A stretch of 64,000 nucleotides of DNA. Origin: an uncultured Planctomycetota bacterium. GTDB taxonomy: Bacteria > Planctomycetota > Planctomycetia > Pirellulales > Lacipirellulaceae. The DNA is taken from the NCBI GenBank assembly GCA_963719315.1, contig CAVRBU010000001.1, forward strand, positions 96,001 to 160,000, given 5' to 3'. Numbering within the stretch: position 1 is the first letter of the stretch; each line of letters begins with the position of its first letter. Of the stretch, positions 1 through 64,000 are shown piece by piece. The notes under the pieces are model-generated. The model worked only from the letters and a program-made list of their open reading frames with translations, searched no databases and had not been told where the DNA came from. The translations under genes were made by a program, and so were the position numbers.

Positions 1-795
1 TTCCAATCAATCGTAATGCGAACACCGGCCCGCGACTTCCCCGCCATATTCGCGGCGCCAGCGCGAAGCACCACAACCAGTAACAGCCGAGCCCGATGGC
101 GAGCGACGACCACGCCCGCGGCGCGCCCCACGCCGGCGGCCACTCCTGCGGCGCAACCGCCGTCACCGGCTCCAGCCACAAACGGCCGCCCCCCGCTCCG
201 ATCGCCGGCGCGCCATTCGGAAGCATTAGCTGCACGGCTGCGCTGCCCCGTTCCCCGGCGGTCCAGCCCGATCCGCCACATGCGGCAACAACGACATCGG
301 CACAAGCGTCGCCAACAACAATCCCAACAACGTGCCGGTGACCGTGATCTCATCCGGGATAAGCTTTTCATCAATATCAATGAACGACGCGGCCATCATC
401 CAACAAAAAAGAATCACGTGGCTAAGATACTGCCAATGAATGGGCCACGCCGGCGGCGCCACCGCGACCCCCTGCACCTGATCGCGAATCAAACCCAACC
501 GATCTACTTCCCACCAATACAGCGCCGCCAGCGCAATACCAACCGCCAACTCCAGCAGCATCGGCCGCCACCAAAACCGAGCCCCATGGAACTCCGCTTC
601 GCGGCTTAGCGCAAACCACCCAAAAATCGGCGCCCGATCCACCCACCGCCGCGGCCCAGCCCCCTCCGGCTGCCGACACCACGGCGAAATCGGCCGCGGG
701 TTCCACGCCAGCGTATAGATGGCCCAATTGACAAATGAGCCCAGGCACGCGCCCGCGAGAAACACGATCACGAGTCGCACGCCGAGCAGTGCCAT
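1..795 (-). CDS. Prepilin peptidase (A24)-like membrane protein; apparent frameshift near 240-270; runs off the window start
   Basis: N-terminus GACLGSFVN plus ASFIDID..LIPD motif. A second frame stays open from about 240 to base 1 with hydrophobic LAIGLGCYWLWCFALAPR, a plausible continuation. Confidence 0.7.
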
Positions 796-885
796 TGAGA
801 ATTCCGTTCCGCTAGCCTCTGAGATCCTGCCAACGTCAGCTTGCGGCGATCGGGGGTGCCACTCGCCGCGGCGAGTGCAGACGTA

Positions 886-1416
886 TCACAACCGCCGCAA
901 GATTTCCTCCGCCGCCTCCACCGCCGTCTTCCTCTCCGTATCCACAACAAGCGTAGCACACTGGCGATACAAGGGCGTCCGTTTGGCGAGCAACGCCTCA
1001 ACTTCCTCGCGCCCGCCCGATGTCGTCAGATTCGGCCGCCGACTGGCCGTCGCGCTGTCCGCCGCCAGCCGTTCAAGGATTGTATCCGTACTGGCCGTTA
1101 ACCACACGACTGAGCCGCCCGCCCCGCAAATCGCTTGGCGATTCGCCTCTCGCAACACGGCCCCGCCACCTAGCGCGATTACCCTCTCTCGCCGGCCGGA
1201 TAGTTCCGCTACGGCATCCGCCTCCATCTCGCGAAACGCCGCTTCTCCGTCCTCCGCGAAAATTCGAGCGATCGTCTTCCCGGCCCGGGCTTCGATCACA
1301 TCGTCGGCATCAACCCAGTCGCGGCCCAACCGCGCCGCCAACTCGCGCGCCACCGTCGTCTTGCCGGTCCCGCGATAACCAATCAGAAAAATCGGCGCGC
1401 CCGTCCCAAGAGTCAT
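886..1416 (-). CDS. aroK: Shikimate kinase
   Basis: P-loop GYRGTGKTT, DADD, GEAAFREME, LGGGAV; directly downstream of aroDE. Start taken at MTLGTG (ORF track starts at 1440). Confidence 0.93.
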   Translation of the reverse strand: MTLGTGAPIFLIGYRGTGKTTVARELAARLGRDWVDADDVIEARAGKTIARIFAEDGEAAFREMEADAVAELSGRRERVIALGGGAVLREANRQAICGAGGSVVWLTASTDTILERLAADSATASRRPNLTTSGGREEVEALLAKRTPLYRQCATLVVDTERKTAVEAAEEILRRL

Positions 1417-1467
1417 GCGAATCCATTCCCCATCACTCAACCCTCGACTCTAGACCCTCGACCATCT

Positions 1468-2958
1468 TCAATACTTTATCGGCCCAATCGCGCGTTTGAG
1501 CGTCTCCCGCATCAACGCCGACGGCGCGGCCATGCCCGTAAATAGCTGAAACTGAAGCTCGGCCTGACGAACGAACATCTCGACGCCGGTTACGGTCCTG
1601 CAGCCATGCGATTTGGCTTCCTTCAAGAGCAGCGTCGATTCCGGATTGTACACCGTGTCGAACACAATCATTGTCGGCTTCAAATTCGATTTGTTGAAGG
1701 GCGATTCGTCCACGTTGGGATGCATCCCGACCGGCGTGCAATTCACTAGAATGTCGGCCACGGTGTGGCGTGCCGACCATTCCACGCATTTGCCTCCGAA
1801 CGTGTCGGCCAATAGCTGAGCCCGCGATCGGGTGCGGCCAGCGATTGTCGCCTTGGCGCCCCGCCGTTGCAATCCATACATGATCGCGCGGGCTACGCCA
1901 CCGGCCCCCAATACGAGCACTTTCTTGTCCTGCAAAGGACTCGGCGTTCCGGGGGGCACTGCGCCGCCAAGCGCATTCTCCAAACAATCCATCGCCGCCT
2001 TATAGTCCGTGTTGTAGCCCAACACTTCTTCATCCTTGAACAACACCGTATTGACCGCCCCAATCCCCTTCACCGCCGGATCGACCTTCGTGAGAAACTT
2101 CGCGATCGCTTCCTTGTGCGGAATCGTCACGCTCAAGCCTTTGATCCCCAATCGCGTGACGTCTTCCATGAACTGGCCCAGTACGTCGTACGGCACGCGA
2201 AACGGCACGTAGACTGCATCAATGCCGACCGCCCCGAAAGCGGCGTTATGAATCTGCGGGCTGAGGCTGTGCCCCACCGGATCGGCCACCACGCCGTACA
2301 CTGCCGTCTCTGGCCCAATGCTGTTGTGCCGATACACGTTCACCATCTGGTCGTAGCTGAGCTGCCCCGGCGCAAGCGCCCGCTCGTGATGGAACGTGGC
2401 ATAGGTGAACGGCGCCCCGAACTTGGGGCCTAATATCCGCGACGGTGTGCCGATATCTCCCATGCACATGCCGATCGTCGGGCAATCGCTCTCTTGCATC
2501 ATTTCCAGCACGCGCAGATTATCGTGCGGCTGATTGGCCATCGTCGCGATCTTCACGATATCTGCGTCCAGCGCCTTCAGTTTTGCGTGCAGCTCGCGCA
2601 AGTTTTCCGGCGTATTGCGAAAGCTGTGGTAGCTGACGATCCGCTTCGTCTTCCCGAACCGCGGAATCTTGCTCGCGACGTCGTCTTCTAAATCGATGTA
2701 CTCAACGCCATTGGCGATCGCCTCGCGAAGCATCATCAGTCGCGTCTCTTCGCTGCCCGTGTACTTGCCGCCATCTTGTTCCCGGCGCACCGTGATCACC
2801 GTCTCGCACGGCCGATCCTTGACCAGCCGCTGAATGTTCACGCGCGAGTTGATATAGTCCAGCCGCAACTCGACCAACTCCGCCCCCTGCTCGACCAGGT
2901 GCGCGAACTCGGCCAGCATGTGCTTATGTCGGCTGCGACCAATACTGACGCAAATCAT
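1468..2958 (-). CDS. aroE: Bifunctional type I 3-dehydroquinate dehydratase / shikimate dehydrogenase (AroD-AroE fusion)
   Basis: N-terminal ELRLD, IVSYH, APGQ (AroD); C-terminal HSLSP, SVTIPHK, GAVNT, NTD, GAGG, DTVYNP (AroE). Confidence 0.95.
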   Translation of the reverse strand: MICVSIGRSRHKHMLAEFAHLVEQGAELVELRLDYINSRVNIQRLVKDRPCETVITVRREQDGGKYTGSEETRLMMLREAIANGVEYIDLEDDVASKIPRFGKTKRIVSYHSFRNTPENLRELHAKLKALDADIVKIATMANQPHDNLRVLEMMQESDCPTIGMCMGDIGTPSRILGPKFGAPFTYATFHHERALAPGQLSYDQMVNVYRHNSIGPETAVYGVVADPVGHSLSPQIHNAAFGAVGIDAVYVPFRVPYDVLGQFMEDVTRLGIKGLSVTIPHKEAIAKFLTKVDPAVKGIGAVNTVLFKDEEVLGYNTDYKAAMDCLENALGGAVPPGTPSPLQDKKVLVLGAGGVARAIMYGLQRRGAKATIAGRTRSRAQLLADTFGGKCVEWSARHTVADILVNCTPVGMHPNVDESPFNKSNLKPTMIVFDTVYNPESTLLLKEAKSHGCRTVTGVEMFVRQAELQFQLFTGMAAPSALMRETLKRAIGPIKY

Positions 2959-3096
2959 GGTGAAGAGGGGCAGAGGTCGGGAGGAGTGACTTCGGATAGC
3001 GGATTAGGCCAGTTTCATTCGCATCCCGCAATCCGAAGTCCGCAATAAATCGAGTTTTACCGCCAGCATCTATTGTGGTCTACGCTCGCGCCCGCA

Positions 3097-5004
3097 TCAA
3101 ATCCGCTTGAACTGCCGGTCCAAATCTTCCCGCGTGAAGGTCAGGGCGGTTGGCCGGCCGTGCGGGCAATGATGCTGGTCCTGCGCCAAATGCCGCTGGG
3201 CCAGGAGTGCCTCGACCTCTTCCGGCGTCAGGCGGTCGCCGAATTTTACCGCCGCCTTGCAGGCGATCATGTGGAGCAGCTCATCCAGCAAATCCCGGGC
3301 GTCCGGTTGCCGGCCCCCAGCCAGAAGCTTTTCGACCAATTCCCGCAGCACCTCGGCCGGGCTAAGATTGGCCAGCATCGCCGGATAGCTAGAAACCAGC
3401 ACCGTCTCTCCGCCAAACGGCTGCACCTCGACGCCAAGTTGCGCGAGCAACTCCGAATGCTCCAGAGCGGCCGCCGCTTCCGTTGCCGTCAAGTCCACCG
3501 GCTCCGGCACCAGCAGTTTTTGCGACTCCAACGCACCGGCGAGCACCTTCTCGCGTATCTGCTCATACAGAATCCGCTCATGCAGCGCATGCTGGTCGAT
3601 GACCTCGATTCCTGCGTTCGTTTCCACGACCAAATATCGATTGTGCACCTGCAAAGCATTCTGCGGCCCCTCTGAGGCGCGCACCGTATGGGCCTCATCC
3701 AGCCGCGAACTTGCAGTTTGCCGGTTCTGCGATGCCGCCTCATCCGAATCTCGCTCCGCTTTGCCGATATCAAACGGCCGCACCGCAGGTTGATCCAATC
3801 GATGCAACCGCAACGGTTCTTGGTCTGGAAAGGGAATGAAGTCGTCGCTTGCCGCGCGCCCCTGCGTCGGCGAAGCTCCCATCGACGCCTCCGTCGTCTG
3901 TCGCCCCAGTTGCTCCTTCGCCCAGTTCACCAACTCACTCGCGCCAGTGGTCGCCGATTCCTTTTCGCCAAAACTCGTGCCGAGGGGCGCTGGCGTCGCG
4001 CCCCGCACGTGCAAATCGGTCGTCAAAAACTTCGTCCTCAGCGTCCCCAACAGCAAACTGTACAGCCGCCCTGAGTCTTGAAACCGCACCTCCTGCTTCG
4101 TCGGATGTACGTTCACATCCACGAGGTCTGCCGGCATTTCGAGCCGCAGAAAACAAATCGGTTGCCGACCCGTCAGCAAAAGTCCTCGATACGCCTCGCC
4201 CAGCGCGTGCTGCAGCGCGCGGTCGCGAATCGCCCGGCCGTTGAGAAACAGGTATTGCATCCGCCCCGTCGCCCGGCTGTGCATCGGGTTGGCAACGAAG
4301 CCGTCAAGCGACACGCCCTCATTCGCGCTACGGACTTCGATCAAATCGTTCGCCAATTCGTCCCCGAAAAACGCCGTGATGCGATCGCGCAGATTCGCCA
4401 CCGGCGGCAAATCGTGAACCGTCCGCCCGTTGTGCGCGAGCGTGAAATGGATCTGCGGATGCGCAAGCGCCAGTCGCGTCACCGCCTCGATCGCATGCCC
4501 CATCTCAGTCTGTGGCGACCGCATGAACTTGTGCCGCACTGGCGTATTGAAGAACAGATTCCGCACTTCAATCTTCGTACCCACCGGGCAACCGACCGGC
4601 GCCACTTCGCTTGCCGAGCCGCCCACGACTTCCAATTCGGCCCCACTTTGGCCCTCAGCCGCTCGGCTTCGTATCGCCAACCGGCTCACTTCCGCGATCG
4701 ATGCCAGCGCCTCGCCGCGGAAACCCAGTGTCTTCACCGAAAACAAGTCGTCGGCCGAACGGATCTTGCTCGTCGCATGGCTCGCCACCGCCAGCGGCAA
4801 CTGCTCGGCCGCGATGCCGCAGCCATTATCGGCCACGCGAATGACTTCACTGCCGCCCTTTTCCAGCGTCACGTCGATCCGCGTCGCCCCGGCATCCACC
4901 GAGTTTTCTAACAACTCCTTCAGCACGCTCGCCGGCCTCTCGATCACTTCGCCCGCAGCAATCTTATTCACCACGCTCGTCGATAGTTGCTGGATGTTCG
5001 GCAT
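3097..5004 (-). CDS. mutL: DNA mismatch repair endonuclease MutL
   Basis: IAAGEVIERP, TLGFRGEAL, DVNVHPTK, DQHALHERILYE, CPHGRP. Confidence 0.98.
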   Translation of the reverse strand: MPNIQQLSTSVVNKIAAGEVIERPASVLKELLENSVDAGATRIDVTLEKGGSEVIRVADNGCGIAAEQLPLAVASHATSKIRSADDLFSVKTLGFRGEALASIAEVSRLAIRSRAAEGQSGAELEVVGGSASEVAPVGCPVGTKIEVRNLFFNTPVRHKFMRSPQTEMGHAIEAVTRLALAHPQIHFTLAHNGRTVHDLPPVANLRDRITAFFGDELANDLIEVRSANEGVSLDGFVANPMHSRATGRMQYLFLNGRAIRDRALQHALGEAYRGLLLTGRQPICFLRLEMPADLVDVNVHPTKQEVRFQDSGRLYSLLLGTLRTKFLTTDLHVRGATPAPLGTSFGEKESATTGASELVNWAKEQLGRQTTEASMGASPTQGRAASDDFIPFPDQEPLRLHRLDQPAVRPFDIGKAERDSDEAASQNRQTASSRLDEAHTVRASEGPQNALQVHNRYLVVETNAGIEVIDQHALHERILYEQIREKVLAGALESQKLLVPEPVDLTATEAAAALEHSELLAQLGVEVQPFGGETVLVSSYPAMLANLSPAEVLRELVEKLLAGGRQPDARDLLDELLHMIACKAAVKFGDRLTPEEVEALLAQRHLAQDQHHCPHGRPTALTFTREDLDRQFKRI

Positions 5005-5120
5005 AACGCGACACGATCAGTAGAAAGAGATTTGTCATTGCAAAGTTGTCATTTGTCATTGGCCATTTCTGAATTGACCAATTTCAAATGACCAATTACC
5101 AATGACAAATCATTTTGAAG

Positions 5121-6524
5121 TTAAGACAGTCCATATTCCTTAATCTTCCGATACAGCGTCCGCTCGCCGATGCCCAGCATGCTGGCCGCCTCCTCGCGAT
5201 TGCCGCCGGTCACGCGCAGCGTTTCGCCGATGAACAGCGCTTCAATCTCCGCCATCGACTTGCCTACCAATTCGTGCATGCCGTCGGTGCCCGCGGCTGC
5301 GACGGGTTCCCCGGTCGGCGGGGCGAGCTCGTCCGGAAGATCATCAAGGTCCAGCACTTCGTCGATATCCACGACCACCATGCTCTCGATCACGTTCCGC
5401 AACTGCCGCACGTTGCCCGGCCAATCGAATGCCAACAACCGCCGCCGGGCTGCGGTCGAAATGCCGCGAATCGACTTCTGATGCCGCTTGGAGTGCTCCT
5501 TTACGAAGTAATCAACGAGCAGCGGAATGTCCTCGCGTCGCTCCACGAGCCGCGGCAAATTGATCGTCACTACCTTGAGGCGATGGTACAAATCCTCGCG
5601 AAACGTGCCGGCCTCGATCGCCTTTTCTAAATCGCGATTCGTCGCCGAGACGATGCGCACGTTCACGCGCACCGGCTCGTTCGACCCGACCCGCGTGATC
5701 TCGCCGCTTTCCAGCACGCGGAGCAGCTTGATCTGCGTCGGGATCGGCATGTCGCCGACTTCGTCCAAAAACAGCGTGCCGCCATCCGCGTATTCGAACT
5801 TCCCTTGCCGATCGCTCGACGCATCGGTGAACGCCCCGCGTATGTGCCCGAACAATTCGCTTTCCAGGATATGCTCGCTGAGCGCCGCACAATTGAGTGG
5901 CACGAATGGCCGCTTCTTCCGCGGGCTGTTCTGGTGAATCGCCTTGGCCACTAACTCTTTGCCGGTGCCCGTTTCACCTTGGATCAGAATCGTGGCGTCC
6001 GTCGGCGCGATTCGCTGCAACCGCGTCACGACATCGTGCATTTGCGGGCTATTGCCGATGACGCCCTCGAAGCCGAACCGCTCATCTAGCCGCCGATGCA
6101 GTTCCGCGTTCGCCCGCCGCAGGTATTGGCTGCGGGCCGCGTTTTCCACCACGGCCCGCAGTTGCTTCAAATCGAGCGGCTTCAAGAGATAATTGAATGC
6201 CCCGCGCTGCATTGCCTCGACCGCCGACTCGATCGTGCCATGCCCCGTGACCAGCACAATCTCCGCATCCGGCTGCAATTCCTTGCATTTGGCCAGCACT
6301 TCGAGCCCGCCGACGTCCGGCATTTTCAAATCGGTAACCACGATCTCGAACGTAGTCGATTCCAGCAGCGAAATCGCCTCCCGCCCTCCGCCCGCCACCG
6401 TGCACGCGAACCCTACGCTCCGCAAACTATCGGCCATCGCCTCCGCATGGGCTAAATCGTTATCAACGACCAGCACCTGAATCGGCGGTCCGGCACTGGC
6501 GGCAGTCGAGGGCTTGGGAGGCAT
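5121..6524 (-). CDS. Sigma-54-dependent response regulator (NtrC family: REC, AAA+, Fis HTH)
   Basis: Receiver domain, [29 protein letters not shown]-terminal HTH. Confidence 0.95.
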
Positions 6525-6653
6525 GAATCGATGATACCGTTAGGCCACGGGCACCGGAAAGGGGCGACATAGCACAAGTCAAACTGTACGGCGTACTCTG
6601 TACACGAGTACGCCGCTAACGCGGAGCGCCAACCCACCGACCGATTGCTGACG

Positions 6654-7427
6654 TTATTTCTCACCGCCCGCCAGCCGCGCCGGCACCGGCAGCTCGATCG
6701 TGATCTGCGTGCCGTGTCCCAGTTCGCTTTGCACACCTATCCGCCCGCCGTGGGCATCGATGATCTTTTGCGTCGTCGGTAGTCCCAGGCCCGTCCCATT
6801 CGGCTTCGTGGAAAAAAACGCTTCGAACATTCGCGACGCCGTTGCCTCGTTCATTCCGCAACCCGTGTCGATCAAATGCACGACGACCATATCGCTTTTC
6901 GCCGCCGTGCGCACGACAAGCTCCCCACCCTCGGGCATGGCTTGCTTGGCATTGATGATCAGATTCAAGAGTGCCTGCCGAAACGCCTCGCGATCCAGCA
7001 TCACTCGCGGCAATTCCGGGTCGAGATAACGCACGATCTCGACGCCGGCGTCCTTGGCCTCGGGCGCGAAGAACTCGAGCGCGTCGGCAATCTGATAATT
7101 CAGATCCGACGATTGCAATTGGAGCCGCCGTACCTTGGCGAAGTTAAGGAATTCATCGAGTAACGACTGCAACCGCTGACATTCGCGGCGGACCACTTCC
7201 ACTCGCTTCAGCGACCGCCGCACGACGGGCGACTCGGCTTCGCCCATGTCCTCGGCCAACAACTCCATGTTGAGCCGAATCGTCGACAGCGGGTTCTTGA
7301 TCTCGTGCGCCAGCCCCCCCGCCAACTGCGCAATCTCCGTGTACTGATCCATCAACCGCTGGACGGTAGCAGCGGAGTCATCGGGAGGCATTGCCACGCT
7401 CGGTTGCCGGATCGACATGGCAGACAA
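6654..7427 (-). CDS. Histidine kinase (HisKA + HATPase only, no obvious input domain)
   Basis: LAHEIKNPL H-box, N-box NLIINA, DTGCG, FFSTKPNGTGLGL. Confidence 0.92.
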   Translation of the reverse strand: MSAMSIRQPSVAMPPDDSAATVQRLMDQYTEIAQLAGGLAHEIKNPLSTIRLNMELLAEDMGEAESPVVRRSLKRVEVVRRECQRLQSLLDEFLNFAKVRRLQLQSSDLNYQIADALEFFAPEAKDAGVEIVRYLDPELPRVMLDREAFRQALLNLIINAKQAMPEGGELVVRTAAKSDMVVVHLIDTGCGMNEATASRMFEAFFSTKPNGTGLGLPTTQKIIDAHGGRIGVQSELGHGTQITIELPVPARLAGGEK

Positions 7428-7494
7428 AGATAATTAGAGGGGGAGACAAGGAGATTCGATCGAAATCCTCTCCTCGTCTCCTTGTCTTTTCGAA

Positions 7495-9618
7495 CTACGG
7501 CGTGCCGTCGCCATTCGACTCAGCCGTTGCCATCTCGCGCATTGCCGCCTTGCGGCTCAGTTTCACGCGATCTTGCTCGTCCACGGCGATCACCTTGACC
7601 ATCATCGTATCGCCCACGCGGCAGACATCGCCGACGCTCGACACGTAGTCATCGGCCAGCTCGCTGATGTGGCACAAGCCGTCTTTGCCGGGCAGAATCT
7701 CCACGAACGCGCCAAAATCTTTCACGCTCGTTACGGTGCCCTCGTAAATCCGGCCAACCTGCACGCTGGCCGTCATCGCCTCGACGCGGCCCAGCGCTCG
7801 CTTGACCGATTCTTCGTCGGCGCCCGCGATCGTCACGGTGCCGTCTTCCTCGACGTCGATCGTCACGCCATGATCTTCCTGAATGCCGCGAATATTCTTG
7901 CCGCCGGGGCCGATGAGCAAGCCGATCTTTTCCGGATCGATTTTCGTGCGGGCCAAGCGCGGTGCGCTGGGCGACGTATTCGGCCGCGGCCGTGGAATCG
8001 TCGAGAGCATCGACCGCAAGATCTCCATCCGCGCTTCGCGTGACTGGGCCAGCGTCGCCTTCACGATCTCTTCGCTGATGCCCCGCGTCTTGAGGTCCAA
8101 TTGGATGCCCGTGATGCCGTTCTGAGTGCCGGCGATCTTGAAATCCATGTCGCCATAGTGGTCCTCGTCGCCGATGATGTCGGTCAGCAGCACCCACTGG
8201 TCGCCCTCCTTCACCAAGCCGGTCGAAATTCCGGCCACCGGGTTCGTGATCGGCACGCCCGCTGCCATCAGTCCCAACGTCGCGCCGCACACGCTGGCCA
8301 TCGAACTCGAACCGTTCGATTCCAGAATGTCCGAGATGACGCGAATCGTGTACGGGAACTCGTCGTGCGACGGCAGAACCGGGTTCACGCTCCGCTCGGC
8401 CAGCATGCCGTGACCAATCTCGCGTCGCCCCGGACCGCGAATCGGGCGAACCTCACCCACGGAGAACGACGGGAAGTTGTAATCCAACATGAAATGCTTC
8501 GAGTATTCCTCGAACAGCCCGTCCACGCGTTGCTCGTCCCGGCCCGTGCCGAGCGCCACCGTCACCAAAGCCTGCGTCTCGCCGCGCTGGAACAACGCCG
8601 AACCGTGTACCCGCGGCAGCAAATCCACTTCGCAGTAGATCTCCCGCAACGCCTTGTTTCCGCGGCCGTCCGATCGCGTGCCGCTCAAGATCAAGTCGCG
8701 TACCACACGCTCTTCCAAGGCGTGCCATGCCTTGTTGAACGAATCAGCCGTCGGCGCGCCTTCCGCCTTCGGATCGGGAATCGCTTCCGCGAGCGCTTGC
8801 GTCTTGAGCAGCGATACCGCTTCGGCCCGCGCGTGCTTGCCTTCGGTTCGCTTGGCGTCCTTAAGCCGATCGTACATCGTGCTTCGCAACCGATCGTACA
8901 GCCCGTCGTTTGCCGGCGGCGCGAATTCCATCTTCTTTACGCCGACCTTGTCGATTAGCTCCTGCTGCAAATCGCACAACTCGCGCACGTATTTTTGAGC
9001 CTCATTCAGCGCTTCGAGCATGCGGTCCTCGCGCATCTCGCGCGAAAATCCCTCGATCATCAGCACGGCATCCCGCGTGCCAGAGACGATCAGGTCCAAC
9101 TCGCTTACCTCCAGTTCATCGTGCGTCGGGAACGGAACGAAGCGGCCGTCCACCAGCCCTAGCCGCACTGCCCCTAGCGGCCCCTCGAACGGCAGCGGAG
9201 AAATGCACAGCGCCGCCGACGAGCCAATCATGGCCAGCACGTCGCCGTCCATTTGCCTGTCGCTGGAGAGCACGAAGCTCTGGATTTGAACCTCGTCGTT
9301 GAAGCCCTCGGCGAACATCGGCCGAATGGGCCGGTCGATCAGCCGCGACGTGAGCGTTTCCTTGGTCGTCGGCCGGCCTTCGCGCTTCAAAAAACCGCCC
9401 GGGAACTTGCCGGCCGCCGCTTGCCGCTCGCGGTAATCGCACGTCAGCGGAAAATAATCCATCCCCGGTCGGGCCGGGCCCGTCGCCGCCGCGCTTAGCG
9501 TGACGGTCTCCCCATACTGCACCAAACACGCTCCCGCCGCCTGCTTGGCCAGCGCCCCGGTCTCGATGCTCAGAACATGCTTACCAATCTGCCGTTCGAC
9601 TCGAATTCGCTTTAACAT
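7495..9618 (-). CDS. pnp: Polyribonucleotide nucleotidyltransferase (PNPase)
   Basis: RLIDRPIRP, ESNGSSSMA, GDMDFK, KH and S1 domains; downstream of rpsO. Confidence 0.98.
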   Translation of the reverse strand: MLKRIRVERQIGKHVLSIETGALAKQAAGACLVQYGETVTLSAAATGPARPGMDYFPLTCDYRERQAAAGKFPGGFLKREGRPTTKETLTSRLIDRPIRPMFAEGFNDEVQIQSFVLSSDRQMDGDVLAMIGSSAALCISPLPFEGPLGAVRLGLVDGRFVPFPTHDELEVSELDLIVSGTRDAVLMIEGFSREMREDRMLEALNEAQKYVRELCDLQQELIDKVGVKKMEFAPPANDGLYDRLRSTMYDRLKDAKRTEGKHARAEAVSLLKTQALAEAIPDPKAEGAPTADSFNKAWHALEERVVRDLILSGTRSDGRGNKALREIYCEVDLLPRVHGSALFQRGETQALVTVALGTGRDEQRVDGLFEEYSKHFMLDYNFPSFSVGEVRPIRGPGRREIGHGMLAERSVNPVLPSHDEFPYTIRVISDILESNGSSSMASVCGATLGLMAAGVPITNPVAGISTGLVKEGDQWVLLTDIIGDEDHYGDMDFKIAGTQNGITGIQLDLKTRGISEEIVKATLAQSREARMEILRSMLSTIPRPRPNTSPSAPRLARTKIDPEKIGLLIGPGGKNIRGIQEDHGVTIDVEEDGTVTIAGADEESVKRALGRVEAMTASVQVGRIYEGTVTSVKDFGAFVEILPGKDGLCHISELADDYVSSVGDVCRVGDTMMVKVIAVDEQDRVKLSRKAAMREMATAESNGDGTP

Positions 9619-9906
9619 TCTCTTCCTTTACTTTCCCAAAAAATTGATATTTGTGTCGGTTGCCCCGGCTTGCTGCCGGCTGCTTCGGGGTGCCACTGGC
9701 TCTGCCAGTGCCAAACGGCAACTCGCCTTGCCGAACCAAAAGTTGGAATCTTGCGCGGCCAACATCGTCCGGCAGAAAACGCGCAAATTACGCCAGAGTG
9801 GCGGAGACAAAAAGAATAGTGGAGTAGAGGAGCAGTGGAGAAGTGGAGTAGCCGACGCTTCGAACCTACTCCACTACTCCTCTACTCCGCTACCGCTCTA
9901 ATCCTT

Positions 9907-10176
9907 CTACTTCCGAATCTCCAGACGCCGCAACAGCTCGAGATACTTCTCGGGATTGATTCGCTTAACGTAATCCAACAGCCGCCGCCGCCGGCTGACC
10001 ATCCCCAACAAACCACGCCGACTGGCGTAGTCCTTGGAGTGCAATTTCAAATGGTCGGTCATCTGGGCGATCCGAGAGGTGAGCAGCGCAATCTGGATTT
10101 CCGGAGAGCCCGAATCCGAGGCTCCGCGGCCAAATTCACCCTTCAGTTGCTGTTTCCGCTCTTTCGTTAGTTCCAT
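9907..10176 (-). CDS. rpsO: 30S ribosomal protein S15
   Basis: 89 aa from ATG at 10176: DSGSPEIQIALLT..HSKDYASRRGLL; canonical rpsO-pnp synteny. Confidence 0.97.
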   Translation of the reverse strand: MELTKERKQQLKGEFGRGASDSGSPEIQIALLTSRIAQMTDHLKLHSKDYASRRGLLGMVSRRRRLLDYVKRINPEKYLELLRRLEIRK

Positions 10177-10634
10177 GACTTTTCCCGTGTGCATCCGGCC
10201 GCCAAACCCGTCGGCCGCCGGATCATCTCGCTCTGGTGCGCTGCATACTCCAAGCCAGTCTGGCCGTAGCTGAATTCGCAAGAATTCAGTTTTACTTCAT
10301 CCGACCGGACATGGCTATTCTGCCTAAGCTGACACCAACTCCTTCTGACTTCCGCGGCAGCCCTTCTACCGCTGTAACCTAAAAACTACTTACCACTTGC
10401 GACAATTATCGCTGCTTAAACACCTTAGTCTAAGGATTGGCCCGCCGATTGCAACCGCAAATTCCCTGGAAGCTTCGGGCGGTGATCGAGGAGCCGGAAA
10501 AACCTCAGTTCTCGCTCTCCTTTTGAGAGTTGGCCGGCTTGCTCGGAACTCGCCATGGCGAGTTGAGATTGCGTTACCCCACTCCCCACTCCCTTTTTTG
10601 CCTCCCACCATCGTAGCGCGGTATCCTACCCGCC

Positions 10635-11207
10635 ATGCGCGATGTCACCCAAATCCTGTCGGCCATTGAGCAGGGCAATCTGCATGCCGCCGACGACCTG
10701 CTGCCGCTGGTCTACAACGAGCTCCGCAAACTAGCCGCCCAACGCCTCGGCCACGAAAAGCCCGGCCAGACCCTGCCCGCGACAGCCTTGGTCCATGAAG
10801 CCTACCTGCGGCTAGTCGACCCCAACGTTGCAACTCACTGGAACAGCCGTGGACACTTCTTTGCCGCCGCCGCTGAGGCCATGCGCCGAATCCTCGTCGA
10901 AAACGCTCGCCGCAAGGCCAGCCTCAAACACGGCGGCGGCCGCGACCGCGTTGATCTCGACTCCGCTTGCGCGGCGATCGACCCCCCATCGCTCGATTTG
11001 CTGGCCCTGGACGAAGCGCTCACCGAGCTCGCGACCAGCGAACCCGCCAAGGCCGAACTCGTAAAGCTCCGCTACTTTGCCGGTCTGACGATGCCCGAAG
11101 CCGCCGCTGCCCTGGGTATTTCCCTGGCCACCGCCGAGCGCCATTGGACGTTCGCCCGATCCTGGCTGTACGCGGAATTGAACGACGAAAGCCGGCCTCC
11201 CCCGTAG
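10635..11207 (+). CDS. ECF sigma factor, planctomycete TIGR02999-type
   Basis: DVTQILSAIEQG..LLPLVYNELRKLAA..ATALVHEAYLRL..LRYFAGL; directly upstream of a Ser/Thr kinase. Confidence 0.92.
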   Translation: MRDVTQILSAIEQGNLHAADDLLPLVYNELRKLAAQRLGHEKPGQTLPATALVHEAYLRLVDPNVATHWNSRGHFFAAAAEAMRRILVENARRKASLKHGGGRDRVDLDSACAAIDPPSLDLLALDEALTELATSEPAKAELVKLRYFAGLTMPEAAAALGISLATAERHWTFARSWLYAELNDESRPPP

Positions 11208-11314
11208 CTAAAGTTGCAAAGCTTCAGAATGGAACTGTGAATTCTAGCGAATCCAGCTACGGTCCATGAGGGGGTTGCCAGCCGGTTTTCGCACTGTCTT
11301 ACGGAGAGCCACAC

Positions 11315-13498
11315 ATGAGCAACTCCTCGCAACTCGAATCCATCTTCTTCGCCGCGTTGGATAAACAATCGCCGGCCGAGCGTATGGCCTTCCTCGACCA
11401 AGCCTGTGCGGCCGATGTCGATCTGCGCCAGCGCGTCGAGCGGATGCTAGCCGCCCAAGCCGCCGCCGGCAGCTTTTTGGAACAACCGGCCATCGGCTCC
11501 GAAACGGACACCCGACACCCGATACCCGACACCTTGGCCGAAGGCCCGGGCACCGTCATCGGCCCGTACAAGCTGCTGCAACAAATCGGCGAAGGCGGCA
11601 TGGGCGTCGTCTTCATGGCCGAACAATCCGAGCCGCTGCAGCGGATGGTCGCTCTGAAGATCATCAAGCCCGGCATGGACACACGGCAGGTGATCGCCCG
11701 CTTCGAGGCCGAGCGGCAGGCGCTGGCGATGATGGACCACCCGAACATCGCCCGCGTGATCGACGCCGGAACGACGGGCGGAAAAGGGGACGGGAGTCTT
11801 TTGCAGGAACGGCCCGAAGGGAGCTTTGCTCAAAAGACTCCCGTCCCCTTTTTCGCTGGCCGTCCCTACTTCGTGATGGAGCTGGTAAAAGGCGTCCCTA
11901 TCACCGCCTACTGCGACCAGCAACACCTGCCGATCCGCCAGCGGCTGGAGCTGATGGTCGACGTTTGCCAGGCCGTCCAGCACGCCCACCAGAAAGGCAT
12001 CATCCACCGCGACTTGAAGCCCTCGAACGTGCTCGTGGCCGAGTACGACGGCCGGCCCGTTCCCAAAATCATCGACTTCGGCGTGGCCAAGGCCACGGAA
12101 AAACGACTGACCGAACGCACGATGTTCACCGAGTACGGCCAGCTCATCGGCACATTCGAATACATGAGCCCCGAGCAGGCGCGGTTCAACCAGCTCGATG
12201 TCGACACGCGCAGCGATATCTACTCGCTCGGCGTGCTGTTGTACGAACTGCTGGTCGGCAGCACTCCGTTAGAAAGGCAGCGCATTGAAACCGTCGCCTT
12301 CGAGGAAACTTTGCGGATTATCCGCGACGAAGACCCGCCCCGCCCAAGCACGCGCCTCAATTCGAGTGCGACGTTGCCAGCCATTGCGGAGCGCCGGCAA
12401 CTGGAACCATTGCGGCTCTCGCGGCTGTTACGTGGCGAGCTCGATTGGATGGTCATGAAGTGTTTGGAAAAGGACCGCAATCGCCGCTACGAGACGGTCG
12501 GCGCGCTGGCTGCCGACATCATGCATTATTTGAACGACGAGCCCGTAAGCGCCGCGGCTCCATCGCGACTCTATCGGACCAGCAAATTCATTCGGCGAAA
12601 CAAAGGGCTGGTCATTGCGTCGGCCGCCGTGCTGGCGGGATTGATAGCCGTTATCGTCGGCACGACGATTGGACTCGTCAGTCAATCGCGGCAGCGCGCA
12701 ATCGCCGAGCGGGAGCGAGCCGAGGCGCAACTCAACCTGGCGGACGCGCTGCAATCGCAATGGAAATACGCAGACGCTGAGGAACTCTATCGCAGAGCGC
12801 TCGAAAACGGCAGCCAGTCGACACCCGAAGACCGGCAGCAGGCGGCCCGCACGCTTCTGCGATTGGGCGGTGTGGTGCCAAGCGCCGGCGAACGGGAGCG
12901 CCTGTACCGACAGGCGCTCTCTGCCTATCGCGCCGCCTTTCCGCCCGGAGATCCAAATATCGCCCACGCGCTGACGATACTGGCGTTACTCCAGCGCGAG
13001 CAGCAGCGCTTCGCCGAGGATGAACCCATATTCCACGAAGCCTATGAAATTCTGCGGAAGGCGGAGCCGCCCGATCATTTTGCGATCGGTGCGAGCGCCG
13101 CGCATTATGGAAACGCGCTGTTCGTGCTCGACAGATATGCCGAGGCGGAGCCGCTACTTCGAGAATCGATCACCGAATACGAACGAGCGCCGTCGCACGA
13201 CCCGTATGCCATTGCCCTGGCCCGGCTGGAGCTCGGCCGAACGCTGGCTGCATTGAAACGCTTCCCCGAGGCGGAGTCGGAACTTCTCAAAACATGGGCC
13301 GTGCTCGGATCAACACGCGACTTCCATTACAGCGCACTCGCACTCGCCGGCATGTACACATCCTGGAATGACGCCGATCCGGGAAGGGGTTACGACGCGA
13401 AAGCCCAGGAATGTTTTCGTAATCTGATCAAGGATTTTGTCCGTCCGAAGAAGACGGCGACCAATCTAGACCAATCCGTTAAACCTACTCCGAAATAA
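11315..13498 (+). CDS. Ser/Thr protein kinase with TM helix and C-terminal TPR-like repeats
   Basis: GEGGMG, VALK, HRDLKPSN, DFG, YMSPEQ, DIYSLG; hydrophobic segment followed by TPR-like helices. Confidence 0.95.
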   Translation: MSNSSQLESIFFAALDKQSPAERMAFLDQACAADVDLRQRVERMLAAQAAAGSFLEQPAIGSETDTRHPIPDTLAEGPGTVIGPYKLLQQIGEGGMGVVFMAEQSEPLQRMVALKIIKPGMDTRQVIARFEAERQALAMMDHPNIARVIDAGTTGGKGDGSLLQERPEGSFAQKTPVPFFAGRPYFVMELVKGVPITAYCDQQHLPIRQRLELMVDVCQAVQHAHQKGIIHRDLKPSNVLVAEYDGRPVPKIIDFGVAKATEKRLTERTMFTEYGQLIGTFEYMSPEQARFNQLDVDTRSDIYSLGVLLYELLVGSTPLERQRIETVAFEETLRIIRDEDPPRPSTRLNSSATLPAIAERRQLEPLRLSRLLRGELDWMVMKCLEKDRNRRYETVGALAADIMHYLNDEPVSAAAPSRLYRTSKFIRRNKGLVIASAAVLAGLIAVIVGTTIGLVSQSRQRAIAERERAEAQLNLADALQSQWKYADAEELYRRALENGSQSTPEDRQQAARTLLRLGGVVPSAGERERLYRQALSAYRAAFPPGDPNIAHALTILALLQREQQRFAEDEPIFHEAYEILRKAEPPDHFAIGASAAHYGNALFVLDRYAEAEPLLRESITEYERAPSHDPYAIALARLELGRTLAALKRFPEAESELLKTWAVLGSTRDFHYSALALAGMYTSWNDADPGRGYDAKAQECFRNLIKDFVRPKKTATNLDQSVKPTPK
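11782..11852. repeat. Palindromic miniature element (22-bp perfect inverted repeats) inside the kinase CDS
   Basis: AAAAGGGGACGGGAGTCTTTTG (11782-11803) and CAAAAGACTCCCGTCCCCTTTT (11831-11852). Confidence 0.9.
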
Positions 13499-13522
13499 TC
13501 GGGCCGACCGGAGGACCTACAC

Positions 13523-16500
13523 ATGAAACGCGAGCGATTGCTACTCCGACGGAGGCATACAGCAGCGAGGTCGTTCACTGCCCGCCACCAACCGTGCCAT
13601 TTTCGCCGCTTGGGATTTGAGTGGCTCGAAGACAGGCGGATGCTTTCGACCATTCAATGGACCAACCGTAGTACATTCTCCGGCACGGATGACAATCGTT
13701 TCGACGACGTCTTCGGAGCAATGCAAAACCAAGCCATCGCGGTCGTAGACGCGGCCATCGCATCTTGGCAGCGAGTGATCGACAATTTTAACTACAGCGA
13801 CAATACGAACACCTACAACATTACGGTGAGAATGTATCCGTCCGCTGCAGGCAGCGGCGCCGGGGCCGTCGGCGCCAAGGCCCCGCCAGACGAAATCTCT
13901 TTCTTGGATGGCAAGCCGAAAAGCGAGAATATTTACATTGGCTGGCGTTCCGGCATTACTGCCACGGCGACCAGCGCGGCCGGATGGTACCTCGATTTGA
14001 CGCCAATGGACAACAGCGAATTCACGACCGTCAGCAACGTCGCTGCAACTCAAACGAACGCGTTTTTCGGCGAGCCAGCGGCCGCGCTTGGCGGCGTCGA
14101 TTTATTCACCGCAATGCAACATGAGTTGGCGCATGCGATGGGTCTATCATCGAACGACACGATCAACGCGTTCGCGACGGACACTGCAGTAACCGACACA
14201 ATTAACATGCCGGCCAGCTTGCCAGCGTCGACTTACTACCGTTTTGACAGCGACCACGTACATAACCTTTGGACAAGCTGGGACTCCGGAGGAACGCCGG
14301 GCACCGGTACGAACACCAACGGCGCCGATCACTTTGCCAATGCCGGATCCCAGGTGACGCAAGCCGGACGTACCTATAACGGTGCAAATGCTCTTATGAA
14401 CGCCTCCTATACCTTCGACTGCCGCGGCATCATCGACGACAATCTCGCCTTGATGCTGCAAGACGCCTACCACTACGACATCACGCTGCCATCATTCTTC
14501 GGAACGTTCTACGATCATCTCGACACCGACGGTAAGCTCGTGATCAATACACCGGGCGATGGCGACGATTATGTAAAATTGGACGTGCTTGACGACAGCC
14601 TATTCGTCACGATGACAATCGGCGCACCGATTCCCGGCATCGATCCGACAACAGAGTATACGAGCAGCTTTCCACTCAGTTCGATCACGTCTATCAGCAT
14701 CAACACCAACGGCGGAGATGACGTCATCTCGCTCTTTCCGCTGAGTGCGTCGATTCCAGTCTCTGTCGTCGCAGGTATCGGCGATGATACGCTCGAAATC
14801 TACGGCACCATTGGCAACGACATTTTCATCGTCAACACGAGTGACCTGAGCAGCGCCGGCCTCAACGTCGTTAGCTATGCTAGCTCTGAGACGCTGTCTT
14901 TCTTTCAGCGAGGCGGTACTGACGACTTCACGATGTTTTCAAGAGCACACGAAACGGTGTGGGTCAATTTTTATGGCAGCGGCTTCAACGAGGCTCTTAA
15001 TATTCATCAACTGCAGGCCGGTCTGGCCGGCTCTGCAGTGTTCAATTTGGGCGGCACGCCGATCGTCAACCTTGGCGACGCCACGGTCGGCATGCAGTTG
15101 ATTCAGAGCGACGTGCAAATTACAAACGACAGCGGCCAGACGCTCGTCAACATCAACGACGCTCCTGATACGACTTCACGGACGGTCACCATTGATCAGA
15201 TCTTCACTAGCTTGGGCCTTGTCCGCGGCCTGGCACCCGCCGACATCACCTGGGACCAATCTGCCGTCGGAGAAGTCAATATCACGACGGGCACCGGAAA
15301 CGACACAATCGATCTACTGCGCACTGGAAATGCGATCCAGTTTCATAACGCCGGCGGCCGCGATACGCTCACGATCGGCAACAGCACCAACGGTGTGCAA
15401 TCGATCACCGGTGCAGTAACGGTCGGCCCAAATTCAGGATTGGTCTTCACCGACGTTGTCTTTAACGACACCGCAGACACGATCGGCCGCAGTGTCCTTT
15501 GGGCGCCGGTAGTACAGGGCGGCAGCACCATTGGCTACGAGATTAGTGGCCTGACGCCGGGCCTGTTTTACTACGACTACCAGAGCGTAGTGTATCTGAA
15601 CGTTCTGGGCGGCTCGGGCGACGACCTTTACGTTTTCTTCGGCTTCGATGACGACTGGGCACAAACCGTGATCGACGGCGGCCTGGGTTTCAACTCGCTT
15701 GTTGTAAACGACCGCTTCGCGGTTTGGTCGCCTGATGTCGCCGATCTGTATCCCGGCAGCATCCACCGTGGCATCGGGCTGGCGGTCGGCGTTCAGGATA
15801 TTTTCTTCTCTAACATCCAGTCTCCAAGCTATTACGCCAAGAACTCGACCACCTCGATCAACGTGTACGGCGTGTCCAGCAGTGTTCCCGCCGGACAGCA
15901 ATTGACCGTCTTCAGCGGCTCCGGCGACGACACGCTGACGATTTATCCCCACGACCAGTTTGGTAATTTGACCATCAGTGGGAATTTCGGCTACAGCGGC
16001 GGACTCGGTCACGACACGGCGCAGATTGACGACTCGCTAGCGGCGCCTGCGATCACATACGTGTTTGAGAATCTTTTTGGTCCCGACACGACAAACATTG
16101 CCGGCATGGGCTCCGCCGGCTTTGGCGCTGCCAGCGACGTGGAACAGCTTTCGGTATACGGCGGCTATGGCAGCGACACATTTCGCATCGAGAGTTACCA
16201 AAGCTCGACCACGGCGCTGAGTATCTTCGCCGGCCAGGGACTCGACACGTTCAACATTTCGCCGACTGTCAAGGACGTTGCCGCGAGCATCAACAGCGCG
16301 GCAACGTTTTATTTCGATGGCGGCGAAAATGCCGACTTGTTTCAGATTGATAACGGGAACTCAACCAGCGCTTGGAACTACAACCGCAACGGCGACAGCC
16401 TGACTCTGGATCGCCAGGGGGCGCCTTATTTGCTGGCCCTCAACCCAGTGAATTGCGACTTCGTTTTCGTATTCAGTGGCGCAGGAAGCGATATCATGCA

Positions 16501-17995
16501 ACTCGATGCCGATCCGAACTCGGCATTCGTATTCCAGGGTGGAGGAGGCTACGACGGAATGCTTATGGGCGTGGCGACTGGAACCGTGGACAACATTCGT
16601 ACGAACACGGTGTTCGACGCCGGCGATGACGGAGGTTATTTGAACATTTTCGACTTCGCCGATACTACCGGCGATGTCGTCCACGTTTTTGATACCCCAT
16701 CGGGTGATGGACTAATTGGCGGATCGGCGGGAGACAATCTCTTCGGCCCAGGCGGCTTCGTGCGCTTCCGAAATCTGTCCAACGACGTTGATGGCTACGG
16801 CCTGAAACTCTATCTCGGCTCTGGCATCGACACGGTGTACGCTCTGCCGCTGGCGACGGCCGGGGTTTTCGTCGATGCGGGTGGTCCCGGTTCAGGTTCC
16901 GGCGCGGCACAGTTAGCGGCAAGCCCAGCCTCTGGCGCTAGCGAGGGTGACGTACTCAATCTGGGCCTAGCAACAGCCAACAATTACGTGGTGCAAAATA
17001 CGGGAGGCGGATCGGGAAATGTCACTAGCACCAACAAGCAAATTGTCAGTTGGTCGAGCATCGAACAACCCGTGGCGGTGGACGATGTCGCGCCCTACAC
17101 GGTGTCGCAGCAATATATTGCGTCGCCGGTTTCCGAGATTGACCTCGTACTCAGTGAAGATGTGGGAGCGAGCATTGCCCTGGGCAGTTTGTACCTTGTG
17201 AATGACACGATTGGTCAGCAGGTGCCGGTTGTATATCGAGCGCTCGATTACGACGCCGGCACCAAGATGGCTCGATTCACGTTTCCCGGTTACCCAGGCG
17301 GGCGTCTGCCGCCAGGACATTACACGGCCGGCACGGACCCGGGTTTGGCGGATGCGTTCGGCAACTTGATTGGCACGCTCCAGACTTTTACATTCACCAT
17401 CGCCAGTCTTCCGGGCGACTACGACGGCAATGGCAGCGTCCAGCAGGCAGACTACGACGTGTGGAGATCCCATTTCGGCCAGGCGGCCATCCCGTTCACA
17501 TCCGCTGACGGCAACGGCAATGGAGTTGTCGATTCGGCCGACTATATCATCTGGCGAAAAAATCTCGGAGCGACATTGCCAGAAAGCGGCAGTGGTACGA
17601 CCGCGGTTAGCGCCGCTTCTGAATCAATTGCTCCCCCAAAGAATGGCCAAACTGAGGCGCCTGCAGAGAGCACTCCGGCAAGCAAATCGCTCGCCATCAC
17701 CGAGCTGTTTGATATCAATCGTTCGCGAGTTGAAACAAGTCATGCACGTCGTTTGCACGTATCAAGCGCGAAACTTGCCAATGCATCCCGATTGAACGGA
17801 CTTCTCGCGATATCCGTATCACCGAGCACAAATAGGCGGGGCCGCCTCGAGATCGATGGAGGTGGTGACATTCTCGAATGCCTCACGGAGGCCACGTCTC
17901 CGACTAATTTCGATGTGATCGATATGGCACTGGACCTGATGCATGAAAGCATGCGCGAGACCTCGCCCGCGGCAACTTCGTTGCGACTCGGCTAG
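13523..17995 (+). CDS. Large secreted protein: planctomycete extracellular leader, HEXXH zinc-protease motif, glycine-rich beta repeats, dockerin-like domain
   Basis: RRLGFEWLEDRRMLS; QHELAHAMG; GGGDD-type repeats; GDYDGNGSV..DYDVWRSHFG..DGNGNGVVD. Confidence 0.8.
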   Translation: MKRERLLLRRRHTAARSFTARHQPCHFRRLGFEWLEDRRMLSTIQWTNRSTFSGTDDNRFDDVFGAMQNQAIAVVDAAIASWQRVIDNFNYSDNTNTYNITVRMYPSAAGSGAGAVGAKAPPDEISFLDGKPKSENIYIGWRSGITATATSAAGWYLDLTPMDNSEFTTVSNVAATQTNAFFGEPAAALGGVDLFTAMQHELAHAMGLSSNDTINAFATDTAVTDTINMPASLPASTYYRFDSDHVHNLWTSWDSGGTPGTGTNTNGADHFANAGSQVTQAGRTYNGANALMNASYTFDCRGIIDDNLALMLQDAYHYDITLPSFFGTFYDHLDTDGKLVINTPGDGDDYVKLDVLDDSLFVTMTIGAPIPGIDPTTEYTSSFPLSSITSISINTNGGDDVISLFPLSASIPVSVVAGIGDDTLEIYGTIGNDIFIVNTSDLSSAGLNVVSYASSETLSFFQRGGTDDFTMFSRAHETVWVNFYGSGFNEALNIHQLQAGLAGSAVFNLGGTPIVNLGDATVGMQLIQSDVQITNDSGQTLVNINDAPDTTSRTVTIDQIFTSLGLVRGLAPADITWDQSAVGEVNITTGTGNDTIDLLRTGNAIQFHNAGGRDTLTIGNSTNGVQSITGAVTVGPNSGLVFTDVVFNDTADTIGRSVLWAPVVQGGSTIGYEISGLTPGLFYYDYQSVVYLNVLGGSGDDLYVFFGFDDDWAQTVIDGGLGFNSLVVNDRFAVWSPDVADLYPGSIHRGIGLAVGVQDIFFSNIQSPSYYAKNSTTSINVYGVSSSVPAGQQLTVFSGSGDDTLTIYPHDQFGNLTISGNFGYSGGLGHDTAQIDDSLAAPAITYVFENLFGPDTTNIAGMGSAGFGAASDVEQLSVYGGYGSDTFRIESYQSSTTALSIFAGQGLDTFNISPTVKDVAASINSAATFYFDGGENADLFQIDNGNSTSAWNYNRNGDSLTLDRQGAPYLLALNPVNCDFVFVFSGAGSDIMQLDADPNSAFVFQGGGGYDGMLMGVATGTVDNIRTNTVFDAGDDGGYLNIFDFADTTGDVVHVFDTPSGDGLIGGSAGDNLFGPGGFVRFRNLSNDVDGYGLKLYLGSGIDTVYALPLATAGVFVDAGGPGSGSGAAQLAASPASGASEGDVLNLGLATANNYVVQNTGGGSGNVTSTNKQIVSWSSIEQPVAVDDVAPYTVSQQYIASPVSEIDLVLSEDVGASIALGSLYLVNDTIGQQVPVVYRALDYDAGTKMARFTFPGYPGGRLPPGHYTAGTDPGLADAFGNLIGTLQTFTFTIASLPGDYDGNGSVQQADYDVWRSHFGQAAIPFTSADGNGNGVVDSADYIIWRKNLGATLPESGSGTTAVSAASESIAPPKNGQTEAPAESTPASKSLAITELFDINRSRVETSHARRLHVSSAKLANASRLNGLLAISVSPSTNRRGRLEIDGGGDILECLTEATSPTNFDVIDMALDLMHESMRETSPAATSLRLG

Positions 17996-18022
17996 GGCGT
18001 TCCATGATTTGGAGGCGTTTCC

Positions 18023-21000
18023 ATGTTTCTCCACAAGAGCTTGTCCGTCGGCTGCCTGGCACTCTTGCTAGTAGCGTCACCATCAGTCCGGGCGATCGAT
18101 TTCGTCTTTTTTTACGACGATCCCGCTGACACAGGATTCTTAGATCCTGACTTAGGCCAACAGCGCCGCGACGCGATGGAGTATGCAGGCAACATCTGGG
18201 GAAGACTAATTCGACCTACTAGTGTCGGCGAAACGATCACGGTGCATGCTCAGTTCGCTACGTACGCGCCGGGCAACTCGGTCCTTGCCGCTGCCAAGCC
18301 GCATTTCTTTTATAGCGACTTCGGCAGTTCCAGCCCGGCATACGTGCCGAACGTGAATTATCCCAAGGCGTTGGCCGATCACTTGCACGGAGCCGACCTT
18401 AACTCCACTCGGTACGACATCGAGGTGAAAGTCAATGCTGAGCGAGATTTCTATTGGGGCACCGACGGCATGCCGCCAGAAAGTCAGTACGATTTCGTCA
18501 GCACCGCGCTTCACGAGTTGGCGCACGGTATGGGGTTTTTCGATTCACTGCACCAAAATGGTGATTACGGGATTTATGGCGACGGCACTCATGACGCAAT
18601 CTGCGGCGGCTGCCTCGCCACGCCGTACGATCGTTTTCTCACTCTCGGCCCTGGCAGCGCTGTGCCGCTACTCAGCCTTTCCGAAAACGGCCGCGCAAAT
18701 GCCTTGATCAGCGACAATGTTTTCTGGAACGGCACGTATGGAATCCAGGGCAACGGCTGGATGCCGCCCAAAATCTATTCACCCACTACCTACGAAACAG
18801 GTTCTAGCACCAGCCACCTCGACGATCCCACATTTCCAAACGATCTCATGATTTCGGCCATCTCTAGGGGGAAGGTACGTCTTCCCAGCGCAATGGATCG
18901 AGGCATCCTCCGCGACATGGGCTGGGATATCTCGGTTGTCTCTCAAGAAGTCTTTTGGACCGCCGACGGCGCCAACAATAGCGCCAGCACGGCAAATAAC
19001 TGGGGGCCGGCCATGCCCTTGCCTGGCGATAGTCTGGGCTTCGGCAGCGGCGGCTCCGAATTCACGGATGTCAACATGGACCTCACTCTTTATTCCGTTG
19101 GAGCACTTCTCTTTGATAACAGTGCGCCAGCCTACACGCTCCATTTTCGAGAGTTTACCGATACGGATTTCACCGATGCCGGTGTGGTCAACGATTCGGC
19201 GCAACTGCAAACATTCATCTTGGAGGAGGGTGATCACGGCGCGAAGATGGCGTTCAAGAACGGTGCTTCAGCGGCCAACGCGGCTTATGAGCTGCAGGGT
19301 GGCACGACAGGAATCGGTGGTGGGCCGCCGCCAATGAATCCTTATTACTACATCCGAACCAACGGCGCTCACGTTTCATTCGACGACACCGCCACGGCAG
19401 ATCATGCCACGTTCAACATTGAGGGCGGTGCCGGTAACGGCGGCAATCACGCGACCGTCGAGTTCAAAGGCAGCTCCACGGCCGGTGCCGCCGCATTCTC
19501 AAATGCGGGCGGCCGAAAGGGTCTAAGCTTGCCGATCGGCACCACCCAAGCCGGTTTCGGCGGGCAAACCGTCTTCAAGGAAAGCTCTGTGGCCGGCACG
19601 GCCCATTTCCAAAACGGCGGCGTGCAGGATGATGTCCTCGGCAGCGGTGGCTACACGACGTTTGCCGACAGCTCGAGCGCCGATCATGCCACCATCGAAA
19701 ACCTCGGCTCGCCCTACAGTCAGGGAGAAAGTGGTGTCACCGAGTTCACCGATACCTCGACGGCCGATTCCGCCAACATTACGAACTATCCGAGCGCCGT
19801 CTCGATCGCCTCGACGACCCCTGCCGGCCGCACATCGTTTTTTGACGCGGCCTCCGCCTCCAATGGCACCTTCACGAACAAGGGTGGCTCGGGCTCCGAT
19901 GCCAAGGGCGGCGTCACGTCGTTCTACGACCAATCCACCGCCGGCAACGGCATGTTTATTAATGAGGGCAGCGTGTACGGCAACATCCCCTATGCAGGCG
20001 GCACCTATTTTCACGACAATTCGACGGCCGGGACAGCTACTTTTCGGAATCAGACTAGGGGCGGCGTAACCGCGTTCTTCAATAGCTCTTCGGCCGACCA
20101 AGGTACTTTCATCATCGAGGCAGCCACGGCGGAATTCAGGACCGGCCGGGTTTTCTTCCACGACAATTCCAAAGCAGGCACCGCTCATTTCATTGCCGAG
20201 CCATTGGCCTATCAAGGCTATTTCCTTTTCTACGAGAACTCAAACGCCGAGAACGGGGATTTTACGCTTCCCGACAACTCCCAAGCCCGCATTCAGTTCG
20301 CCGATTCTTCCGGTGCCGACGCGGCGAACTTCGATATCGGGGCCACCGGCTGGTTGCAGGCATTCGGTTCGAACAACATGGGAAGCTCGACCATCCGATG
20401 CCGCCCAGGCAGCATTTGCCAATTCAGCGGCGTGAGCTTGTCCCCAACCCCGACCACCACGCTCGGAAACGCAATGATCACCGTTGACGGCGCCAGCGCG
20501 GCGGCCGCGGCCGCAGTGCTTACTGTTGGATTCAATGCCACCGCAGCGAACGCGACGATTACGACGAAAGGCGGCGCAGTTTCCGGTGCGCTCGGCGCAC
20601 ACACCACGTTCAGCGCCGGGCAGCTTGGCAACGCAACTCTGATCACCGAAAGTGGTGCGGTCGCGGGCGCTCAGGGAGGCTTTACGATCCTCATCCAGGG
20701 TGCAAACTCCGACAACGCTCGCGCTATCACCGAGGCCGGTGCCACATTCGACGTTTCCGGCAATAGGAACTACGGCGTGACGAACATCGGTTCAATCGAA
20801 GGGGCCGGCACGTATCATCTGAGCGGCGCCGAGTTGCAAACCGGCAGCCTCAATCTCAACACCATCGTATCCGGCCCGATCATCGACCTCTCGAACGTGA
20901 GCCTCGGCGGCAAACTTACCAAAGTTGGCACCGGCCAACTCACGCTCTCCGGCACGAATACCTACACCGGCTTGACGAAAGTCGACGGCGGCACGCTCGC

Positions 21001-21742
21001 CATCAATGGTTCAAACGTCGGCAACGTCACCGTGAACGCCGGCGCCGCACTCAGGGGTACCGGCACCATTGGCGGCGTGGTCACCGTCAACCCCGGTGGC
21101 ACATTTGCCCCCGGAACTTCGCCCGGAACGATGACGGTCCACTCCCTGACGTTAATGCCCGGCAGCACGCTCGATTACGAGATCGGCGCCACGAGCGACC
21201 ACATTGTCCTCACCAACAACGGCGCCATTTCGTTGGGCGGCACGCTCAACATCTCGCTCGTCGGAGGTTTCACGCCGTCGCTCGGCCAATCATTCCAATT
21301 GTTTGACGGCGCCGTCGGATCCATCACTGGCGCGTTCGACGCGATCATAGCCCCCACGTTCAACGGCCTTACGTTCAATGTAGCTCAGAGTCCAAGTTCG
21401 ATACTTTTGCAAGTCGGAAATGCACCCTATCTGGCCGGTGACTACAACGGAAACGGCGCCGTTGACGCAGCCGATTACGTCCTGTGGCGTCACAACCTTG
21501 GCTCCGGCACGTCGCTGCTGAACGACGACACCCCCGGCGTCGGCCAAGACGACTACACGCGCTGGCGCACCCACTTCGGCCAAACCGCCGGCTCCGGTTC
21601 GGGTGCCACTGGCGGGGTACCCTCTGGGTCCAGTGCCTCAAACGCCATTCCCGAGCCAGGATCGCTCGTATTAGTTCTGCCTGCCATTCTGGGGTTGTTC
21701 ACGATTCCCCGCGGCCGAGCGCCGGCCAAAAATCGAATCTAG
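18023..21742 (+). CDS. Secreted PEP-CTERM protein with HEXXH metalloprotease domain, beta-helix/autotransporter-associated repeats and dockerin-like domain
   Basis: Signal peptide; LHELAHGMGF; LTKVGTGQLTLSGTNTYTGLT; GDYNGNGAVDAADYVLWR; IPEPGS + TM + basic tail. Confidence 0.85.
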   Translation: MFLHKSLSVGCLALLLVASPSVRAIDFVFFYDDPADTGFLDPDLGQQRRDAMEYAGNIWGRLIRPTSVGETITVHAQFATYAPGNSVLAAAKPHFFYSDFGSSSPAYVPNVNYPKALADHLHGADLNSTRYDIEVKVNAERDFYWGTDGMPPESQYDFVSTALHELAHGMGFFDSLHQNGDYGIYGDGTHDAICGGCLATPYDRFLTLGPGSAVPLLSLSENGRANALISDNVFWNGTYGIQGNGWMPPKIYSPTTYETGSSTSHLDDPTFPNDLMISAISRGKVRLPSAMDRGILRDMGWDISVVSQEVFWTADGANNSASTANNWGPAMPLPGDSLGFGSGGSEFTDVNMDLTLYSVGALLFDNSAPAYTLHFREFTDTDFTDAGVVNDSAQLQTFILEEGDHGAKMAFKNGASAANAAYELQGGTTGIGGGPPPMNPYYYIRTNGAHVSFDDTATADHATFNIEGGAGNGGNHATVEFKGSSTAGAAAFSNAGGRKGLSLPIGTTQAGFGGQTVFKESSVAGTAHFQNGGVQDDVLGSGGYTTFADSSSADHATIENLGSPYSQGESGVTEFTDTSTADSANITNYPSAVSIASTTPAGRTSFFDAASASNGTFTNKGGSGSDAKGGVTSFYDQSTAGNGMFINEGSVYGNIPYAGGTYFHDNSTAGTATFRNQTRGGVTAFFNSSSADQGTFIIEAATAEFRTGRVFFHDNSKAGTAHFIAEPLAYQGYFLFYENSNAENGDFTLPDNSQARIQFADSSGADAANFDIGATGWLQAFGSNNMGSSTIRCRPGSICQFSGVSLSPTPTTTLGNAMITVDGASAAAAAAVLTVGFNATAANATITTKGGAVSGALGAHTTFSAGQLGNATLITESGAVAGAQGGFTILIQGANSDNARAITEAGATFDVSGNRNYGVTNIGSIEGAGTYHLSGAELQTGSLNLNTIVSGPIIDLSNVSLGGKLTKVGTGQLTLSGTNTYTGLTKVDGGTLAINGSNVGNVTVNAGAALRGTGTIGGVVTVNPGGTFAPGTSPGTMTVHSLTLMPGSTLDYEIGATSDHIVLTNNGAISLGGTLNISLVGGFTPSLGQSFQLFDGAVGSITGAFDAIIAPTFNGLTFNVAQSPSSILLQVGNAPYLAGDYNGNGAVDAADYVLWRHNLGSGTSLLNDDTPGVGQDDYTRWRTHFGQTAGSGSGATGGVPSGSSASNAIPEPGSLVLVLPAILGLFTIPRGRAPAKNRI

Positions 21743-21821
21743 AAATCCACGCCCAATCTGCTACATTCGATCTCCGCGCCGAAAATCCCGGCGCTCGCTC
21801 TTTGGCAACCAGGAGTAACCA

Positions 21822-21906
21822 GTAGGTCCCGCTTGCCGAGCGGGACCTCAGCGGCTGTGCGCGCGCTCCACCCGCACGGAGGTCCCTTCCGGCAGAAGGG
21901 ACCTAC
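21822..21906. repeat. GTAG-type REP doublet (REPIN-like), copy 1
   Basis: GTAGGTCCCGCTTGCCGAGCGGGACCT ... AGGTCCCTTCCGGCAGAAGGGACCTAC; second copy at 48622-48706. Confidence 0.85.
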
Positions 21907-22253
21907 AGCGTGGGCCTCTCCCCACGGGAGAGGAAGTCGCACGTTTCGTGTATCAAGGAACGTAAACTTCCCGACTTTTGCCCGCCGCCGTGCGCGCCCC
22001 ATCGCGGGTTTTGCAGAGCGGCGCGCTCGGCTGGTCGAGCAAAACGAAAGACTTTTGTACGCGTTCTATGGGACCCCTACCAGGCGCCCAATTCTAACGC
22101 GTGGCCACACAAGAGGTTAGCAACCGAGCGCACGAAACCCCGCGGGCAAAAGTCACGAAAACGCCAGAACGGCGCGATTACGCGCAAGACAATCCAAAAG
22201 ATCGGTCCAAAACTCGACTTCTTACTCCGTGCTCCCTGCCCCGTGCTCTCAGC

Positions 22254-23213
22254 TTACGCCGGCTTCATTCCCTTCGGAATATCCCGCAGCCGCACGACGT
22301 CCCATGCCAGGCCGACCTTTTCCATCAGCCAGATCATGTAGTACGTCACGTCGATTTCCCACCAGCGGTGACCCTGGCTAGCGACGCGTTGGTAAGCGTG
22401 GTGATTGTTGTGCCAACCCTCGCCGAACGCGAGCAGGCCGACCCACCACAAGTTGCGGCTGTCGTCGGTCGTTTCATAACGCCGCGTGCCCCACATGTGT
22501 GTCACGGAGTTGATCATCCAGGTCACGTGCAGCACGTACACCATCCGCACGCCGAGGCCCCAGAGCATCATCGACAACCCGGCCCGCCAGCCGCCCAGGC
22601 CAACCGCCGTGCCGAATTCGCCAATCAGAAACAGGATCACGCCCGTCGCAATGTGCGACGGCAGGAATAGATGATGAATCACCACCATCATCTTGTCCTT
22701 CAAGATATCGGGCGCGTACTTCTCGACGAGCTCCTTGTGCCACCGCCGACCGAAGTTGGGCATGAACCACAGCATGTGGCTCCACCACGCGCCGTCGCGC
22801 GGCGAATGCGGGTCGCCCTCTTTGTCGCTGAAGAAATGGTGCTTGCGATGGTTAGCCACCCAGGTGAGCGCCGAGCCTTCGCCCGACAGTCCGCCGACGA
22901 ACGCCAACAGCCACCGCACGGGTCGATACGTTTTGAAGCTGCCGTGCGTCAGGCAGCGGTGATAACCCATGCAAACGCCCATCGAGCCCGTCAGCAAGAT
23001 CAGAATCGCACAGGTCAACATTGCCTGCCAACTGAAGAAGAACGGCGCGACCAGCGCGAGCGCGTGAACCAACCCGATCCAGACCACCACAGGCCAATCG
23101 ATGCCCTGCCGAACCAATTCCGCGGCGCCGGCTCCTGGCGCCAACGCGCCTTCGGCGCCGTTCGCGCTCGCCGTGGACAATTCGAAATTCCCGTCGCGGG
23201 CGCGCTGGCGCAC
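22254..23213 (-). CDS. Acyl-CoA (delta-9-type) fatty acid desaturase; true start possibly 23296 across a frameshift
   Basis: Three His boxes HRCLTH, HRKHH, HNNHH; GEGWHNNHH; WWEID. Confidence 0.93.
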   Translation of the reverse strand: MRQRARDGNFELSTASANGAEGALAPGAGAAELVRQGIDWPVVVWIGLVHALALVAPFFFSWQAMLTCAILILLTGSMGVCMGYHRCLTHGSFKTYRPVRWLLAFVGGLSGEGSALTWVANHRKHHFFSDKEGDPHSPRDGAWWSHMLWFMPNFGRRWHKELVEKYAPDILKDKMMVVIHHLFLPSHIATGVILFLIGEFGTAVGLGGWRAGLSMMLWGLGVRMVYVLHVTWMINSVTHMWGTRRYETTDDSRNLWWVGLLAFGEGWHNNHHAYQRVASQGHRWWEIDVTYYMIWLMEKVGLAWDVVRLRDIPKGMKPA

Positions 23214-23470
23214 AGCAGTTTACGATTCACTCCGCGATGGTCGCGGACTTTATCCTCAGTGCGAGTCAGCAAACCGACCGTTTCCTGATCGTTCATCTTC
23301 TCTGGGTTCCCTACATAAAGTTATCGGTTGCCGCCAATCACCAACCGAAAGGGTGTTGATGATAAGACGTATCAATAAGCCAAGCAGCGCTAAATCATAG
23401 GCTCAGTGCTCACAAAGGGCTAGCCCAAAGAACCCAGTCCGCCTTCGGCCTCGATTCGCAAACTAAAGGT

Positions 23471-23863
23471 TTATGGCTGCCCGCGGGCGGCCCCGAAAAA
23501 ACTCGAATCACAATGCCAAGTCCCGACTTTCAGCGGCACGCCGTCCGCCACGTGGAATTGGATCGTTCCGACCCGATTCGTGGCCAATACCCGCGCTCCG
23601 GACCGTTCGTATGTTTTAGTGACGAGCTCGATCTCATCCCCGCCGCCGCCGCTGATCACTACCCAATTCGGTGTGCTCCAAGCGGCGAAGCCCGGCGGAT
23701 CGCTTCGCCGGCTGCCGTGGTGCGGCGCGAGAAGGATGTCGCAGTCGTAGGACTTCTCGGCCATCACGTCGTCGATGCCGGGCGATTCCAAGTCGCCGGG
23801 CAACAACAGCCGCCGACCCGCGTACTCCACCCCCAACGTGACGCTATTCGCGTTATCGCTTCC
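23471..23863 (-). pseudogene. comEC: ComEC/Rec2 C-terminal fragment (distal half of the metallo-beta-lactamase domain), separated by the integrated element
   Basis: GSDNANSVTL..LLLPGDLE..APHHGS..VVISGG continues in frame the N-part that ends in GSDNAN at 36513. Confidence 0.93.
23846..23863. repeat. att core, left direct repeat (18 bp)
   Basis: ATTCGCGTTATCGCTTCC, identical to 36513-36530. Confidence 0.95.
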
Positions 23864-23912
23864 AATTCTGGTTACCGTGGATTCGTTGGCGGTCGCATAA
23901 GGATTCAACACC

Positions 23913-24092
23913 ATGCCCCAAGAAAAGATGACGTGGCTACAGTGGCAGCGACGGCAAGCGATCAAGCAGTTGGAGCGAAATAGACTGAAAAGAAAGGCTA
24001 AGCGTCAACGGAAGGCGATGAAGATTGAGTTTGATGATGAGCGGATTGCAATGTTAAGAGCACGCCTAATCGCACTGGAGAAAGCCGTCTAA
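23913..24092 (+). CDS. Small basic protein (59 aa, MPQEKMTWLQWQRRQAIKQLERNRLKRKAK...LEKAV); candidate recombination directionality factor
   Basis: Translated by hand (shorter than any ORF in the track); AAGGA ribosome-binding site about 9 nt upstream; first ORF inside the element. The function is inference only. Confidence 0.5.
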   Translation: MPQEKMTWLQWQRRQAIKQLERNRLKRKAKRQRKAMKIEFDDERIAMLRARLIALEKAV

Positions 24093-24222
24093 AAGAAAGT
24101 TCGTGTCGATAATAATTAAGAGCCGGTGTGCGGGGTAGCTCCCACGCATAGTCCTGCCAACACGTTAAGTCGTTTGTCCTCGCTAAACGTGTTGGCGGGC
24201 GTCCCGGTTCAGAGGACAAAAA

Positions 24223-24891
24223 ATGAAACTAATCAATGGTCGATGGTCTGCGATAGATTACGTTGAACAAGAAACCAAAACTGGCAAAGCAAGTCGGGTC
24301 ATTCGGCCTTTTGCCATCGGCCCAAAAGATCGGGTTCTGATCGTTGGTCGCAAGTCTGGCCGCGAGCGAGACAAGAATCTCAAAGATTCTATCGCCAGTC
24401 TGACCCAGGTCGTTGAATCGGCAGGCGGAACTGTGGTAGGCAGCTTCGGTTGGAAAGGCTCGGGGTGGGATCCTGATTGGATAGCCGCCGCAGTGCTGCG
24501 GGCACGGCGAATGGGGGCTACTGTACTCTTGGCTGAAACCACAGATCGTTTCATTCGCAACTTGCATTATCATAGTGCCGACAATCCCGATCTCCAGGCT
24601 ACAGATGAGCAGCTAGATGAGGCAGCTCGACTTGCGGACGGGATGACATTAATGACTCACCTAAATCCGGACGCTACGCCAAGTGAGGTTCGAGGCTACC
24701 AGTCTGCTCGCGGTCAGCGAATCAAAAACCGGACAGGTGGGCGGCCAAGGAATCCAGGTTCTACGAGGCACAGACGGTGGGCCAATCTCGTAGACGTGAG
24801 GCGGGCCCGAAGACGAGGCATGAGCCTGCGGGAAATTGCGGTGGACTTCGGGATTTCAAAGTCCGTTATCTATGACTGGTTGAATAGATAG
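24223..24891 (+). CDS. Divergent small serine recombinase (resolvase/invertase-like) with C-terminal HTH
   Basis: VGRKS (catalytic RxS), ETTDRFIR (DRxxR), GGRPR hinge, MSLREIAVDFGISKSVIYDWL HTH. Confidence 0.7.
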   Translation: MKLINGRWSAIDYVEQETKTGKASRVIRPFAIGPKDRVLIVGRKSGRERDKNLKDSIASLTQVVESAGGTVVGSFGWKGSGWDPDWIAAAVLRARRMGATVLLAETTDRFIRNLHYHSADNPDLQATDEQLDEAARLADGMTLMTHLNPDATPSEVRGYQSARGQRIKNRTGGRPRNPGSTRHRRWANLVDVRRARRRGMSLREIAVDFGISKSVIYDWLNR

Positions 24892-25087
24892 TCAGCGGGT
24901 GTCCGGTTTTTGACCGGATTTACACTGTAAGATTTCAGTTCACCCACGTATTTGCAGTGTTTCTTGCAGACCGATGCTGCAAAAAGCTATCGAAAACCGT
25001 TACAATAGCTCCCACGCCATATTACTACTCGTCACGGGGTTTCGCGTGTGGGAATCGACGGCTCCCGGCACATGATTCGGGTAGCCG

Positions 25088-25633
25088 CTACTTCCCGCCG
25101 ATCTGCTCTATTATCTCAACGATCTTGGGTACACTTTCATCGTGATTGCGATAGAAAGGGTTCTTTTGCAATTCGATGCCAGCGTTTTCGTAACGGGCTC
25201 GGCGATTGACCCCATCCCAGTCGACAGGCATCTTGGTGCGATGTAGGAGTTCGTCCTCTTCCTTTGTAATTGTCGCAATCTCCCAATGTTTATTCAAAAG
25301 GTCTTCCACGAAATCGACCGTGAGTTCACCTTTTTTTGCTCGTTCCTCACACGGCCCTTGAATGTATTTCTGTTTAGGCACAAGGTGCTCATATCTCAGG
25401 CCCGGGTACTTCTTAGCTTTGAGCTGTTGCAGAGCGGCACTGGAAATCAAATGCGTCTTATGGTGTTTGTGCATACTTTGAAAATGACTTTGACTGGCAA
25501 AGGCATTTGATAAGAATTTGTTCAGCCCTTCCTTAAGCCCTTTTACGACTAGTTCATCCGTCCAGTCGATGCTGTTGAGCAATTTGCAGTACGATTCCGC
25601 CAGTTTCCGGTATTGTGACATTGGTCGAATCAC
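25088..25633 (-). CDS. Hypothetical protein, possible HNH/His-Me-like nuclease, overlapping the mrr stop
   Basis: YEHLVP and ITKEED motifs; ORF overlaps the end of mrr by 4 bp. Confidence 0.55.
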   Translation of the reverse strand: MIRPMSQYRKLAESYCKLLNSIDWTDELVVKGLKEGLNKFLSNAFASQSHFQSMHKHHKTHLISSAALQQLKAKKYPGLRYEHLVPKQKYIQGPCEERAKKGELTVDFVEDLLNKHWEIATITKEEDELLHRTKMPVDWDGVNRRARYENAGIELQKNPFYRNHDESVPKIVEIIEQIGGK

Positions 25634-26544
25634 TCATCTTCGTCGAAGAAATCCTCGGAGATATCCAGAAGTTCGTAATTGCGTTTCGGTGTAACGCCAA
25701 CGCGATGCTCGATCATCAACTGGCAGAGCTTATCTCCGTCGATTAGGACTACTTTCTTACCCTCGATGCGATCAACATATTCGAGTGCATCGCTGCTAAA
25801 GTGGCTCGTAGTTAGGATCACACCTTTCTTGCTGCGGTGTAGGTCCATGCTGCCAACAAACTCTTTAACGGTCGGGCTGCCGACAGTTTTTTCCCAGCGT
25901 TTCGCTTGGATACAGACTGTGTCGAGGCCCAACTTATCCTCGGAGATGATACCGTCGATTCCGCCATCGCCCGACTGCGGTGTTACCAGTCCGCTGCCGG
26001 TCACTCCGCCATATCCCATCGCTTGCAATAATCTCAGCACGACGGTCTCAAAAAAGTAGGGTGAGCATTCTTTGACTTTTTCCAACAAGTCGGTCGCTAC
26101 TTTCTTTCGCAATTGATCGTAGGCCGAGTCGATAACTTCTTCGGGCGTGGCGGTCGTCTCAATCCGCTCATCGACCGGTTCTACATCCTTATCTGTGGCC
26201 TTTCCTTTCTTGAATTCACGAAACGAGTCGTATTTTCGCAGAAAATTTTGGTCGATTTGACTTGGGTTTTGTTTAAGTACGTTACGGCCAAGTTCCGTGA
26301 TCGTAACAAAACCGCGTTTTGGCGAAGATAGAAGCCCTGCGGCTTTCAAGTAGCTGCGAGCCCAGCCGATGCGGTTGGGTACGAATCGTTTCTGTCCGCT
26401 CGGCATTTTTCGGTTGATCTCTTCGTCAGTGAGTGCGAACCCCTTGGCGAGTGGCAAATAGAGATCACGCAGACGATGATCTTGGCCATCTTCAATGGCG
26501 GTGAGGAGCGGGAGCATAAAGGCATCATACGTTGGAATAGTCAT
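25630..26544 (-). CDS. mrr: Mrr-family type IV restriction endonuclease
   Basis: Mrr_N (IPTYDAFMLPLL..NRIGWARSYLKAAGL) and catalytic DGGIDG..IQAKRW..GVILTTSHFS. Confidence 0.95.
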   Translation of the reverse strand: MTIPTYDAFMLPLLTAIEDGQDHRLRDLYLPLAKGFALTDEEINRKMPSGQKRFVPNRIGWARSYLKAAGLLSSPKRGFVTITELGRNVLKQNPSQIDQNFLRKYDSFREFKKGKATDKDVEPVDERIETTATPEEVIDSAYDQLRKKVATDLLEKVKECSPYFFETVVLRLLQAMGYGGVTGSGLVTPQSGDGGIDGIISEDKLGLDTVCIQAKRWEKTVGSPTVKEFVGSMDLHRSKKGVILTTSHFSSDALEYVDRIEGKKVVLIDGDKLCQLMIEHRVGVTPKRNYELLDISEDFFDEDE

Positions 26545-26878
26545 AGGCGGATTCTAAATTACGCGGAAGCAGCACGCGAGATAAGGAGCGACGCCGAAGG
26601 CGGAGCGACTCGGGAAGAAGCATTGGCCGATGGTGATCTCGCAGCGGTGTCTCAACGCTATTCCCGTGATGGTCTGTCAATGTCCAGTGAGACAGTGAGA
26701 AATCTTGCGAAAACGGACTTTTTTAAGTCACTATCTAGCAACGACTTGCGTCAACCGATTGCACCATTTGGTGTCTAATTGGTGCAATGACTAAACCGCT
26801 CCTTTCGTGAAACTGGTCGAGCACGGGCGGCATCGTTAGCGGCCCGCTCACTCACCCCGTTTCACAAGGAGAAATCTC

Positions 26879-27361
26879 ATGGCTACGATCACAAAGAAGA
26901 CCGCGAAGAAGTCTTCACCAGTCAAGAAGAAGACCGCCTCGAAGCAAAAGCAGTCAGTTACGGAATGGTGGCAAGATTCGTGGCAACACTTGGAAGACTT
27001 ACGCGAGAAGTACGATGGTCTTCCAGGCTTGATGGAGTACGCAACGGAAGAACTCGAAGTGAATCAAGATTGCGAAGTAGACGACATAGCAAACGAACTT
27101 CAAACTGAATCCTACTACGAGGACATGGACGTTGAAGAGTTTATCATCCTTGAAAAAGGTCCAGCGTTCATGACGAACAGAGCAATCTTCACGTGGTCAT
27201 ACAGCCACAGCAAAGATACCAAGGCTGTCGTATGTAAACTGGCAGCAGATTACGGTTTGACTTTCAATCAGCTAGTCAAACTTTACAATGCCCTGCCCAA
27301 CGAGAAAGACTGGAAAGGACAGGACGTAAAAGAGTTGTATGATCTCCACGTCAAGAAGTAA
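26879..27361 (+). CDS. Hypothetical protein with Lys-rich N-terminal tail and acidic core
   Basis: AAGGAG RBS; clean 160-aa ORF. Confidence 0.75.
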   Translation: MATITKKTAKKSSPVKKKTASKQKQSVTEWWQDSWQHLEDLREKYDGLPGLMEYATEELEVNQDCEVDDIANELQTESYYEDMDVEEFIILEKGPAFMTNRAIFTWSYSHSKDTKAVVCKLAADYGLTFNQLVKLYNALPNEKDWKGQDVKELYDLHVKK

Positions 27362-27441
27362 GTAAATCAGCTCACTCTCGCTCATGGAGGAGCGAGTGTG
27401 GGCATTGTCTTCCAAAGAGTTCAACCAATAAGGAATCTCAC

Positions 27442-27705
27442 ATGGACCACTATCAACAGTCGCACGAAACTCTGACTAGTGGAGTCAAAAAGAAGTTTGA
27501 GGATCTGGAACGGAACTACCCAGAGCCAGAGCATCAAGGTGCCTTGGCGAACTTGCGTGCAAAGGTACACAACTTCTGCACATCCGAGGTGCCGACCAAC
27601 GACGATGAACTGATGAAACTTACAAAGTCTAAAATGGATGTGATGACGGCAATACACGGAGTAGACAGTGTTCTACATCGAATGAAACTGTGGGCTAAAA
27701 AATGA
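27442..27705 (+). CDS. Hypothetical protein
   Basis: AAGGA RBS; 87-aa helical-looking ORF. Confidence 0.65.
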   Translation: MDHYQQSHETLTSGVKKKFEDLERNYPEPEHQGALANLRAKVHNFCTSEVPTNDDELMKLTKSKMDVMTAIHGVDSVLHRMKLWAKK

Positions 27706-27768
27706 ACTTGGAGTACAAGAATTGGCCCGTGAGATTGCTAGAGATTCTAGTCCACAAAACGATCTGGA

Positions 27769-28683
27769 TTAGTTTTTCTGCCGAGGCCGAGGTAGCGGTA
27801 CGATAGTCGGAACGTCGGCTTTCCAAACTTGACTTCTAGAGGTGCTTGTTGGAGGCATGGTATTATATGAGACGGTCCGTGGCACATCGGCACTAAGTGG
27901 CAGACCCGGAACAATCATTTCTGATTCGTCACAAGCCATAGTTGGAGAACTCCCATTGGCCGGAGCGGTCTGTCCTGCGTTTTTGGTATCCTGCCAAAAT
28001 GCCTTTACATGGAACCGCAACCACTGACGGTTGTGCTGATCTGGGTACTCAGTAAGCACAAATACAAATTCGTGCATTACCGACTGCTTCGGCCTTAACA
28101 CCGTTACTGTTTCAATAGTTTCGCCAGCATGTTTTAACTCATACCAATTAATATGCGGCGAATTATTTGAGATGGCGAAAATGCGACCGTGCCTACAATC
28201 GTGGGTCGGGTCCAATTTGGATAAGTCCGGGTAATCATCGTGTCTTTTCGCAATTGGCTTAAGTGGTACGTCCATAGTCGTAGCCGCATCTTTTACAATG
28301 TTACGCCGTTGATTGAAAAACTTTTGCGTGAGATACAAATCCTGTTGAGCGTCATCCGTAGGAACCCCGTCTGAGACGACCAATTGAAGTTTCTTTAACT
28401 CAGCTTCGGCTCCACCCACGTTTGTTACTACAATTCTCAGGCGTATCTCGCGGATGTCTTCGACTGAATCCGATTGTGAGATCGTTGGCGTCAAGGTAAT
28501 AGCCGGCTTGTTTTGCTGCTCGATATTTTCTGCTTGAGCCGCTGTTAGGCGATTTGGTTGGCGACCAAGAAGAAGATAGTTACCGCCAAGAACCAAGAGT
28601 GCCATTAATCCACCTGCGACTGCCCCGGGCACTCCATCATACGAAAATACTTTCGCAAGCAGTTTTTTCATCACATCGTCCAA
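27769..28683 (-). CDS. Hypothetical membrane-anchored protein
   Basis: 304-aa ORF with N-terminal TM segment (AVAGGLMALLVLGGNYLLL). Confidence 0.65.
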   Translation of the reverse strand: MDDVMKKLLAKVFSYDGVPGAVAGGLMALLVLGGNYLLLGRQPNRLTAAQAENIEQQNKPAITLTPTISQSDSVEDIREIRLRIVVTNVGGAEAELKKLQLVVSDGVPTDDAQQDLYLTQKFFNQRRNIVKDAATTMDVPLKPIAKRHDDYPDLSKLDPTHDCRHGRIFAISNNSPHINWYELKHAGETIETVTVLRPKQSVMHEFVFVLTEYPDQHNRQWLRFHVKAFWQDTKNAGQTAPANGSSPTMACDESEMIVPGLPLSADVPRTVSYNTMPPTSTSRSQVWKADVPTIVPLPRPRQKN

Positions 28684-29744
28684 TGAGTGCGGGATGTTGA
28701 GTCGAGAACCTGAGTGACTTTGTCGCGATCTGTCATGGGAAACGCTCCAAGATCAAAGTGACGCAATTTTAGCAATGAGTTCGGCGGATACCCATTAATT
28801 GCGACTTGTTGAAAATGCTGGTGCTGAGTATGCGTCGATTATCGACATTCAACGGCAAAAAACAATTAGTGAGTTCGGCGAAAAATGCAAGGAGATTCAC
28901 GAACTACACCCACCAGTTATCCACCAGATACCCCGTGCAACACAGTCCGCTCTCTCAGCAAATCCCCAGTCAACCTCACTCCAACTAGTGAGCAGACTCC
29001 GTCCAAAATCGCTAGGCAACTTCCGAACAAACGCAAGTGAGTTGGAAAAATGTGAGGCAAAAGAAAACCTCGAAAAAACAAGCAGCAAAAGCATCCTAGA
29101 CACCACACACCACACCCCACAAACCGCCGGTAAACCCCGCTCCGCAGCAACGCTCCACGAAGACAGCAAAAAAACAGAAAACGAGCCGAAGTGAATGCCT
29201 TAGTCAGTTTTGTCTAGTGCGTCCCAAGCAGTAAGACTACACTGCCACTAGATCACGATGTCTCAAACAGTGCGTACTGACCTAGGAGCAAAGACAAAAT
29301 CTAGTCACAACTAGGTAGAATCTGAGAAGCCTAACTAGAACTAGTTAACTCCCTAGTTATCATAAACGTCTGCGGCAGTTTTTTGCAGATTCTCGCCACG
29401 CTAGATTCGTCTAAAAAGAAAACTCAGGTCCCAAGAGGCCCGGCTTAGATTTTCGACGATCTGATCAACCTCGCGTCGATCTTCGATCCAAGTCTGGCTA
29501 CTCCGCGTCTAATGACCACAGCTCACGATCTAGCACGTCTGCATCGTCTCAAGCGTCGCTCACGCTGTAGATCACGCGACGATCACACTGTAGCTCCACG
29601 TCGTCTGTCAGTCGGTCGATGCTCACGCTGTCCATTTTATGGGGATCAGCGTTTCTCGCTTTGATCAATGCGTCGAACAATCACCGCGAATTTTTAGCCA
29701 GTGATCGTTCCGAAAAGAATCCGTCGATTTTATCGTTCGACCGA

Positions 29745-29806
29745 TTGACAGCGATCAAACAACCGATACGATGAAAGATAGCTAGTGGACGTGTGTACAC
29801 TAGCTA
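29745..29806 (+). promoter_or_regulatory. Putative sigma70 promoter followed by an operator-like palindrome
   Basis: TTGACA (29745)-16 nt-TACGAT (29767); TAGCTAGTG..CACTAGCTA inverted repeat 29779-29806; upstream of the rightward resolvase-terminase gene run. Confidence 0.55.
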
Positions 29807-29839
29807 GTTTTAGTCACCACGTATTTTGGAGAATCTGTC

Positions 29840-30227
29840 ATGTCTACGAAAACGAAAAAGACCGACGCAACGCCAGTCGCTCCCGCAACGGTTGTTGCTG
29901 CTCCCGCTGCTCCCGCATCGAATCGACCCGCTTACGAAAAGAAACGTATCGTTGGTGAAAAGATCGACGCAGATGATGCAGGCTGGAAAAAACACAGCCG
30001 AAGAAATCGCTAAAAGCCGTTGGTTGTTCAGCTGGCTCGCGTCAATGAGTCATTACAAATGGGCGAACGATGGGAAGAATCCACGCTACGAATTGAACGC
30101 TGCAACAACAGATTCGTATTTGATCGGAAAACCAATCGCGTTCCGTAAGCACTATTTCGATCCCGCACCCGTGGAAACAAAAGCCGACCGAAGAAAACCC
30201 GTAGCGAAGAAGACCACAGCTGCTTAA
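29840..30227 (+). CDS. Hypothetical Lys/Ala/Pro-tailed protein with an apparent frameshift near 29965
   Basis: GGAG RBS and ATG at 29840 (MSTKTKKTDATPVAPA..); plausibly continues in another frame as MMQAGKNTAEEIAK..KPVAKKTTAA. Confidence 0.5.
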
Positions 30228-30619
30228 TCACGTCACGTCACCCGCAACGCTCGCATGGCAATGCAATGTGACCGACGAATGCGAACGGCTAACTATTCCG
30301 CCTCACAACGATAGCCCGAAATGTTCCCCATCGACCGAACACCACGCTTGCAACCAATCACGATTGAGTACGACTGTAGAGGCAAACGAGTCGCAGAGGA
30401 CATTCACTAACGACTACGAGGCTCGCAGGTTCTACGTCACTAAAGACAAGGCAGGCAAACGACCTAAAGTGCGAAAGGTAGAGACATGAACTAATTGACT
30501 GCCAGGTTAGCGGAGAGTCGGTGTCTCGGTCTCACAGGAAGGGATCTCATGCCTGCACTTGAGATTTTGAGCAAGTCAACACTCCCAGTTTTTTAACCAT
30601 CATTTTCGGAGACAAACAC

Positions 30620-31238
30620 ATGAATCGTGTAGCAGTTTACATTCGCGTATCAACAACGGATCAAGAGAAAGGAATTGACTCACAGAAACGAGCAATCCGC
30701 CAATACCTGAAAGGTCACAACATTTCCAAGTCACGTTGGTTCGTTGATAGAATCTCGGGCAACTCGCTGAAACGTCCAAAGCTAGATCGACTCAAGCGTG
30801 CCATTTTCAATGGAGAAGTGAAAACCGTAATCGTTTGGTCACTCGACCGGATTACGAGACGCGGACCAAGAGACGGATTGGAGTTGCTTTCCAGTTGGAT
30901 GAAAAAAGGAGTTCGATTAGTTACCGTCACGGAACAGTTGGACTTGAACACAGACGCAGGTGAAATGATTGCGTCACTCTTGTTCAGCATCGCCAAAATG
31001 TACAGGACCAAACTCATTGAAAACACGAAACGTGGACTCGAAGCGGCCCGTGCACGTGGAGTCAAACTGGGTAAAAGACCGGGCAAGTGGACCGTTGGAG
31101 GTTAAACCGTTGCACGATGCGGGAATGTCGCCACCCGATATCGCTCGCAAGCTGGGGCGGACCCGTCAAGCGGTTCATAACGTGCTGAACGGTAAGACGG
31201 CAACGTGGAAGCCAGAGCAAGCGAAAAAAGCCCAGTAA
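30620..31238 (+). CDS. Serine resolvase/invertase; frameshift near 31100 separates the HTH
   Basis: VAVYIRVST, DRITR, GVKLGKRP; HTH (MSPPDIARKLGRTRQAVHNVL) in the next frame. Confidence 0.88.
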
Positions 31239-31340
31239 AACCATAGCTAGAATTAGGGATGACGATTTATAGGGATGCCTGGTAGAATTGGGATACCACG
31301 AGATACAAGCCAATTGTCGAGTGCGTAGAGTGAGCTACAA

Positions 31341-31796
31341 ATGAAAACGAAAAAGATCAAGACGCCAAAGCTAAAAACCAAGAGACACAACAAAATCCGT
31401 CTCTACGGTAAAAGAATCGTCAAGCTGCCATACCCGATAACCGGTAAGAAAGACAAAGGGTTCAGACTCCGCCAAATCACGGAGGCAGACAACCGATTCG
31501 CTGTGGTCAAGACAATGAAGCAACGTCTCAAGCAGTTGATCGAAGATGCAGACATTACTTCCATTCAAAGCGAATGGCTGGCTGCGAGAGCGGTCTTCAT
31601 TGTCGGTTATCTAGAGAGCCTAGAAGTTGATGCGTTGGATGGAAAACAGATTGATTGGACGAAGTATCTGCAAGCGACTCGTTCGCTCACTGACGTGCTG
31701 AACAAACTGGGTCTGGACAAGGTGTTGAAGTCCGCCCAGCGTCTCGAAAATTATGTGGCAAACTACAACGATGAGCAGTTGAAGATTCGGAAGTGA
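31341..31796 (+). CDS. Hypothetical protein, candidate terminase small subunit
   Basis: 151 aa; its stop overlaps the GTG start of the terminase large subunit (GTGA). The call is positional only. Confidence 0.45.
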   Translation: MKTKKIKTPKLKTKRHNKIRLYGKRIVKLPYPITGKKDKGFRLRQITEADNRFAVVKTMKQRLKQLIEDADITSIQSEWLAARAVFIVGYLESLEVDALDGKQIDWTKYLQATRSLTDVLNKLGLDKVLKSAQRLENYVANYNDEQLKIRK

Positions 31797-33212
31797 CTAT
31801 CATTGAAGCGATCGAAGATGAGAACTTGTTTAGGTCGTTCCTGGCCAATAGAAAAGATAGCCTAGAAACATGGAGACCTTGGCTAATAGCGTTGCGAGTG
31901 TTGTATGGTCTTGCCAGTACGAACGACGTACGCTCGCAAGCTGATTCGTAAGTGCACGGGACGCGACCCCGACAAATTGCCAAAAGATGGTTTTCAAACG
32001 GCACTCTTTCTCACGGGCCGACGATCCGGTAAGTCTAGAATCGCGGCAGTCATTGGTGCTTACTCCGCAGCTCTCGCAGGTCTGGAAAAGAATCTGGCCG
32101 CGGGTGAACCCGGACTCGTCGTGATCGTTTCACCGTCTAAAAGACAAAGGCACGTGGTGAAGGATTACTTGCGGGCCATTTTCGATGCTCCGATGCTCGC
32201 CCAGGAACTTGTGACCGACAGAAGGCACGAAGGTTTTGAGTTGACCTCTGGCACTCGCGTGGACATGCTCGCTGGTGACTATCGCCACGTCAGGGGATTC
32301 TCACTCTTAGCTTGCGTCTGCGAAGAAGTGTGTTTTTTTGGTCTCGATGAAATGACGCGAGTCCGTAGTGACACCGAATTAATCCGTGCACTCAAGCCGT
32401 CTTTGGCAACCACGAATGGCAGATTGATTTGCATTTCGTCACCGTATGCAAGACGAGGTTGGGCTTACCAGCAATACAGCAAACACTGGGGCAATGATAA
32501 CTCCGATACGTTGGTTTGGAACGCACCGAGTCGCACGATGAACACGACACTCCGGCAGAGCGTGATTGATGCAGCGATAGCTGAAGATTTGAGTGCAGCG
32601 AAGTCAGAATATATGGGAGAATTCCGTGATGATGTCTGTCTCTTTATGCCACCAGAGATGATAGATCGTCTAGTCGTTCGTGGACGCATTGAGAACCAGT
32701 ACGATCCCACGAAAAAGATAGAAGGCATTCGCTGATCTGTCTGGAGGTAGAAACGATGCGGCTGCACTTGCAATCGCCCACCGCGAAGGACGCAAGACGG
32801 TTCTCGATTGCATCCGTCATTATCCAAGTCCGCACAACCCGCATCCCGTAATCGCGGAGATGTGTCGCGAGTTGCCGCGATGGGGAATCAATCGCATTAC
32901 AGCCGATGCCTACGCTGCGGACTTCGCTGTCGGAGCTTTCCAAAACCACGGGGTGAAGTACACCAAAGCCGAGAAAAACAAGTCGGGTTTTACGCGGAAT
33001 TGCTGCCAGTCATCTGTGCGGGTGAACTCGAATTGTTGGACCACCCCAGGCTGATTAAGCAATTGAGCACACTCGAACGTAGAACACGATCAGGCGGTAA
33101 GGACGTGATAGATCACCCTGTCAATCAGCATGATGACTTGGCGAATGCCTTAGCAGGTGTTGTAGTGCTCTCAGCAACGAAGAAAAAGAAAGTCGGGGCC
33201 GGAGGGTTCTGA
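31793..33212 (+). pseudogene. Phage terminase large subunit, broken by about 3 frameshifts (~31915, ~32725, ~32990)
   Basis: Walker A GRRSGKS, Walker B CVCEE, ISSP coupling motif; nuclease motifs ADLSGG, ITADAY and [10 protein letters not shown] in successive frames. Confidence 0.85.
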
Positions 33213-33230
33213 CTCGAAAGGAAAACCAAA

Positions 33231-33734
33231 ATGAATCTCAAGCTACAGCAGGAATGGAACGAAGAATTGACATTCACCGATCCAGAGAGGCAAGCCTTTT
33301 ACGAAACTCATGGAGATTTTGTAGTCGCTGATGACCACGAAGTGTTGTTTGAAGACGGAGCCGTGGAGGAAGGTTGTGTTGGTGGTCAGAGACAGCCGCC
33401 ACCTAAAGACGCCTTTGAGCGTGCGAAGAAGATTCATCGTTATTTCGAGTTCAAAGCGGACCATGCACTTGAGCAATTCAAAGATTTTAAAGCATACCTT
33501 TCCGGTAACGGTTCTTGTCCTGCTTTCATCGCCAACAAAAGCGACGAAAAGAAACTTGCGTACCTGAAGAAATTGCGTCTTGCTGCGAAAAAGGCAACGG
33601 CTGGTCTTCGTGAAGCCATTCAAGAGGTCGAAGACGAGACACCAGCATGGATCGTTGCGAGAGAACGGGAGCGGGCAGAAGACGAACGAAGAAAACAGAA
33701 TTTCAGAAACAAAGTCGATTCCATCAGATTGTAA
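33231..33734 (+). CDS. Hypothetical protein
   Basis: AAGGA RBS; 167-aa ORF with coiled-coil-like C-terminus. Confidence 0.7.
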   Translation: MNLKLQQEWNEELTFTDPERQAFYETHGDFVVADDHEVLFEDGAVEEGCVGGQRQPPPKDAFERAKKIHRYFEFKADHALEQFKDFKAYLSGNGSCPAFIANKSDEKKLAYLKKLRLAAKKATAGLREAIQEVEDETPAWIVARERERAEDERRKQNFRNKVDSIRL

Positions 33735-33757
33735 CCACCAACCTTTAGGAGAAGATC

Positions 33758-34057
33758 ATGATAACAGTAAACATTCACCCGAAGACCGCACCGAATCCAA
33801 AGTGTTGTTCCGATCCGAGTGTGCTTTGTGCCAATTGTGCGTCTGAAGTTCTCTCCAACCAATTCCGCAGACGACGCAAACGTAGGGCGATACTGGCCGC
33901 ACAACAGCACGAAGAGGTTGCGTTGGGTTTGCCGGACTGGGATTTCAGCGACAAGACCGAAAAGCATGTTGTGCAGACGGAAAAAGAACGAAGACAAACC
34001 GTTAGACACATTCACGGAGAGAGACCCTTGGCCATTCCCGAACTCGACTACGGTTAG
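33758..34057 (+). CDS. Hypothetical Cys-containing protein
   Basis: AGGAG RBS; CC..CANC motif. Confidence 0.6.
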   Translation: MITVNIHPKTAPNPKCCSDPSVLCANCASEVLSNQFRRRRKRRAILAAQQHEEVALGLPDWDFSDKTEKHVVQTEKERRQTVRHIHGERPLAIPELDYG

Positions 34058-34108
34058 CGGTAAAGTCGTCGCCCAGACTGTGCACGAGGGTTTGGGCTTG
34101 ATGCTCGC

Positions 34109-34150
34109 GGCCGCAGTTCGTGGGTTTACTTCATAGCACGAACTGCGGCC
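34109..34150. terminator. Perfect 14-bp inverted repeat after the terminase gene run
   Basis: GGCCGCAGTTCGTG (34109-34122) and CACGAACTGCGGCC (34137-34150); no U-tract, so the role is uncertain. Confidence 0.45.
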
Positions 34151-34827
34151 CGCTCGATTACTTGGATCTGTGAAGTGCCGGTGTGGTGGGACTGTTCTTC
34201 ATAGTCTCGCAGTCCTGCCACCCGGCTTTTGAAAAGACAAAGATCGTTCTCCTTTGGGGGCCGGCTGCCGTGGTTTTCCATCAGTGTGACGCGGCAGTCG
34301 GTTTTAGAAAGTCCGTGAAGTGCTGGGAGTGGCGGCGGTGGTTTCATATCCTTAACCGCTGCCGCACCCCCCGGCCATTGAGTTCTACGGGAGCCAGCCT
34401 GACAGCGGTGGAGTTTTTCACCTGCTTCGCCCTGTCGGCTGTTTTTTTCATCCGCCGATTTCCTGATCGCTGGCGTGGGACGATGTTAGGTTGGGTGGTT
34501 TTGCAAGTGGCTGTTTTTAGCCATGCCGTCCAAGGGGTGGCAACGATGGTCGATCCGAGCCAGCGAACGCGGCAAATGACCACTGGGGGGCCGCTATGGC
34601 GTGCTGAATCGGCAAGCGAGCCAAGCCGGAGCCAACGATCAATCGAACATGGGCAAGTTGTTAAGCAAAAAGAAAATGCAACCACTTGAATCGTCGCGGA
34701 TACAATGCTCGCGGCGGCAACGATTCGCAGCGTAATTAACTGTATCGGGCCATTCAATCCCTGACCGGATTGGCTGCCGCCATTTTTCTTACATCGTGTT
34801 TGGTCAGGGTGAAAGGTCAGGGCTTCT

Positions 34828-36555
34828 ATGGCGAAAAAAGACGCTAAGCCGATTCGCTTCGCGGCATGGATTCGCGTCTCAGACAAAAAGCAAGAGAAGC
34901 ACGGCGAGTCGCTTAACACGCAACGGGCAGATAATCGTGCCGACGTGGGGCGTCTAAAGGGCAAGATCGTGGAGTGGTATGGGGGCCAAGAGCACGGCAC
35001 TCCCGGCTTTGAGAAGAAAGAGTTTGATCGCCTTTTGGCGGATGCCAGGAAAGGCAAGTGGGATGCGGTGATCTTGAACCACGCCGACCGCTGGAGTCGC
35101 GACAATGAAAAGTCGAAGGAAGGACTCCGCGTGCTTCGAGATCAGAATATCAAGTTTTTTGTGCGGACCTTTGAGCAAGACCTGAACAATCCGACCGTTC
35201 GACTCTACTTGGGCATGTCCGCCGAGATCGGCGAGTATCAAGCGGCCACACAATCTCAGAAGTCGCTGGTCAATCGTCTCAATCGAGCCAAAGAGCATGG
35301 CGTTCCTACGGCCGGCGGACCAATGCCATACGCTCGGTCTTTTAACAAGGTAACAAAACAATGGGAACTCGATGAAAACAAGCGAGCACTCATTGAAGAT
35401 GCGGCCCGCCGCTATCTCGCAGGCGGTTCAATCAAAAAGATTGCGGCCGAAATTGGCATGGAGCATACGCGACTGCACCGAATTCTTACAAAAGGCAGCG
35501 GTGACAAGTGGGAGATTCGCTTTCACTCCAAAGACCTCAACATCGACGAAACGGTCCTATTCACAATTCCGCGATTGCTGTCGGACGAGACCATACGACG
35601 GATTCATAAACAGGTCGCTTCCAACAAGACTTTCACCCACGGACAACCTAAGCACAAATACTTACTCGGTCGCATGGTGTTTTGTCACCACTGCGGAGTT
35701 CCGTTGACCGGGCAGACCCGCCAAAGCGGCAACCGTTACTACCGCCACGCGAAGCCTACGGCCACTAAGCCGTGTGTCTGTGGGTCTGGCGGCGTTGATG
35801 GGAAACTGCTTGAGGAGAATGTGATTCGCCAGCTTTTCGATATCTTTGGGAACCCGCTCGCGGTTGAGCGTGCGATTCGAGACGCCACCCCCGATCTTGG
35901 CAAAACGGAATTACTGCGGAATCGGCAAGCACAGATCGAAAAGGAATTGGCGAAAGTGGAGCGGGCCAAAAAGCGAATTCTAAATCTGATCGACTTGGAC
36001 ACGATCACGGACGAGGACGCCACGCTGAAACTGACGGAATTAAAGCTAAGAGCAGAAGGATTCAAGGACGAGCTATCGGAGATCGAAGATAATCTCTCGA
36101 AGTTTCGTTCCCCGGAAGCGATCAAAGCAGTTTCCGAAATGGTCGCTCAGTCGTTCACCGAGGCAATGTTTCCAGCCCGTCGAAATTGCCGAGGCATCGG
36201 CTTACTCGCACACGAGGGCAAGAATAAGAAAGGCCGATTGAGTGCGGCATTGTGGGCCAAGTTGGATCAAGCCGACGAAAGTCACCACGAAATGACTTGG
36301 GATGAAAAGCGGTCCTTGATGCAAAAAGTGCTTGGTGGCCTTACACCAAGAGGCAAGCGGATGGGCGTTTACATCGAGTGGGTTAGCGGCGAGGATGGCC
36401 AGCCGCCAAAATGGCGATACTCGATCCGTGGGCAAATTACGCAGCCTCTTCTGTGGCCCCAATCGAAAGAGCGACCGCAAAACGCTCACGAAGATGCCGT
36501 AAACAAAATTGGATTCGCGTTATCGCTTCCCAGCACGCCTGGCTCGGGCGGGTGA
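34828..36555 (+). CDS. Large serine recombinase (integrase); ORF reads through the att core
   Basis: WIRVS catalytic Ser, DRWSR, recombinase domain, CHHC..CVC zinc ribbon, coiled coil. Confidence 0.95.
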   Translation: MAKKDAKPIRFAAWIRVSDKKQEKHGESLNTQRADNRADVGRLKGKIVEWYGGQEHGTPGFEKKEFDRLLADARKGKWDAVILNHADRWSRDNEKSKEGLRVLRDQNIKFFVRTFEQDLNNPTVRLYLGMSAEIGEYQAATQSQKSLVNRLNRAKEHGVPTAGGPMPYARSFNKVTKQWELDENKRALIEDAARRYLAGGSIKKIAAEIGMEHTRLHRILTKGSGDKWEIRFHSKDLNIDETVLFTIPRLLSDETIRRIHKQVASNKTFTHGQPKHKYLLGRMVFCHHCGVPLTGQTRQSGNRYYRHAKPTATKPCVCGSGGVDGKLLEENVIRQLFDIFGNPLAVERAIRDATPDLGKTELLRNRQAQIEKELAKVERAKKRILNLIDLDTITDEDATLKLTELKLRAEGFKDELSEIEDNLSKFRSPEAIKAVSEMVAQSFTEAMFPARRNCRGIGLLAHEGKNKKGRLSAALWAKLDQADESHHEMTWDEKRSLMQKVLGGLTPRGKRMGVYIEWVSGEDGQPPKWRYSIRGQITQPLLWPQSKERPQNAHEDAVNKIGFALSLPSTPGSGG

Positions 36556-38756
36556 AACACGCGAATCGAAACGTCCGAACCAACTTGCAGCCGATCGCCC
36601 GACCAGATTTCGCGGATCGGCACGCCGGCTCTCTCGATCTCCTTATGCAGCAACTTTACGCCGTCCGTCGCGCCCGAGTCACCGAACCCCGCGAACATGA
36701 CGGGCGAAACATACACGGTACCGACCCGAAATCGCTCCAACAGCCCGGGGACGGCGTTGTAGTGGTCGGAGTCTGCGTGCGAAATCACGATTCCATCGAT
36801 TCGCAGGATGCCGCGGTGCCACAAGTAGGAAGCGATCGTTTGCGTGGCATACTCCGGCGAGCCGATCGCCCCGGCGTCGTAGAGCAGTGTTTTGCCATCG
36901 GGGCTTTGCATCACGGCGCACGCCCCATGCCCAACGGCGACGAACGAACAATCGAGCCCGCTACGCGTCCAGGTTCTCGACAGCGGCGGCGCGAGACCGA
37001 CCAGAATCCACACCGCAAGAGCCGCCACTTGCCAGCGCGGCGCAAGGAGCGTCCGGCCTTTCACCATCACCACAAGCAACCCGAGATAAAACACCGCAAC
37101 CCACCACCACGCTGGACCTGGCGCCCAAAAATGACCGGCGGGCACGGCATCGGCCCACGAAACTACACGCTCCAACCACGCCAGCGACCCGTTGCAAACC
37201 CAACCGCACAACACACCGAACGGCGGAATCAGCCCGCCGATGGCCACCATCAAGAAGCCACTCCACATCGACACGAAGACAATCAGCGAAACCGCCGGGC
37301 TGATTACGACGGCAATCGGCGAAGCGATGTGAAACTGGCTGAGCACCAGCGGCAGCGTCGTAAGCCACACGACGGCCGACATCAACAGCAGCAACATCGT
37401 GGCGCCAGCACACCAGTCGAAAGCGCGGCGATACCAGGGCCACGTCTCCCTTTCCAATTCTTCGATCGGAGTCATCGGCCGCCGTATCGGCCACCAGGTC
37501 CACCCGCCGATCCATACCAATGCCGCGACGGCCAGAAAACTCAATTGCGGCCCCGGCCGAAACAGATCGCTCGGTTTGAGCGCCAACACGAACAGCGCCG
37601 CCAGGAACAGCGAATTGAACGCCACGCCGCGGCGACCGGTCCAGGCGGCGACGCAAAACAGCACGCCTAGCACCGCGGCCCGCACCACCGGCGGTTGTGC
37701 CTCGGCAAGTAGCGCATACCCGACCACAACCGCCACGATCACGCTCAACCCAACCCGCCGCGGCAGCCAGCCGACCCGCATCAAGGCAATTAGCCCGGCG
37801 GCCAGGATTGCCACGTTCATACCCGAAACCACGAGCACATGGATCGTCCCCGTTTCGAGATATTGCTCCGTTTCTTCAAAAGGAAGTCCTTCGCGAGCGC
37901 CCAACAGAATCGCGGCCGCCAGACCGGCACGTTGGCGACCGATCATCGTTCGCACGTATTGTTTGGCACGCGCGCGAACTTCGTCCAACCAATACCCTGG
38001 CGTCCACGCGCTGCCGGCCGCCAATCGCACCACGCTCTCCGGCGCCGAACTGCGGAGCCGCGCCAACTGCCCATCGGCACGGGCGTGCGCCGCGAAATCA
38101 AACTCGCCAGGATTGAGCGGCGGCGCGGGCCGAGCGAGTTGACCGTACACGCGCAGCGTGTCGCCTCGGTGCACACCCAACAAATGCCCATTCACCGCGA
38201 GTTGACAAACACCGCTCGCGGGGCGCCACTCCCGGCCATCGCGGATTTCCTTCACTTCAACCAGCAGCCGGCTGCGTTCGGTGACCGGAATCGCGCGGAG
38301 CGGCGTCGGCGGCGGCGCCGAGACGCGCTCGGGCGACTGGCAAGCCACCGCCTCGATGCAGGCCGGCGCCGGCTGATAGGCGGCGTACCGGCTAATCTCT
38401 TCTTTGGCAAAGAGAAACCAGTTCAGATGATGCCACGCGGTTCCCACCAGCGCCGCCGACGCCAACAACAGCCCCGCGGCAATCGCTTCCCGTCCCCGCC
38501 GCCACGCCAACCACCAAATCGCCAGGAAGCAGGCACATAAACTCCAAGACACGACAAACCATCCGGCGCTTCCCAACCAACCGAGAGTACTGGGAAGATC
38601 TGCAGTCAGGATATAGCGATCGAACGCCATTCCGACCGCTACGGCTGCGAACGCGAGGACGAGCGGTTGATAACGTGCGCGGGAGCGGACGCCGTTTTCG
38701 ACTCCGGCCGTCTCAGCGGGAGAATCGCCGTTCGCTTTCGTGCAGACTCCGTCCAT
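36486..38756 (-). pseudogene. comEC: ComEC/Rec2 N-terminal part (competence channel and first half of the MBL domain), truncated by the element
   Basis: NPGEFDF, HVLVVSGMNV, PPVVRAA, QLSFLAV, VGHG, SHADSDHY; ends GSDNAN plus element-derived PILFTASS*. Confidence 0.94.
36513..36530. repeat. att core, right direct repeat (18 bp)
   Basis: ATTCGCGTTATCGCTTCC, identical to 23846-23863. Confidence 0.95.
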
Positions 38757-38764
38757 GCGACGGA

Positions 38765-41700
38765 TTATACAACGCCGGCAGCAGCCAATGTAAACTCTTT
38801 CAGCGATTCGAAGACGGCATCCACCGAATTCAAATCATCGCCCTCAGCGTCGCTTGCAATTCGCAGGCCCATCGCTGCATCGTTGTTCGCACGACCTTCG
38901 TTTTTCGACGACGATAGCCATGCCAACAGTCCCGCGTCGTGGTGCGAGCCGCCATTCAACGCTGGCCGACCGAAATGTCGATCGCGCCCGCGGATTCTGC
39001 TATTACCGGTTGAGTAGGAGTCGAACGATCTCAGGGCAGCGTTTTCCGGCCTGGCCGCTTGGCCAACGGTACTCGCGGAAACGCTTGCTGTCGGGGCCGC
39101 AACTAGTTCACCATCGGCCACGTTCGATGTCGCCAGGGCAATCCCCGCGGCGGCAGGACTAGCGTCCGGAGCCGGCGCGGGTTGGGGCGCCTCGGCCAAT
39201 TCCTGTCCGCTGCCACTGCCGTTCGTCTCGCCATAATGCTGGCGCCAAACAAGCAAGTCTCCCGGGCCAACAACGCCGTCTCCATCCCCATCCGCGCCTG
39301 TGAATTGTGGAACCGTTTGGCCAACCGTCCGGCGATACATCACGTAATCGCCCGCGTCGACGACGTTGTCGTGGTTGTAGTCGCCCAGCAACATCTGCGA
39401 ATGATTGCCGAAATCGACGTTCTTCACATTCCGGTGGCTGTCGGGCGGTGTATCGTTGGGATCATCCTGGGCGGCAACCGTGACCGTCCATTGCGAATTC
39501 GCGTATTCGGCAGCCGGGATACTTGCGACCTGCGGGGGCACTTGCGTCCAGCCCGGTTTCTGTTCTTCGCGAATGACGTACTGGCCCGCCGGCAGATCGG
39601 GGAACGCGTAGTTCCCATCCGCGTCGGTCGTTAGATACACTTCGCCTGACTTGATCTCCAGCGACCAGCTATTGAGAGTGCCCTGATCGGCGAACGCATT
39701 GTCCCGTATCAGCAGCGTCCATAGCCCAGTCGCACTCTCGCCGATGAAATCGCTCAGCAAGCCCTCAGGCTTCCAAGTGCCCGTAAATGGCAAATCGTTG
39801 ACGCCAATTGTTGCGATCGACCGCGTCGCAGCGTCGTCTAACGTCAGATTATGCAGGTCGTTATATTGACCGCCGACCGCCGTGAACAGTTCGACCTGCC
39901 TCCCCGACGGGCTGATAAGAAAGGCGTCCAGGTCTCCCACAAAGCTGTGGGTCACATCGAGCGTCACGCGAACACTGAACACCGTGCCCAGTTCGTTGAA
40001 CGACACGCTCGACGTAGTCGTCGAAAAATCGGTAATCGGCTGGGGCAAGCCGGTTGCGTTGATCGTCACCGGGTCGGAGCCAAGATCTCGAGTTCCGTCG
40101 TTATCCGAATCGATGTACACGATCCAATTCGACAACCCGGGTTCGTTGCCATCGTTAACCCCATCGCTATTGAAATCGTTGAATTTTTGACCCGCGATCG
40201 AACCATGCTGCGTCGTGGGAATCCAATTTCCGAAGTCGATACCCAGGATATCGGCTCCCGACCTCACCGTGACCGGGCTGGGCGCGAAGCTCTGGCGCCA
40301 ACCATCGGCCGCCTGCTGCTCGGAGATGTCTTCGCGAATGAAGTATTGCCCAGCCGGCAGATCGGTGAACGCATAGTTGCCGTCGGCATCGGTGATCTGG
40401 AAAGGCTCTAGAAACACACCTTGCAATTTGACCGTGATCGACCAACTGTTCAAAACACCTTCGTCACCCGTCGCGTCATCGGTGATCTCGAGGTTCCAGA
40501 CGCCGACGGCATCCTCCCCGTTCAAGACGCTCAGCGGCTCGATCGGCCGGTACCGGCCGGTGAAGGGCGCCGCACCGCTCAAGATCCCGGTCGGCGCCGC
40601 ATCGTCGAACACCGTGGCGGTGAAGTTGTCGCCTTCCGGATCCTGCGGGGTCGCATTTTGAACCAGCTTCACGCGCGTCCCCGACGGACTGACCAAGTAC
40701 ACTTTCACATCGGAGTCGTATGTATGCGTGATATCGAGCATGACATCGATATCGGCGATCGTTCCGACTTCTTCGAACGACAATTCGCTTTTGACAGTTG
40801 TGTAATCGTGAATCGCTTGCGGAATATCAGGCGAGGCGACGGTTAGGTCTTGATCGCTCGTGGAATTGAGAATTCCGTCGTTGTTCACATCGAGATAAAT
40901 GACCCAGTTCGGCAGTCCCGCTTCGCTTGCGTCGTGAACCCGATCGCCGTTGACGTCATTCCACTTTTGCCCCTGGATCGATCCGACCTTCGTCGGCGCA
41001 ATGGCCACGCCGGCGATCGCGGCGATGAATCCTGTTTCGTTGGTCACCGTAATCGTGATCTCGCCGGACGCGTCCGAGATCACGAGCAGCGAGTAGGTCG
41101 ACAAATCATTGCTGCCGGGCATGTTGCCGTTGGTGACTAAACCGTCCGCCGAGACGTTCTGCACATAGTCAAACGTTTGCAAAGTTCCGTTCCACTGGCC
41201 GCCCACGACGTGAACATCGTTTTTGGCGTCCGCGCCGGCGTGCCCGAATACGTACACCTGGTAGACCGTCGACGGCTCCAGATTTCCCCAGATAAACGAC
41301 AGCGTTTCGTCCTCCGCCGAGATGTAGCCATCCAGCCCATCGAGCGGCAGCCCATGATTCGGGATATCGGCCGGATCGATCGGGTTGGGGCTGGCAACCG
41401 TCGCGATCGGCGAAGCGCCCGTGGTTTGGATCGTCAGTTGGTAGGGCGTAACCTGCCCCGCTTCGCTGACAAGATTCTTGATCGTCTTATCCGTGTCGCC
41501 GCCGGCGTAAAGAGTCCAATTCTCAGGGCTTGATCCGTTCGCGTCGTCGAAATCAACGCCGACTACCAGATTCTTTTTCCGTGTGCCGACGATGCTGTAA
41601 TACCCCAGGCTACCGTAATTCGTGTATCCCCAGTCCGAGGTGTCGGGAGGGAGCGGCGGGTCGGGCGGATTTCCCTCCGCCTCGAACGGACCAGGGTGAA

Positions 41701-43159
41701 AAACAGGGTCGATGAACGTGATTGGCCGGCTCGCACCCTGAACCGAAACGTAGTACGTTCCCGGCAACAACGCTTCATCGGTAAACGTCGCGCCAAGCAC
41801 GTCGATCGAATCACTGGTCGCGATCACGGTGCCAGACGAGTCGGAGAGTTTGGCCAGGACGTCTAAGTTTGGCCCATTGTAAAACGGCTGAATGTCCAAG
41901 CTGACCAACTCGCCCAGGCCATCGACCGTGAACGAGAAGAAGTCAATGTCCGTATTTCGCTCGATGATGCCCTCGCCCTCGAACAGGCTCGTGTCGGAAT
42001 CAGCGGTGAGGGGGTCTGGTACGACGGGGCTGGCCATCGCGGTCGTGTCGCCGTGGTCATCGGCGCGGTAGCCGAAACCGTTCCCGTTGTTGCCATCCCT
42101 ATTGGTGATGACCTCAAGATCATCCTGTAGAGGGTTCGCGCCAGCCTTGTCGTTGGTTCCGTTGAAGTACTCGGCTTTACTCCACTGCGTAAGGTTCTTG
42201 CCATAACTAACACCCATGATCGGCGCCCAGGCCGTTTCTCCAGAGCCATGGCCGCCGTAATACTCGACAAAGAGGCGAACAGTCTCCGGGGGATCTTTAC
42301 CGATGTCGCTATAAAACCGGAACTGGCTGTCATGGGTAAGCCCCACGCTATGACCCGTCTCGTGTGAGGCGGCCTCCGCGATGTCTGCGGGATTAATATA
42401 GTCGCCGCCAAACACGAAGTTCGGCGTATCGCTGTCCCAGGGAAACGAGCCGTAGGACACACCGCCAACCGCTTTCCCATTTACGGGGGTGTACCAATCA
42501 TTCGTGCTGCCGCCGATGACCACGCGCTGTCCCCATGCTTGATCATTCCCGCCCGTGTTTCGCAGCGCTTCCACGCCGGGGTCCTCGGTGGTCACATCCA
42601 CCTCAAACGGCCGATAGTCCTCAGCTACTCGCTCCCAGATGGTCTGAATTGCCAACCGCTCTTCGTACGAAAACGTCAATAGATCGCCGTCGAAGTCATA
42701 TACAGGTGTCACAATGTTCGGAAGGTTGAAGTCCGTATTCCACTGCGTATCACGCGTGGTGAAGCCGTCGAAATCCAGGTAGATCGTCTTCGTGGCGCCG
42801 GGAAGACTGTGCAGAAAAAAGGTGTCTTCAAGCGGAAAGGGGGCAGTCGGCAACAAAGCGCCATTGGCCAAGGTTGCTCCGCCACCGGAATTCGTTGGAG
42901 GAGGCGGACTAATGCCGATTTCCGGTGTGCCTGCCGGTAGACTGCTGTTGCTTGCTAGAGTAGTTGGAATAACTCCAAGACCCCCCAGCACTTCCAAATC
43001 GAAGAGCGGCGACTGATTCCCCAGCGAGCTCGCCGACAACAAGTAGCGCGGCTCCAACTGCTCAACCCAATACTGCCGCGGCGGGCGACCCGAGCCCCGA
43101 TTCTTGGAGGCCGAGAAGTTACCGAGCACGCGCTTATAATGCCGCCATCTACGAATCAT
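38765..43159 (-). CDS. Large secreted metzincin-like protease with two proprotein-convertase P-like domains, SdrD-B-like and dockerin-like domains
   Basis: VEQLEPRYLLS leader; HETGHSVGLTH; repeated ITHTYDSD/VTHSFVGD..LISPSG..NSWSL; GQKWNDVNGD; GDYNHDNVVD. Confidence 0.85.
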   Translation of the reverse strand: MIRRWRHYKRVLGNFSASKNRGSGRPPRQYWVEQLEPRYLLSASSLGNQSPLFDLEVLGGLGVIPTTLASNSSLPAGTPEIGISPPPPTNSGGGATLANGALLPTAPFPLEDTFFLHSLPGATKTIYLDFDGFTTRDTQWNTDFNLPNIVTPVYDFDGDLLTFSYEERLAIQTIWERVAEDYRPFEVDVTTEDPGVEALRNTGGNDQAWGQRVVIGGSTNDWYTPVNGKAVGGVSYGSFPWDSDTPNFVFGGDYINPADIAEAASHETGHSVGLTHDSQFRFYSDIGKDPPETVRLFVEYYGGHGSGETAWAPIMGVSYGKNLTQWSKAEYFNGTNDKAGANPLQDDLEVITNRDGNNGNGFGYRADDHGDTTAMASPVVPDPLTADSDTSLFEGEGIIERNTDIDFFSFTVDGLGELVSLDIQPFYNGPNLDVLAKLSDSSGTVIATSDSIDVLGATFTDEALLPGTYYVSVQGASRPITFIDPVFHPGPFEAEGNPPDPPLPPDTSDWGYTNYGSLGYYSIVGTRKKNLVVGVDFDDANGSSPENWTLYAGGDTDKTIKNLVSEAGQVTPYQLTIQTTGASPIATVASPNPIDPADIPNHGLPLDGLDGYISAEDETLSFIWGNLEPSTVYQVYVFGHAGADAKNDVHVVGGQWNGTLQTFDYVQNVSADGLVTNGNMPGSNDLSTYSLLVISDASGEITITVTNETGFIAAIAGVAIAPTKVGSIQGQKWNDVNGDRVHDASEAGLPNWVIYLDVNNDGILNSTSDQDLTVASPDIPQAIHDYTTVKSELSFEEVGTIADIDVMLDITHTYDSDVKVYLVSPSGTRVKLVQNATPQDPEGDNFTATVFDDAAPTGILSGAAPFTGRYRPIEPLSVLNGEDAVGVWNLEITDDATGDEGVLNSWSITVKLQGVFLEPFQITDADGNYAFTDLPAGQYFIREDISEQQAADGWRQSFAPSPVTVRSGADILGIDFGNWIPTTQHGSIAGQKFNDFNSDGVNDGNEPGLSNWIVYIDSDNDGTRDLGSDPVTINATGLPQPITDFSTTTSSVSFNELGTVFSVRVTLDVTHSFVGDLDAFLISPSGRQVELFTAVGGQYNDLHNLTLDDAATRSIATIGVNDLPFTGTWKPEGLLSDFIGESATGLWTLLIRDNAFADQGTLNSWSLEIKSGEVYLTTDADGNYAFPDLPAGQYVIREEQKPGWTQVPPQVASIPAAEYANSQWTVTVAAQDDPNDTPPDSHRNVKNVDFGNHSQMLLGDYNHDNVVDAGDYVMYRRTVGQTVPQFTGADGDGDGVVGPGDLLVWRQHYGETNGSGSGQELAEAPQPAPAPDASPAAAGIALATSNVADGELVAAPTASVSASTVGQAARPENAALRSFDSYSTGNSRIRGRDRHFGRPALNGGSHHDAGLLAWLSSSKNEGRANNDAAMGLRIASDAEGDDLNSVDAVFESLKEFTLAAAGVV

Positions 43160-43587
43160 AGAAGCTCCGCCAGGCTGTTCCGGAACGAGGCAAGAATAGC
43201 CAGCAGTTTAACTAGAAAAAACACAAACTGCAAGCAATTTAAGAGGCGCTCCATCGAGCTCCAGCCAAGGATTCGCCGCTGTTTTGAGACGTGATGGCCG
43301 CGTCCTTCGTAGGTAGCGGCCCATCATTCTATGCCCCCGCCTTGGCCTCGAAGGCCTGAATTTCCCGCGTTTTCCCGGTTGGCTCCAGTTCGCGCGGCTT
43401 GAACACCGCCCTGGCGTTCTCCGTACCCATTGGTTGAAGGCTTGCACTCATCCCCAAAGTTATTGCCCGCGCAAGTCCCCTGCATTCTTGCGCGGCCTAC
43501 CCTGCCCTGATATACTCCCGGCTCCCCGCCCCAAACCCTACACAGGCGGTCGCCGGATGACCGTCTCTCCCAAGATGGAGCTTTACC

Positions 43588-45768
43588 ATGATCAAACTTG
43601 CTGCGATTTCGTTCACCGAACCCGTACTCTGGGTTTCCGCAATTTGCCTGCTTGTCGCTGGCTGTTCTCAAGACGCGCGTAAAACGCCGGCGAGCAGTTC
43701 TGCAACTCCTTCAACTGCCGCGAGCTCCGCCGGCAGCAATGAAAACAAGGCGACGGACCCCGGGAAGCTCATCCCCCGCCAAGTCCTCTTCGGAAACCCC
43801 GAGCGGGCCCAAGCCCGGCTCAGCCACGATGGAATATGGATCAGCTACCAGGCGCCGGTCGATGGCGTGCTCAACATCTGGGTCGCGCCGGTCGATGATA
43901 TCTCGAAGGCCCAACCCGTCACGCAGGAAAAAGGCCGCCCCATCCCCAGTTACAGTTGGGCCTACGACAACAAGCACATTCTTTACGTGAACGACAAGAA
44001 CGGCGACGAAAACTTCCACCTCTTCGCCACCGACGTCGTAACCCGCGAAACCAAAGACCTCACGCCCATCAAAGGCGTCCGCGCCGAGCTTCAAGAGGTC
44101 AGCGAGAAGTTCCCCAACGAGGTGCTGGTCGGTCTAAACGACCGCGACCCGCGCTACCACGACATCTGGCGGATCAACCTTGAAACCGGCGACAAAAAAC
44201 TCGTTCAGGAAAACCCCGGCATCGCCGGTTATCTCACTGACGACGATTTCAATGTCCGCATGGCAATGGACTACACGCCCACCGGCGGCCAGGTCCTGCG
44301 AATTCCCGAGAAAGAAGGCGACACCAGCCAGTGGAAAGACTTCCTCGAATTCGGCCCGGAAGACGGCATGACCAGCGGCCCCGCCGGCTTCGACAAGACC
44401 GGCCAAACGCTCTACCTCGAAGACAGCCGCAACCGCAACACCGCCGGCCTGTTCGCGATGGACCTCAAGACGGGCGAAACCAAACTCCTCGCCGACGACC
44501 CCCGCACCGACGTCGGCGGTGTCCTCGTTCATCCGACCGAGAAAAATATCCAGGCCGTCTCGTTCACCTATGCCCGCACCGAGTGGAAGATCCTCGACCC
44601 GGCCATCGCGCCAGATATCGATTTCCTCAAAAAGGCTCACGACGGCGACTTCATCGTCACCAGCCGCACGCAGGACGACTCGCAGTGGACCGTCGCTTTC
44701 ATGCCCGACAACGGGCCGGTGAAATTCTATCGCTACGTCCGAACTCCTGAGCGGAAGCTCGTATTCCTGTTCAACAACCGCGATGATCTGGCCGACTATC
44801 CGCTGGTGAAGATGCACGATCGCGTGATCAAATCCCGCGACGGCCTGGACCTCGTGTGCTACCTCTCGCTTCCTCCGGGCAGCGATCCCGATGGCGACGG
44901 CGTGCCCGATCACCCGGTTCCCCTCGTGCTCGACGTCCACGGCGGACCATGGGCCCGCGACGACTGGGGCCTCAACGGCCAACACCAATGGCTCGCCAAC
45001 CGCGGCTATGCCGTGCTCAACGTCAACTACCGCGGCTCGACCGGTTTCGGCAAAGAGTTCATCAACGCCGCCAATGGCGAATGGTCCGGCAAGATGCACA
45101 ACGATCTGCTCGATGCCGTTCAGTGGGCGGTCGACCAGAAAATCGCCGACAAGGACAAAGTCTGCATCATGGGCGGCAGCTACGGCGGCTATGCCACGCT
45201 CGTGGGTCTGACGTACACGCCCGACACATTCGCCTGCGGTGTCGATATCGTCGGCCCGTCGAGCCTCGTCACGCTCCTGCAACACGTGCCCGATTACTGG
45301 CAGCCGTTCATGCCCGTTATGAAAGTCCGCGTCGGCGACGTGAACACCGAAGAGGGCCGCGCCGCATTGTTGAAGCGCTCCCCTCTCACGCTCGTCGATA
45401 AGATCAAGAAGCCGCTCCTGATCGGGCAGGGCGCGCACGATCCCCGCGTCAAGCAACTTGAAGCCGACCAGATCGTCAAGGCGATGACCGAGAAAAAAAT
45501 CCCGGTCACCTACGTGCTCTATCCCGACGAAGGCCACGGCTTCCACCGTCCCGAGAACAACTTGTCGTTCAACGCGGTCACCGAAGCCTTCCTCGCCAAA
45601 CAGCTTGGAGGCCGCTTCGAACCCATCGGCAACGATTTCAAAGGCTCGACAATCACCGTCCCCGCCGGCGCCGACCAGGTCCCAGGCTTGGAAAAGGCAC
45701 TCTCCGCGCTCCCCAAACCCGAGTCAGAACCAAAGCAACCCGAAGGGCCTCCTACCGATAAGAAGTAA
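43588..45768 (+). CDS. S9-family dipeptidyl/acylaminoacyl peptidase, probable lipoprotein
   Basis: LVAGC lipobox; HGGP, GGSYGG, DPRV, DEGHGF catalytic motifs. Confidence 0.93.
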   Translation: MIKLAAISFTEPVLWVSAICLLVAGCSQDARKTPASSSATPSTAASSAGSNENKATDPGKLIPRQVLFGNPERAQARLSHDGIWISYQAPVDGVLNIWVAPVDDISKAQPVTQEKGRPIPSYSWAYDNKHILYVNDKNGDENFHLFATDVVTRETKDLTPIKGVRAELQEVSEKFPNEVLVGLNDRDPRYHDIWRINLETGDKKLVQENPGIAGYLTDDDFNVRMAMDYTPTGGQVLRIPEKEGDTSQWKDFLEFGPEDGMTSGPAGFDKTGQTLYLEDSRNRNTAGLFAMDLKTGETKLLADDPRTDVGGVLVHPTEKNIQAVSFTYARTEWKILDPAIAPDIDFLKKAHDGDFIVTSRTQDDSQWTVAFMPDNGPVKFYRYVRTPERKLVFLFNNRDDLADYPLVKMHDRVIKSRDGLDLVCYLSLPPGSDPDGDGVPDHPVPLVLDVHGGPWARDDWGLNGQHQWLANRGYAVLNVNYRGSTGFGKEFINAANGEWSGKMHNDLLDAVQWAVDQKIADKDKVCIMGGSYGGYATLVGLTYTPDTFACGVDIVGPSSLVTLLQHVPDYWQPFMPVMKVRVGDVNTEEGRAALLKRSPLTLVDKIKKPLLIGQGAHDPRVKQLEADQIVKAMTEKKIPVTYVLYPDEGHGFHRPENNLSFNAVTEAFLAKQLGGRFEPIGNDFKGSTITVPAGADQVPGLEKALSALPKPESEPKQPEGPPTDKK

Positions 45769-45782
45769 TCGACAAGACCCCT

Positions 45783-45805
45783 GTTCCCACGCACCGCGTG
45801 GGAAC
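45783..45805. repeat. Short REP-like palindrome or terminator
   Basis: GTTCCCACGC-ACC-GCGTGGGAAC just after the peptidase stop codon. Confidence 0.6.
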
Positions 45806-45836
45806 GAGGACTCATCGCACTTCTGCCAAAACCCCC

Positions 45837-45864
45837 TTGCACTTCCAGCACTTCCAGGCATAAT
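45837..45864 (+). promoter_or_regulatory. Putative sigma70 promoter for the aroF leader (predicted leaderless start at ATG 45872)
   Basis: TTGCAC-16 nt-CATAAT, with the ATG 8 nt after the -10 box. Confidence 0.6.
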
Positions 45865-45871
45865 GCACTAC

Positions 45872-45946
45872 ATGAGTCGCTCGTTCTGGTACTACTACTG
45901 GTTTACCTTTACCCGCCTGGGTAGCGGGACCGGAGCTAGTACGTAA
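45872..45946 (+). CDS. Aromatic amino acid attenuator leader peptide MSRSFWYYYWFTFTRLGSGTGAST
   Basis: 8 aromatic codons within 9 positions; upstream of DAHP synthase; followed by an intrinsic terminator. Confidence 0.88.
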   Translation: MSRSFWYYYWFTFTRLGSGTGAST

Positions 45947-45973
45947 GCGATTCACAACACTAGACTCAACCGG

Positions 45974-46012
45974 CCCCCGAGACCCAGTCACTTGGCTCTC
46001 GGGGGTTTTTTT
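45974..46012 (+). terminator. Attenuator intrinsic terminator
   Basis: CCCCCGAGA..TCTCGGGGG stem followed by T7. Confidence 0.9.
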
Positions 46013-46055
46013 GTTGGTTGAGAGTTGAGAGATGAGTGTTGAGGGAGGAGGTAAA

Positions 46056-46418
46056 ATGTTTGGTTTTGAAAAGCTAGAAGTATGGCAAAAGGCAATCGAA
46101 CTATCGGACCGCGTTTACGTGATTACTCGGCCCTTTCCCTCGGATGAAAAGTTTGGGCTAACAAGTCAGATGCGTCGATCTGCAGTGTCGGTGGCTTCCA
46201 ACATTGCTGAAGGAAGCGGGCGTGGATCAAATAACGACTTTGCGAGATTCATCGAGATTTCATACGGCTCGCTCATGGAATTGATTACCCAGTGCGCAAT
46301 CGCGAATCGCCAAGGCTTTTTGAGCGTGTCGGAATTCAAAGAGGCTTACCAACGTGCAGAGCAAATTGCCCGCATGCTCAGCGGACTAAAGTCTTCACTG
46401 CTTGCGACCAAGAAATAA
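46056..46418 (+). CDS. Four-helix-bundle protein (TIGR02436 / 23S rRNA IVS protein family)
   Basis: [58 protein letters not shown]. Confidence 0.93.
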
Positions 46419-46476
46419 CCACCGAAAAACCCTCAACCCTCGCCCCTCAACCCTCAACCTTCGCCAGGAGCCTCCC

Positions 46477-47490
46477 ATGATCATCGTCATGCGGCGTGAC
46501 GCCAAAAAACAGGATATCGAACACATGATCAAACAAGTCGAATCGCTGGGACTGAAACCCACCGTGCTCGAAGGCACCGAACGGTTCGTCATTGCGGCCA
46601 TCGGCGACGAGCGCAACGCACCCGTCGGCATTCTCGAAAGCGGTCCGGGCGTCGACGAAGTGCTTCCCGTCCTCGCGCCGTACAAGCTGGCCAGCCTGGA
46701 AACCAGGTCCGAGCCAACCGTCGTTCGCGCCGGCAGCCTCACCATCGGCGGCGGCCACTTCGGCATCATCGCAGGCCCCTGCTCCGTCGAAAGCGAAGAG
46801 CAAATCGTGGCGTCTGCCCGCGCGATCAAGAAGGCAGGCGCGACCGCGCTCCGCGGTGGCGCGTTCAAGCCGCGCACCAGCCCGTATAGCTTCCAAGGCC
46901 ACAAGGAAGAGGGGCTCAAAATGCTCGCCACGGCCCGGGCCGAAACGGGCCTCGCGGTCGTCACGGAAGTCGTCGCCGGGGAAGATGTCGACCTCGTCGC
47001 CGAATACGCCGACGTCCTCCAAGTCGGCGCCCGCAATATGCAGAACTACCGCCTGCTGGAAGCCGTCGGCAAAACGCGCCGTCCCGTCCTCCTTAAACGT
47101 GGTCCCAGCGCCACCGTTGAAGAACTGCTGCTTGCCGCCGAGTACATCCTCGACGCCGGCAACCAGCAAGTGATGCTCTGCGAACGCGGCATCCGCACGT
47201 TCGAGGCCCATACGCGGTTCACGTTGCCCCTCGCGACCGTGCCCTACCTGCAGGGAAAAACGCACCTGCCGATCGTCGTCGATCCGAGCCACGGCACCGG
47301 CCACACGCCGCTCGTGCCCGCGCTCGCCCGGGCGAGTGTCGCCGCCGGCGCCGACGGCATCATTGTCGAAGTCCATCCGAACCCGGAAAAAGCCCTCAGC
47401 GACGGCTACCAATCGATGACGTTCAAACAATTCGAAGACATGATGACCGCCTGCCGCCGCATCGCCGCAGCGATGGAGATGAAGATGTAA
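46477..47490 (+). CDS. aroF: DAHP synthase class I-beta with N-terminal regulatory domain
   Basis: MIIVM start, [39 protein letters not shown]. Confidence 0.96.
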
Positions 47491-47583
47491 CCGCCAAGAA
47501 CGCCAAGAAAACTTGTAGCGATTCCATGCCTTCCTTGGCGCACTTTGCGTCCTTGGCGGTTCAACTTATTTGGGGGCGATGAC

Positions 47584-48456
47584 TCACACATCGCAAATCT
47601 TGAACCCCTGCTCCAGCGATGCCACCGGCTCCCGCGCTGGGATGAACTCCTGCCCCAAATACCCTGTGTAGCCCGTCTCCAGAATCGCCCGCACGATTGC
47701 CGCGTAATTCAACTCCTGCGTCTCGTCGATCTCGTGCCGGCCGGGGTTGCCGCCCGTGTGGAAATGGGCGAAGTATTCCTTGTCCTGCTGGATCGTCCGA
47801 ATGACATCGCCTTCCATGATTTGCATGTGATAGATGTCGTACAGCAACTTGAACCGCGGCGAGCCCACTTGCTTCACGAGCTCCACGCCCCAAGGCGACC
47901 GGTCGCACATGTAGTCCTTGTGATTGACCTTGCTGTTCAGCAACTCCATGCAGATCGTCACGTTCTTCCCTTCCGCCAACCCGACGACCCGCTTCAATCC
48001 TGCGACGCAATTCGCCAGCCCTTCCTCGTCCGACATCCCGCGGCGGTTCCCCGAAAAGACGATCACGTTCGGCAAACCGTTGTCGGCGGCGAAATCCACG
48101 TACTCGCGCACGCTTTTCTCCAACCGGTCGTGGTTCTTCTTCTCGTTGAAGCCGTCCGGAATCGTGCAACAGCCGTTGAGCATCGCGCACGTGAGCCCAA
48201 AGGGCTTCACCACCTTGTACTCCTCCGGCGTGAGCAGCTCGACCGACACGTACCCAATCCGCTTTGCCTCCCCGGCCAGCTTTTCGAGCGGAATGCCGTT
48301 GTAGCACCAGCGACAGATCGATTGCTTGATGTGCCCGTTGGCCTTCGCGGTCTCAGCCCCGCGCACCCACGCCACCGGCTGCGTAAGCGCCGCCATCGCT
48401 CCCACGCTGGCCGCTTTCATCACACTCCGCCGATCGAACTCGATTACATTTGCCAT
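47584..48456 (-). CDS. Hydroxypyruvate isomerase / sugar isomerase TIM-barrel protein with Tat signal
   Basis: DRRSVMK Tat motif; MELLN, YDIYHMQIMEGD, HTGGNPGRHE, GQEF. Confidence 0.88.
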   Translation of the reverse strand: MANVIEFDRRSVMKAASVGAMAALTQPVAWVRGAETAKANGHIKQSICRWCYNGIPLEKLAGEAKRIGYVSVELLTPEEYKVVKPFGLTCAMLNGCCTIPDGFNEKKNHDRLEKSVREYVDFAADNGLPNVIVFSGNRRGMSDEEGLANCVAGLKRVVGLAEGKNVTICMELLNSKVNHKDYMCDRSPWGVELVKQVGSPRFKLLYDIYHMQIMEGDVIRTIQQDKEYFAHFHTGGNPGRHEIDETQELNYAAIVRAILETGYTGYLGQEFIPAREPVASLEQGFKICDV

Positions 48457-48621
48457 CGCCGGCTCCTCTCGCTTGGGAACTGTGTAACCACTCTCCCGCC
48501 ACCTCACTTCTAACGCGCCCCGCTCCGCAAATACAGCCCCGCAATCCCATCCGTGCCATCCGCGCCGGGTGCCACGGACCTTCGCCCGTGCTCTGCCTGC
48601 CAGGGCCTTGCAGGCCAAAAA

Positions 48622-48706
48622 GTAGGTCCCGCTTGCCGAGCGAGACCTGAACCCGCCCCGCAACATCGCGAATCCGCTAAGGTCCCTTCCGGCAGAAGGG
48701 ACCTAC
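48622..48706. repeat. GTAG-type REP doublet, copy 2
   Basis: Same arms (one mismatch) and same 85-bp length as 21822-21906, with a different spacer. Confidence 0.85.
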
Positions 48707-49303
48707 TTGTGCCATTGAGCAGTCTGGTAAACGCCGGCGATCACCAGCAAACCACCAATGACTGCCCCGCGAATGCTGCTACTTTGAACGCTTTCGATGC
48801 TGAATGTTACGCCGAAGCCGTAGCACATTAATAGCGTTATCTAGACATAGGCGTGGTCAGGTCGAGTTGGAACGAAACCCGGCATTTAGCACACTCCAGC
48901 CCATTCAAGCAACTCTTTGATCGCCCCTACGCCGTCACTCAACCCGCTCGCGACATCCACACGATTAGTCCCAGCACCACGGCGATTAGCGTCTTGCAAA
49001 CTTATTCGAGAATTCGGTCGGTTCCGGTTCAGTAAGTGGGCGGTGGTAAGTTAGTGTGGGATACTATTTTCGTGAGGCAAAATACATCGCGAGCGTATCG
49101 ACGATAAGCAGCCAGACGGCTCCCCCAATTAGCAGAAATAGGAATATCTTGAATCCGCGACTCATGCGGTAACCGCCCTTTCGACTAGCTCGTTGCTCGT
49201 CCATACGCACCTCAACCCGCTCGCGACAACCACACGATTATACCCAGCACCACCGCGATTAGCGTCATGGCGATTAGCAAAGTGCGGAGGCTGAAACGCC
49301 AGC

Positions 49304-49905
49304 CTATCTAAGACGCCGGCGGACAAGGCCGAAAGCGAGGCCAGCCAGACCGAGCAGAATAATCGTTGCCGGCTCAGGAATTGGGACGATACCCGCAACG
49401 TCATTGTCGCTGACGGTGGAACCCACCACCGTTTGTATCTGACCTGTGAAAGTTACTTGTGCGGCTGCCGCGTCGGGAATCACCAGTTGAACGAACGGAA
49501 CACTGGTGCCGAACGGCGTACTCTTCGCAAAGACCGAGCGAAGTGAGGTCGCACTCTCGGAAGAGAAGCCGGCCGGTATGGTCAATTCAGAACTCAGAAA
49601 CTTGAAATAAGAATCCTGTTCAAACGTGCATGGGCCACAAAAGGGCAACCAATAATATCGTCAAAGATGTTTGAAAAGCCGGCTAGATAAACCTGATTCA
49701 TCGGCCCGAAGAATCCATACGACGGCTGCGAGGCGAAGTCAAAGCCTTGAATCTGGCTCCCATCGTCCGTGCTGGCGGTCAAGGTATAGGTGTGAAAGCC
49801 GGCCAGATCGACGGTCGGCACACTCGACTGCGTAATGCTCACGGCCGCCTGCGAAGAACCAGCCAACGCCAATACAGCCAATACAGCCATAGTGTTGCGA
49901 AGCAT
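49304..49905 (-). CDS. PEP-CTERM protein with an apparent frameshift near 49650
   Basis: AAGGAG RBS, signal peptide MLRNTMAVLAVLALAGSSQA; second frame ends IPEPATIILLGLAGLAFGLVRRRLR. Confidence 0.8.
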
Positions 49906-50825
49906 AAAAGTTCTCCTTGTCATTGCCTTATTTTAGCACATAACTGACCACGCGATTCGCAGCTTGTGGAATCTCATAGCCGTAGTATAGCAGATTGATA
50001 AGAAAAGCCGAGTAGCAGGGGTTCGTCACCCAGCGAGAACCCATCCTAACTACCGGCTCCACTCTCAAATCCTCCATGCGTATCTGGTCAACCACGGATT
50101 ACTCCGCTCGCACGGATAAGTTTCAGCCTCGCAATCCCATCCGTGCCATCCGCGCGATCCGAGGTCACAAAAAAACTCCTGCCAACGGCCGCCGCACGAC
50201 TTCTCCGGCGCGGCCAAAAATAATTGTGGATCGGCCCCCACGAAAACGCTATAGTCTCATCACGCCGCACTGCGACGGCGTTTGTTCTTTGAAAAATTAG
50301 AGAAAGGTGTATACTAGCTGTTAGCCATTAGCTGTTAGCTGTTAGCTATCAGCCAGTGGCTGCGTGCGGTCTCCCGACGCGCTCTCGCCTTTTTGCCCAA
50401 AGCTGGCTGAAAGGCCGGAACAGCGTAAAACGCCGAGAAAATCGCCTCGTTTTCAAGGCTCGACCGCTCTGGCTAATAGCTAACAGCTAAAAGCTAACAG
50501 CTTATTCCTGCCAGATTCCAGCTTCTTAGAAAGCAAACTCGCCCACTTTTGCACGTCGTGCTCATGCCCAAACCACTGGATTTCCAGCGGTTCGCCGCCC
50601 GAGCGCCGCGCAAAAAGGAGGACTTTTGCACGCGAAAAAAAATTTTCACGCGTCCGCACAATCGTACTCCCTTGCCGCCCAACGACTTGCGACTTCCATT
50701 GCGCGAAGCCCTCGCGCAAAACTCACCGCCGCTCGCGTCAAAACTCGTAAAAGCACGTCCGACTCGTACTAGCCGCGATGCTACGCATCGCCGGGAATTC
50801 GTTAGGCGCGAGCGAGACGATGCTC

Positions 50826-52923
50826 CTACTTCGCGCCGCTCAGCCGCCCGCTTAGAAATCGCTGCACGTCCGGCGTCGCCCGCACGATCAACCGGCCGCT
50901 CGGCTCGTCGATCGCCATGCGAATATCGCCCGGTTCGCCATGCTTGCTGGCTCGCGCGTCGATTTCTTTCTGCAGGGCGCTGAGGAATGTATCCCCGGCC
51001 CCCAACGATTCGAGCAGTTTTTGTGGAATCGCGTAGAACTCGACGCGTTCAAGGTGCTTCAGCGCGTCGAGGCTGGTGATTTGAATGGTCTGGCCATCGG
51101 CCACCCACCACGCGAGGCCCAGCGGTTCGAGTACGCCGTCGAGCGCTTCGGTCCACGGACGGTCGATGGTTGAACACGCCAGCGGCGAGGTGGGGCTGAG
51201 CTCCGCTTCGCCGAGGGCCGACCAGTCGACAAGGATCGTCAGGCCGGCGAGATCCTGCCATTGTTGCACGACGTCGGACAACCGTGTCCAGGCCAGGAAA
51301 GTGAACGTCGTTCGTCGGGCCAGCTTCGCCCGAAGTTGCTCGTAGGGCGATTCGACGCTGAGCATGGCCGCGGGGTACTTGCTGCGAAGCCGCAGACTAC
51401 GGGCGAGTCGCAGGCGTTCGCAGAAGATAAGCGCTTCGCGACGGACGAGGAGCGAACTATCGATGTGAAGCGTTGTCCCATCGACTTCGATCGTGCCTTT
51501 GCCGCCACTCGCTTGCCAGGAAGCGGGCGCGACGAAGCGTTCAATCAACTTCGCGATGGGAGCCGCATCGCTGCCTTGGACGAGGTCGTTGACGGCGAAA
51601 TCGACCTCCCGTCGCTCGTCGGCATTGGGTACCGCGATGGTCGCCTGGCCGTCCTGCTCGACCAGCTCGAACCGCTGAGCGGTCAAAGCATCGCGCAGAA
51701 TCTTGTCGAGCGTAGTGTCGGCGGCGTCGACCGTCACGGCTGCCCGCGGCGAGATTCCGTTGAGCTCCAATTGAACTGGATCGAGCGTGATCGGCACGCC
51801 CGCCATTTCGGAAACTGTGTTGATAAACCGGGCGAGCGGCATTTCGGCGATCTGCAGCGATTGCACGCGGGCTGCCAGATGGGCTGCCGTGTCCAGCGTC
51901 GTGGCCGAATCGTTCGCTGCCGACCCGCGGCGGACGTTGATCGCGCGATGCTCCGCGGGCGGCGGCAACAAATCGGCAGCCGCCGGCGGTTGGTCATCTT
52001 CGATTGCTTTGGCCGCCGGGCCCGCGTCGCTTGGCGGTTCAGCCGGAATCGAACTTGTCGCTGAAACGGGCGGCGCGTGGATGGCGACCGCCGACGGATT
52101 CGACGACAAGCTCACGTGCTCGGGATCGAAATCGAGCGGATCGAACTTGAGCACGTGACCGGCCGCAGCCGCGGTAGCAGTAGCGAGGCGTCAGAGCAGG
52201 TTGACCGGCCGGTTTTGGTTCGGCGGGCGTCGGAGGCAACTCCGGCGCTGGCGTGGTCGAGGTTTGAGTAGTTTTCGGTTCGTCGGTTGGTGGTATCGCT
52301 GCGTTGGCGACCGTGGGCGGTTCAATCGGCTTTGTGACGGTCGTTGTTACGGGAGCTTCTTTCGAGTGATCGACCGAGTATGGATCGGGTTTGCTGTCCG
52401 TTGGTTGCTCGGCGGCTGAAGCCGCTGGCGTGGCGTCTGGTTTGGTCAGCGTGTCGGTCGGTGTCGCAACAGCAACGGCCGGAGCCGGCGCGGCGACTTG
52501 CTTAGCGCCGCTCGGCCACAGCACGTACGTCAGCCCCGTCGCTGCAAAAAGTACAGCGCCGCCCACCGCCCACCAGAACACCGGGGATATCCCAGAATCG
52601 GGTGCCGCAGGAGTTGGCGTCCGTGGGACATTGAATTCGGGGAATGCCGCATCGTTGGAAACTGGCGCAATCGGCACATCAATTGCGAAATCGGTCGGAA
52701 TAATCGTGCTCGCCGACGTAGAGAGCGTAAGCGCCGGTTCCATCGCTACGCCTGTCACTTTTGCGGCCACAGCAGGAGTCGCGCTTGCCACCCAGCCGGC
52801 TGGCGGCGTGATTTGCACCATGCTGCCGCATTTGGGGCAGGCATGAATCTCGCCGATCGCCGCGGCACTGCGGATCTTTAGCCGCGAGTGGCACGTTTCG
52901 CAGATGACGCGGAATGGTTCCAC
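50826..52923 (-). CDS. Hypothetical membrane protein (N-terminal zinc ribbon, TM, Pro-rich linker, STN-like repeats); frameshift near 52170
   Basis: CETC..CPKC motif; two overlapping same-strand ORFs 52039-52923 and 50826-52154. Confidence 0.7.
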
Positions 52924-53105
52924 GATTGAACGACGAAAGGTTAAGGGCAGCGGAGGAGCATTACGATCAAGGTAGCTGAATTCGCAATAATTCAGAATGG
53001 TCGTCTGGATTCAGCTACGTCTTGGGAATTCAGCTACGTGGGATTCTCAGCACGGTGCCCGGTTTATTGCTTTCTCTATCATACCATGCTCGATTACTGC
53101 GATTT

Positions 53106-54803
53106 CTATCGCTTTTCCGTGCGAAAGGCCGCCGGCAGTTCGTCGTGCCTCTCGGCCGCCTTGGCTCGCGTGGTCACAACGATTTGTTCGGTTTTGTCGG
53201 CCTTTGCTTCGATGATGTACACCAGATTCTGCCGCGCGTCGTTCGGGCCGGGCGAAGTTTTGTCCGGGTTTGCCAGTCGCAGGATTTCGACCAGGATTTG
53301 TTCGGCCGGTTTGTTCGACACGTCGATTCCAAACGATTGGTTCTTGGTGATGCCGTCGGCTTGCAAGTCGGGACCGCGGATGATGATCGGGGCGCCAATG
53401 TCTTGCGCGAGTTGTTCGAGGGCGGATTCCAATGTGTCGCGGGCGAATTTGAGCGACGTGACTTTGGCGAGGCGATCCTTGATCATTGCAGGTGTGGCGG
53501 GCGGGGCGGACCCGGATGTTGAAGTGGCCGCGCCGGGGGAGTTCGTGGCACCCGGCGTTTCGGCGAGCATGAGTTCGGCCGCCAATAGTAAGTTGTGGCC
53601 GGCGACGACGGGGAGATAGCATCGCAGGACGGCATGGTCGGATTCAAAACTATGCCGCGTGTAGATTGCGAGTTTCCGCAGCATTTCGGGAAACCGGGCA
53701 ATTACGAGGCGGCCGTAAGACTGAGCGTCGAGATTGACGACATACTCCTCCAGTTTATCGGGGATTTGGGCAACGCGGTCGGAGAAGATTCGGGCAGCCT
53801 TTTCCGGCGAGGTTTCCAGCGTGGGCGTTACGATCAATTCGAGGAAATAATTGGCGTCCCAATTCATGCTCAGCGCAGCGCCGCTGAGCTCGTCGCCGAG
53901 GAACCAGAACAGCGGTGCGCGGAGCCGCGTCATTTCACCGCTGAAAATGCTCTGCCCTTCACCGAAGAGTGAGTTGGGGGCGAGGACGATCGTCAGTTGG
54001 CGGTCGGCATCAGTGTGGGCAATGAGCCGCTCGATATCGCGCCGCAGCGGCGGTGTCTGGCCGGCGAGGTCGATCACATCATGGATTGCGTCCTCAGGCG
54101 CAATGACTAGTACCCTGTTCGCGGCGCCGCCGGGCAAAAAGTACGCGCGATTGTTGGCGAGCCAATACTTTTTGCCGCCGTGCTCTTTCTCGGTCGCGCC
54201 CGGCAACTTCGCGAGCAGTGACTCATTGGTGATGGGCTGTACCGCGTGGACGACAAACGTCGCCAGCCAGTTGCCATCACCCGTGGCTTGGCAGCCAGCG
54301 ACGAGTCGTTCCATTTCGGCGAGTGGGACGGTAGTCGTATGCTCTACAAGTTCAATCGCGTGTTGGCCGGCTGGCCCGAGCGCCGCGAGGACCTTTTCTC
54401 CTTCGGCGTGCTTGCGGAACTCAGCAGGCCGCAGGGCGAGAACTACCTGCGCCCCTGGTGACAAATATGCGAGGTCGAGCGGCTTGCCATTGGTGGGCGA
54501 GACCCAGAGCGTTTTGTCATCGTCGTCGATGAGGGGCGGTTGCAGGTCGGCCGGCTTGTTCGTGGCTGCGCGATGTGAAGACGTGGCTGCTGAGTCTGTA
54601 TCCGGCCGCTCTTTGGCCGCAGAGATGTCGCGCACATTCGGCGGCGGGGAGGACGGCGACGTGCCGAAAATAACGTCCCGCCCGGCCACAAGGAGAGCAA
54701 TCGCCAAGCAGCCCAACGCGCCTCCGACAATTAACCACTCATTGTGCTTGCGCGATTTCGGTCGCGGCACGGCCGTCGGTTTCGTGACTTGTGGATCGCT
54801 CAT
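53106..54803 (-). CDS. Hypothetical membrane-anchored protein
   Basis: 565-aa ORF with an N-terminal TM segment. Confidence 0.75.
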   Translation of the reverse strand: MSDPQVTKPTAVPRPKSRKHNEWLIVGGALGCLAIALLVAGRDVIFGTSPSSPPPNVRDISAAKERPDTDSAATSSHRAATNKPADLQPPLIDDDDKTLWVSPTNGKPLDLAYLSPGAQVVLALRPAEFRKHAEGEKVLAALGPAGQHAIELVEHTTTVPLAEMERLVAGCQATGDGNWLATFVVHAVQPITNESLLAKLPGATEKEHGGKKYWLANNRAYFLPGGAANRVLVIAPEDAIHDVIDLAGQTPPLRRDIERLIAHTDADRQLTIVLAPNSLFGEGQSIFSGEMTRLRAPLFWFLGDELSGAALSMNWDANYFLELIVTPTLETSPEKAARIFSDRVAQIPDKLEEYVVNLDAQSYGRLVIARFPEMLRKLAIYTRHSFESDHAVLRCYLPVVAGHNLLLAAELMLAETPGATNSPGAATSTSGSAPPATPAMIKDRLAKVTSLKFARDTLESALEQLAQDIGAPIIIRGPDLQADGITKNQSFGIDVSNKPAEQILVEILRLANPDKTSPGPNDARQNLVYIIEAKADKTEQIVVTTRAKAAERHDELPAAFRTEKR

Positions 54804-54994
54804 TGTGCTCTATTGTGGAAGGGCGAATGGTCCTCTTGTCAGTCTACGGAACTCGAATCGGCCCGACCAGCGGCGCACTCGGCTTGATTGGCTAGTTGTT
54901 GCCGCCTATTATCCGCGGCATAGTAGAAGTTTGAAGAGCATGACACAAGCACCGGACTAGGGTCTACGGACCACCGACGACGGACATCTTCAAT

Positions 54995-56230
54995 ATGCGT
55001 TCATTCGAAGCGACCAAACGATATTTTGACCGCGCTGCGGACCAGTTGGAACTGGCCGACAGCATGCGCAAATACCTGATTATGCCTCGGCGGGAGCTGC
55101 AGGTGCAGATTCCCGTCGAAATGGATAACGGCACGCTGCAGTCGCTTGTCGGTTACCGCGTGCAGCACAACAGCGACCGTGGGCCGATGAAGGGCGGCCT
55201 GCGCTACCACCCTGAAGTCGATCTCGATGAGATTCGCAGCCTGGCATCGCTTATGACGTGGAAGACGGCTGTCGTGAACATTCCATATGGTGGCGCGAAG
55301 GGTGGCATCGCGATTGACGTATCCAAAATCAGCCCGCGCGAACTTGAGCGAATCACGCGAAAGTTTATTGATGAGATTCACGAAATGATCGGGCCGGATT
55401 CAGATATACCGGCGCCCGATATGGGCACCGATCATCGCGTAATGGCCTGGATCATGGATCAATACGACAAGTATCACGGTTTTAACCCAGGCGTCGTGAC
55501 GGGCAAGCCCGTGGAGTATTACGGCATTCCGGGCCGCGAGGAGGCGACCGGCCGCGGCGTGGGGTTGCTGACGCTGAAATTGTTGGGGCGGCTGGGGCGG
55601 AAGACGGCAGGGGCGCGAATTGCCATTCAAGGATTTGGAAACGTCGGTTCACACACTGCTAAGCTCCTGTCTGAAGCGGAATGCATAATAGTTGCCGTCG
55701 CCGATTCAACGGGCGGCTATTATCGCGCGGAGGGAATCGATGTCCCCAAGGCGTTGCACTATTCCATCGAACATCAACGACTGTTGCGGGATTTTCCGGG
55801 AGCCGATCGAATTACCAACGAGCAAGTTCTTGAAGCCGATGTCGATGTGCTGATTCCGGCGGCCCTCGGCGGCGTGGTTACGGCGGCGAACGCGGGGTGC
55901 GTGAAGGCGCCGATCATCGTCGAAGCGGCAAACTCACCGGTTGATCCCGATGCCGACGAAATCCTGGATAAGAATGGCGTCGTAGTGCTGCCCGATATCC
56001 TGGCCAACGCCGGGGGCGTAACGGTAAGCTACTTTGAATGGGTTCAAAACCGGCAGTATTACCATTGGAGCCTGGATCGCGTGCGGCAGGAGCTCGACAA
56101 GACGCTGAACGCGGCGTTCGAACAGACCTGGGATTTAGCCCGCGAGCGGAAAGTGTCGCTCCGCACGGCGGCGTTCATGCTCGGCATCGATCGTGTAGCT
56201 CGAGCGGCGACGTTGGGGGGGATTAGTTGA
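54995..56230 (+). CDS. gdhA: Glutamate dehydrogenase (Glu/Leu/Phe/Val family)
   Basis: GPMKGGLRY, GGAKGG, PAPDMGT, GFGNVG, NAGGVTVSYFEW. Confidence 0.93.
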   Translation: MRSFEATKRYFDRAADQLELADSMRKYLIMPRRELQVQIPVEMDNGTLQSLVGYRVQHNSDRGPMKGGLRYHPEVDLDEIRSLASLMTWKTAVVNIPYGGAKGGIAIDVSKISPRELERITRKFIDEIHEMIGPDSDIPAPDMGTDHRVMAWIMDQYDKYHGFNPGVVTGKPVEYYGIPGREEATGRGVGLLTLKLLGRLGRKTAGARIAIQGFGNVGSHTAKLLSEAECIIVAVADSTGGYYRAEGIDVPKALHYSIEHQRLLRDFPGADRITNEQVLEADVDVLIPAALGGVVTAANAGCVKAPIIVEAANSPVDPDADEILDKNGVVVLPDILANAGGVTVSYFEWVQNRQYYHWSLDRVRQELDKTLNAAFEQTWDLARERKVSLRTAAFMLGIDRVARAATLGGIS

Positions 56231-56263
56231 ACCCGACACGCTACGTCGATTGCGCGGCGACAC

Positions 56264-57640
56264 TTATGAACCGTAGAGATACCATGGACCGAGCCAGAAC
56301 GTGAAGCTGTAGATACTGAAGGTCGGAATGGCGACTATTGCGACTATCGCGATTGCAGCCCAGTTCCACATGTATCGCCCGCGATCAAGATCGCTCAGTT
56401 CCCAATTGATTTCTTGTTTGCCGCGCCGCCAGCGGATCCAACCGAGTTGAGTGCAAAGTATGAGCATTGTCAGCATCAAGTAGGATGTCGAGCCGGCAAC
56501 AAGAAGAGCCATGATGTCGAGGAGGCTGGGAGATCCTCGAGGTGCGTACCCGCGAAATCTCTCAATAGATTGCGCAACGGCCGAACCAACGAGCAGCAAC
56601 AAACACAGGGACGATTCGTAAGGAAATAATAGGCCCGCTATGCTGTTATCCGCCGGCAGACGAATGGTTTGCGTTGCTCTTCGCGGCGCCCATTTGTAGG
56701 CGATCGCGCTGATTACAATTGCAGCAACGATTCCGCCGCCGAGCCAATCGAGCCAGTTGCTGGCAAGCCCGACGGAAGCGAAGTCGGGCGACAATAGTGG
56801 ATACACGGCTCTGTAATACCAAATGCAGAACGACGCGGCTCCTGTTAGTAAAGCAACGCAACCGGCAACGACGGCAATTGAAGACTTTGTGGTAAGCGCC
56901 GCTGCGCGTGTCCACGCTAGGCCGATGGCTGCCAGGACGACCGCGATTGTGGCGCAAGCGCAAGCCAGAACAAGCGAAAGCCTTGCAGTTGTTGATTTGG
57001 AAAGGTTCCCTCGCGATGAAATTTCGCAGGGTGGTAGTGCTCGATTCCCGCCGTCGCGATGTGTACCAAATAAACTATCAACCCGCGGTCGGGCAAAATG
57101 ATCAACACGAGTGCCAGGCTGATGATCGATGCAACAATGAACTTCCAAGGGCCCATATTAGCGGGCTGGTTCGTTTTTCCGATCCAGCGATTAATGCTCA
57201 CCGATAAAACAACAATGATGCAAATCTGTAGCACTGTTTCGGGCAATACTTCATCGGGGTAAAAATCTGGGTGCTCCGATATGTTCAGAAATTGCCGCGA
57301 GATCAAAATTCGTACGACCAGGCAAATGGTGATGAGAATCGCCAGAATCAAGCGCCAGCCAATCGCGAAGGATCGGGCGAAGGAGAAGTTATCGCTGTTC
57401 GCGCCGACTTCCGGTTTCCAGAGCGCGTAGCGTCCATGCTTGTCGTGCGAGTCCGACGACCATAACCATCGTCGCTGTCGACAGCAGTCCGTAATAAATA
57501 TTCAGTTGAGGAACATGATATCCCAGCGAAGAAAGAAACTTGTTTTCCGTGCGTGGAGCGTTTGCGCAGGTGAGCCCCACCGCGGCGCAGACGAAAATCA
57601 GAAAAAAAGTTCGCAGCCGGATTTGTGGTAGCAGTTTCAT
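56264..57640 (-). CDS. Hypothetical multi-pass membrane protein split over three frames
   Basis: MKLLPQIRLRTFFLIF start at 57640; hydrophobic segments continue in ORFs 56917-57351 and 56264-57148. Confidence 0.55.
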
Positions 57641-57705
57641 TGTCGGTCGATCGACAAGATGAGACGCGCGCGGGCGAGGTGGAGGCACGGGACGGGCGAC
57701 TGCTA

Positions 57706-58761
57706 TTAATTTGCAACCGACTGCACTTCGGCCGTCGTTTCGTGCAGCACGGATGCGGCATGTTGGACTTGTTCGCGGGAGACATCGAGGTGCGTCACTG
57801 CGCGAATGCGCTGTGGGGCGGTGGCGTTCATCCACACGCCTTCGTCGCGGAGTCGGGCGCAAAAAGCGGCGGCGGTGCCTAGCTCGGGATCGACTTCGAA
57901 GATCACGATGTTGGTGTCGATACTTTCCGGGTCGAGTCGCAATCCCGGCGTGGCGCGGACGGCTTCGGCCAGAATGCGGGCGTTGGCGTGGTCATCCGCC
58001 AGGCGGTCGATGTGGTGCTCCAGCGCGTAGAGCGCGCCGGCGGCGATAATGCCGGCTTGGCGCATGCCGCCGCCGAGTGCTTTGCGATGTCGCCGCGCCT
58101 GGCGGATCAGGTCGGCCGGGCCGCACAGCGCGGAGCCGACGGGCGCGCCCAGGCCTTTTGAAAAGCAAACGCTAACGGTATCGAAGTGACTGGCCCAATC
58201 GGCGGCTGAAATGCCCGTGGCGACGACGGCATTGAATAGCCGGGCGCCGTCGAGATGGCGAGCCAAGGCGCTCTCTGCGGCCCAACCGCAGATTTCGGCA
58301 ACCGTGTCGTACGGTTGGATGCGTCCCGCGCCGCGGTTGTGCGTGTTCTCCAGGCACACAAGACGCGTGCGGACGCAATGGTCATTCGCCGGGCGGATAC
58401 GGTTCATAAGCTTTTCGACTTGCAGCACGCCGTGGTCGCCCTCAACCGGCTGTGCCGCGAGGCCGAACAACTGAGCGTACGCGGCCTGTTCGTAGCACAG
58501 GATGTGGCAGTTTGTTTCGCAGAGGAACTCATCGCCGGGCTGGCAGTGAACACGCAGGCCGAGCTGATTGCTCATCGTGCCTGATGGAACGTAGAGCGCC
58601 GCTTCCTTGCCGAGTAATCCGGCGACACGCTCTTCAAGCCGCAGAACGGTCGGATCGTCGCCAAACACGTCGTCCCCCACTTCGGCAGCAGCCATGGCGG
58701 CGCGCATCGCGGGCGTCGGACGGGTCACTGTATCGCTGCGAAGGTCGATCGGCAGGTGCAT
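57706..58761 (-). CDS. ltaE: Low-specificity L-threonine aldolase
   Basis: [45 protein letters not shown]. Confidence 0.95.
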
Positions 58762-58926
58762 TTCGGGTTTTCTTTTCAAGTGTTCCTGGCGAGAATGGAT
58801 GACTCCGAAGCATTATGGCCGGTTGCTTCAAACGGCGGAAGATGGCATCTGCTGTGGGCGAGTTTCTCCGAAACTCGCTTTCGCGTCTCAGAGAGACACG
58901 GCCACGCGAGCGTTCTAATATCGCAT

Positions 58927-60303
58927 ATGGCACTCAAGATTCAACAGATTGATACGCGAAAGCCGGGCTCTGGGGCGGCGATTGCGGCGTTGCGCGCGAA
59001 GCTGGCGCCCAACGGCGATGTGGTCAGTGAGGCCGGGCGGCGGAAAACGATCGAGCTATTTGGTGCGCCGCTTTCGCCGACGGAGGTCGTCGAGCGGATT
59101 TGTGCCGATGTGCGGGCAAATGGGCTCGAAGCTGTCTTGCGATATACGGCGCAGTTGGACGGTGCGCATCTGTCGGCCGCGACGCTAAAAGTGCCGGTGG
59201 AGGATTTGGCGGCGGCGCACGCTCGATCGACGCCGGAATACTTAGAGACGATCCGCCGCATTCGCGATAGCATATTGCGATTTCAAACGGCGATTTTGCA
59301 CGGTGATGTCGAAGTCGCGGGGCCGCACGGCAGCAAGTTGCGGCAGCGGTATGTACCGCTGGAACGGGTGGGGATTTGCGTGCCGGGTGGCGCGGCGGCA
59401 TATCCATCGACGGTATTGATGACGGTGGTGCCCGCGCAGGCGGCCGGCGTGAAGCAAATTGCTATTGTATCGCCGCCGACGCCGAATGGCGCATATAACC
59501 AGGATGTGCTCGCAACGTGTCACGAGCTTGGCATCAGCGAAGTCTATCGGATGGGCGGTGCGCAGGCCGTCGCCGCGCTGGCGTACGGCATGAAGGGATT
59601 GGCCGGTGGCCCACTTTTCAGAGTCGATAAGATCGTCGGGCCGGGAAACCAATTCGTTGCACTCGCCAAGAAATTAGTTTTCGGCGAGGTGGATATTGAT
59701 TCCATCGCGGGACCAAGTGAGGTCGTCGTCATCGCGGACGAGACCACGCGGCCAACCATTGCAGCGGCTGATCTCATCGCCCAGGCCGAACATGCGCCGG
59801 GATCGAGTGTCTTGATTACATGGAGCGAGCCGACGCTGCACGCGGTCGCGGCTGAACTGGATCAGCAATCGGCCGCGGTTACGCGGGCCGACTTAGCGCG
59901 GCAATCGCTGGAAGCGTTTGGGGCGCTGATCTTGGTCAGCGATCGCGCTGAGGCCGCTAACTTGGCGAATACGTTGGCGACGGAGCATCTGCACATCGCC
60001 TGCGCGGAGCCTGAAGAAATGCTGGGCAAAATTCGTAACGCGGGTGCAGTGTTCGTGGGGCCATTTAGTCCGGTCGCGCTCGGCGATTATGTGGCGGGGC
60101 CGTCGCACGTGTTGCCCACTGGAGCAACGGCGCGGTTTGCGAGCGGGCTGTCGTCGAATGATTTTCTGCGGTCAAATAGCGTGATTCAATTTACGCAAGA
60201 AGGGCTGGAAACTGTAGCAGACGATGCAATTCGGATGGCGGAGCGCGAAGGGCTGACGGCGCATGGGGCGAGCGTGGCAATGCGACGCAGCCGAGAGATA
60301 TGA
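58927..60303 (+). CDS. hisD: Histidinol dehydrogenase
   Basis: [45 protein letters not shown]. Confidence 0.97.
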
Positions 60304-60384
60304 CTTGGCGAAGGGCCGGCGATCCGTAGGATCGCGGCTATTTTGGCGTTTGGAACTTAACCCTGAACCCTGAACCCTTACACA

Positions 60385-61434
60385 ATGCCCTCCGTTCGCC
60401 CCAATGTTGCTGAGATGAAGGGTTACGTCCCCGGCGAGCAGCCGCAGGGGGTTGAGAAATTCATCAAGCTCAACACGAATGAAAACCCGTACCAGTGCTC
60501 GCCGAGAGTGAAAGCGGCGATCGGACGGGTGGTGCAGGCAGGCTTGCAGAAGTATCCCGATCCGCTGGCGACCGCATTTCGGATTCGGGCCGCGGAGTTG
60601 CATGGCATCAATCCGGATTGGATTCTGTGTGGCAACGGCAGCGACGACATTCTCACGATCGTCACGCGGGCGTTTGTCGGCACGAGCGACATGGTCCGCT
60701 TCGCCAGCCCCAGTTATCTGTTGTATCGCACATTGGCCGAGATTCAGGGGGCCGCGTGCGACATCGTGAATTACAACGCCGATTGGACGCTGCCGGATGA
60801 GTTCGCTAAGGCGAACGATTGGGTGCGGCTCGTGTTTCTGGCGAACCCAAACAGCCCGTCGGGCACGATGGTGCCGCCGGAAAAGGTTGCCGCGCTCGCC
60901 GATGCCTTGCCCTGCCCGCTCTTGGTGGATGAGGCATACGTGGATTTCGCGGAGACGAATTGCCTTGCGCTGGTGGCCGAGAATGAAAAGATCATGGTGG
61001 CACGTTCGTTGAGCAAATCGTATGCGCTGGCAGGTCTGCGGTTTGGTTACCTGGTTGCGCAGCCACAAGTGATTCGCGAGCTGTGCAAGGTAAAGGATTC
61101 GTACAACTGCGACGCGCTCTCGATCGCCGGAGCGACGTCCGCGATCGACGACCAGGCGTGGCTCGCGGAAATACGGGCGATGATTCTGGCGACGCGCGGG
61201 CGGTTGACCGAAGCACTGCGAGAAATCGGCTTCCACGTCGTTGATTCGCACGCCAATTTCGTGTGGTGTACGCATGAGAACACGCCGGTCGAGCCGGTAT
61301 ATCGGGAACTTAAGCAAGCGGGCGTACTGGTGCGGTACATGTTGTATCCCGGCTGGGGTGACGGGTTGCGGATTACGGTCGGCACGGACGAGCAGGTGGA
61401 TGCTTGTTTGACGCTCTTGCGGTCGCTGGTTTGA
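60385..61434 (+). CDS. hisC: Histidinol-phosphate aminotransferase
   Basis: KLNTNENPY, GNGSDD, NPNSPSG, DEAY, SLSKSYALAGLRFG. Confidence 0.96.
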   Translation: MPSVRPNVAEMKGYVPGEQPQGVEKFIKLNTNENPYQCSPRVKAAIGRVVQAGLQKYPDPLATAFRIRAAELHGINPDWILCGNGSDDILTIVTRAFVGTSDMVRFASPSYLLYRTLAEIQGAACDIVNYNADWTLPDEFAKANDWVRLVFLANPNSPSGTMVPPEKVAALADALPCPLLVDEAYVDFAETNCLALVAENEKIMVARSLSKSYALAGLRFGYLVAQPQVIRELCKVKDSYNCDALSIAGATSAIDDQAWLAEIRAMILATRGRLTEALREIGFHVVDSHANFVWCTHENTPVEPVYRELKQAGVLVRYMLYPGWGDGLRITVGTDEQVDACLTLLRSLV

Positions 61435-61735
61435 AGCCAGCGCTGCTAGCGATTTGTGACGCACAATCCTCTTCGGACTGGTCGCTTAAGCGACCAGTCC
61501 AGATCGCATAAGGATTGCGGGCACAATCCACCTGTCAATCTACGTATTCTGCGCAAACAAATCGAATCGGGAAACGGGTTGTGGCGCGGCATCTGCGTAA
61601 CAACCGATTCAAACCTTACGGGTCGTACAACCGTTCTGCGCGGCAAGTTCGTTACAGCCGGATTTCGCCGCCACGGCCCGCGCGGCGTGACGCTTCTTAG
61701 CGTCGCGTGGTGCGCACAAATTTGGGGGAGCCGGC

Positions 61736-63409
61736 GTGCACCAGGGCAATCAACCACGAACCAGGGTGATCGGCGCTTTGCTGCTCGCGGCAGTCGTGTG
61801 CCGGATGTCGGTGGCGGCGGAGCCGGTGACGAACGTAACGGCCGGCTCGATTCTGGAACCGGCCGTTTGGCAGGGGCCGGAACTTAGCGTCTCGCCATCT
61901 GCCGGCAATTCGCCGGCTACGAAGGATTCGGCACACTCGGTGATGAACCCTCTTCGGGTGGCGCTGCAGCCGACGCCGCCAGTTCCTCCGCAGAATTATC
62001 ACGTTTCGCCATTTTCACCGGGAATGCAGGGGTTCCAACCGCAAACACATGCTGCGCCCACCAATCCAACTGCCACAGCGCCAACTCAGCCGCTGCTAGA
62101 CGGCAATTCGCCGGTCGAGGAATTGATGCCGCCTGTTGTCGAGGGATGTGACGAAAATGGCGCGCGCCAAGGTGTGCAGCCTTACGGTGGCGGCCACCCG
62201 ACAGATTGGTCGTGGGGTTGCGGCGGCTCGCCGTACCGCACTGGGCCAGGACTGTGTGACAATTGGAAAGTCGGTCCCCGTTGGCACATTACTATCGAGG
62301 GCATCGTAATGTTGCGCGACGAAACCGATTTGACCGCCCTTGTGGCTCAAATGAGGGCAAACAATACGTTCATGAGCAGCGATGGTACGGCTGTCGGCGG
62401 TGGTACGGACATGCCGCCCGAGAGCGAGAATTTTCACTATGGGCCTGGCGGACGCATCACTTTCACCAGCCAAGTTGGGCGCTGTGCTGGTTACGATATT
62501 CAAGCAGTTTACGAAGGCGTCAACGATTGGAATGCGAATGTGGTGTTCCCGAAGGAGGCATTGGAACCTGTCTTCTTCAGCCCCATTCATACAACGACTT
62601 CAACAACCACAACGGCGACCACGGTTGTTGGCGTTGCCCCTAACACGACTACTACGACTACCACGACGACATCCGGAAGCACCACATTCAGCCCAGGCCC
62701 ACTTCCGCTTCAACCTCCAGCTCCATTTCCGGACGGTTTCCAGCAGCGGAGCCTACAATACCGATCGGAATTAAACTCGGGCGAACTCAATTTCCTGACG
62801 AATTACGACCCCGATTGGCGGCCGTTTTTCGGCGTCCGCTTCATCCGGTTCGACGACGAAATCAACGACTTCCTCAATCAAGAACTGCAATCTCCGTTGC
62901 CCTTCGCAGGGGTCTCCACAACGGCTGGCCAGTTTCTCGCGGTGGCGGAAACCGACCGGGTAAATCTGTTCCACGTGCAAAACAATTTAATGGGCTTTCA
63001 AGTAGGCCTCCTTCACGACACTCTGCACGTCAATAGCCGCCTATCTATTGAAGGGTTTGTCAACACGGGCGTGTATTATAACAAAGTCAAATACAGCAAT
63101 GTGATGGTTGTCCAGACGACGCAAGTCGTCGCTGACGACACGAGCACGACCACTACGAGCGAAGCCCGAACGGACAATTCCACCATCGTCAACAATGACG
63201 CTCGGGATCTGTCGGAGATCTCTTACGTGTCCGAAGCGTCACTAACAGGTGTGTGCCGGTTGAATAAGTGCTGGGCGCTACGAGGCGGCTATCAGATTCT
63301 GTGGATCGATAACTTGCACTTGGCGGATGCAGCTTACTTAGGCAATCCCGAGCAGAGCGACAGCCTGTTCTTCCAAGGTTGGCACGCCGGCATTGAATGC
63401 CGGCGGTAG
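61736..63409 (+). CDS. Putative outer-membrane beta-barrel (planctomycete BBP7-like) with Thr-rich insert
   Basis: Signal peptide, NNLMGFQVG, LRGGYQILW, C-terminal FFQGWHAGIECRR. Confidence 0.65.
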   Translation: MHQGNQPRTRVIGALLLAAVVCRMSVAAEPVTNVTAGSILEPAVWQGPELSVSPSAGNSPATKDSAHSVMNPLRVALQPTPPVPPQNYHVSPFSPGMQGFQPQTHAAPTNPTATAPTQPLLDGNSPVEELMPPVVEGCDENGARQGVQPYGGGHPTDWSWGCGGSPYRTGPGLCDNWKVGPRWHITIEGIVMLRDETDLTALVAQMRANNTFMSSDGTAVGGGTDMPPESENFHYGPGGRITFTSQVGRCAGYDIQAVYEGVNDWNANVVFPKEALEPVFFSPIHTTTSTTTTATTVVGVAPNTTTTTTTTTSGSTTFSPGPLPLQPPAPFPDGFQQRSLQYRSELNSGELNFLTNYDPDWRPFFGVRFIRFDDEINDFLNQELQSPLPFAGVSTTAGQFLAVAETDRVNLFHVQNNLMGFQVGLLHDTLHVNSRLSIEGFVNTGVYYNKVKYSNVMVVQTTQVVADDTSTTTTSEARTDNSTIVNNDARDLSEISYVSEASLTGVCRLNKCWALRGGYQILWIDNLHLADAAYLGNPEQSDSLFFQGWHAGIECRR

Positions 63410-63503
63410 AATGAGTTCGGAGTTCGTGTAGAGGTATTTCCGTCGATTGGGCCGTGATTTCTGGGAAATTAACCGCTACACGTCCGTGCGACTCGCACTA
63501 GTG

Positions 63504-64000
<497 letters not shown>

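Follow-up and report, generated by a model that had tools for sequence, protein, structure and literature searches.

The comEC gene of an uncultured planctomycete is interrupted by a mobile element that carries a large serine recombinase (serine integrase), and the boundaries of the insertion are exact. Insertion of mobile elements into comEC is a known habit of streptococcal phages; the instance in Planctomycetota is new, as the literature we searched contains no report of an element-split comEC from this phylum, in agreement with the sequence-only reading, which knew of no such case. Precise excision would restore an intact and conserved comEC. Overall, we think it likely that the locus represents a gene-disrupting integration, selfish or neutral and in principle reversible, rather than a demonstrated host-controlled switch.

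The view of transformation as an 'intragenomic conflict' gives a central place to elements residing in competence genes: DNA uptake can delete integrated elements, and elements therefore knock uptake out. The well-studied examples come from Firmicutes and a few Proteobacteria. The locus described here places this relationship between element and competence gene in a distant lineage, in which, to our knowledge, competence has never been shown, and it does so with an unusually clean anatomy: a single comEC, codon-exact restoration, an intact integrase and a symmetric attP. It thereby supplies a defined set of attP, attB and integrase and, if excision were regulated, it would offer the first hint of controlled competence in Planctomycetota. 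The features of the locus are listed in Table 1; the window is the whole 64,000-nt stretch of DNA that we analyzed.

Table 1. Features of the split comEC locus, in window coordinates.
Feature	Position	Strand	Basis and remarks
comEC, C-terminal part	23471-23863	-	Second half of the metallo-β-lactamase domain, with LPGD and HHGS; coding begins at the core; collinear with 11 congeners
attL core	23846-23863		Perfect 18-bp direct repeat; encodes GSDNAN on the minus strand
59-aa basic ORF	23913-24092	+	Adjoins attL; unconserved in relatives
222-aa divergent small serine-recombinase-like protein	24223-24891	+	C-terminal HTH; core gene, 5/7 elements
181-aa ORF, cargo	25088-25633	-	Overlaps the end of the Mrr gene; no significant family (Pfam, PHROG, PADLOC)
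Mrr-type type IV methyl-directed restriction endonuclease	25630-26544	-	Defence cargo; Pfam Mrr_N and Mrr_cat
Variable cargo ORF	26879-27361	+	Absent from relatives
Variable cargo ORF	27442-27705	+	Absent from relatives
Variable cargo ORF	27769-28683	-	Absent from relatives
Small serine recombinase (resolvase/invertase type), 161 aa	30620-31105	+	Pfam Resolvase, 2.2e-35
151-aa core gene, candidate TerS	31341-31796	+	Directly upstream of TerL; 7/7 elements
Large terminase subunit (TerL) pseudogene	31793-33209	+	Four pieces in three frames
167-aa core gene	33231-33734	+	Between TerL and integrase; 6/7 elements
Large serine recombinase (integrase), 575 aa, intact	34828-36555	+	Pfam Resolvase and Zn_ribbon_recom; PHROG integrase, 1e-47; family alignment
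attR core	36513-36530		Other copy of the 18-bp repeat
comEC, N-terminal part	36531-38756	-	DUF4131, Competence channel domain, first half of the metallo-β-lactamase domain (Pfam, translation, alignment)

The insertion in comEC

The insert of 12,667 bp is bounded by two copies of an 18-nt direct repeat (ATTCGCGTTATCGCTTCC); the bases that directly adjoin the repeat already differ on both sides. By simple arithmetic, about 0.03 exact direct repeats of 18 nt are expected by chance in 64 kb; the window contains six groups of repeated 18-mers, one of them the att repeat and the remaining five falling within further repeats at 8.2/51.8, 21.8/48.6, 48.5/50.1 and 48.9/49.2 kb. The GC content of the insert is 0.50, against 0.59 in each flank.

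As it stands, the ORF of the N-terminal part (36486-38756, minus strand) encodes 756 residues and ends in GSDNAN followed by eight residues encoded by the element, whereas the translation of the C-terminal part begins with GSDNANSVTL, from position 23863 downwards. In Pfam searches the N-terminal part matched DUF4131, Competence and the first half of Lactamase_B, and the C-terminal part alone had no match. Removing the insert in silico yields a comEC ORF of 872 residues with GSDNAN at residues 743-748, such that the break falls after the HxHxDH-type motif (SHADSDH) and before the LPGD and HHGS motifs. The joined protein has the domain order of ComEC, DUF4131 (OB-fold), Competence and metallo-β-lactamase, the last being completed by the C-terminal part according to the congener alignment. 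Across the junction it is collinear and free of indels relative to the intact ComEC of 11 congeners, in whose genes the N- and C-terminal parts lie exactly 18 nt apart, the length of the core, with conserved neighboring genes. Neither half contains a stop codon or a frameshift.

The sequence-only reading had described a 12.7-kb serine-integrase element inside comEC, two gene parts that end and begin with GSDNAN through the same 18-bp repeat, an uninterrupted 872-aa ORF upon joining, a break in the metallo-β-lactamase domain between SHADSDH and GD/HHGS, halves without stop codons and an intact integrase. All of this is borne out by the repeats, the integrase ORF, congener collinearity, the scripted join, translations, alignment, and Pfam and motif checks. 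The comparison with related genomes that it had proposed showed all 11 fetched congener loci to be intact and element-free.

The integrase and its attachment sites

The integrase has the constitution of a large serine recombinase, with a resolvase-type catalytic domain (PF00239, 1.7e-13, residues 12-155), a zinc β-ribbon (PF13408, 1.8e-06, residues 279-336, with conserved cysteines at 286, 289 and 316) and a long C-terminal region (>400 aa). Its R-V-S nucleophile motif is invariant in all eight family members, and comparison of the family profile with the PDB yielded the catalytic domain of TP901-1 integrase (2.8e-13). Pfam reported no PF07508 (Recombinase) match at E≤0.01; since the alignment to phrog_95 (1e-47) spans residues 4-440, this region appears to be integrase-like but divergent.

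The attP site, as rebuilt in silico, has a dyad centered on the TT at core positions 8-9, with symmetry at 16 of 24 positions (null mean 6.1; P(≥15) = 1e-4 per position, 20 centers tried), compared to 10 of 24 for attB around the same center. Outside the core the two sites are unrelated, with 6 of 20 positions identical on each side. An imperfect dyad in attP and a short core shared with attB are typical of serine-integrase attachment sites, and we infer that TT is the central dinucleotide of the core and that the integrase recombines these sites.

The integrase ORF crosses the attR core and stops 25 nt inside comEC DNA, so that its product would measure 579 instead of 575 residues in the excised form, with a change in the last 10-14 residues. 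A functional role for this change is doubtful, because the C-terminal tail is not conserved in the family and two relatives have the core at the integrase stop or past it. In the excised circle, the 59-aa ORF would follow 12 nt past the integrase stop, as computed from the positions.

Could foreign DNA have been misjoined into the contig? The genome is a draft of 20 contigs with 90.7% completeness, and two public runs with near-identical flanks have almost no coverage of the insert. A chimeric join, however, would not produce identical 18-bp repeats at both ends, nor would one expect it to restore the reading frame to the codon, to place an integrase against one end or to yield a dyad-symmetric attP. 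We consider such an artefact extremely improbable.

Gene content and the element family

Besides the integrase, the element encodes two small proteins of the serine-recombinase type. The 222-aa protein matched only HTH domains in Pfam, but is connected to the small resolvase of the family in hhalign comparisons (probability 97.5%, E 7.8e-12). The 161-aa resolvase lacks about 50 C-terminal residues, as its relatives have 200-240 residues and align with it only up to their residue ~154-193. TerL is represented by four pieces (31793-31912, 31941-32693, 32665-33036, 32967-33200), of which the ATPase piece matches the large terminase subunit in PHROGs (1e-15). A frame map against an intact homologue of 473 residues shows three frame changes, and the pieces match one contiguous gene in each of six relatives, where TerL is intact (448-532 aa). 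Runs of five A lie near two of the three frameshifts. The 151-aa gene had no match in Pfam or PHROGs; its nearest named Atlas cluster is the terminase small subunit (score 0.91), and it is probably the small terminase subunit, which we offer as a lead only. For the 167-aa protein, an AF2 model (pLDDT 85) predicts a small β domain and long helices, with no fold match at E≤0.001.

The Mrr gene matches PADLOC mREase_IV over its full length (4e-78), whereas searches of Pfam, PHROGs and PADLOC gave nothing above noise for the variable cargo between 26879 and 28683. Searches of Pfam and PHROGs recognized no capsid, portal, tail or lysis families in the element, about half of whose ORFs lack annotation, and no primase, helicase or Rep family in the window copy. 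The window copy shows partial decay, as two of its six core genes, TerL and the small resolvase, are damaged.

The element is one of a family of compact elements of 9-13 kb, found across the same order, that have no recognizable capsid genes. They combine TerL and a TerS-like gene with two small serine-recombinase-type genes and variable cargo, and their last gene is a large serine integrase. The loci of six relatives share the gene order 222-aa gene, small resolvase, TerS-like gene, TerL, 167-aa gene and integrase. Three of the six elements, as delimited by direct repeats, measure 9,134, 12,154 and 12,853 bp; two of these three sit in the 5' end of one type of gene, presumably UPF0047/YjbQ-like judging from its sequence. 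Family members use differing intragenic sites. None of the close integrase relatives resides in comEC, in 13 order-level loci and 44 family loci from genome contigs, so the targeting of comEC is a single observation in the lineage, from which an adaptive anti-transformation strategy cannot be demonstrated.

A gutted prophage was considered as the identity of the insert and rejected, as it belongs to this compact, capsid-less family. Among IMG/VR contigs we found only one family member, without TerL, and the literature searched contained no description of a terminase and serine-integrase element family of this order. The layout, a small element with an integrase and packaging genes, in which no virion structural genes were detected and several ORFs are unannotated, fits a phage-satellite-like hitch-hiker. 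A replication module and a helper-responsive repressor, as in phage-inducible chromosomal islands (PICIs), were not recognized in the window copy, the one copy annotated for them. In the available parts of the PICI literature, PICIs, SaPIs and capsid-forming PICIs are likewise elements of 9-13 kb that carry packaging gene(s), defence cargo and, at one end, an integrase, and that lack recognizable shell genes. Relative to PICIs as described there, the present family differs in having a full TerL with a TerS-like gene, in the lack of a recognized capsid, portal or replication module, and in using large serine integrases and intragenic sites.

Comparison with known gene-splitting elements

In Bacillus subtilis, the skin element (SpoIVCA) and SPbeta (SprA) are defective or partly defective phage-like elements that a large serine recombinase excises, thereby rebuilding a split host gene. 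Their excision is tied to sporulation, takes place in a terminal cell and needs known directionality factors or regulators. The window element resembles them in combining a large serine recombinase with a partly defective element in a split host gene, but no link of the sporulation type is visible.

The comK prophage of Listeria (phi10403S/A118-like) also is a phage-derived element in a gene of the competence system, and restores this gene on excision (PMC7397523). In this 'active lysogeny', according to the portion of that source available to us, excision has been documented, with regulation during infection and a benefit for the host, and the target is the regulator comK (PMC7397523). In contrast, the window element interrupts the channel gene comEC, which its excision is predicted to restore.

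The closest precedent, by analogy and as far as the accessible parts of the sources describe it, is provided by streptococcal phages and elements with serine recombinases, Phi1207.3 (Tn1207.3), Phi10394.4 and Tn1207.1, which insert in comEC/celB (PMC4260502). There, too, serine-family recombinases insert site-specifically within the comEC coding sequence, in the streptococcal case impairing transformation, and Phi1207.3, like the window element, has three serine-recombinase genes. Yet the streptococcal elements are described as prophages of 52-59 kb with structural and lysis genes, or a defective derivative of 7 kb, in Firmicutes, whereas the window element has 12.7 kb, no recognized capsid gene and a host in a distant phylum. 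Their target is given as a duplicated GA dinucleotide, as opposed to an 18-bp core with a putative central TT. Judged by its gene families and its att core, the window element is an analogue of this group and not a member of it.

Excision and the fate of comEC

We propose that the element's own large serine recombinase inserted it into comEC at 18 bp that code for the conserved G-x-D-N-A-N motif in the metallo-β-lactamase domain. While it is in place, there would be no ComEC-mediated DNA uptake, although the N-terminal part contains the entire channel domain and might retain some function. We know of no natural transformation in this group, so a loss of competence can be deduced from gene content only. 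The block of ComEC would in turn protect the element from removal via transformation ('chromosomal curing'), a rationale for elements in competence genes that is put forward in the part of 10.1101/2024.08.13.607808 available to us. With a broken TerL and a truncated small resolvase, the window copy has presumably lost self-packaging; its integrase and its two att sites are intact, so that excision should still be chemically feasible.

The sequence-only reading had raised a competence switch as a candidate and proposed a search for attB and attP junctions. This search, in reads and contigs, saw none, and found the flanks in only two metagenome runs, at low share. As no read or contig spans attB or attP, there is no direct evidence of excision, and we identified neither a recombination directionality factor in the element nor a regulatory link to comEC.

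One could conclude that excision of the element, a fixed remnant, never takes place, due to a missing directionality factor or a silent or inactive integrase, and that comEC is a young pseudogene. In line with this, two of the six core genes are already damaged. Of the 107 integrase positions without variation among the six relatives, 16 are changed in the window copy, a share close to the upper end of the 4-15.7% range. Further, several other genomes of the order have a fragmented comEC, one of them, for instance, with an IS1-like insertion, so the loss of this gene seems to be tolerated. Yet the ORF of the integrase is full-length and retains the catalytic motifs, the two cores match at 18 of 18 positions, and no stop or frameshift has entered either half of comEC. 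We regard a dead end of this kind as quite improbable. Of 232 sites without variation in the other 11 proteins, the joined ComEC has changes at 7, where the intact genes range from 0.4 to 6.2%; because there is no excess of change at conserved sites, we judge from the sequence that comEC is not decaying.

The same preservation of comEC would be expected of a domesticated, host-regulated switch, in which functions for spread were lost, selection kept the integrase, the att sites and comEC, and excision would enable uptake in a subpopulation. No damage is seen in the integrase, in either core or in either half of comEC, in contrast to TerL with its three frame changes and to the truncated small resolvase; if TerL, the integrase and the 2.6 kb of comEC were equally neutral, the probability of all three disruptions falling into TerL would be about 0.015. 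Selection for a usable integrase and a usable comEC could be the reason, a reading in favor of the switch. Equally, TerL may already have been broken when the element integrated, or the A5 runs may mark assembly errors. The genome, in which comEC is present in one copy (20-contig draft), has further uptake-related genes, dprA, a ComEA-like HHH_3 protein and nine T2SSE-type ATPases, and induced excision of Phi1207.3 is reported to restore some competence, in the part of the source available (PMC10383233). Against the switch stand the lack of observed attB or attP molecules and of an identified directionality factor or regulatory link, as well as the possibly earlier breakage of TerL. The GC content of the element is also still far from that of its host, and the element occurs in none of six sampled congeners, with all 11 fetched loci empty, so that a recent, strain-specific arrival fits better than an old domesticated part. 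We therefore consider a switch unlikely and favor a gene-disrupting integration that could in principle be reversed.

A second element at the DNAN motif of a comEC

A metagenomic comEC, 35% identical to that of the window, is cut right after the same DNAN motif by another element, whose integrase is 24% identical to the window integrase. Judging from these sequences, unrelated serine integrases may converge on the same DNAN-coding spot in comEC.

The split comEC gene and its empty site in related genomes

The genome from which the window derives (G000; 5.93 Mb in 20 contigs, 90.7% complete) yields a single comEC match, and this is the split gene. As the sequence-only reading had stated, an 18-nt repeat encoding G-S-D-N-A-N on the minus strand lies at both boundaries of the insert: ATTCGCGTTATCGCTTCC occurs at 23846–23863 and 36513–36530, the identity ends exactly at both edges of each copy, and no longer perfect direct repeat exists within 23000–37500. 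The N-part ends in this hexapeptide followed by eight insert-encoded residues. The break falls within the metallo-β-lactamase domain, where it had been placed, with the halves of the domain divided between the two parts of the gene (see table). When 23864–36530 was deleted in silico by script, the predicted uninterrupted ORF of 872 aa was reproduced. The GC content of the insert is 0.50, compared to 0.59 in each flank. From this arrangement we infer, on sound structural grounds, that excision would restore comEC.

Coordinates of comEC and element features in the window
Feature	Position	Strand	Description
comEC C-part frame	23471–23863	−	opens with G-S-D-N-A-N, followed by LPGD and HHGS
Far-upstream protein	24223–24891	+	divergent, small serine-recombinase-like (hhalign 97.5%)
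TerL piece 1	31793–31912		frame 2
TerL piece 2	31941–32693		frame 3
TerL piece 3	32665–33036		frame 1
TerL piece 4	32967–33200		frame 3
g167	33231–33734	+	167 aa, between TerL and integrase
Integrase ORF	34828–36555	+	575 aa; resolvase-type catalytic domain and recombinase zinc ribbon (Pfam)
comEC N-part ORF	36486–38756	−	756 aa; Pfam DUF4131, Competence and first half of Lactamase_B

A comEC gene is present in 38 of 41 related genomes, G000 included. The comparison with relatives that had been proposed was made on the 11 best congener loci, which we fetched: all are empty at the site and collinear with the window, with the same neighbor genes on either side, comEC as one unbroken frame of 880–925 aa, and matches to the N- and C-part exactly 18 nt, i.e. 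one core, apart. The joined ORF aligns to these 11 proteins without gaps over the junction, in the motif G-x-D-N-[AS]-N-S-[IV], and the congener DNA at the core site agrees with the core at 11–15 of 18 positions. Among 232 positions invariant in the other 11 proteins, the joined protein deviates at seven (3.0%); the same leave-one-out comparison gives 0.4–6.2% for intact comEC genes, so there is no sign of relaxed constraint. In five congeners (G003, G009, G012, G014, G022), comEC is either broken into two to four neighboring fragments or interrupted by in-frame stops, due either to frameshifts in draft MAGs or to real decay, and giving a hint that comEC loss is tolerated in the genus.

The integrase and its attachment sites

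The integrase had been described as intact, and its ORF is indeed open, with the R-V-S nucleophile and the remaining catalytic motifs conserved. It matches a PHROG integrase at 1e-47, and a profile built from it and seven relatives matches the catalytic domain of the TP901-1 integrase. Of 107 positions without variation among six relatives, it departs from the consensus at 16, which is high, yet inside the range of these relatives (4–15.7%).

We rebuilt both the empty comEC site (attB) and the site of the excised circle (attP). In the latter, 16 of 24 positions are dyad-symmetric about a central TT at core positions 8–9; centers chosen randomly in the window average 6.1 and reach at least 15 with a frequency of 1e-4. 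At the same center, attB has 10 of 24 dyad-symmetric positions, and outside the core the two sites are unrelated. Judged by these features, the putative attP/attB pair has the anatomy expected of serine-integrase sites.

From 36513 to 36555, the integrase ORF passes over the attR core and into comEC DNA, with its stop codon 25 nt beyond the core; the protein comprises 575 aa in the integrated state and would comprise 579 aa in the excised circle, with different tails. Since the tail is not conserved in the integrase family, we attach no function to this swap. In the circle, the integrase stop would be followed after 12 nt by a 59-aa ORF (beginning at 23913 in the window), and only in the excised state would the two form a tandem pair. 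A scan for promoters and terminators around the integrase gave results at or below shuffled expectation, no tRNA lies at the ends of the element, and no Rfam families were found in 22000–39500. For the candidate integrase helper g167 we found no Pfam match of note and none in Atlas; its AF2 model (pLDDT 85) retrieved nothing from PDB or BFVD in Foldseek searches at E≤0.001.

A family of small elements

Among 400 other genomes of the order, 13 encode homologues of the integrase (39–47% identity); none of the six congeners sampled does. Homologues of the large terminase subunit (TerL; 47–62% identity) occur in 18 of the 400, all of them open (454–562 aa), and in eight genomes the TerL homologue lies 2–4 kb upstream of the integrase homologue. 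We derived the layout of the family from seven elements, the window copy and six fetched 20-kb loci. From the far-upstream protein through the integrase, gene order is constant in the six fetched loci: a protein of 207–274 aa (in five of seven elements), variable DNA, a small serine recombinase (six of seven), a gene of 121–162 aa, TerL, a gene of 159–244 aa (six of seven) and, last, the integrase. The gene preceding TerL is nearest to small-terminase clusters (Atlas, score 0.91), which may serve as a lead. Among the cargo genes of the window element is one for a type IV methyl-directed restriction enzyme, which is full-length (PADLOC 4e-78). A 14-nt sequence, GAAAACGAAAAAGA, is found at 29848, 31343 and 33221 (the third copy 86% identical), at the starts of three element ORFs that share a K-T-K-K N-terminus.

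We mapped the element ends in three relatives from direct repeats close to the 3′ end of the integrase gene. One element comprises 9,134 bp, with a 32-bp core within the integrase ORF; the second (L044 from genome G040, 6411–18578 as oriented) 12,154 bp, with a 14-bp core across the integrase stop; and the third (L046 from G083, 5805–18695 as oriented) 12,853 bp, with a 38-bp core 72 nt beyond the integrase stop. The latter two break the first ∼20–25 codons of one shared small conserved gene, which we take to be UPF0047/YjbQ-like. A small size, 9.1–12.9 kb in these relatives, is therefore native to the family. This bears on the possibility that the window element is a degraded full prophage: it contains prophage-like genes (a TerL fragment, PHROG 1e-15; the small resolvase; an Mrr nuclease), and neither Pfam nor PHROG detected capsid, portal, tail or lysis families in it. 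We reject this origin, given the size of the three mapped relatives and the fact that all six fetched loci share one layout, in which TerL is intact.

As a single-protein query, the integrase had no match in the species-level genome collection or in viral contigs. Searches with the alignment of its family (A1) recovered 44 loci from the former, judged by record title mostly in MAGs of Planctomycetota, with a few in Verrucomicrobia, delta-proteobacteria and Acidobacteriota; within 4 kb of the integrase, TerL was found in 12 of these and comEC in none. The viral contigs yielded 13 loci with one clear family member, which lacks TerL. Some genomes contain TerL in multiple copies, such as G302 (C1) in three places (4.28, 4.72 and 5.80 Mb) and G083 in two, which suggests several family elements per genome. 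The family itself seems undescribed.

Decay of the window copy

Mapped against an intact homologue of 473 aa, the window TerL falls into four pieces connected by three frame changes (see table); the same four pieces match one contiguous gene in all six relatives. The nuclease pieces alone are missed by PHROGs and were thus placed by tblastn against the relatives. The small resolvase has 161 aa, compared to 200–240 aa in relatives, whose C-terminal ∼50 residues have no match anywhere in the window, and G000 contains no second TerL. On this sequence evidence, the window copy appears partly decayed. Since two of the three shift zones contain A5 runs, the frame changes are possibly sequencing errors. 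If they are real, their coexistence with an intact integrase of 1.7 kb and an intact comEC of 2.6 kb (P ∼0.015 under equal neutrality) is the single piece of evidence leaning towards selection on the latter two; it is just as possible that the element arrived with TerL already broken.

Excision and the question of a competence switch

The read data consisted of three soil-metagenome runs from one study (shares 0.14, 0.11 and 0.00), two of which contain parts of the stretch; no RNA runs matching it are listed. On 22000–40500, contigs of 200–300 nt from these runs cover the flanks at depth 2–4, many without mismatches, and leave 24468–36190 almost bare. In these runs we found no joint, attP-type loose end or bridging contig. 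The pattern does not count as evidence for a vacant site, nor does it count against excision. An exact 32-nt query (core plus comEC side) had no matches in metagenome contigs.

Besides comEC, G000 encodes dprA, a ComEA-like HHH_3 protein and nine T2SSE-type ATPases; such uptake genes are common in bacteria without known transformation. We found no recognizable directionality factor in the element. Its foreign GC content and its absence from all congener loci examined fit a recent, strain-level arrival better than an old, domesticated part of the genome. We consider it quite unlikely that the element acts as a competence switch.

Bacillus skin and SPβ are known related cases. PMC4260502 describes integration of the streptococcal elements Phi1207.3 (Tn1207.3), Phi10394.4 and Tn1207.1 at a GA dinucleotide within comEC/celB, and three serine-recombinase genes in Phi1207.3, for which partial recovery of competence upon induced excision has been published (PMC10383233). 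As a rationale for such insertions, 10.1101/2024.08.13.607808 puts forward that transformation deletes integrated elements and that many pneumococcal prophages occupy competence-inhibiting sites; PMC7397523 describes the Listeria comK prophage as a switch. In agreement with the sequence-only reading, which knew of no such case in Planctomycetota, our literature search found no serine-recombinase element in comEC of this phylum within the limited collection covered. The insertion, with a restorable gene, is thus a known phenomenon in a lineage without a reported case in the literature searched; the case is clean and testable, and the principle behind it has been published before, as has the recovery of competence through excision.

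Other interrupted comEC genes

We surveyed 79 metagenome loci encoding comEC relatives. In 59, the gene spans the site unbroken, and in 15 it breaks off ahead of it, 14 of these at the end of the contig and one (L144) 309 nt short of a contig end. The remaining five stop near the site and represent two distinct sequences, whose contigs do not include the far junction. In the first (L164, 109–5418, and L165), a comEC 35% identical to that of the window breaks off directly behind D-N-A-N; the foreign DNA that follows encodes a canonical large serine recombinase, 24% identical to the window integrase. This suggests that one and the same spot in comEC was targeted independently, and serine integrases may have converged on the DNAN-coding stretch. 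In the second (L106–L108), comEC (45% identity) terminates 13 codons ahead of the motif, at ∼5055 in L106, with genes for a GNAT acetyltransferase and an HNH endonuclease downstream and no comEC C-part within 3 kb.

In another family of the order (G031; locus G031:C236:14000-23000), comEC is split in the Competence membrane domain by an insert of ∼4.6 kb (1991–6561) containing a Gp49-like/HTH pair, which resembles a toxin-antitoxin system, and an IS1-type transposase. Considering these interruptions along with that in the window, comEC has been struck repeatedly by different agents.

Further repeats in the window

An intergenic repeat at 21821–21906 and 48621–48706 consists of a pair of neighboring hairpins whose stems read AGGTCCC...GGGACCT. 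Of these, the second (27 nt) has 59 copies in the genome, on both strands and with at most two mismatches, compared to none for a reversed control; it represents a REP-like family. Outside both the element and comEC, 11761–11873 contains an inverted repeat of 43 nt whose arms are 81% complementary and enclose a 27-nt loop.

Follow-up and report, generated by a model that had tools for sequence, protein, structure and literature searches.

The large serine recombinase gene (int) of an integrative element lodged in comEC carries the attP site of that element within its own 3' coding end, and recombination at this site must therefore exchange the last residues of the enzyme. Comparison with homologous sequences indicates that the whole integrase clade has inherited this overlap between attP and the 3' end of its int genes. 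As part of the full explanation, the swap in this element is on balance best regarded as a tolerated by-product of the inherited overlap and not as an evolved ssrA-type degron switch. The window referred to below is the whole stretch of 64,000 nucleotides that was analyzed.

The limits of the element are drawn from two flanking exact 18-bp repeats together with the ComEC frame restored by its removal. The repeat bounding the element, ATTCGCGTTATCGCTTCC, occurs in two copies in the 64-kb window, both on the plus strand (23846-23863 and 36513-36530); by arithmetic, the chance expectation for an 18-mer repeat in 64 kb is ∼0.03. Scripted joining of position 23863 to position 36531 gives an uninterrupted minus-strand ComEC of 872 aa, compared to 756 aa for the frame as interrupted (36486-38756). 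The features are as follows.

23864 to 36530, plus strand: integrative element within comEC, 12,667 bp with one copy of the 18-bp core counted
34828 to 36555, plus strand: gene for the large serine recombinase in its integrated form (575 aa), running through the right repeat
36531 to 38756, minus strand: 5' part of comEC, 742 host codons, with Competence, DUF4131, and Lactamase_B domains
23471 to 23863, minus strand: displaced 3' part of comEC, 130 codons and the stop codon

The element shows a GC content of 0.47 to 0.53, compared to 0.56 to 0.64 in the flanks. The 18-bp core corresponds to the codons for G-S-D-N-A-N in the metallo-beta-lactamase domain of ComEC, and D-N-A-N-S is present in 10 of the 11 comEC loci of relatives, the remaining one showing D-N-S-N-S. 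Same-genus relatives possess intact comEC frames of 880 to 922 aa, and none of 23 contains a close homologue of the integrase. Four further genes are common to this element and those of its relatives. The element's own large serine recombinase would have placed the 12.7-kb element at the conserved ComEC motif G-S-D-N-A-N-S, and the element is presumably still active today.

The open reading frame at 34828-36555 is a large serine recombinase according to Pfam, PHROG, and fold matches. Residues 12 to 155 match the Resolvase domain (PF00239; E 1.7e-13) and residues 279 to 336 the Zn_ribbon_recom domain (PF13408; E 1.8e-6) of Pfam, with R16-V17-S18 of the former and C286 and C289 of the latter invariant in an alignment of 43 sequences. 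The protein thus has the N-terminal resolvase-type catalytic domain with its nucleophilic serine and, with long helices extending over residues 357 to 445 in the predicted model, the zinc ribbon with an inserted coiled coil that are typical of serine integrases; Pfam reports no Recombinase domain (PF07508) at E <= 0.01. The protein matches a PHROG integrase at 1e-47. Its AlphaFold model shows full-length matches to solved serine integrases over ∼590 alignment columns, among them 9dxh (E 2.6e-18), phiC31, Bxb1, and 4kis. Residues 548 to 575 have a pLDDT below 50 and are predicted to be disordered. Serine integrases catalyze the reaction of attP with attB and require a directionality factor for excision.

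The sites and the two alternative ends of the gene are located as follows.

23846 to 23863, plus strand: 18-bp core at attL, with TT at 23853-23854 as its predicted crossover
36513 to 36530, plus strand: 18-bp core at attR, with TT at 36520-36521 (bases 1 and 2 of the Leu565 codon) as its predicted crossover
36496 to 36519, plus strand: P arm of attP, GCCGTAAACAAAATTGGATTCGCG, encoding integrase residues ∼557 to 564, A-V-N-K-I-G-F-A
23855 to 23878, plus strand: P' arm of attP, ATCGCTTCCAATTCTGGTTACCGT, encoding ..S-L-P-I-L-V-T-V of the integrase on the circle
36531 to 36555, plus strand: last seven residues (STPGSGG) and stop codon of the integrated form, in comEC antisense DNA
23864 to 23900, plus strand: codons 569 to 579 (ILVTVDSLAVA) and TAA stop codon of the circular form

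The frame crosses the right repeat, which bears out the earlier proposal that the att site lies inside the integrase gene and recombination must swap the C terminus. Length, tail, and coordinates of the integrated form are likewise as first described: the 575-aa protein ends in NKIGFALSLPSTPGSGG before the stop (..LSLP-STPGSGG). Joined over the repeat to 23864-23900, the frame yields the circular form of 579 aa that had been claimed, ending in NKIGFALSLPILVTVDSLAVA before the stop (..LSLP-ILVTVDSLAVA). The two proteins agree up to and including Pro568 (CCC versus CCA) and diverge from residue 569. The P and P' arms form an inverted repeat that matches at 16 of 24 positions, and the reconstructed attP is an imperfect palindrome of ∼46 to 50 bp, GTAAACAAAATTGG-ATTCGCG-TT-ATCGCTT-CCAATTCTGGTTAC, which falls entirely within the last ∼21 integrase codons of the circular form. 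None of 2,000 shuffles reaches this symmetry of 16/24 around TT (mean, 6.4), which strengthens the placement of the att site inside int; attB is symmetric at 10 of 24 positions. A crossover at TT is suggested by how the reconstructed attP is symmetric about this dinucleotide, together with the TT center found in relatives. Strand exchange at this central dinucleotide, in codon Leu565, would replace all integrase sequence 3' of it, while the protein is altered only from residue 569 because nine more bases are common to attB. As long as the element is integrated, the stop codon of int is provided by host DNA.

The relatives of this integrase carry the overlap into a different target. A fragment of a YjbQ-family gene (PF01894, TIGR00149) lies at the int stop in 35 of the 50 genome loci having such a stop, and the same overlap of int and yjbQ is found in 25 of 53 metagenome loci. 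In the genome loci with a fragment, the predicted crossover falls in the Asn42 codon, and the int stop codon ends 2 to 65 nt past it. The antisense cases all show TT at the predicted center (26/26), with the stop formed at T|TGA in 13 of them, and the symmetry of attP reaches 13 to 18 of 24 positions in eight of nine relatives. The conserved C-terminal VTKSALY peptide of the relatives is a reading of the P half-site, and the reading of the P arm in the window aligns with this V-T-K-S-A-L-Y block. A tRNA target behind the VTKSALY tails was considered and discarded, as ARAGORN, run on 52 loci of which 50 contain an int stop, detects no tRNA at a distance of 400 bp or less from any such stop. Searches for the other element end by exact repeats returned mostly 11- to 13-bp chance matches in the relatives because the cores are short. 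This end was instead mapped by way of both halves of the interrupted YjbQ gene, which located both ends in 11 nonduplicate relatives with elements of 6.3 to 11.2 kb. The tails beyond the crossover vary from 0 to 20 aa in the integrated and from 17 to 58 aa in the circular form. A scan of viral_contigs gave a single locus, L053, which matches integrase residues 1 to 433 and was left out of later analysis. Locus L110 shows no supporting palindrome as an attP form (11/22) and is placed among the circle forms solely by its tail motif.

The first-pass annotation had interpreted the circular tail as a possible degradation tag. According to this interpretation, ..SLAVA acts as an ssrA-like ClpXP (or other C-terminal) degron that makes the excised integrase short-lived, and integration removes the tag, thereby biasing the direction of recombination; such a role is improbable. 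An ssrA-like ClpXP degron consists of an exposed -LAA or -AA C terminus with a free carboxylate, a rule derived from work in Escherichia coli, and -AVA differs from both. The tail of the circular form ends a segment predicted to be disordered, so a degron would be physically possible, and its small nonpolar, Ala-terminal end is the one respect in which -SLAVA resembles the host tmRNA tag ANGNFALAA. Endings of the -LAVA type are uncommon by chance (0.25 to 2%), three residues of [AVLI] followed by Ala closing 0.25% of all frames and 1.0% of the long open frames in this genome; the pattern itself was chosen post hoc. The attP-form tails of two relatives end in -GVAA and -TGAA (2/14 against 0.83% expected; P ∼0.006, post hoc), and PMC8092301 provides a precedent in tyrosine-integrase phages, in which -AA tags mark both Int and the repressor in its viral form. 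Against this, -AA also closes integrated forms (3 of 60 loci), and 4 of the 11 circle-form residues, ILVT, are dictated by the P' arm. The annotation had proposed looking among homologous comEC-targeting integrases for the att-in-gene layout and for hydrophobic Ala-ending tails. The layout is common in the clade; the tails are not conserved, 12 of 14 being polar or charged at the end (GERP, ATRR, RQLS, ATPQ, ATPQ, RRHP, ASRC, PFGR, DLLI, SAQ, TLC, and EQE) and one of 14 fitting [AVLI][AVLI]A. The 132 homologue loci include no comEC-targeting relative in which conservation could be followed: tblastn with the restored ComEC finds comEC near the integrase in 0 of 52 genome loci and 0 of 80 metagenome loci, and the exact 32-nt pattern of P arm plus core has no match in the metagenome contigs. 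Conservation does not support the inference of a degron tag, and the case for the -LAVA tail as a degron is weakly supported.

Tails of the circular form share a different feature in the relatives. A P-F-x-L-x-G-like motif is found 8 to 12 residues past the crossover in all 14 circle-form tails, a count made in the very sequences from which the motif was derived, and integration removes it from the enzyme. The motif lies in the int frame in all 11 reconstructed junctions, compared to 1, 0, 0, 0, and 0 of 11 for the other five frames. It is encoded by five Leu codons, all four GGN codons of Gly, and both Phe codons, with mean pairwise identities of 0.53, 0.60, and 0.30 at the three codon positions. 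For locus L105, whose integrase occurs naturally in the attP form, the AlphaFold model shows the motif (residues 547 to 554) as a strand and as the sole structured part of the tail, at a low model confidence (pLDDT of ∼52 to 55, versus 36 to 43 around it). These sequence comparisons suggest that the circle-specific tails are probably functional in the relatives' family, and the conserved, frame-specific motif raises the prior for a functional tail in the window. The extension present on the circle could alter integrase activity, directionality, or partner binding without any proteolysis, with integration turning this function off; for this element, such a state-specific function is unlikely, although less so than a degron. 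It might operate through an added strand on the C-terminal beta domain or through recruitment of a host factor, and phage Mx8 offers a precedent, an altered C terminus changing integrase behavior there (PMC6070905). The window's own circle tail is shorter (11 aa) and shows no match to P-F-x-L-x-G in any of the three forward frames. With the window's frame moved by one position beyond attL, the reading ..SGYRGFVGG.. bears a faint likeness to ..YRFLLDGG.. of the relatives, too slight to support a frameshifted remnant.

Excision also brings a further gene close to the new end of int.

23913 to 24092, plus strand: orf59, a basic protein of 59 aa, starting 12 nt after the stop of circular-form int

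This proximity allows an explanation that is transcriptional or translational and does not involve the tail: the int promoter would drive orf59 and the genes downstream only while the element is excised, and integration would uncouple them. The TAA stop of circular int overlaps AAGGA, a possible Shine-Dalgarno sequence of orf59, whose ATG follows at the 12-nt distance given above. Pattern scans, which are crude, detect no terminator-like site in 23600-24400 and none on the plus strand of 34500-36900, and in loci L003 and L014 the ATG of the next ORF shares bases with the circle-form stop (ATGA). In four of nine relatives, however, the next gene is a convergent copy of yjbQ and hence uncoupled, three others show no nearby start, and orf59 has no assigned family. 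An ORF beginning MLLPN.., which appeared coupled to the circle-form stop, proved to be an antisense shadow of a full-length yjbQ borne by the element, and coupling was given up for those loci. Overall, coupling is very doubtful as the relevant consequence of the arrangement.

The reading preferred here, that the swap is a by-product, draws on the position of the swapped residues at the end of a disordered tail, on an ILVT stretch fixed by P', and on the absence of the relatives' motif. The tail swap would be neutral in this element. A minority possibility is that the overlap has been selected, with two isoforms tied to the state of the element and an extra peptide of the excised form tuning stability, activity, or partner binding. 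This peptide could conceivably be P-F-x-L-x-G in the YjbQ-targeting relatives and the hydrophobic Ala-terminal tail here. Integration might then, with the same reservation, delete the peptide, often creating a stop at the crossover itself. If true, the site at which a serine integrase recombines would itself contain a control of directionality or dosage acting at the protein level. A functional tail would make this the first case found of a serine integrase whose product is edited by its own reaction, and a self-contained record of "in" versus "out" that could feed back on direction or dosage.

Integrase ORFs of this clade annotated from integrated copies have host-derived ends, the stop codon often being host DNA. 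Compared to these, the native enzyme of the excised state has 17 to 58 additional residues in the relatives and 4 here. Enzyme mining for genome engineering would clone the wrong isoform, and attP must stay within the coding sequence. Pipelines that require PF07508 may miss the clade altogether. The P half-site that doubles as a conserved C-terminal peptide represents a dual coding constraint.

Characterized large serine integrases are described as having attP beside int, not inside it. Full-text literature searches turned up no description of a serine integrase gene that contains attP; the earlier statement that this layout would be unusual for a large serine recombinase agrees with these searches, but within this integrase clade the layout is the rule. 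Judged by its predicted model, the enzyme shares domain order and fold with the integrases of A118/LI, phiC31, Bxb1, and SPbeta, from which it differs in that PF07508 is undetected at E <= 0.01. Like characterized large serine integrases, it inserts into a conserved coding motif, and the window has a short pseudopalindromic attP with a central dinucleotide and a simple attB in a host gene. PMC3783163 describes attP of large serine integrases as pseudopalindromic, with half-sites of ∼25 bp and a central dinucleotide, and PMC10083194 reports their targets to be enriched in DNA competence genes.

The two precedents named in the first-pass annotation are both found in the literature. In phage Mx8 (IntP/IntX), as in the window element, the coding sequence of int contains attP, and int acquires both a different 3' end and a changed C terminus upon integration (PMC6070905). 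Mx8 Int is a tyrosine recombinase acting at a tRNA-linked attB, in contrast to the large serine recombinase of the window with its palindromic attP and 2-bp crossover, and the att overlap is common to the whole clade here. With the att core in the int ORF but no tyrosine chemistry, the likeness is one of layout only. For the integration-dependent immunity of the mycobacteriophages BPs and Charlie and Mycobacterium abscessus prophages, PMC8092301 describes attP in a gene whose viral and prophage products differ at the C terminus, the stop often being formed at the junction, as well as ssrA-like -AA tags on viral forms and on many Ints. In those systems, attP splits the repressor gene, whose integrated form is an active, stable repressor, the integrases belong to the tyrosine type, and the tags end in -AA; in the window, the gene crossed by attP is the serine integrase itself and not a repressor, its tail ends in -AVA, and a role in immunity is not implied.

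Archaeal integrases of the SSV type also have the att site within the integrase gene. They belong to the tyrosine family, and integration splits their gene into two inactive parts, whereas the integrase of the window stays whole and is altered in its last 7 to 11 codons only. TnpX of Tn4451/Tn4453, another large serine recombinase, depends for its expression on the excised circle, the joint of which creates a promoter. The joint there alters transcription at the 5' end of tnpX, whereas the joint of the window element alters the 3' coding end of int.

The window contains two copies of the repeat ATTCGCGTTATCGCTTCC (23846-23863 and 36513-36530) and none on the opposite strand. When 23864-36530 (12,667 bp) is deleted in a script, the interrupted minus-strand comEC frame of 756 aa becomes a restored ComEC of 872 aa; the repeat search and scripted junctions reproduce every number of the first-pass annotation for repeat, lengths, tails, and coordinates. 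The integrative element has a GC content of 47-53%, with 56-64% in its surroundings. The comEC frames of same-genus relatives are uninterrupted (880-922 aa), and none of 23 such relatives holds a close homologue of int, the large serine recombinase gene of the element (best E-value 3.5e-7), which shows the insertion into comEC to be recent. The 18-bp core falls on the G-S-D-N-A-N-S motif of ComEC, within its metallo-beta-lactamase part, where D-N-A-N-S is conserved in 10 of 11 relatives' comEC loci and D-N-S-N-S is found in the remaining one. Immediately upstream of comEC lies one long frame:

38765-43159, minus strand: 1464-aa ORF

The int ORF (34828-36555, plus strand) is single-copy in the genome and encodes 575 aa with the C-terminal end ..NKIGFALSLPSTPGSGG; joined over the repeat to 23864-23900, as on the circle, it encodes 579 aa ending in ..NKIGFALSLPILVTVDSLAVA. 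Pfam assigns Resolvase (1.7e-13) and Zn_ribbon_recom (1.8e-6) and PHROGs assigns integrase phrog_95 (1e-47); no hit to the Pfam Recombinase domain (PF07508) appears in 34828-36555 at E <= 0.01. The AlphaFold model (mean pLDDT of 81.8) has matches among the solved structures of full-length serine integrases, namely 9dxh (E 2.6e-18), phiC31, Bxb1, and LI/4kis, and the protein has the predicted fold of a large serine integrase. Residues 548-575 show a pLDDT of <50, which places the swapped residues at the end of a predicted disordered tail of ~28 residues, past the last conserved beta domain.

The reconstructed attP reads GCCGTAAACAAAATTGGATTCGCG-TT-ATCGCTTCCAATTCTGGTTACCGT. Of the 24 arm positions, 16 fit an inverted repeat (shuffle mean of 6.4; 0 of 2000 shuffles reach 16), and attB shows a symmetry of 10/24. 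The crossover would lie at the TT of 36520-36521 / 23853-23854, bases 1-2 of the codon for Leu565. Translation of the P arm gives A-V-N-K-I-G-F-A and that of the P' arm S-L-P-I-L-V-T-V, and each arm is contained entirely in the circular-form ORF; ILVT, 4 of the 11 circle-specific residues, is set by the binding site, leaving only V-D-S-L-A-V-A free to vary. The attP of the window is 2 nt longer than that of the family, with arms of 21 nt vs 20 nt, and the reading frame past the site is therefore shifted relative to the family. The sequence itself settles how the swap comes about.

A protein search with int yields 114 homologues with a top identity of 52%, mostly from Planctomycetota-like sources, many of which terminate in ..V-T-K-S-A-L-Y/H or continue beyond. 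The fetched loci comprise 52 genome, 80 metagenome, and 1 viral loci, with metagenome L080 duplicating genome L003 and L113 duplicating L014. No tRNA lies near the int stop in the genome loci scanned. The DNA directly 3' of the int stops is conserved and represents a YjbQ-family gene (PF01894, 6.9e-36; TIGR00149, 1.8e-33). Fifty genome loci contain an int stop, and in 35 of them a YjbQ fragment adjoins it (26 antisense and 9 same-strand), and the predicted crossover in these 35 falls in the Asn42 codon, 2-65 nt ahead of the stop's end. The predicted centre is TT in 26/26 antisense cases, 13 of which read T|TGA, so that the stop codon is created at the joint; it is AA in 7/9 same-strand cases, the other 2 depending on gapped alignments. 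The YjbQ arrangement recurs in 25/53 metagenome loci, and the non-YjbQ targets of the remaining loci include FlhB, fucosidase, Usp, FadL, and C69 peptidase genes. Because predicted crossovers lie inside int 3' ends in genome and metagenome loci alike, the int/att overlap is a trait of the clade, and the conserved C-terminal peptide of the family is the translation of the conserved P half-site. The earlier observation of an att site within the gene is thus upheld and extended to a clade. No homologue lies beside comEC in the 52 genome or 80 metagenome loci.

The relatives constitute one family, 6-11 kb in size, whose elements enter a YjbQ/UPF0047 gene at one codon (Asn42) in both orientations, with TT or AA as the centre on the int strand (genome contig loci L003, L011, L016, L019, L020, L021, L026, L030, L033, L037, and L038). 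Many of these elements carry a full-length yjbQ copy, adjoining attL or just upstream of int, which apparently replaces the gene broken by insertion. In L014, an exact copy of 248 bp from the yjbQ 3' part (11677-11924 and 13114-13361) lies 1.4 kb downstream of attR, and L011 has a second yjbQ N-part (13412-13546); this suggests that one site received more than one insertion, in tandem or in succession. Another recurrent target follows the int stop in five metagenome contigs (L101, L118, L121, L122, and L123) as a conserved ..attccat.acgaa.ta.gg.., the antisense of which looks like the protein-kinase motif ..Y-F-V-M-E-Y... Four genes of the window's element are common to relatives' elements, and a restriction endonuclease is carried as cargo; the element may be a satellite, a degraded prophage, or another type.

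24223-24891: 222-aa protein with C-terminal HTH, common to 10 loci
30620-31105: 161-aa small serine recombinase, common to 18 loci
31905-32735: 276-aa terminase-large-subunit-like protein, common to 11 loci (54-62% identity)
32808-33212: 134-aa protein, common to 12 loci
25630-26544, minus strand: Mrr-type restriction endonuclease, element cargo (Mrr_N, 1.5e-27; Mrr_cat, 8.8e-35)

In 11 non-duplicate loci (L003, L011, L014, L016, L019, L020, L021, L042, L044, L130, and L147), a complementary yjbQ half 6.3-11.2 kb upstream gives attL and thence attP, with a symmetry of 13-18/24 in 8 of the 9 relatives' sites tested. Three more contigs carry the contiguous attP form: L105, L083 (palindrome of 14/22 around TT), and L110, the last assigned by tail similarity only. 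The metagenome contig L105 holds an intact attP at 3599-3644 within its int ORF (15/22 symmetric around TT; C-terminal end ..LPLRLTGTIGVAA), and this element was therefore captured unintegrated. Past the crossover, the tail has 0-20 aa in integrated forms and 17-58 aa in circle forms, the latter ending in GERP, ATRR, DLLI, RQLS, ATPQ, ATPQ, RRHP, ASRC, PFGR, SAQ, TLC, EQE, VAA, and GAA.

The first-pass annotation had likened the -LAVA ending of the circular form to ssrA/ClpXP tags, with the suggestion that the excised-form integrase may be unstable. The host tmRNA tag is ANGNFALAA, and recognition of the -LAVA ending by ClpXP is taken from E. coli rules. Endings in -AA occur in 2/14 circle tails (0.83% expected per frame; P of about 0.006, post hoc) and in 3/60 integrated-tail loci (L020 and the mutually identical L143 and L145), and [AVLI][AVLI]A fits 1/14 circle tails; the hydrophobic Ala-terminal tail is not family-wide among these 14 and 60. 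In this genome, [AVLI][AVLI]A ends 0.83% of stop-terminated frames and 2.1% of frames of at least 250 codons, and four such residues in a row end 0.25% and 1.0%, respectively, so the window's ending, spotted post hoc, is uncommon but not rare. That the circle-form tail is a degron is quite unlikely, and of the functional readings this one has less in its favour.

The other functional reading, a different isoform-specific role, is also improbable for the window, if less so. All 14 circle tails contain x-[PHRN]-[FL]-x-L-x-[GATC]-x, typically P-F-T-L-S-G, 8-12 residues past the crossover. Its codons include five for Leu from both codon families, all four GGN for Gly, and both for Phe; mean pairwise identity at codon positions 1, 2, and 3 is 0.53, 0.60, and 0.30, figures that are partly circular since the pattern derives from the same sequences, which does not apply to the frame control. 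In the reconstructed junctions, the 75 nt that follow the crossover contain the motif in the int frame in 11/11 and in the five other frames in 1, 0, 0, 0, and 0 of 11. In the model of the L105 attP-form integrase, it is the sole structured part of the tail, a strand at residues 547-554, a weak result with a pLDDT of about 52-55 vs 36-43 nearby. In the relatives that target YjbQ, the excised-form extension therefore appears to be translated and under selection. The motif is absent from the window's tail in every forward frame, and the swap there is, on balance, probably a tolerated by-product.

In the circular form, AAGGA overlaps the TAA stop of int, and 12 nt further on begins a basic ORF of 59 aa; a pattern scan found no terminator-like site at this joint. 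The circle-form int stop overlaps the following ATG in L003 and L014; in four relatives a yjbQ copy of convergent orientation comes next, so coupling of int to the next gene is not general. In the TnpX system, a promoter is formed at the joint.

Since PF07508 goes undetected in int despite its predicted large serine integrase fold, surveys starting from this domain may overlook the clade; the LSR survey pipeline of PMC10083194 searched for PF07508, and that study describes competence genes as enriched among LSR targets. No relevant report of attP within or overlapping a serine integrase gene was found in the open-access library searched. Related cases in the literature concern tyrosine integrases: in Mx8, attP lies inside int and the C-terminus is altered (PMC6070905), and in mycobacteriophages attP lies within the repressor gene, with viral forms and many Ints bearing ssrA-like tags (PMC8092301). 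The latter paper describes Int-S systems with 5-8 bp cores and disrupted ORFs. The attP of the window has the same layout as the serine-integrase sites outlined in PMC3783163, which are pseudo-palindromic with a central dinucleotide.

What the first reader, a model, noticed from the sequence alone, without database searches (positions are those of the whole stretch)
45837..46012. Leaderless Phe/Trp/Tyr triple-sensing transcription attenuator for DAHP synthase
Seen: a 24-aa leader with FWYYYWFTF. A 1:2 hairpin (GTACTA..CTGGT..TACCC-GCCT-GGGTA..ACCGG..TAGTAC), a potential 2:3 antiterminator (GGGTAGCGGGACCGG with CCGGCCCCCGAGACCC) and a 3:4 terminator with T7 are mutually exclusive. The promoter places +1 at about the ATG. 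Known: trpL/pheL-type ribosome-mediated attenuation. Inference: one leader integrates all three aromatic amino acids at the first shikimate step; I know no description of this in Planctomycetota.
Basis: partly seen in the sequence, partly recalled or inferred. Interest (0 to 1): 0.82.

Follow-up and report, generated by a model that had tools for sequence, protein, structure and literature searches.

The report
Aromatic leader-peptide attenuator before DAHP synthase
A 24-codon mini-gene packed with Phe, Trp and Tyr codons, followed by a switchable transcription stop signal, sits ahead of this planctomycete's only detectable gene for the first step of aromatic amino-acid synthesis; it looks like a textbook ribosome-read supply sensor, conserved across its whole order but not catalogued.

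Summary
Window 45872-45946 encodes MSRSFWYYYWFTFTRLGSGTGAST. It is followed by three mutually exclusive helices (1:2, 2:3, 3:4) and a T7 run.

Comparison shows the element is real. A covariance model finds it in 117 of 151 sampled genomes of the same order; named matches say Pirellulales. In the loci examined it lies upstream of the DAHP synthase ortholog.

- The antiterminator (2:3) and terminator (3:4) show compensatory base changes.
- The aromatic codons vary synonymously and among F, Y and W.
- The Trp-codon-to-stop distance is fixed.
- A conserved TTG-N16-17-cAnAAT promoter ends 6-7 nt before the ATG in most relatives, so a leaderless leader mRNA is plausible. No RNA data were available to test this.

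The cassette sits inside a heptamer-repeat hairpin, and DAHP synthase follows it.

The mechanism is classical ribosome-mediated attenuation. The closest described case is Corynebacterium glutamicum aroR-aroF. I found no Rfam match and no paper describing it in Planctomycetota. This scan has noted the same device before on other DNA (e1-2706519, e1-2410790). Sensing of all three amino acids is inferred, not shown.

The parts
45837..45842 (+). -35-like hexamer TTGCAC (conserved CTTGC in relatives)
   Evidence: CTTG is invariant in the 27-sequence alignment A1. A TTG hexamer with a 16-17 nt spacer is found in 49 of 58 distinct upstream regions. The simple scanner did not call it.
45859..45864 (+). 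-10-like hexamer CATAAT, 7 nt before the ATG
   Evidence: A2, A4 and T6 of the hexamer are invariant in A1. The hexamer ends 6-7 nt before the start codon in 47 of 58 distinct relatives by script, plus 3 more by eye.
45872..45946 (+). Leader peptide ORF, 24 codons plus TAA: MSRSFWYYYWFTFTRLGSGTGAST
   Evidence: 32 of 47 non-redundant relatives have 24 codons. The conserved Trp codon lies 15 codons from the end of the peptide in 42 of 45.
45884..45910 (+). Regulatory aromatic codon cluster FWYYYWFTF (codons 5-13)
   Evidence: It is the genome-wide top aromatic cluster among small ORFs. Codons vary synonymously and among F, Y and W across relatives.
45889..45915 (+). Segment 1: 5' arm of the 1:2 hairpin, overlapping the Tyr/Trp/Phe codons and including CUGGU with the conserved Trp codon
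   Evidence: MFE. The RNAalifold consensus pairs CUGGU with RCCGG and CCC with GGG. Paired cells are 96.9% and 86.2% on 58 distinct sequences, with little covariation.
45918..45943 (+). Segment 2: pairs either with segment 1 or with segment 3
   Evidence: Nucleotide-level conservation of GGTnGCGGGRCCGGA includes synonymous sites.
45960..45986 (+). Segment 3: 3' arm of the antiterminator; 45972-45986 is also the 5' arm of the terminator
   Evidence: The antiterminator hairpin 45918-45986 folds at -26.0 kcal/mol. The 2:3 helix is 86.5% paired; 6 of 12 pairs carry changes on both sides; 36 compensatory cells against 12.6 in shuffles. It forms in the MFE of 26 of 27 relatives.
45972..46012 (+). 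Intrinsic terminator: stem-loop 45972-46005 plus T7 run 46006-46012
   Evidence: -25.1 kcal/mol. The 3:4 helix is 91.3% paired and 8 of 13 pairs carry changes on both sides; 96.6% paired on A3.
46016..46045 (+). Left arm of a heptamer-repeat hairpin (GGTTGAGAGTTGAGAGATGAGTGTTGAGGG)
   Evidence: It is 83% complementary to 46430-46459. Relatives carry species-specific heptamer hairpins at this position.
46056..46418 (+). 23S_rRNA_IVP-family four-helix-bundle gene in the loop of the heptamer hairpin
   Evidence: Pfam PF05635, E = 1.4e-39. GGAGGAGG lies 4 nt before the ATG. A homolog sits at the same place in 6 of 18 genus loci.
46430..46459 (+). Right arm of the heptamer-repeat hairpin
46477..47490 (+). 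DAHP synthase (ferredoxin-like regulatory domain plus DAHP_synth_1), the regulated gene; AGGAG at 46466-46470
   Evidence: Pfam PF18152 and PF00793. The assembly has only one other PF00793 gene, of 288 aa and 33% identical, and no PF01474 match.

Best explanation
This is a classical ribosome-mediated (leader-peptide) transcription attenuator that sets how much RNA polymerase reads on into the cassette gene and then DAHP synthase.

Proposed course of events (inferred):
1. Transcription starts at or 1-2 nt before the ATG at 45872, so the leader mRNA is leaderless.
2. A ribosome translates the 24-codon leader.
3. When Phe-, Tyr- and Trp-tRNAs are charged, the ribosome runs through segment 2 to the stop codon. 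Segment 2 is then unavailable, the 3:4 terminator forms, and transcription ends at the T7 run (46006-46012).
4. When any of these tRNAs is scarce, the ribosome stalls in the FWYYYWFTF cluster and covers segment 1. Segment 2 is left free and pairs with segment 3 before segment 4 has been made. The terminator cannot form and the polymerase reads through.
5. With no translation at all, 1:2 and 3:4 both form and transcription terminates.

Shown here: the ORF, the three alternative helices and their similar stabilities, their conservation and covariation, and the link to DAHP synthase.

Inferred: the transcription start, translation of the leader, termination, and which amino acids are actually sensed.
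For: Anatomy in the window. The 1:2 hairpin and terminator are in the MFE, with z = -4.49. Once segment 1 is removed and segment 4 is not yet made, the antiterminator folds at -26.0 kcal/mol, against -25.1 for the terminator.

Conservation.
- An aromatic leader ORF lies upstream of the DAHP synthase ortholog in 27 of 29 loci with upstream DNA, from 18 genera.
- Model R1 matches 117 of 151 genomes of the order, 77 of 95 genera.
- 18 of 80 loci fetched from a pattern scan of named genomes match strongly, and all 18 carry Planctomycetota names: 8 Pirellulales, 2 Thermoguttaceae, 1 Pirellulaceae, 6 Planctomycetota and 1 Planctomycetaceae.
- The leader keeps its place next to DAHP synthase whether or not the cassette gene lies between them. 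The spacer is 72-147 nt in 11 genus loci and 464-525 nt in 7.

Structure.
- 2:3 helix on A1: 81.5% of cells paired and 5 of 12 pairs with changes on both sides; 0 of 500 shuffles reach this.
- 2:3 helix on A3, an alignment fitted to a model that does not contain this helix: 86.5% paired, 6 of 12 pairs, and 36 compensatory cells against 12.6 +/- 4.7 in shuffles; slid controls give 2-8.
- 3:4 helix: 91.3% paired, 8 of 13 pairs with changes on both sides.
- In 26 of 27 relatives the MFE of the segment 2-3 stretch is the antiterminator. Mean energies are 1:2 -26.1, antiterminator -29.6 and terminator -24.7 kcal/mol.

Coding signature.
- 32 of 47 leaders have 24 codons.
- The Trp codon is 15 codons from the end of the peptide in 42 of 45.
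- The codon before Trp is TTC 22, TTT 16, TAT 3, TAC 2.
- Other cluster positions switch among F, Y and W codons.
- Segment 2, by contrast, is conserved at the nucleotide level including third codon positions.

Translation start. The -10-like hexamer ends 6-7 nt before the start codon in 47 of 58 distinct relatives. The two that lack the adjacent promoter (L123, L072) have GGAG upstream of the ATG instead.

Physiological sense. This is the only DAHP synthase found in the assembly, which is 90.7% complete.

Other attenuators in the same organisms. The same genomes also carry a Leu-rich leader plus terminator before leuA, so attenuation is in use in this order.
Against: - No RNA evidence of any kind was available; no listed sequencing run is on record as RNA.
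- At equilibrium, with a ribosome mask at any codon, the terminator stays in the MFE. The switch therefore has to be kinetic, as it is in classical attenuators.
- The 1:2 helix is conserved but shows almost no covariation: 1 pair with a change on both sides in each of its two helices.
- The simple scanner called no promoter and missed this terminator.
- 34 of 151 genomes of the order have no match, with two families at 0 of 9 and 0 of 3.
- 2 of 29 ortholog loci have no leader.
- In C. glutamicum aroR, Tyr supply had no effect although Tyr codons are present (PMC11802643, passage read). Codon content therefore does not prove sensing of all three amino acids.
- Related sequences are not independent, so the shuffle controls overstate significance.
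Confidence: 0.85

Rival explanations
1. It is an attenuator of the same kind, but in practice it senses only one or two of the three aromatic amino acids (for example Phe, or Phe plus Trp). The remaining aromatic codons would be kept because they are part of the RNA helices.
For: - In C. glutamicum aroR (Phe-Tyr-Phe) only Phe limitation raised transcription (PMC11802643, passage).
- The invariant Trp codon UGG lies inside the conserved CUGGU:RCCGG helix.
- In this genus the Tyr codons GUAYUAC pair with the leader's 3' end.
- With a ribosome mask at the early codons (F5, W6), the inner 1:2 helix still forms.
- 3 of 47 leaders lack W or Y.
Against: - 44 of 47 leaders keep all three residue types.
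- Cluster positions outside the conserved helix still stay aromatic while switching among F, Y and W codons.
- This is the only DAHP synthase found, so responding to all three products would make sense.
Confidence: 0.3
2. The ORF-terminator unit is a self-standing small-protein or small-RNA gene with its own terminator. It only happens to lie beside DAHP synthase and does not control it.
For: - The peptide's C-terminal half (S/T-P-P-G-R-G-A-G-G-G or TRLGSGTG) is conserved.
- The unit has its own promoter and a strong terminator.
Against: - The C-terminal conservation is at the nucleotide level, including synonymous sites, and those bases covary with the terminator's 5' arm.
- The unit stays upstream of the DAHP synthase ortholog in 27 of 29 loci, and in 6 loci outside the order.
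- No separate promoter for DAHP synthase is evident in the 38-147 nt spacers.
Confidence: 0.05
3. The RNA is a riboswitch, T-box or protein-bound attenuator (TRAP-like) that senses aromatic amino acids or tRNA directly. The ORF would be incidental.
For: Alternative terminator and antiterminator helices are common to all these mechanisms.
Against: - No Rfam family matches at E up to 10 apart from two irrelevant weak hits.
- The reading frame, its length, the start codon position and the aromatic identity of the codons are all conserved with synonymous variation. A ligand-binding RNA would not need that.
Confidence: 0.03

Closest known systems
Corynebacterium glutamicum aroR-aroF leader-peptide attenuator (Neshat et al. 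2014, seen only as summarised in PMC11802643, passages; aroF leader also in PMC4046766, passages)
   Same: A short leader ORF with mixed aromatic codons plus a terminator, upstream of a DAHP synthase gene. Ribosome stalling is reported to raise transcription.
   Different: - It is in a different phylum. Homology could not be tested because I held no aroR sequence.
- The aroR core is Phe-Tyr-Phe, without Trp as summarised. Here the leader has 5-8 aromatic residues, and Trp is present in 45 of 47.
- C. glutamicum has two DAHP synthases (PMC4046766). Here only one was found.
- Only Phe limitation acted on aroR.
Escherichia coli trpL and pheL attenuators (Rfam Trp_leader RF00513, Phe_leader RF01859; accessions recalled and, for RF00513, named in PMC4046766)
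   Same: The same four-segment logic applies. The regulatory codons overlap segment 1, and 1:2, 2:3 and 3:4 are mutually exclusive. The stop codon is placed so that a finishing ribosome blocks segment 2.
   Different: - There is no sequence or structure match to any Rfam family.
- Those leaders each hold codons for one amino acid and control terminal-branch operons, not the common first step.
- Those leaders have a 5' UTR with a ribosome-binding site (recalled).
uORFC-13-1 motif upstream of aroF in Acholeplasma (PMC8632094, passages read)
   Same: A predicted uORF with Phe codons next to a terminator, found exclusively upstream of DAHP synthase. Promoter elements are part of the motif.
   Different: - It is in Mollicutes, is U-rich, and holds mainly Phe codons.
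- It is a prediction only.
- It was not compared by sequence here.
Leaderless regulatory short ORFs of Actinobacteria: polycysteine leaderless sORFs of mycobacteria (bioRxiv 10.1101/834739, abstract read); C. glutamicum ilvB leader made without a ribosome-binding site (Morbach 2000, seen only in the reference list of PMC4046766)
   Same: The sensory ORF starts at the 5' end of the transcript, so no Shine-Dalgarno sequence is involved.
   Different: The mycobacterial elements act on translation by unmasking the downstream ribosome-binding site. Here the output is an intrinsic terminator. The leaderless start here is inferred from promoter spacing only.

Membership tests
Ribosome-mediated (leader-peptide) transcription attenuators | Short ORF upstream of a biosynthetic gene, enriched in codons for the pathway's own amino acid(s) | tested here: met
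   8 of 9 consecutive residues are F, W or Y, which is unique among 53,712 small ORFs of the genome. The ORF is conserved upstream of DAHP synthase in 27 of 29 loci.
Ribosome-mediated (leader-peptide) transcription attenuators | Intrinsic terminator between the leader ORF and the structural gene | tested here: met
   The stem folds at -25.1 kcal/mol and is followed by T7. The helix is 91.3% paired and 8 of 13 pairs are compensatory.
Ribosome-mediated (leader-peptide) transcription attenuators | Antiterminator (2:3) mutually exclusive with the terminator | tested here: met
   -26.0 kcal/mol. It forms in the MFE of 26 of 27 relatives. Covariation is shown.
Ribosome-mediated (leader-peptide) transcription attenuators | 1:2 hairpin whose 5' arm overlaps the regulatory codons, so that a stalled ribosome frees segment 2 | tested here: met
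   Segment 1 (45889-45915) overlaps codons Y7-T14. The conserved CUGGU:RCCGG and CCC:GGG pairs are 96.9% and 86.2% paired but hardly covary.
Ribosome-mediated (leader-peptide) transcription attenuators | The leader is translated, and read-through rises on starvation for the cognate amino acid | not testable with these tools
   No listed run is on record as RNA. Translation is supported only indirectly, by synonymous variation and the fixed frame.
Rfam amino-acid leader families (Trp_leader, Phe_leader, Leu_leader, His_leader, Thr_leader) and T-box | Match to the family covariance model at or near its gathering score | tested here: not met
   cmscan of 45500-46600 at E up to 10 gave only sR53 (22.2 bits) and anti-hemB (13.7 bits), both far below gathering score.
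Leaderless mRNA | Transcription start at, or within a few nt of, the start codon; no Shine-Dalgarno sequence | tested here: inconclusive
   The -10-like hexamer ends 7 nt before the ATG here, and 6-7 nt before it in 47 of 58 relatives, which leaves no room for a Shine-Dalgarno sequence. No transcription start data were available.
C. glutamicum aroR-aroF attenuator | Sequence or structure homology to aroR | not tested
The resemblance is functional: same target gene and aromatic codons.

The most novel reading that the evidence does not exclude
One leaderless 24-codon ORF works as a three-input sensor: shortage of Phe-, Tyr- or Trp-tRNA each opens the gate on the cell's only DAHP synthase. It would be a regulatory RNA family that spans Pirellulales and reaches other Planctomycetota, and the first attenuators described for this phylum. 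The read-through RNA must then cross an IVS-type heptamer-repeat hairpin, with or without a four-helix-bundle gene in its loop. That hairpin could add a second, processing-level control step on the same mRNA.
Probability: 0.3. Interest if true: 0.6.

Novelty: new member of a known kind. Interest (0 to 1): 0.45.

Why it matters
Gene regulation in Planctomycetota is almost unstudied. My searches found no paper that links this phylum with attenuators, leader peptides or DAHP synthase control.

This work gives a well-delimited cis-regulatory RNA family, not in Rfam, with a testable mechanism. Model R1 has 140 positions and matches 117 of 151 genomes of the order.

It shows that textbook attenuation is used in this order at the common entry point of aromatic synthesis, and also at leuA.

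It offers a natural case for asking whether one mixed-codon leader can integrate three amino-acid signals. It is also a natural case of a sensory ORF that probably starts at the 5' end of its mRNA.

For genome annotation, it explains a conserved 'intergenic' block and a missed small ORF.

Tried and rejected
- **Rfam scan of the region.** Nothing relevant was found.
- **Simple promoter/terminator scanner.** It called neither element. I relied on folding and conservation instead.
- **Equilibrium folding with ribosome masks.** The terminator never disappears. I rejected this as a test of a kinetic switch and folded the nascent transcript without segment 4 instead.
- **Sequencing runs.** No RNA holder was listed: 10 runs, and the best holds 0.35 of the sampled words.
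- **Model R1 across the phylum outside the order.** Only 6 of 150 genomes gave weak matches (E 1e-4 to 9e-4). Two of these (G215, G185) lie 110 and 41 nt upstream of their DAHP synthase. I did not check where the other four lie.
- **Pattern scan of named genomes.** 62 of the 80 fetched loci, mostly GC-rich Actinomycetota and Proteobacteria, had no model match and I take them as chance matches.
- **A second aromatic small ORF in the own genome** (contig C3, MFRYFYIFWQ). Rejected: it has a GTG start, no recognisable aromatic-pathway ORF follows, and the DNA looks like the end of a coding region.
- **Weaker second matches of R1 in the order.** These turned out to be Leu leaders before leuA, not aromatic leaders.
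- **Not run.** No structure prediction, complex prediction or large protein searches, because no open question needed them.

Full report
**1. What is in the window**

Positions 45872-45946 on the + strand are an ATG-started ORF of 24 codons, MSRSFWYYYWFTFTRLGSGTGAST. Codons 5-13 read FWYYYWFTF.

Folding 45865-46015 as RNA gives -61.5 kcal/mol, with z = -4.49 against 200 dinucleotide shuffles; none of the shuffles folds as well. The structure has two parts:
- a long hairpin at 45889-45943, whose 5' arm is made of the Tyr/Trp/Phe codons and whose 3' arm is the end of the ORF;
- a GC-rich stem-loop at 45972-46005 followed by T7 at 46006-46012.

Upstream lie TTGCAC (45837-45842), a 16-nt spacer, CATAAT (45859-45864), and then 7 nt to the ATG.

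The simple consensus scanner reported no promoter and did not list this terminator. The -35 matches only 3 of 6 positions and the stem has an internal mismatch.

The aromatic cluster is not a chance feature of the genome. Among 53,712 ATG-started ORFs of 10-40 codons in six frames of the 5.93-Mb assembly, this is the only locus with 8 aromatic residues in a window of 9.

**2. Surroundings**

- Upstream is an S9-family peptidase gene ending at 45768.
- Directly downstream of the terminator is not DAHP synthase but a 23S_rRNA_IVP-family (PF05635) four-helix-bundle gene at 46056-46418.
- DAHP synthase follows at 46477-47490. It has a ferredoxin-like regulatory domain (PF18152) plus PF00793, and AGGAG lies 6 nt before its ATG.
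- The next gene is on the other strand.
- The assembly is 90.7% complete. It holds only one other PF00793 gene, of 288 aa and 33% identical, which is probably KDO8P synthase (my inference). It has no PF01474 (type II) match.

The regulated enzyme is therefore the only DAHP synthase found.

**3. The alternative helices**

I first masked a ribosome at successive codons and folded the whole leader at equilibrium. The terminator stayed in the MFE every time, so a purely thermodynamic switch is not supported.

I then folded the nascent RNA as the classical kinetic model requires, with segment 1 covered and segment 4 not yet made. That gives one long hairpin, 45918-45986, at -26.0 kcal/mol. In it, GGGUAGCGGGACCGG and the following bases pair with CCGGCCCCCGAGACCCA, which takes up the whole 5' arm of the terminator. 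The terminator alone is -25.1 kcal/mol and the leader alone (1:2) is -27.2 kcal/mol.

The three states are thus about equally stable and mutually exclusive, as in trp-type attenuators.

**4. Conservation**

*DAHP synthase loci.* I searched 41 related genomes with the DAHP synthase protein and read the DNA upstream of the best 30 matches.
- 29 of the 30 loci have usable upstream DNA.
- 27 of those 29 carry an aromatic-rich small ORF.
- The two exceptions have other genes or a tRNA upstream.
- The 27 elements align from the -35 to the T-run. CTTG, the A-A-T of the -10, the start codon, GGT.GCGGG.CC and CCCCG...CGGGG are invariant or nearly so.

*Covariance model.* Model R1 was built from ATG to T-run and has 140 positions.
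- It matches 117 of 151 sampled genomes of the order at E <= 0.001.
- It matches 94 of 119 high-quality genomes and 77 of 95 genera.
- Two families have no match, at 0 of 9 and 0 of 3.

Of the 80 loci fetched, 18 match R1 strongly. All 18 bear Planctomycetota names: 8 Pirellulales, 2 Thermoguttaceae, 1 Pirellulaceae, 6 Planctomycetota and 1 Planctomycetaceae. The other 62, from other phyla, do not match.

*Outside the order.* R1 gives only weak matches in 6 of 150 genomes. Two of them lie 110 and 41 nt upstream of the local DAHP synthase. Reading upstream of DAHP synthase in 29 loci from the rest of the phylum shows aromatic small ORFs with a T-run 54-65 nt after their stop in 6 loci (L197, L198, L200, L201, L202, L205). 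All six are among the eight best full-length orthologs with enough upstream DNA.

The device therefore extends beyond the order in diverged form.

**5. Evidence for the structures**

| Helix | Alignment | Cells paired | Pairs changed on both sides | Controls |
|---|---|---|---|---|
| 3:4 | A1 (27 sequences) | 91.3% | 8 of 13 | – |
| 2:3 | A1 (27 sequences) | 81.5% | 5 of 12 | 1.2 in shuffles; 0 of 500 reach it |
| 2:3 | A3 (65 matches, 58 distinct) | 86.5% | 6 of 12; 36 compensatory cells | 12.6 +/- 4.7 in shuffles; 2-8 when slid |

A3 was fitted to a model that does not contain the 2:3 helix, so its 2:3 counts do not lean towards that helix.

In 26 of 27 relatives the MFE of the segment 2-3 stretch is this antiterminator. 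Mean energies are 1:2 -26.1, antiterminator -29.6 and terminator -24.7 kcal/mol.

The order-wide 1:2 helix pairs CUGGU, which contains the conserved Trp codon, with RCCGG, and CCC with GGG. These are 96.9% and 86.2% paired but barely covary. The 1:2 helix therefore rests on conservation and energy.

The sequences are related, so the shuffle controls overstate significance. The slid controls are the fairer comparison.

**6. Evidence that the ORF is read as codons**

Among 47 non-redundant leaders:
- 32 have 24 codons, with a range of 22-28.
- The conserved Trp codon lies 15 codons from the end of the peptide in 42 of 45.
- 44 hold all of F, W and Y. Two lack W and one lacks Y.
- Every leader has 5-8 aromatic residues.
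- The codon before Trp is TTC 22, TTT 16, TAT 3, TAC 2.
- The positions two and three codons before Trp mix TAT, TAC, TTT, TTC and TGG.

This is amino-acid-class conservation with synonymous change.

The peptide's C-terminal half (TRLGSGTG here, S-P-P-G-R-G-A-G-G-G elsewhere) behaves differently. It is conserved base by base, including third codon positions, and those bases are segment 2. That part is therefore shaped by RNA pairing rather than by the peptide.

**7. Leaderless start**

In 58 distinct upstream regions:
- A -10-like hexamer (CATAAT, CAGAAT and CACAAT, 12 each) ends 6 nt (35 cases) or 7 nt (12 cases) before the start codon. Three further cases were mis-scored by the script and fit by eye.
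- A TTG hexamer sits 16-17 nt upstream of it in 49.

That leaves no room for a Shine-Dalgarno sequence and puts the expected start at about the A of the ATG. Two relatives without this promoter (L123, L072) have GGAG upstream of the ATG instead. This again points to a translated ORF.

This remains inference. No run on record as RNA holds the stretch.

**8. Mechanism proposed**

See Best explanation. Shown:
- the anatomy;
- the energetic balance of the three states;
- conservation and covariation;
- the link to the sole DAHP synthase.

Inferred:
- the transcription start;
- translation of the leader;
- termination;
- the response to each amino acid.

With a ribosome at F5 or W6 the inner 1:2 helix can still form. 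The effective stall sites are therefore probably Y9-W10-F11-(T12)-F13, a stretch that still contains all three residue types.

**9. Comparison with what is known**

- The logic is that of E. coli trpL and pheL, but no Rfam family matches.
- The closest described system is the aroR leader (Phe-Tyr-Phe) before aroF in Corynebacterium glutamicum. There Phe limitation, but not Tyr limitation, raised transcription (PMC11802643 and PMC4046766, passages read). I did not see the primary paper, Neshat 2014.
- A predicted uORF motif before aroF exists in Acholeplasma (PMC8632094, passages).
- Leaderless sensory ORFs are known in mycobacteria (bioRxiv 10.1101/834739, abstract).
- For Planctomycetota, my two full-text searches found no paper on attenuators, leader peptides or DAHP synthase control. 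One paper treats planctomycete 'leader genes' only statistically (PMC4833913, passages). Subscription journals are not covered by the library.
- This scan has noted the same device before on other DNA: e1-2706519 and e1-2410790 in planctomycetes, and similar leaders in cyanobacteria, Chloroflexota and archaea (AI notes). I tested only the planctomycete spread.

**10. Verdict**

This is a real, conserved, uncatalogued member of a textbook class. 'Leaderless' and 'triple-sensing' remain well-motivated inferences.

Noticed in passing
window 46016-46459: The 23S_rRNA_IVP (PF05635) gene at 46056-46418 lies in the loop of a hairpin whose 30-nt arms are tandem heptamers (GTTGAGR and its complement), 83% complementary. 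It sits between the attenuator's terminator and DAHP synthase, so it should be co-transcribed on read-through. Earlier notes of this scan describe such cassettes widely (e1-730272, e1-5234694).
   Followed up: partly
L004, L005, L009, L010, L012-L017, L019 (DNA between the terminator and DAHP synthase): In the 11 genus loci without the cassette gene, the same position holds a hairpin of species-specific heptamer repeats (CGTAAGT, GTCCGTT, GGTTCAG and others) with a short loop. L010 shows this least clearly. These are either empty or scarred cassette sites, or a conserved structured spacer of unknown role. L006 has a 474-nt spacer with no IVP match.
   Followed up: partly
own genome, 11 PF05635 loci: 10 of the 11 IVP-family genes of the assembly are flanked by inverted arms of 16-40 nt, most of them built from locus-specific 7-8 nt tandem repeats that differ at each locus.
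   Followed up: partly
own genome contig C13, minus strand (T-run at reverse-complement position 137852); also L187-L190, L193, L196: A Leu-rich leader peptide (MISRTLLLGLLLASRLGGA here; MASLNLLRLLLLALSGRQP and similar in other genera) plus a terminator lies upstream of leuA. In the relatives these appeared as weaker second matches of model R1. The own genome's Leu leader seems to have a roughly 45-nt 5' UTR rather than a leaderless start.
   Followed up: partly
leader peptides of relatives (alignment A3): 17 of 54 distinct leader peptides carry Pro-Pro, and 12 carry Pro-Pro-Gly, right after the aromatic cluster. PPG is known, from memory, as an EF-P-dependent stalling motif. Here it may simply follow from the CCCGCCGGG bases needed for pairing. 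The window's own leader has TRLG instead.
   Followed up: no
window 45785-45803: A short inverted repeat (TTCCCACGC..GCGTGGGAA) without a T-run follows the stop of the upstream S9 peptidase gene. It may be that gene's terminator or a stabilising hairpin.
   Followed up: no
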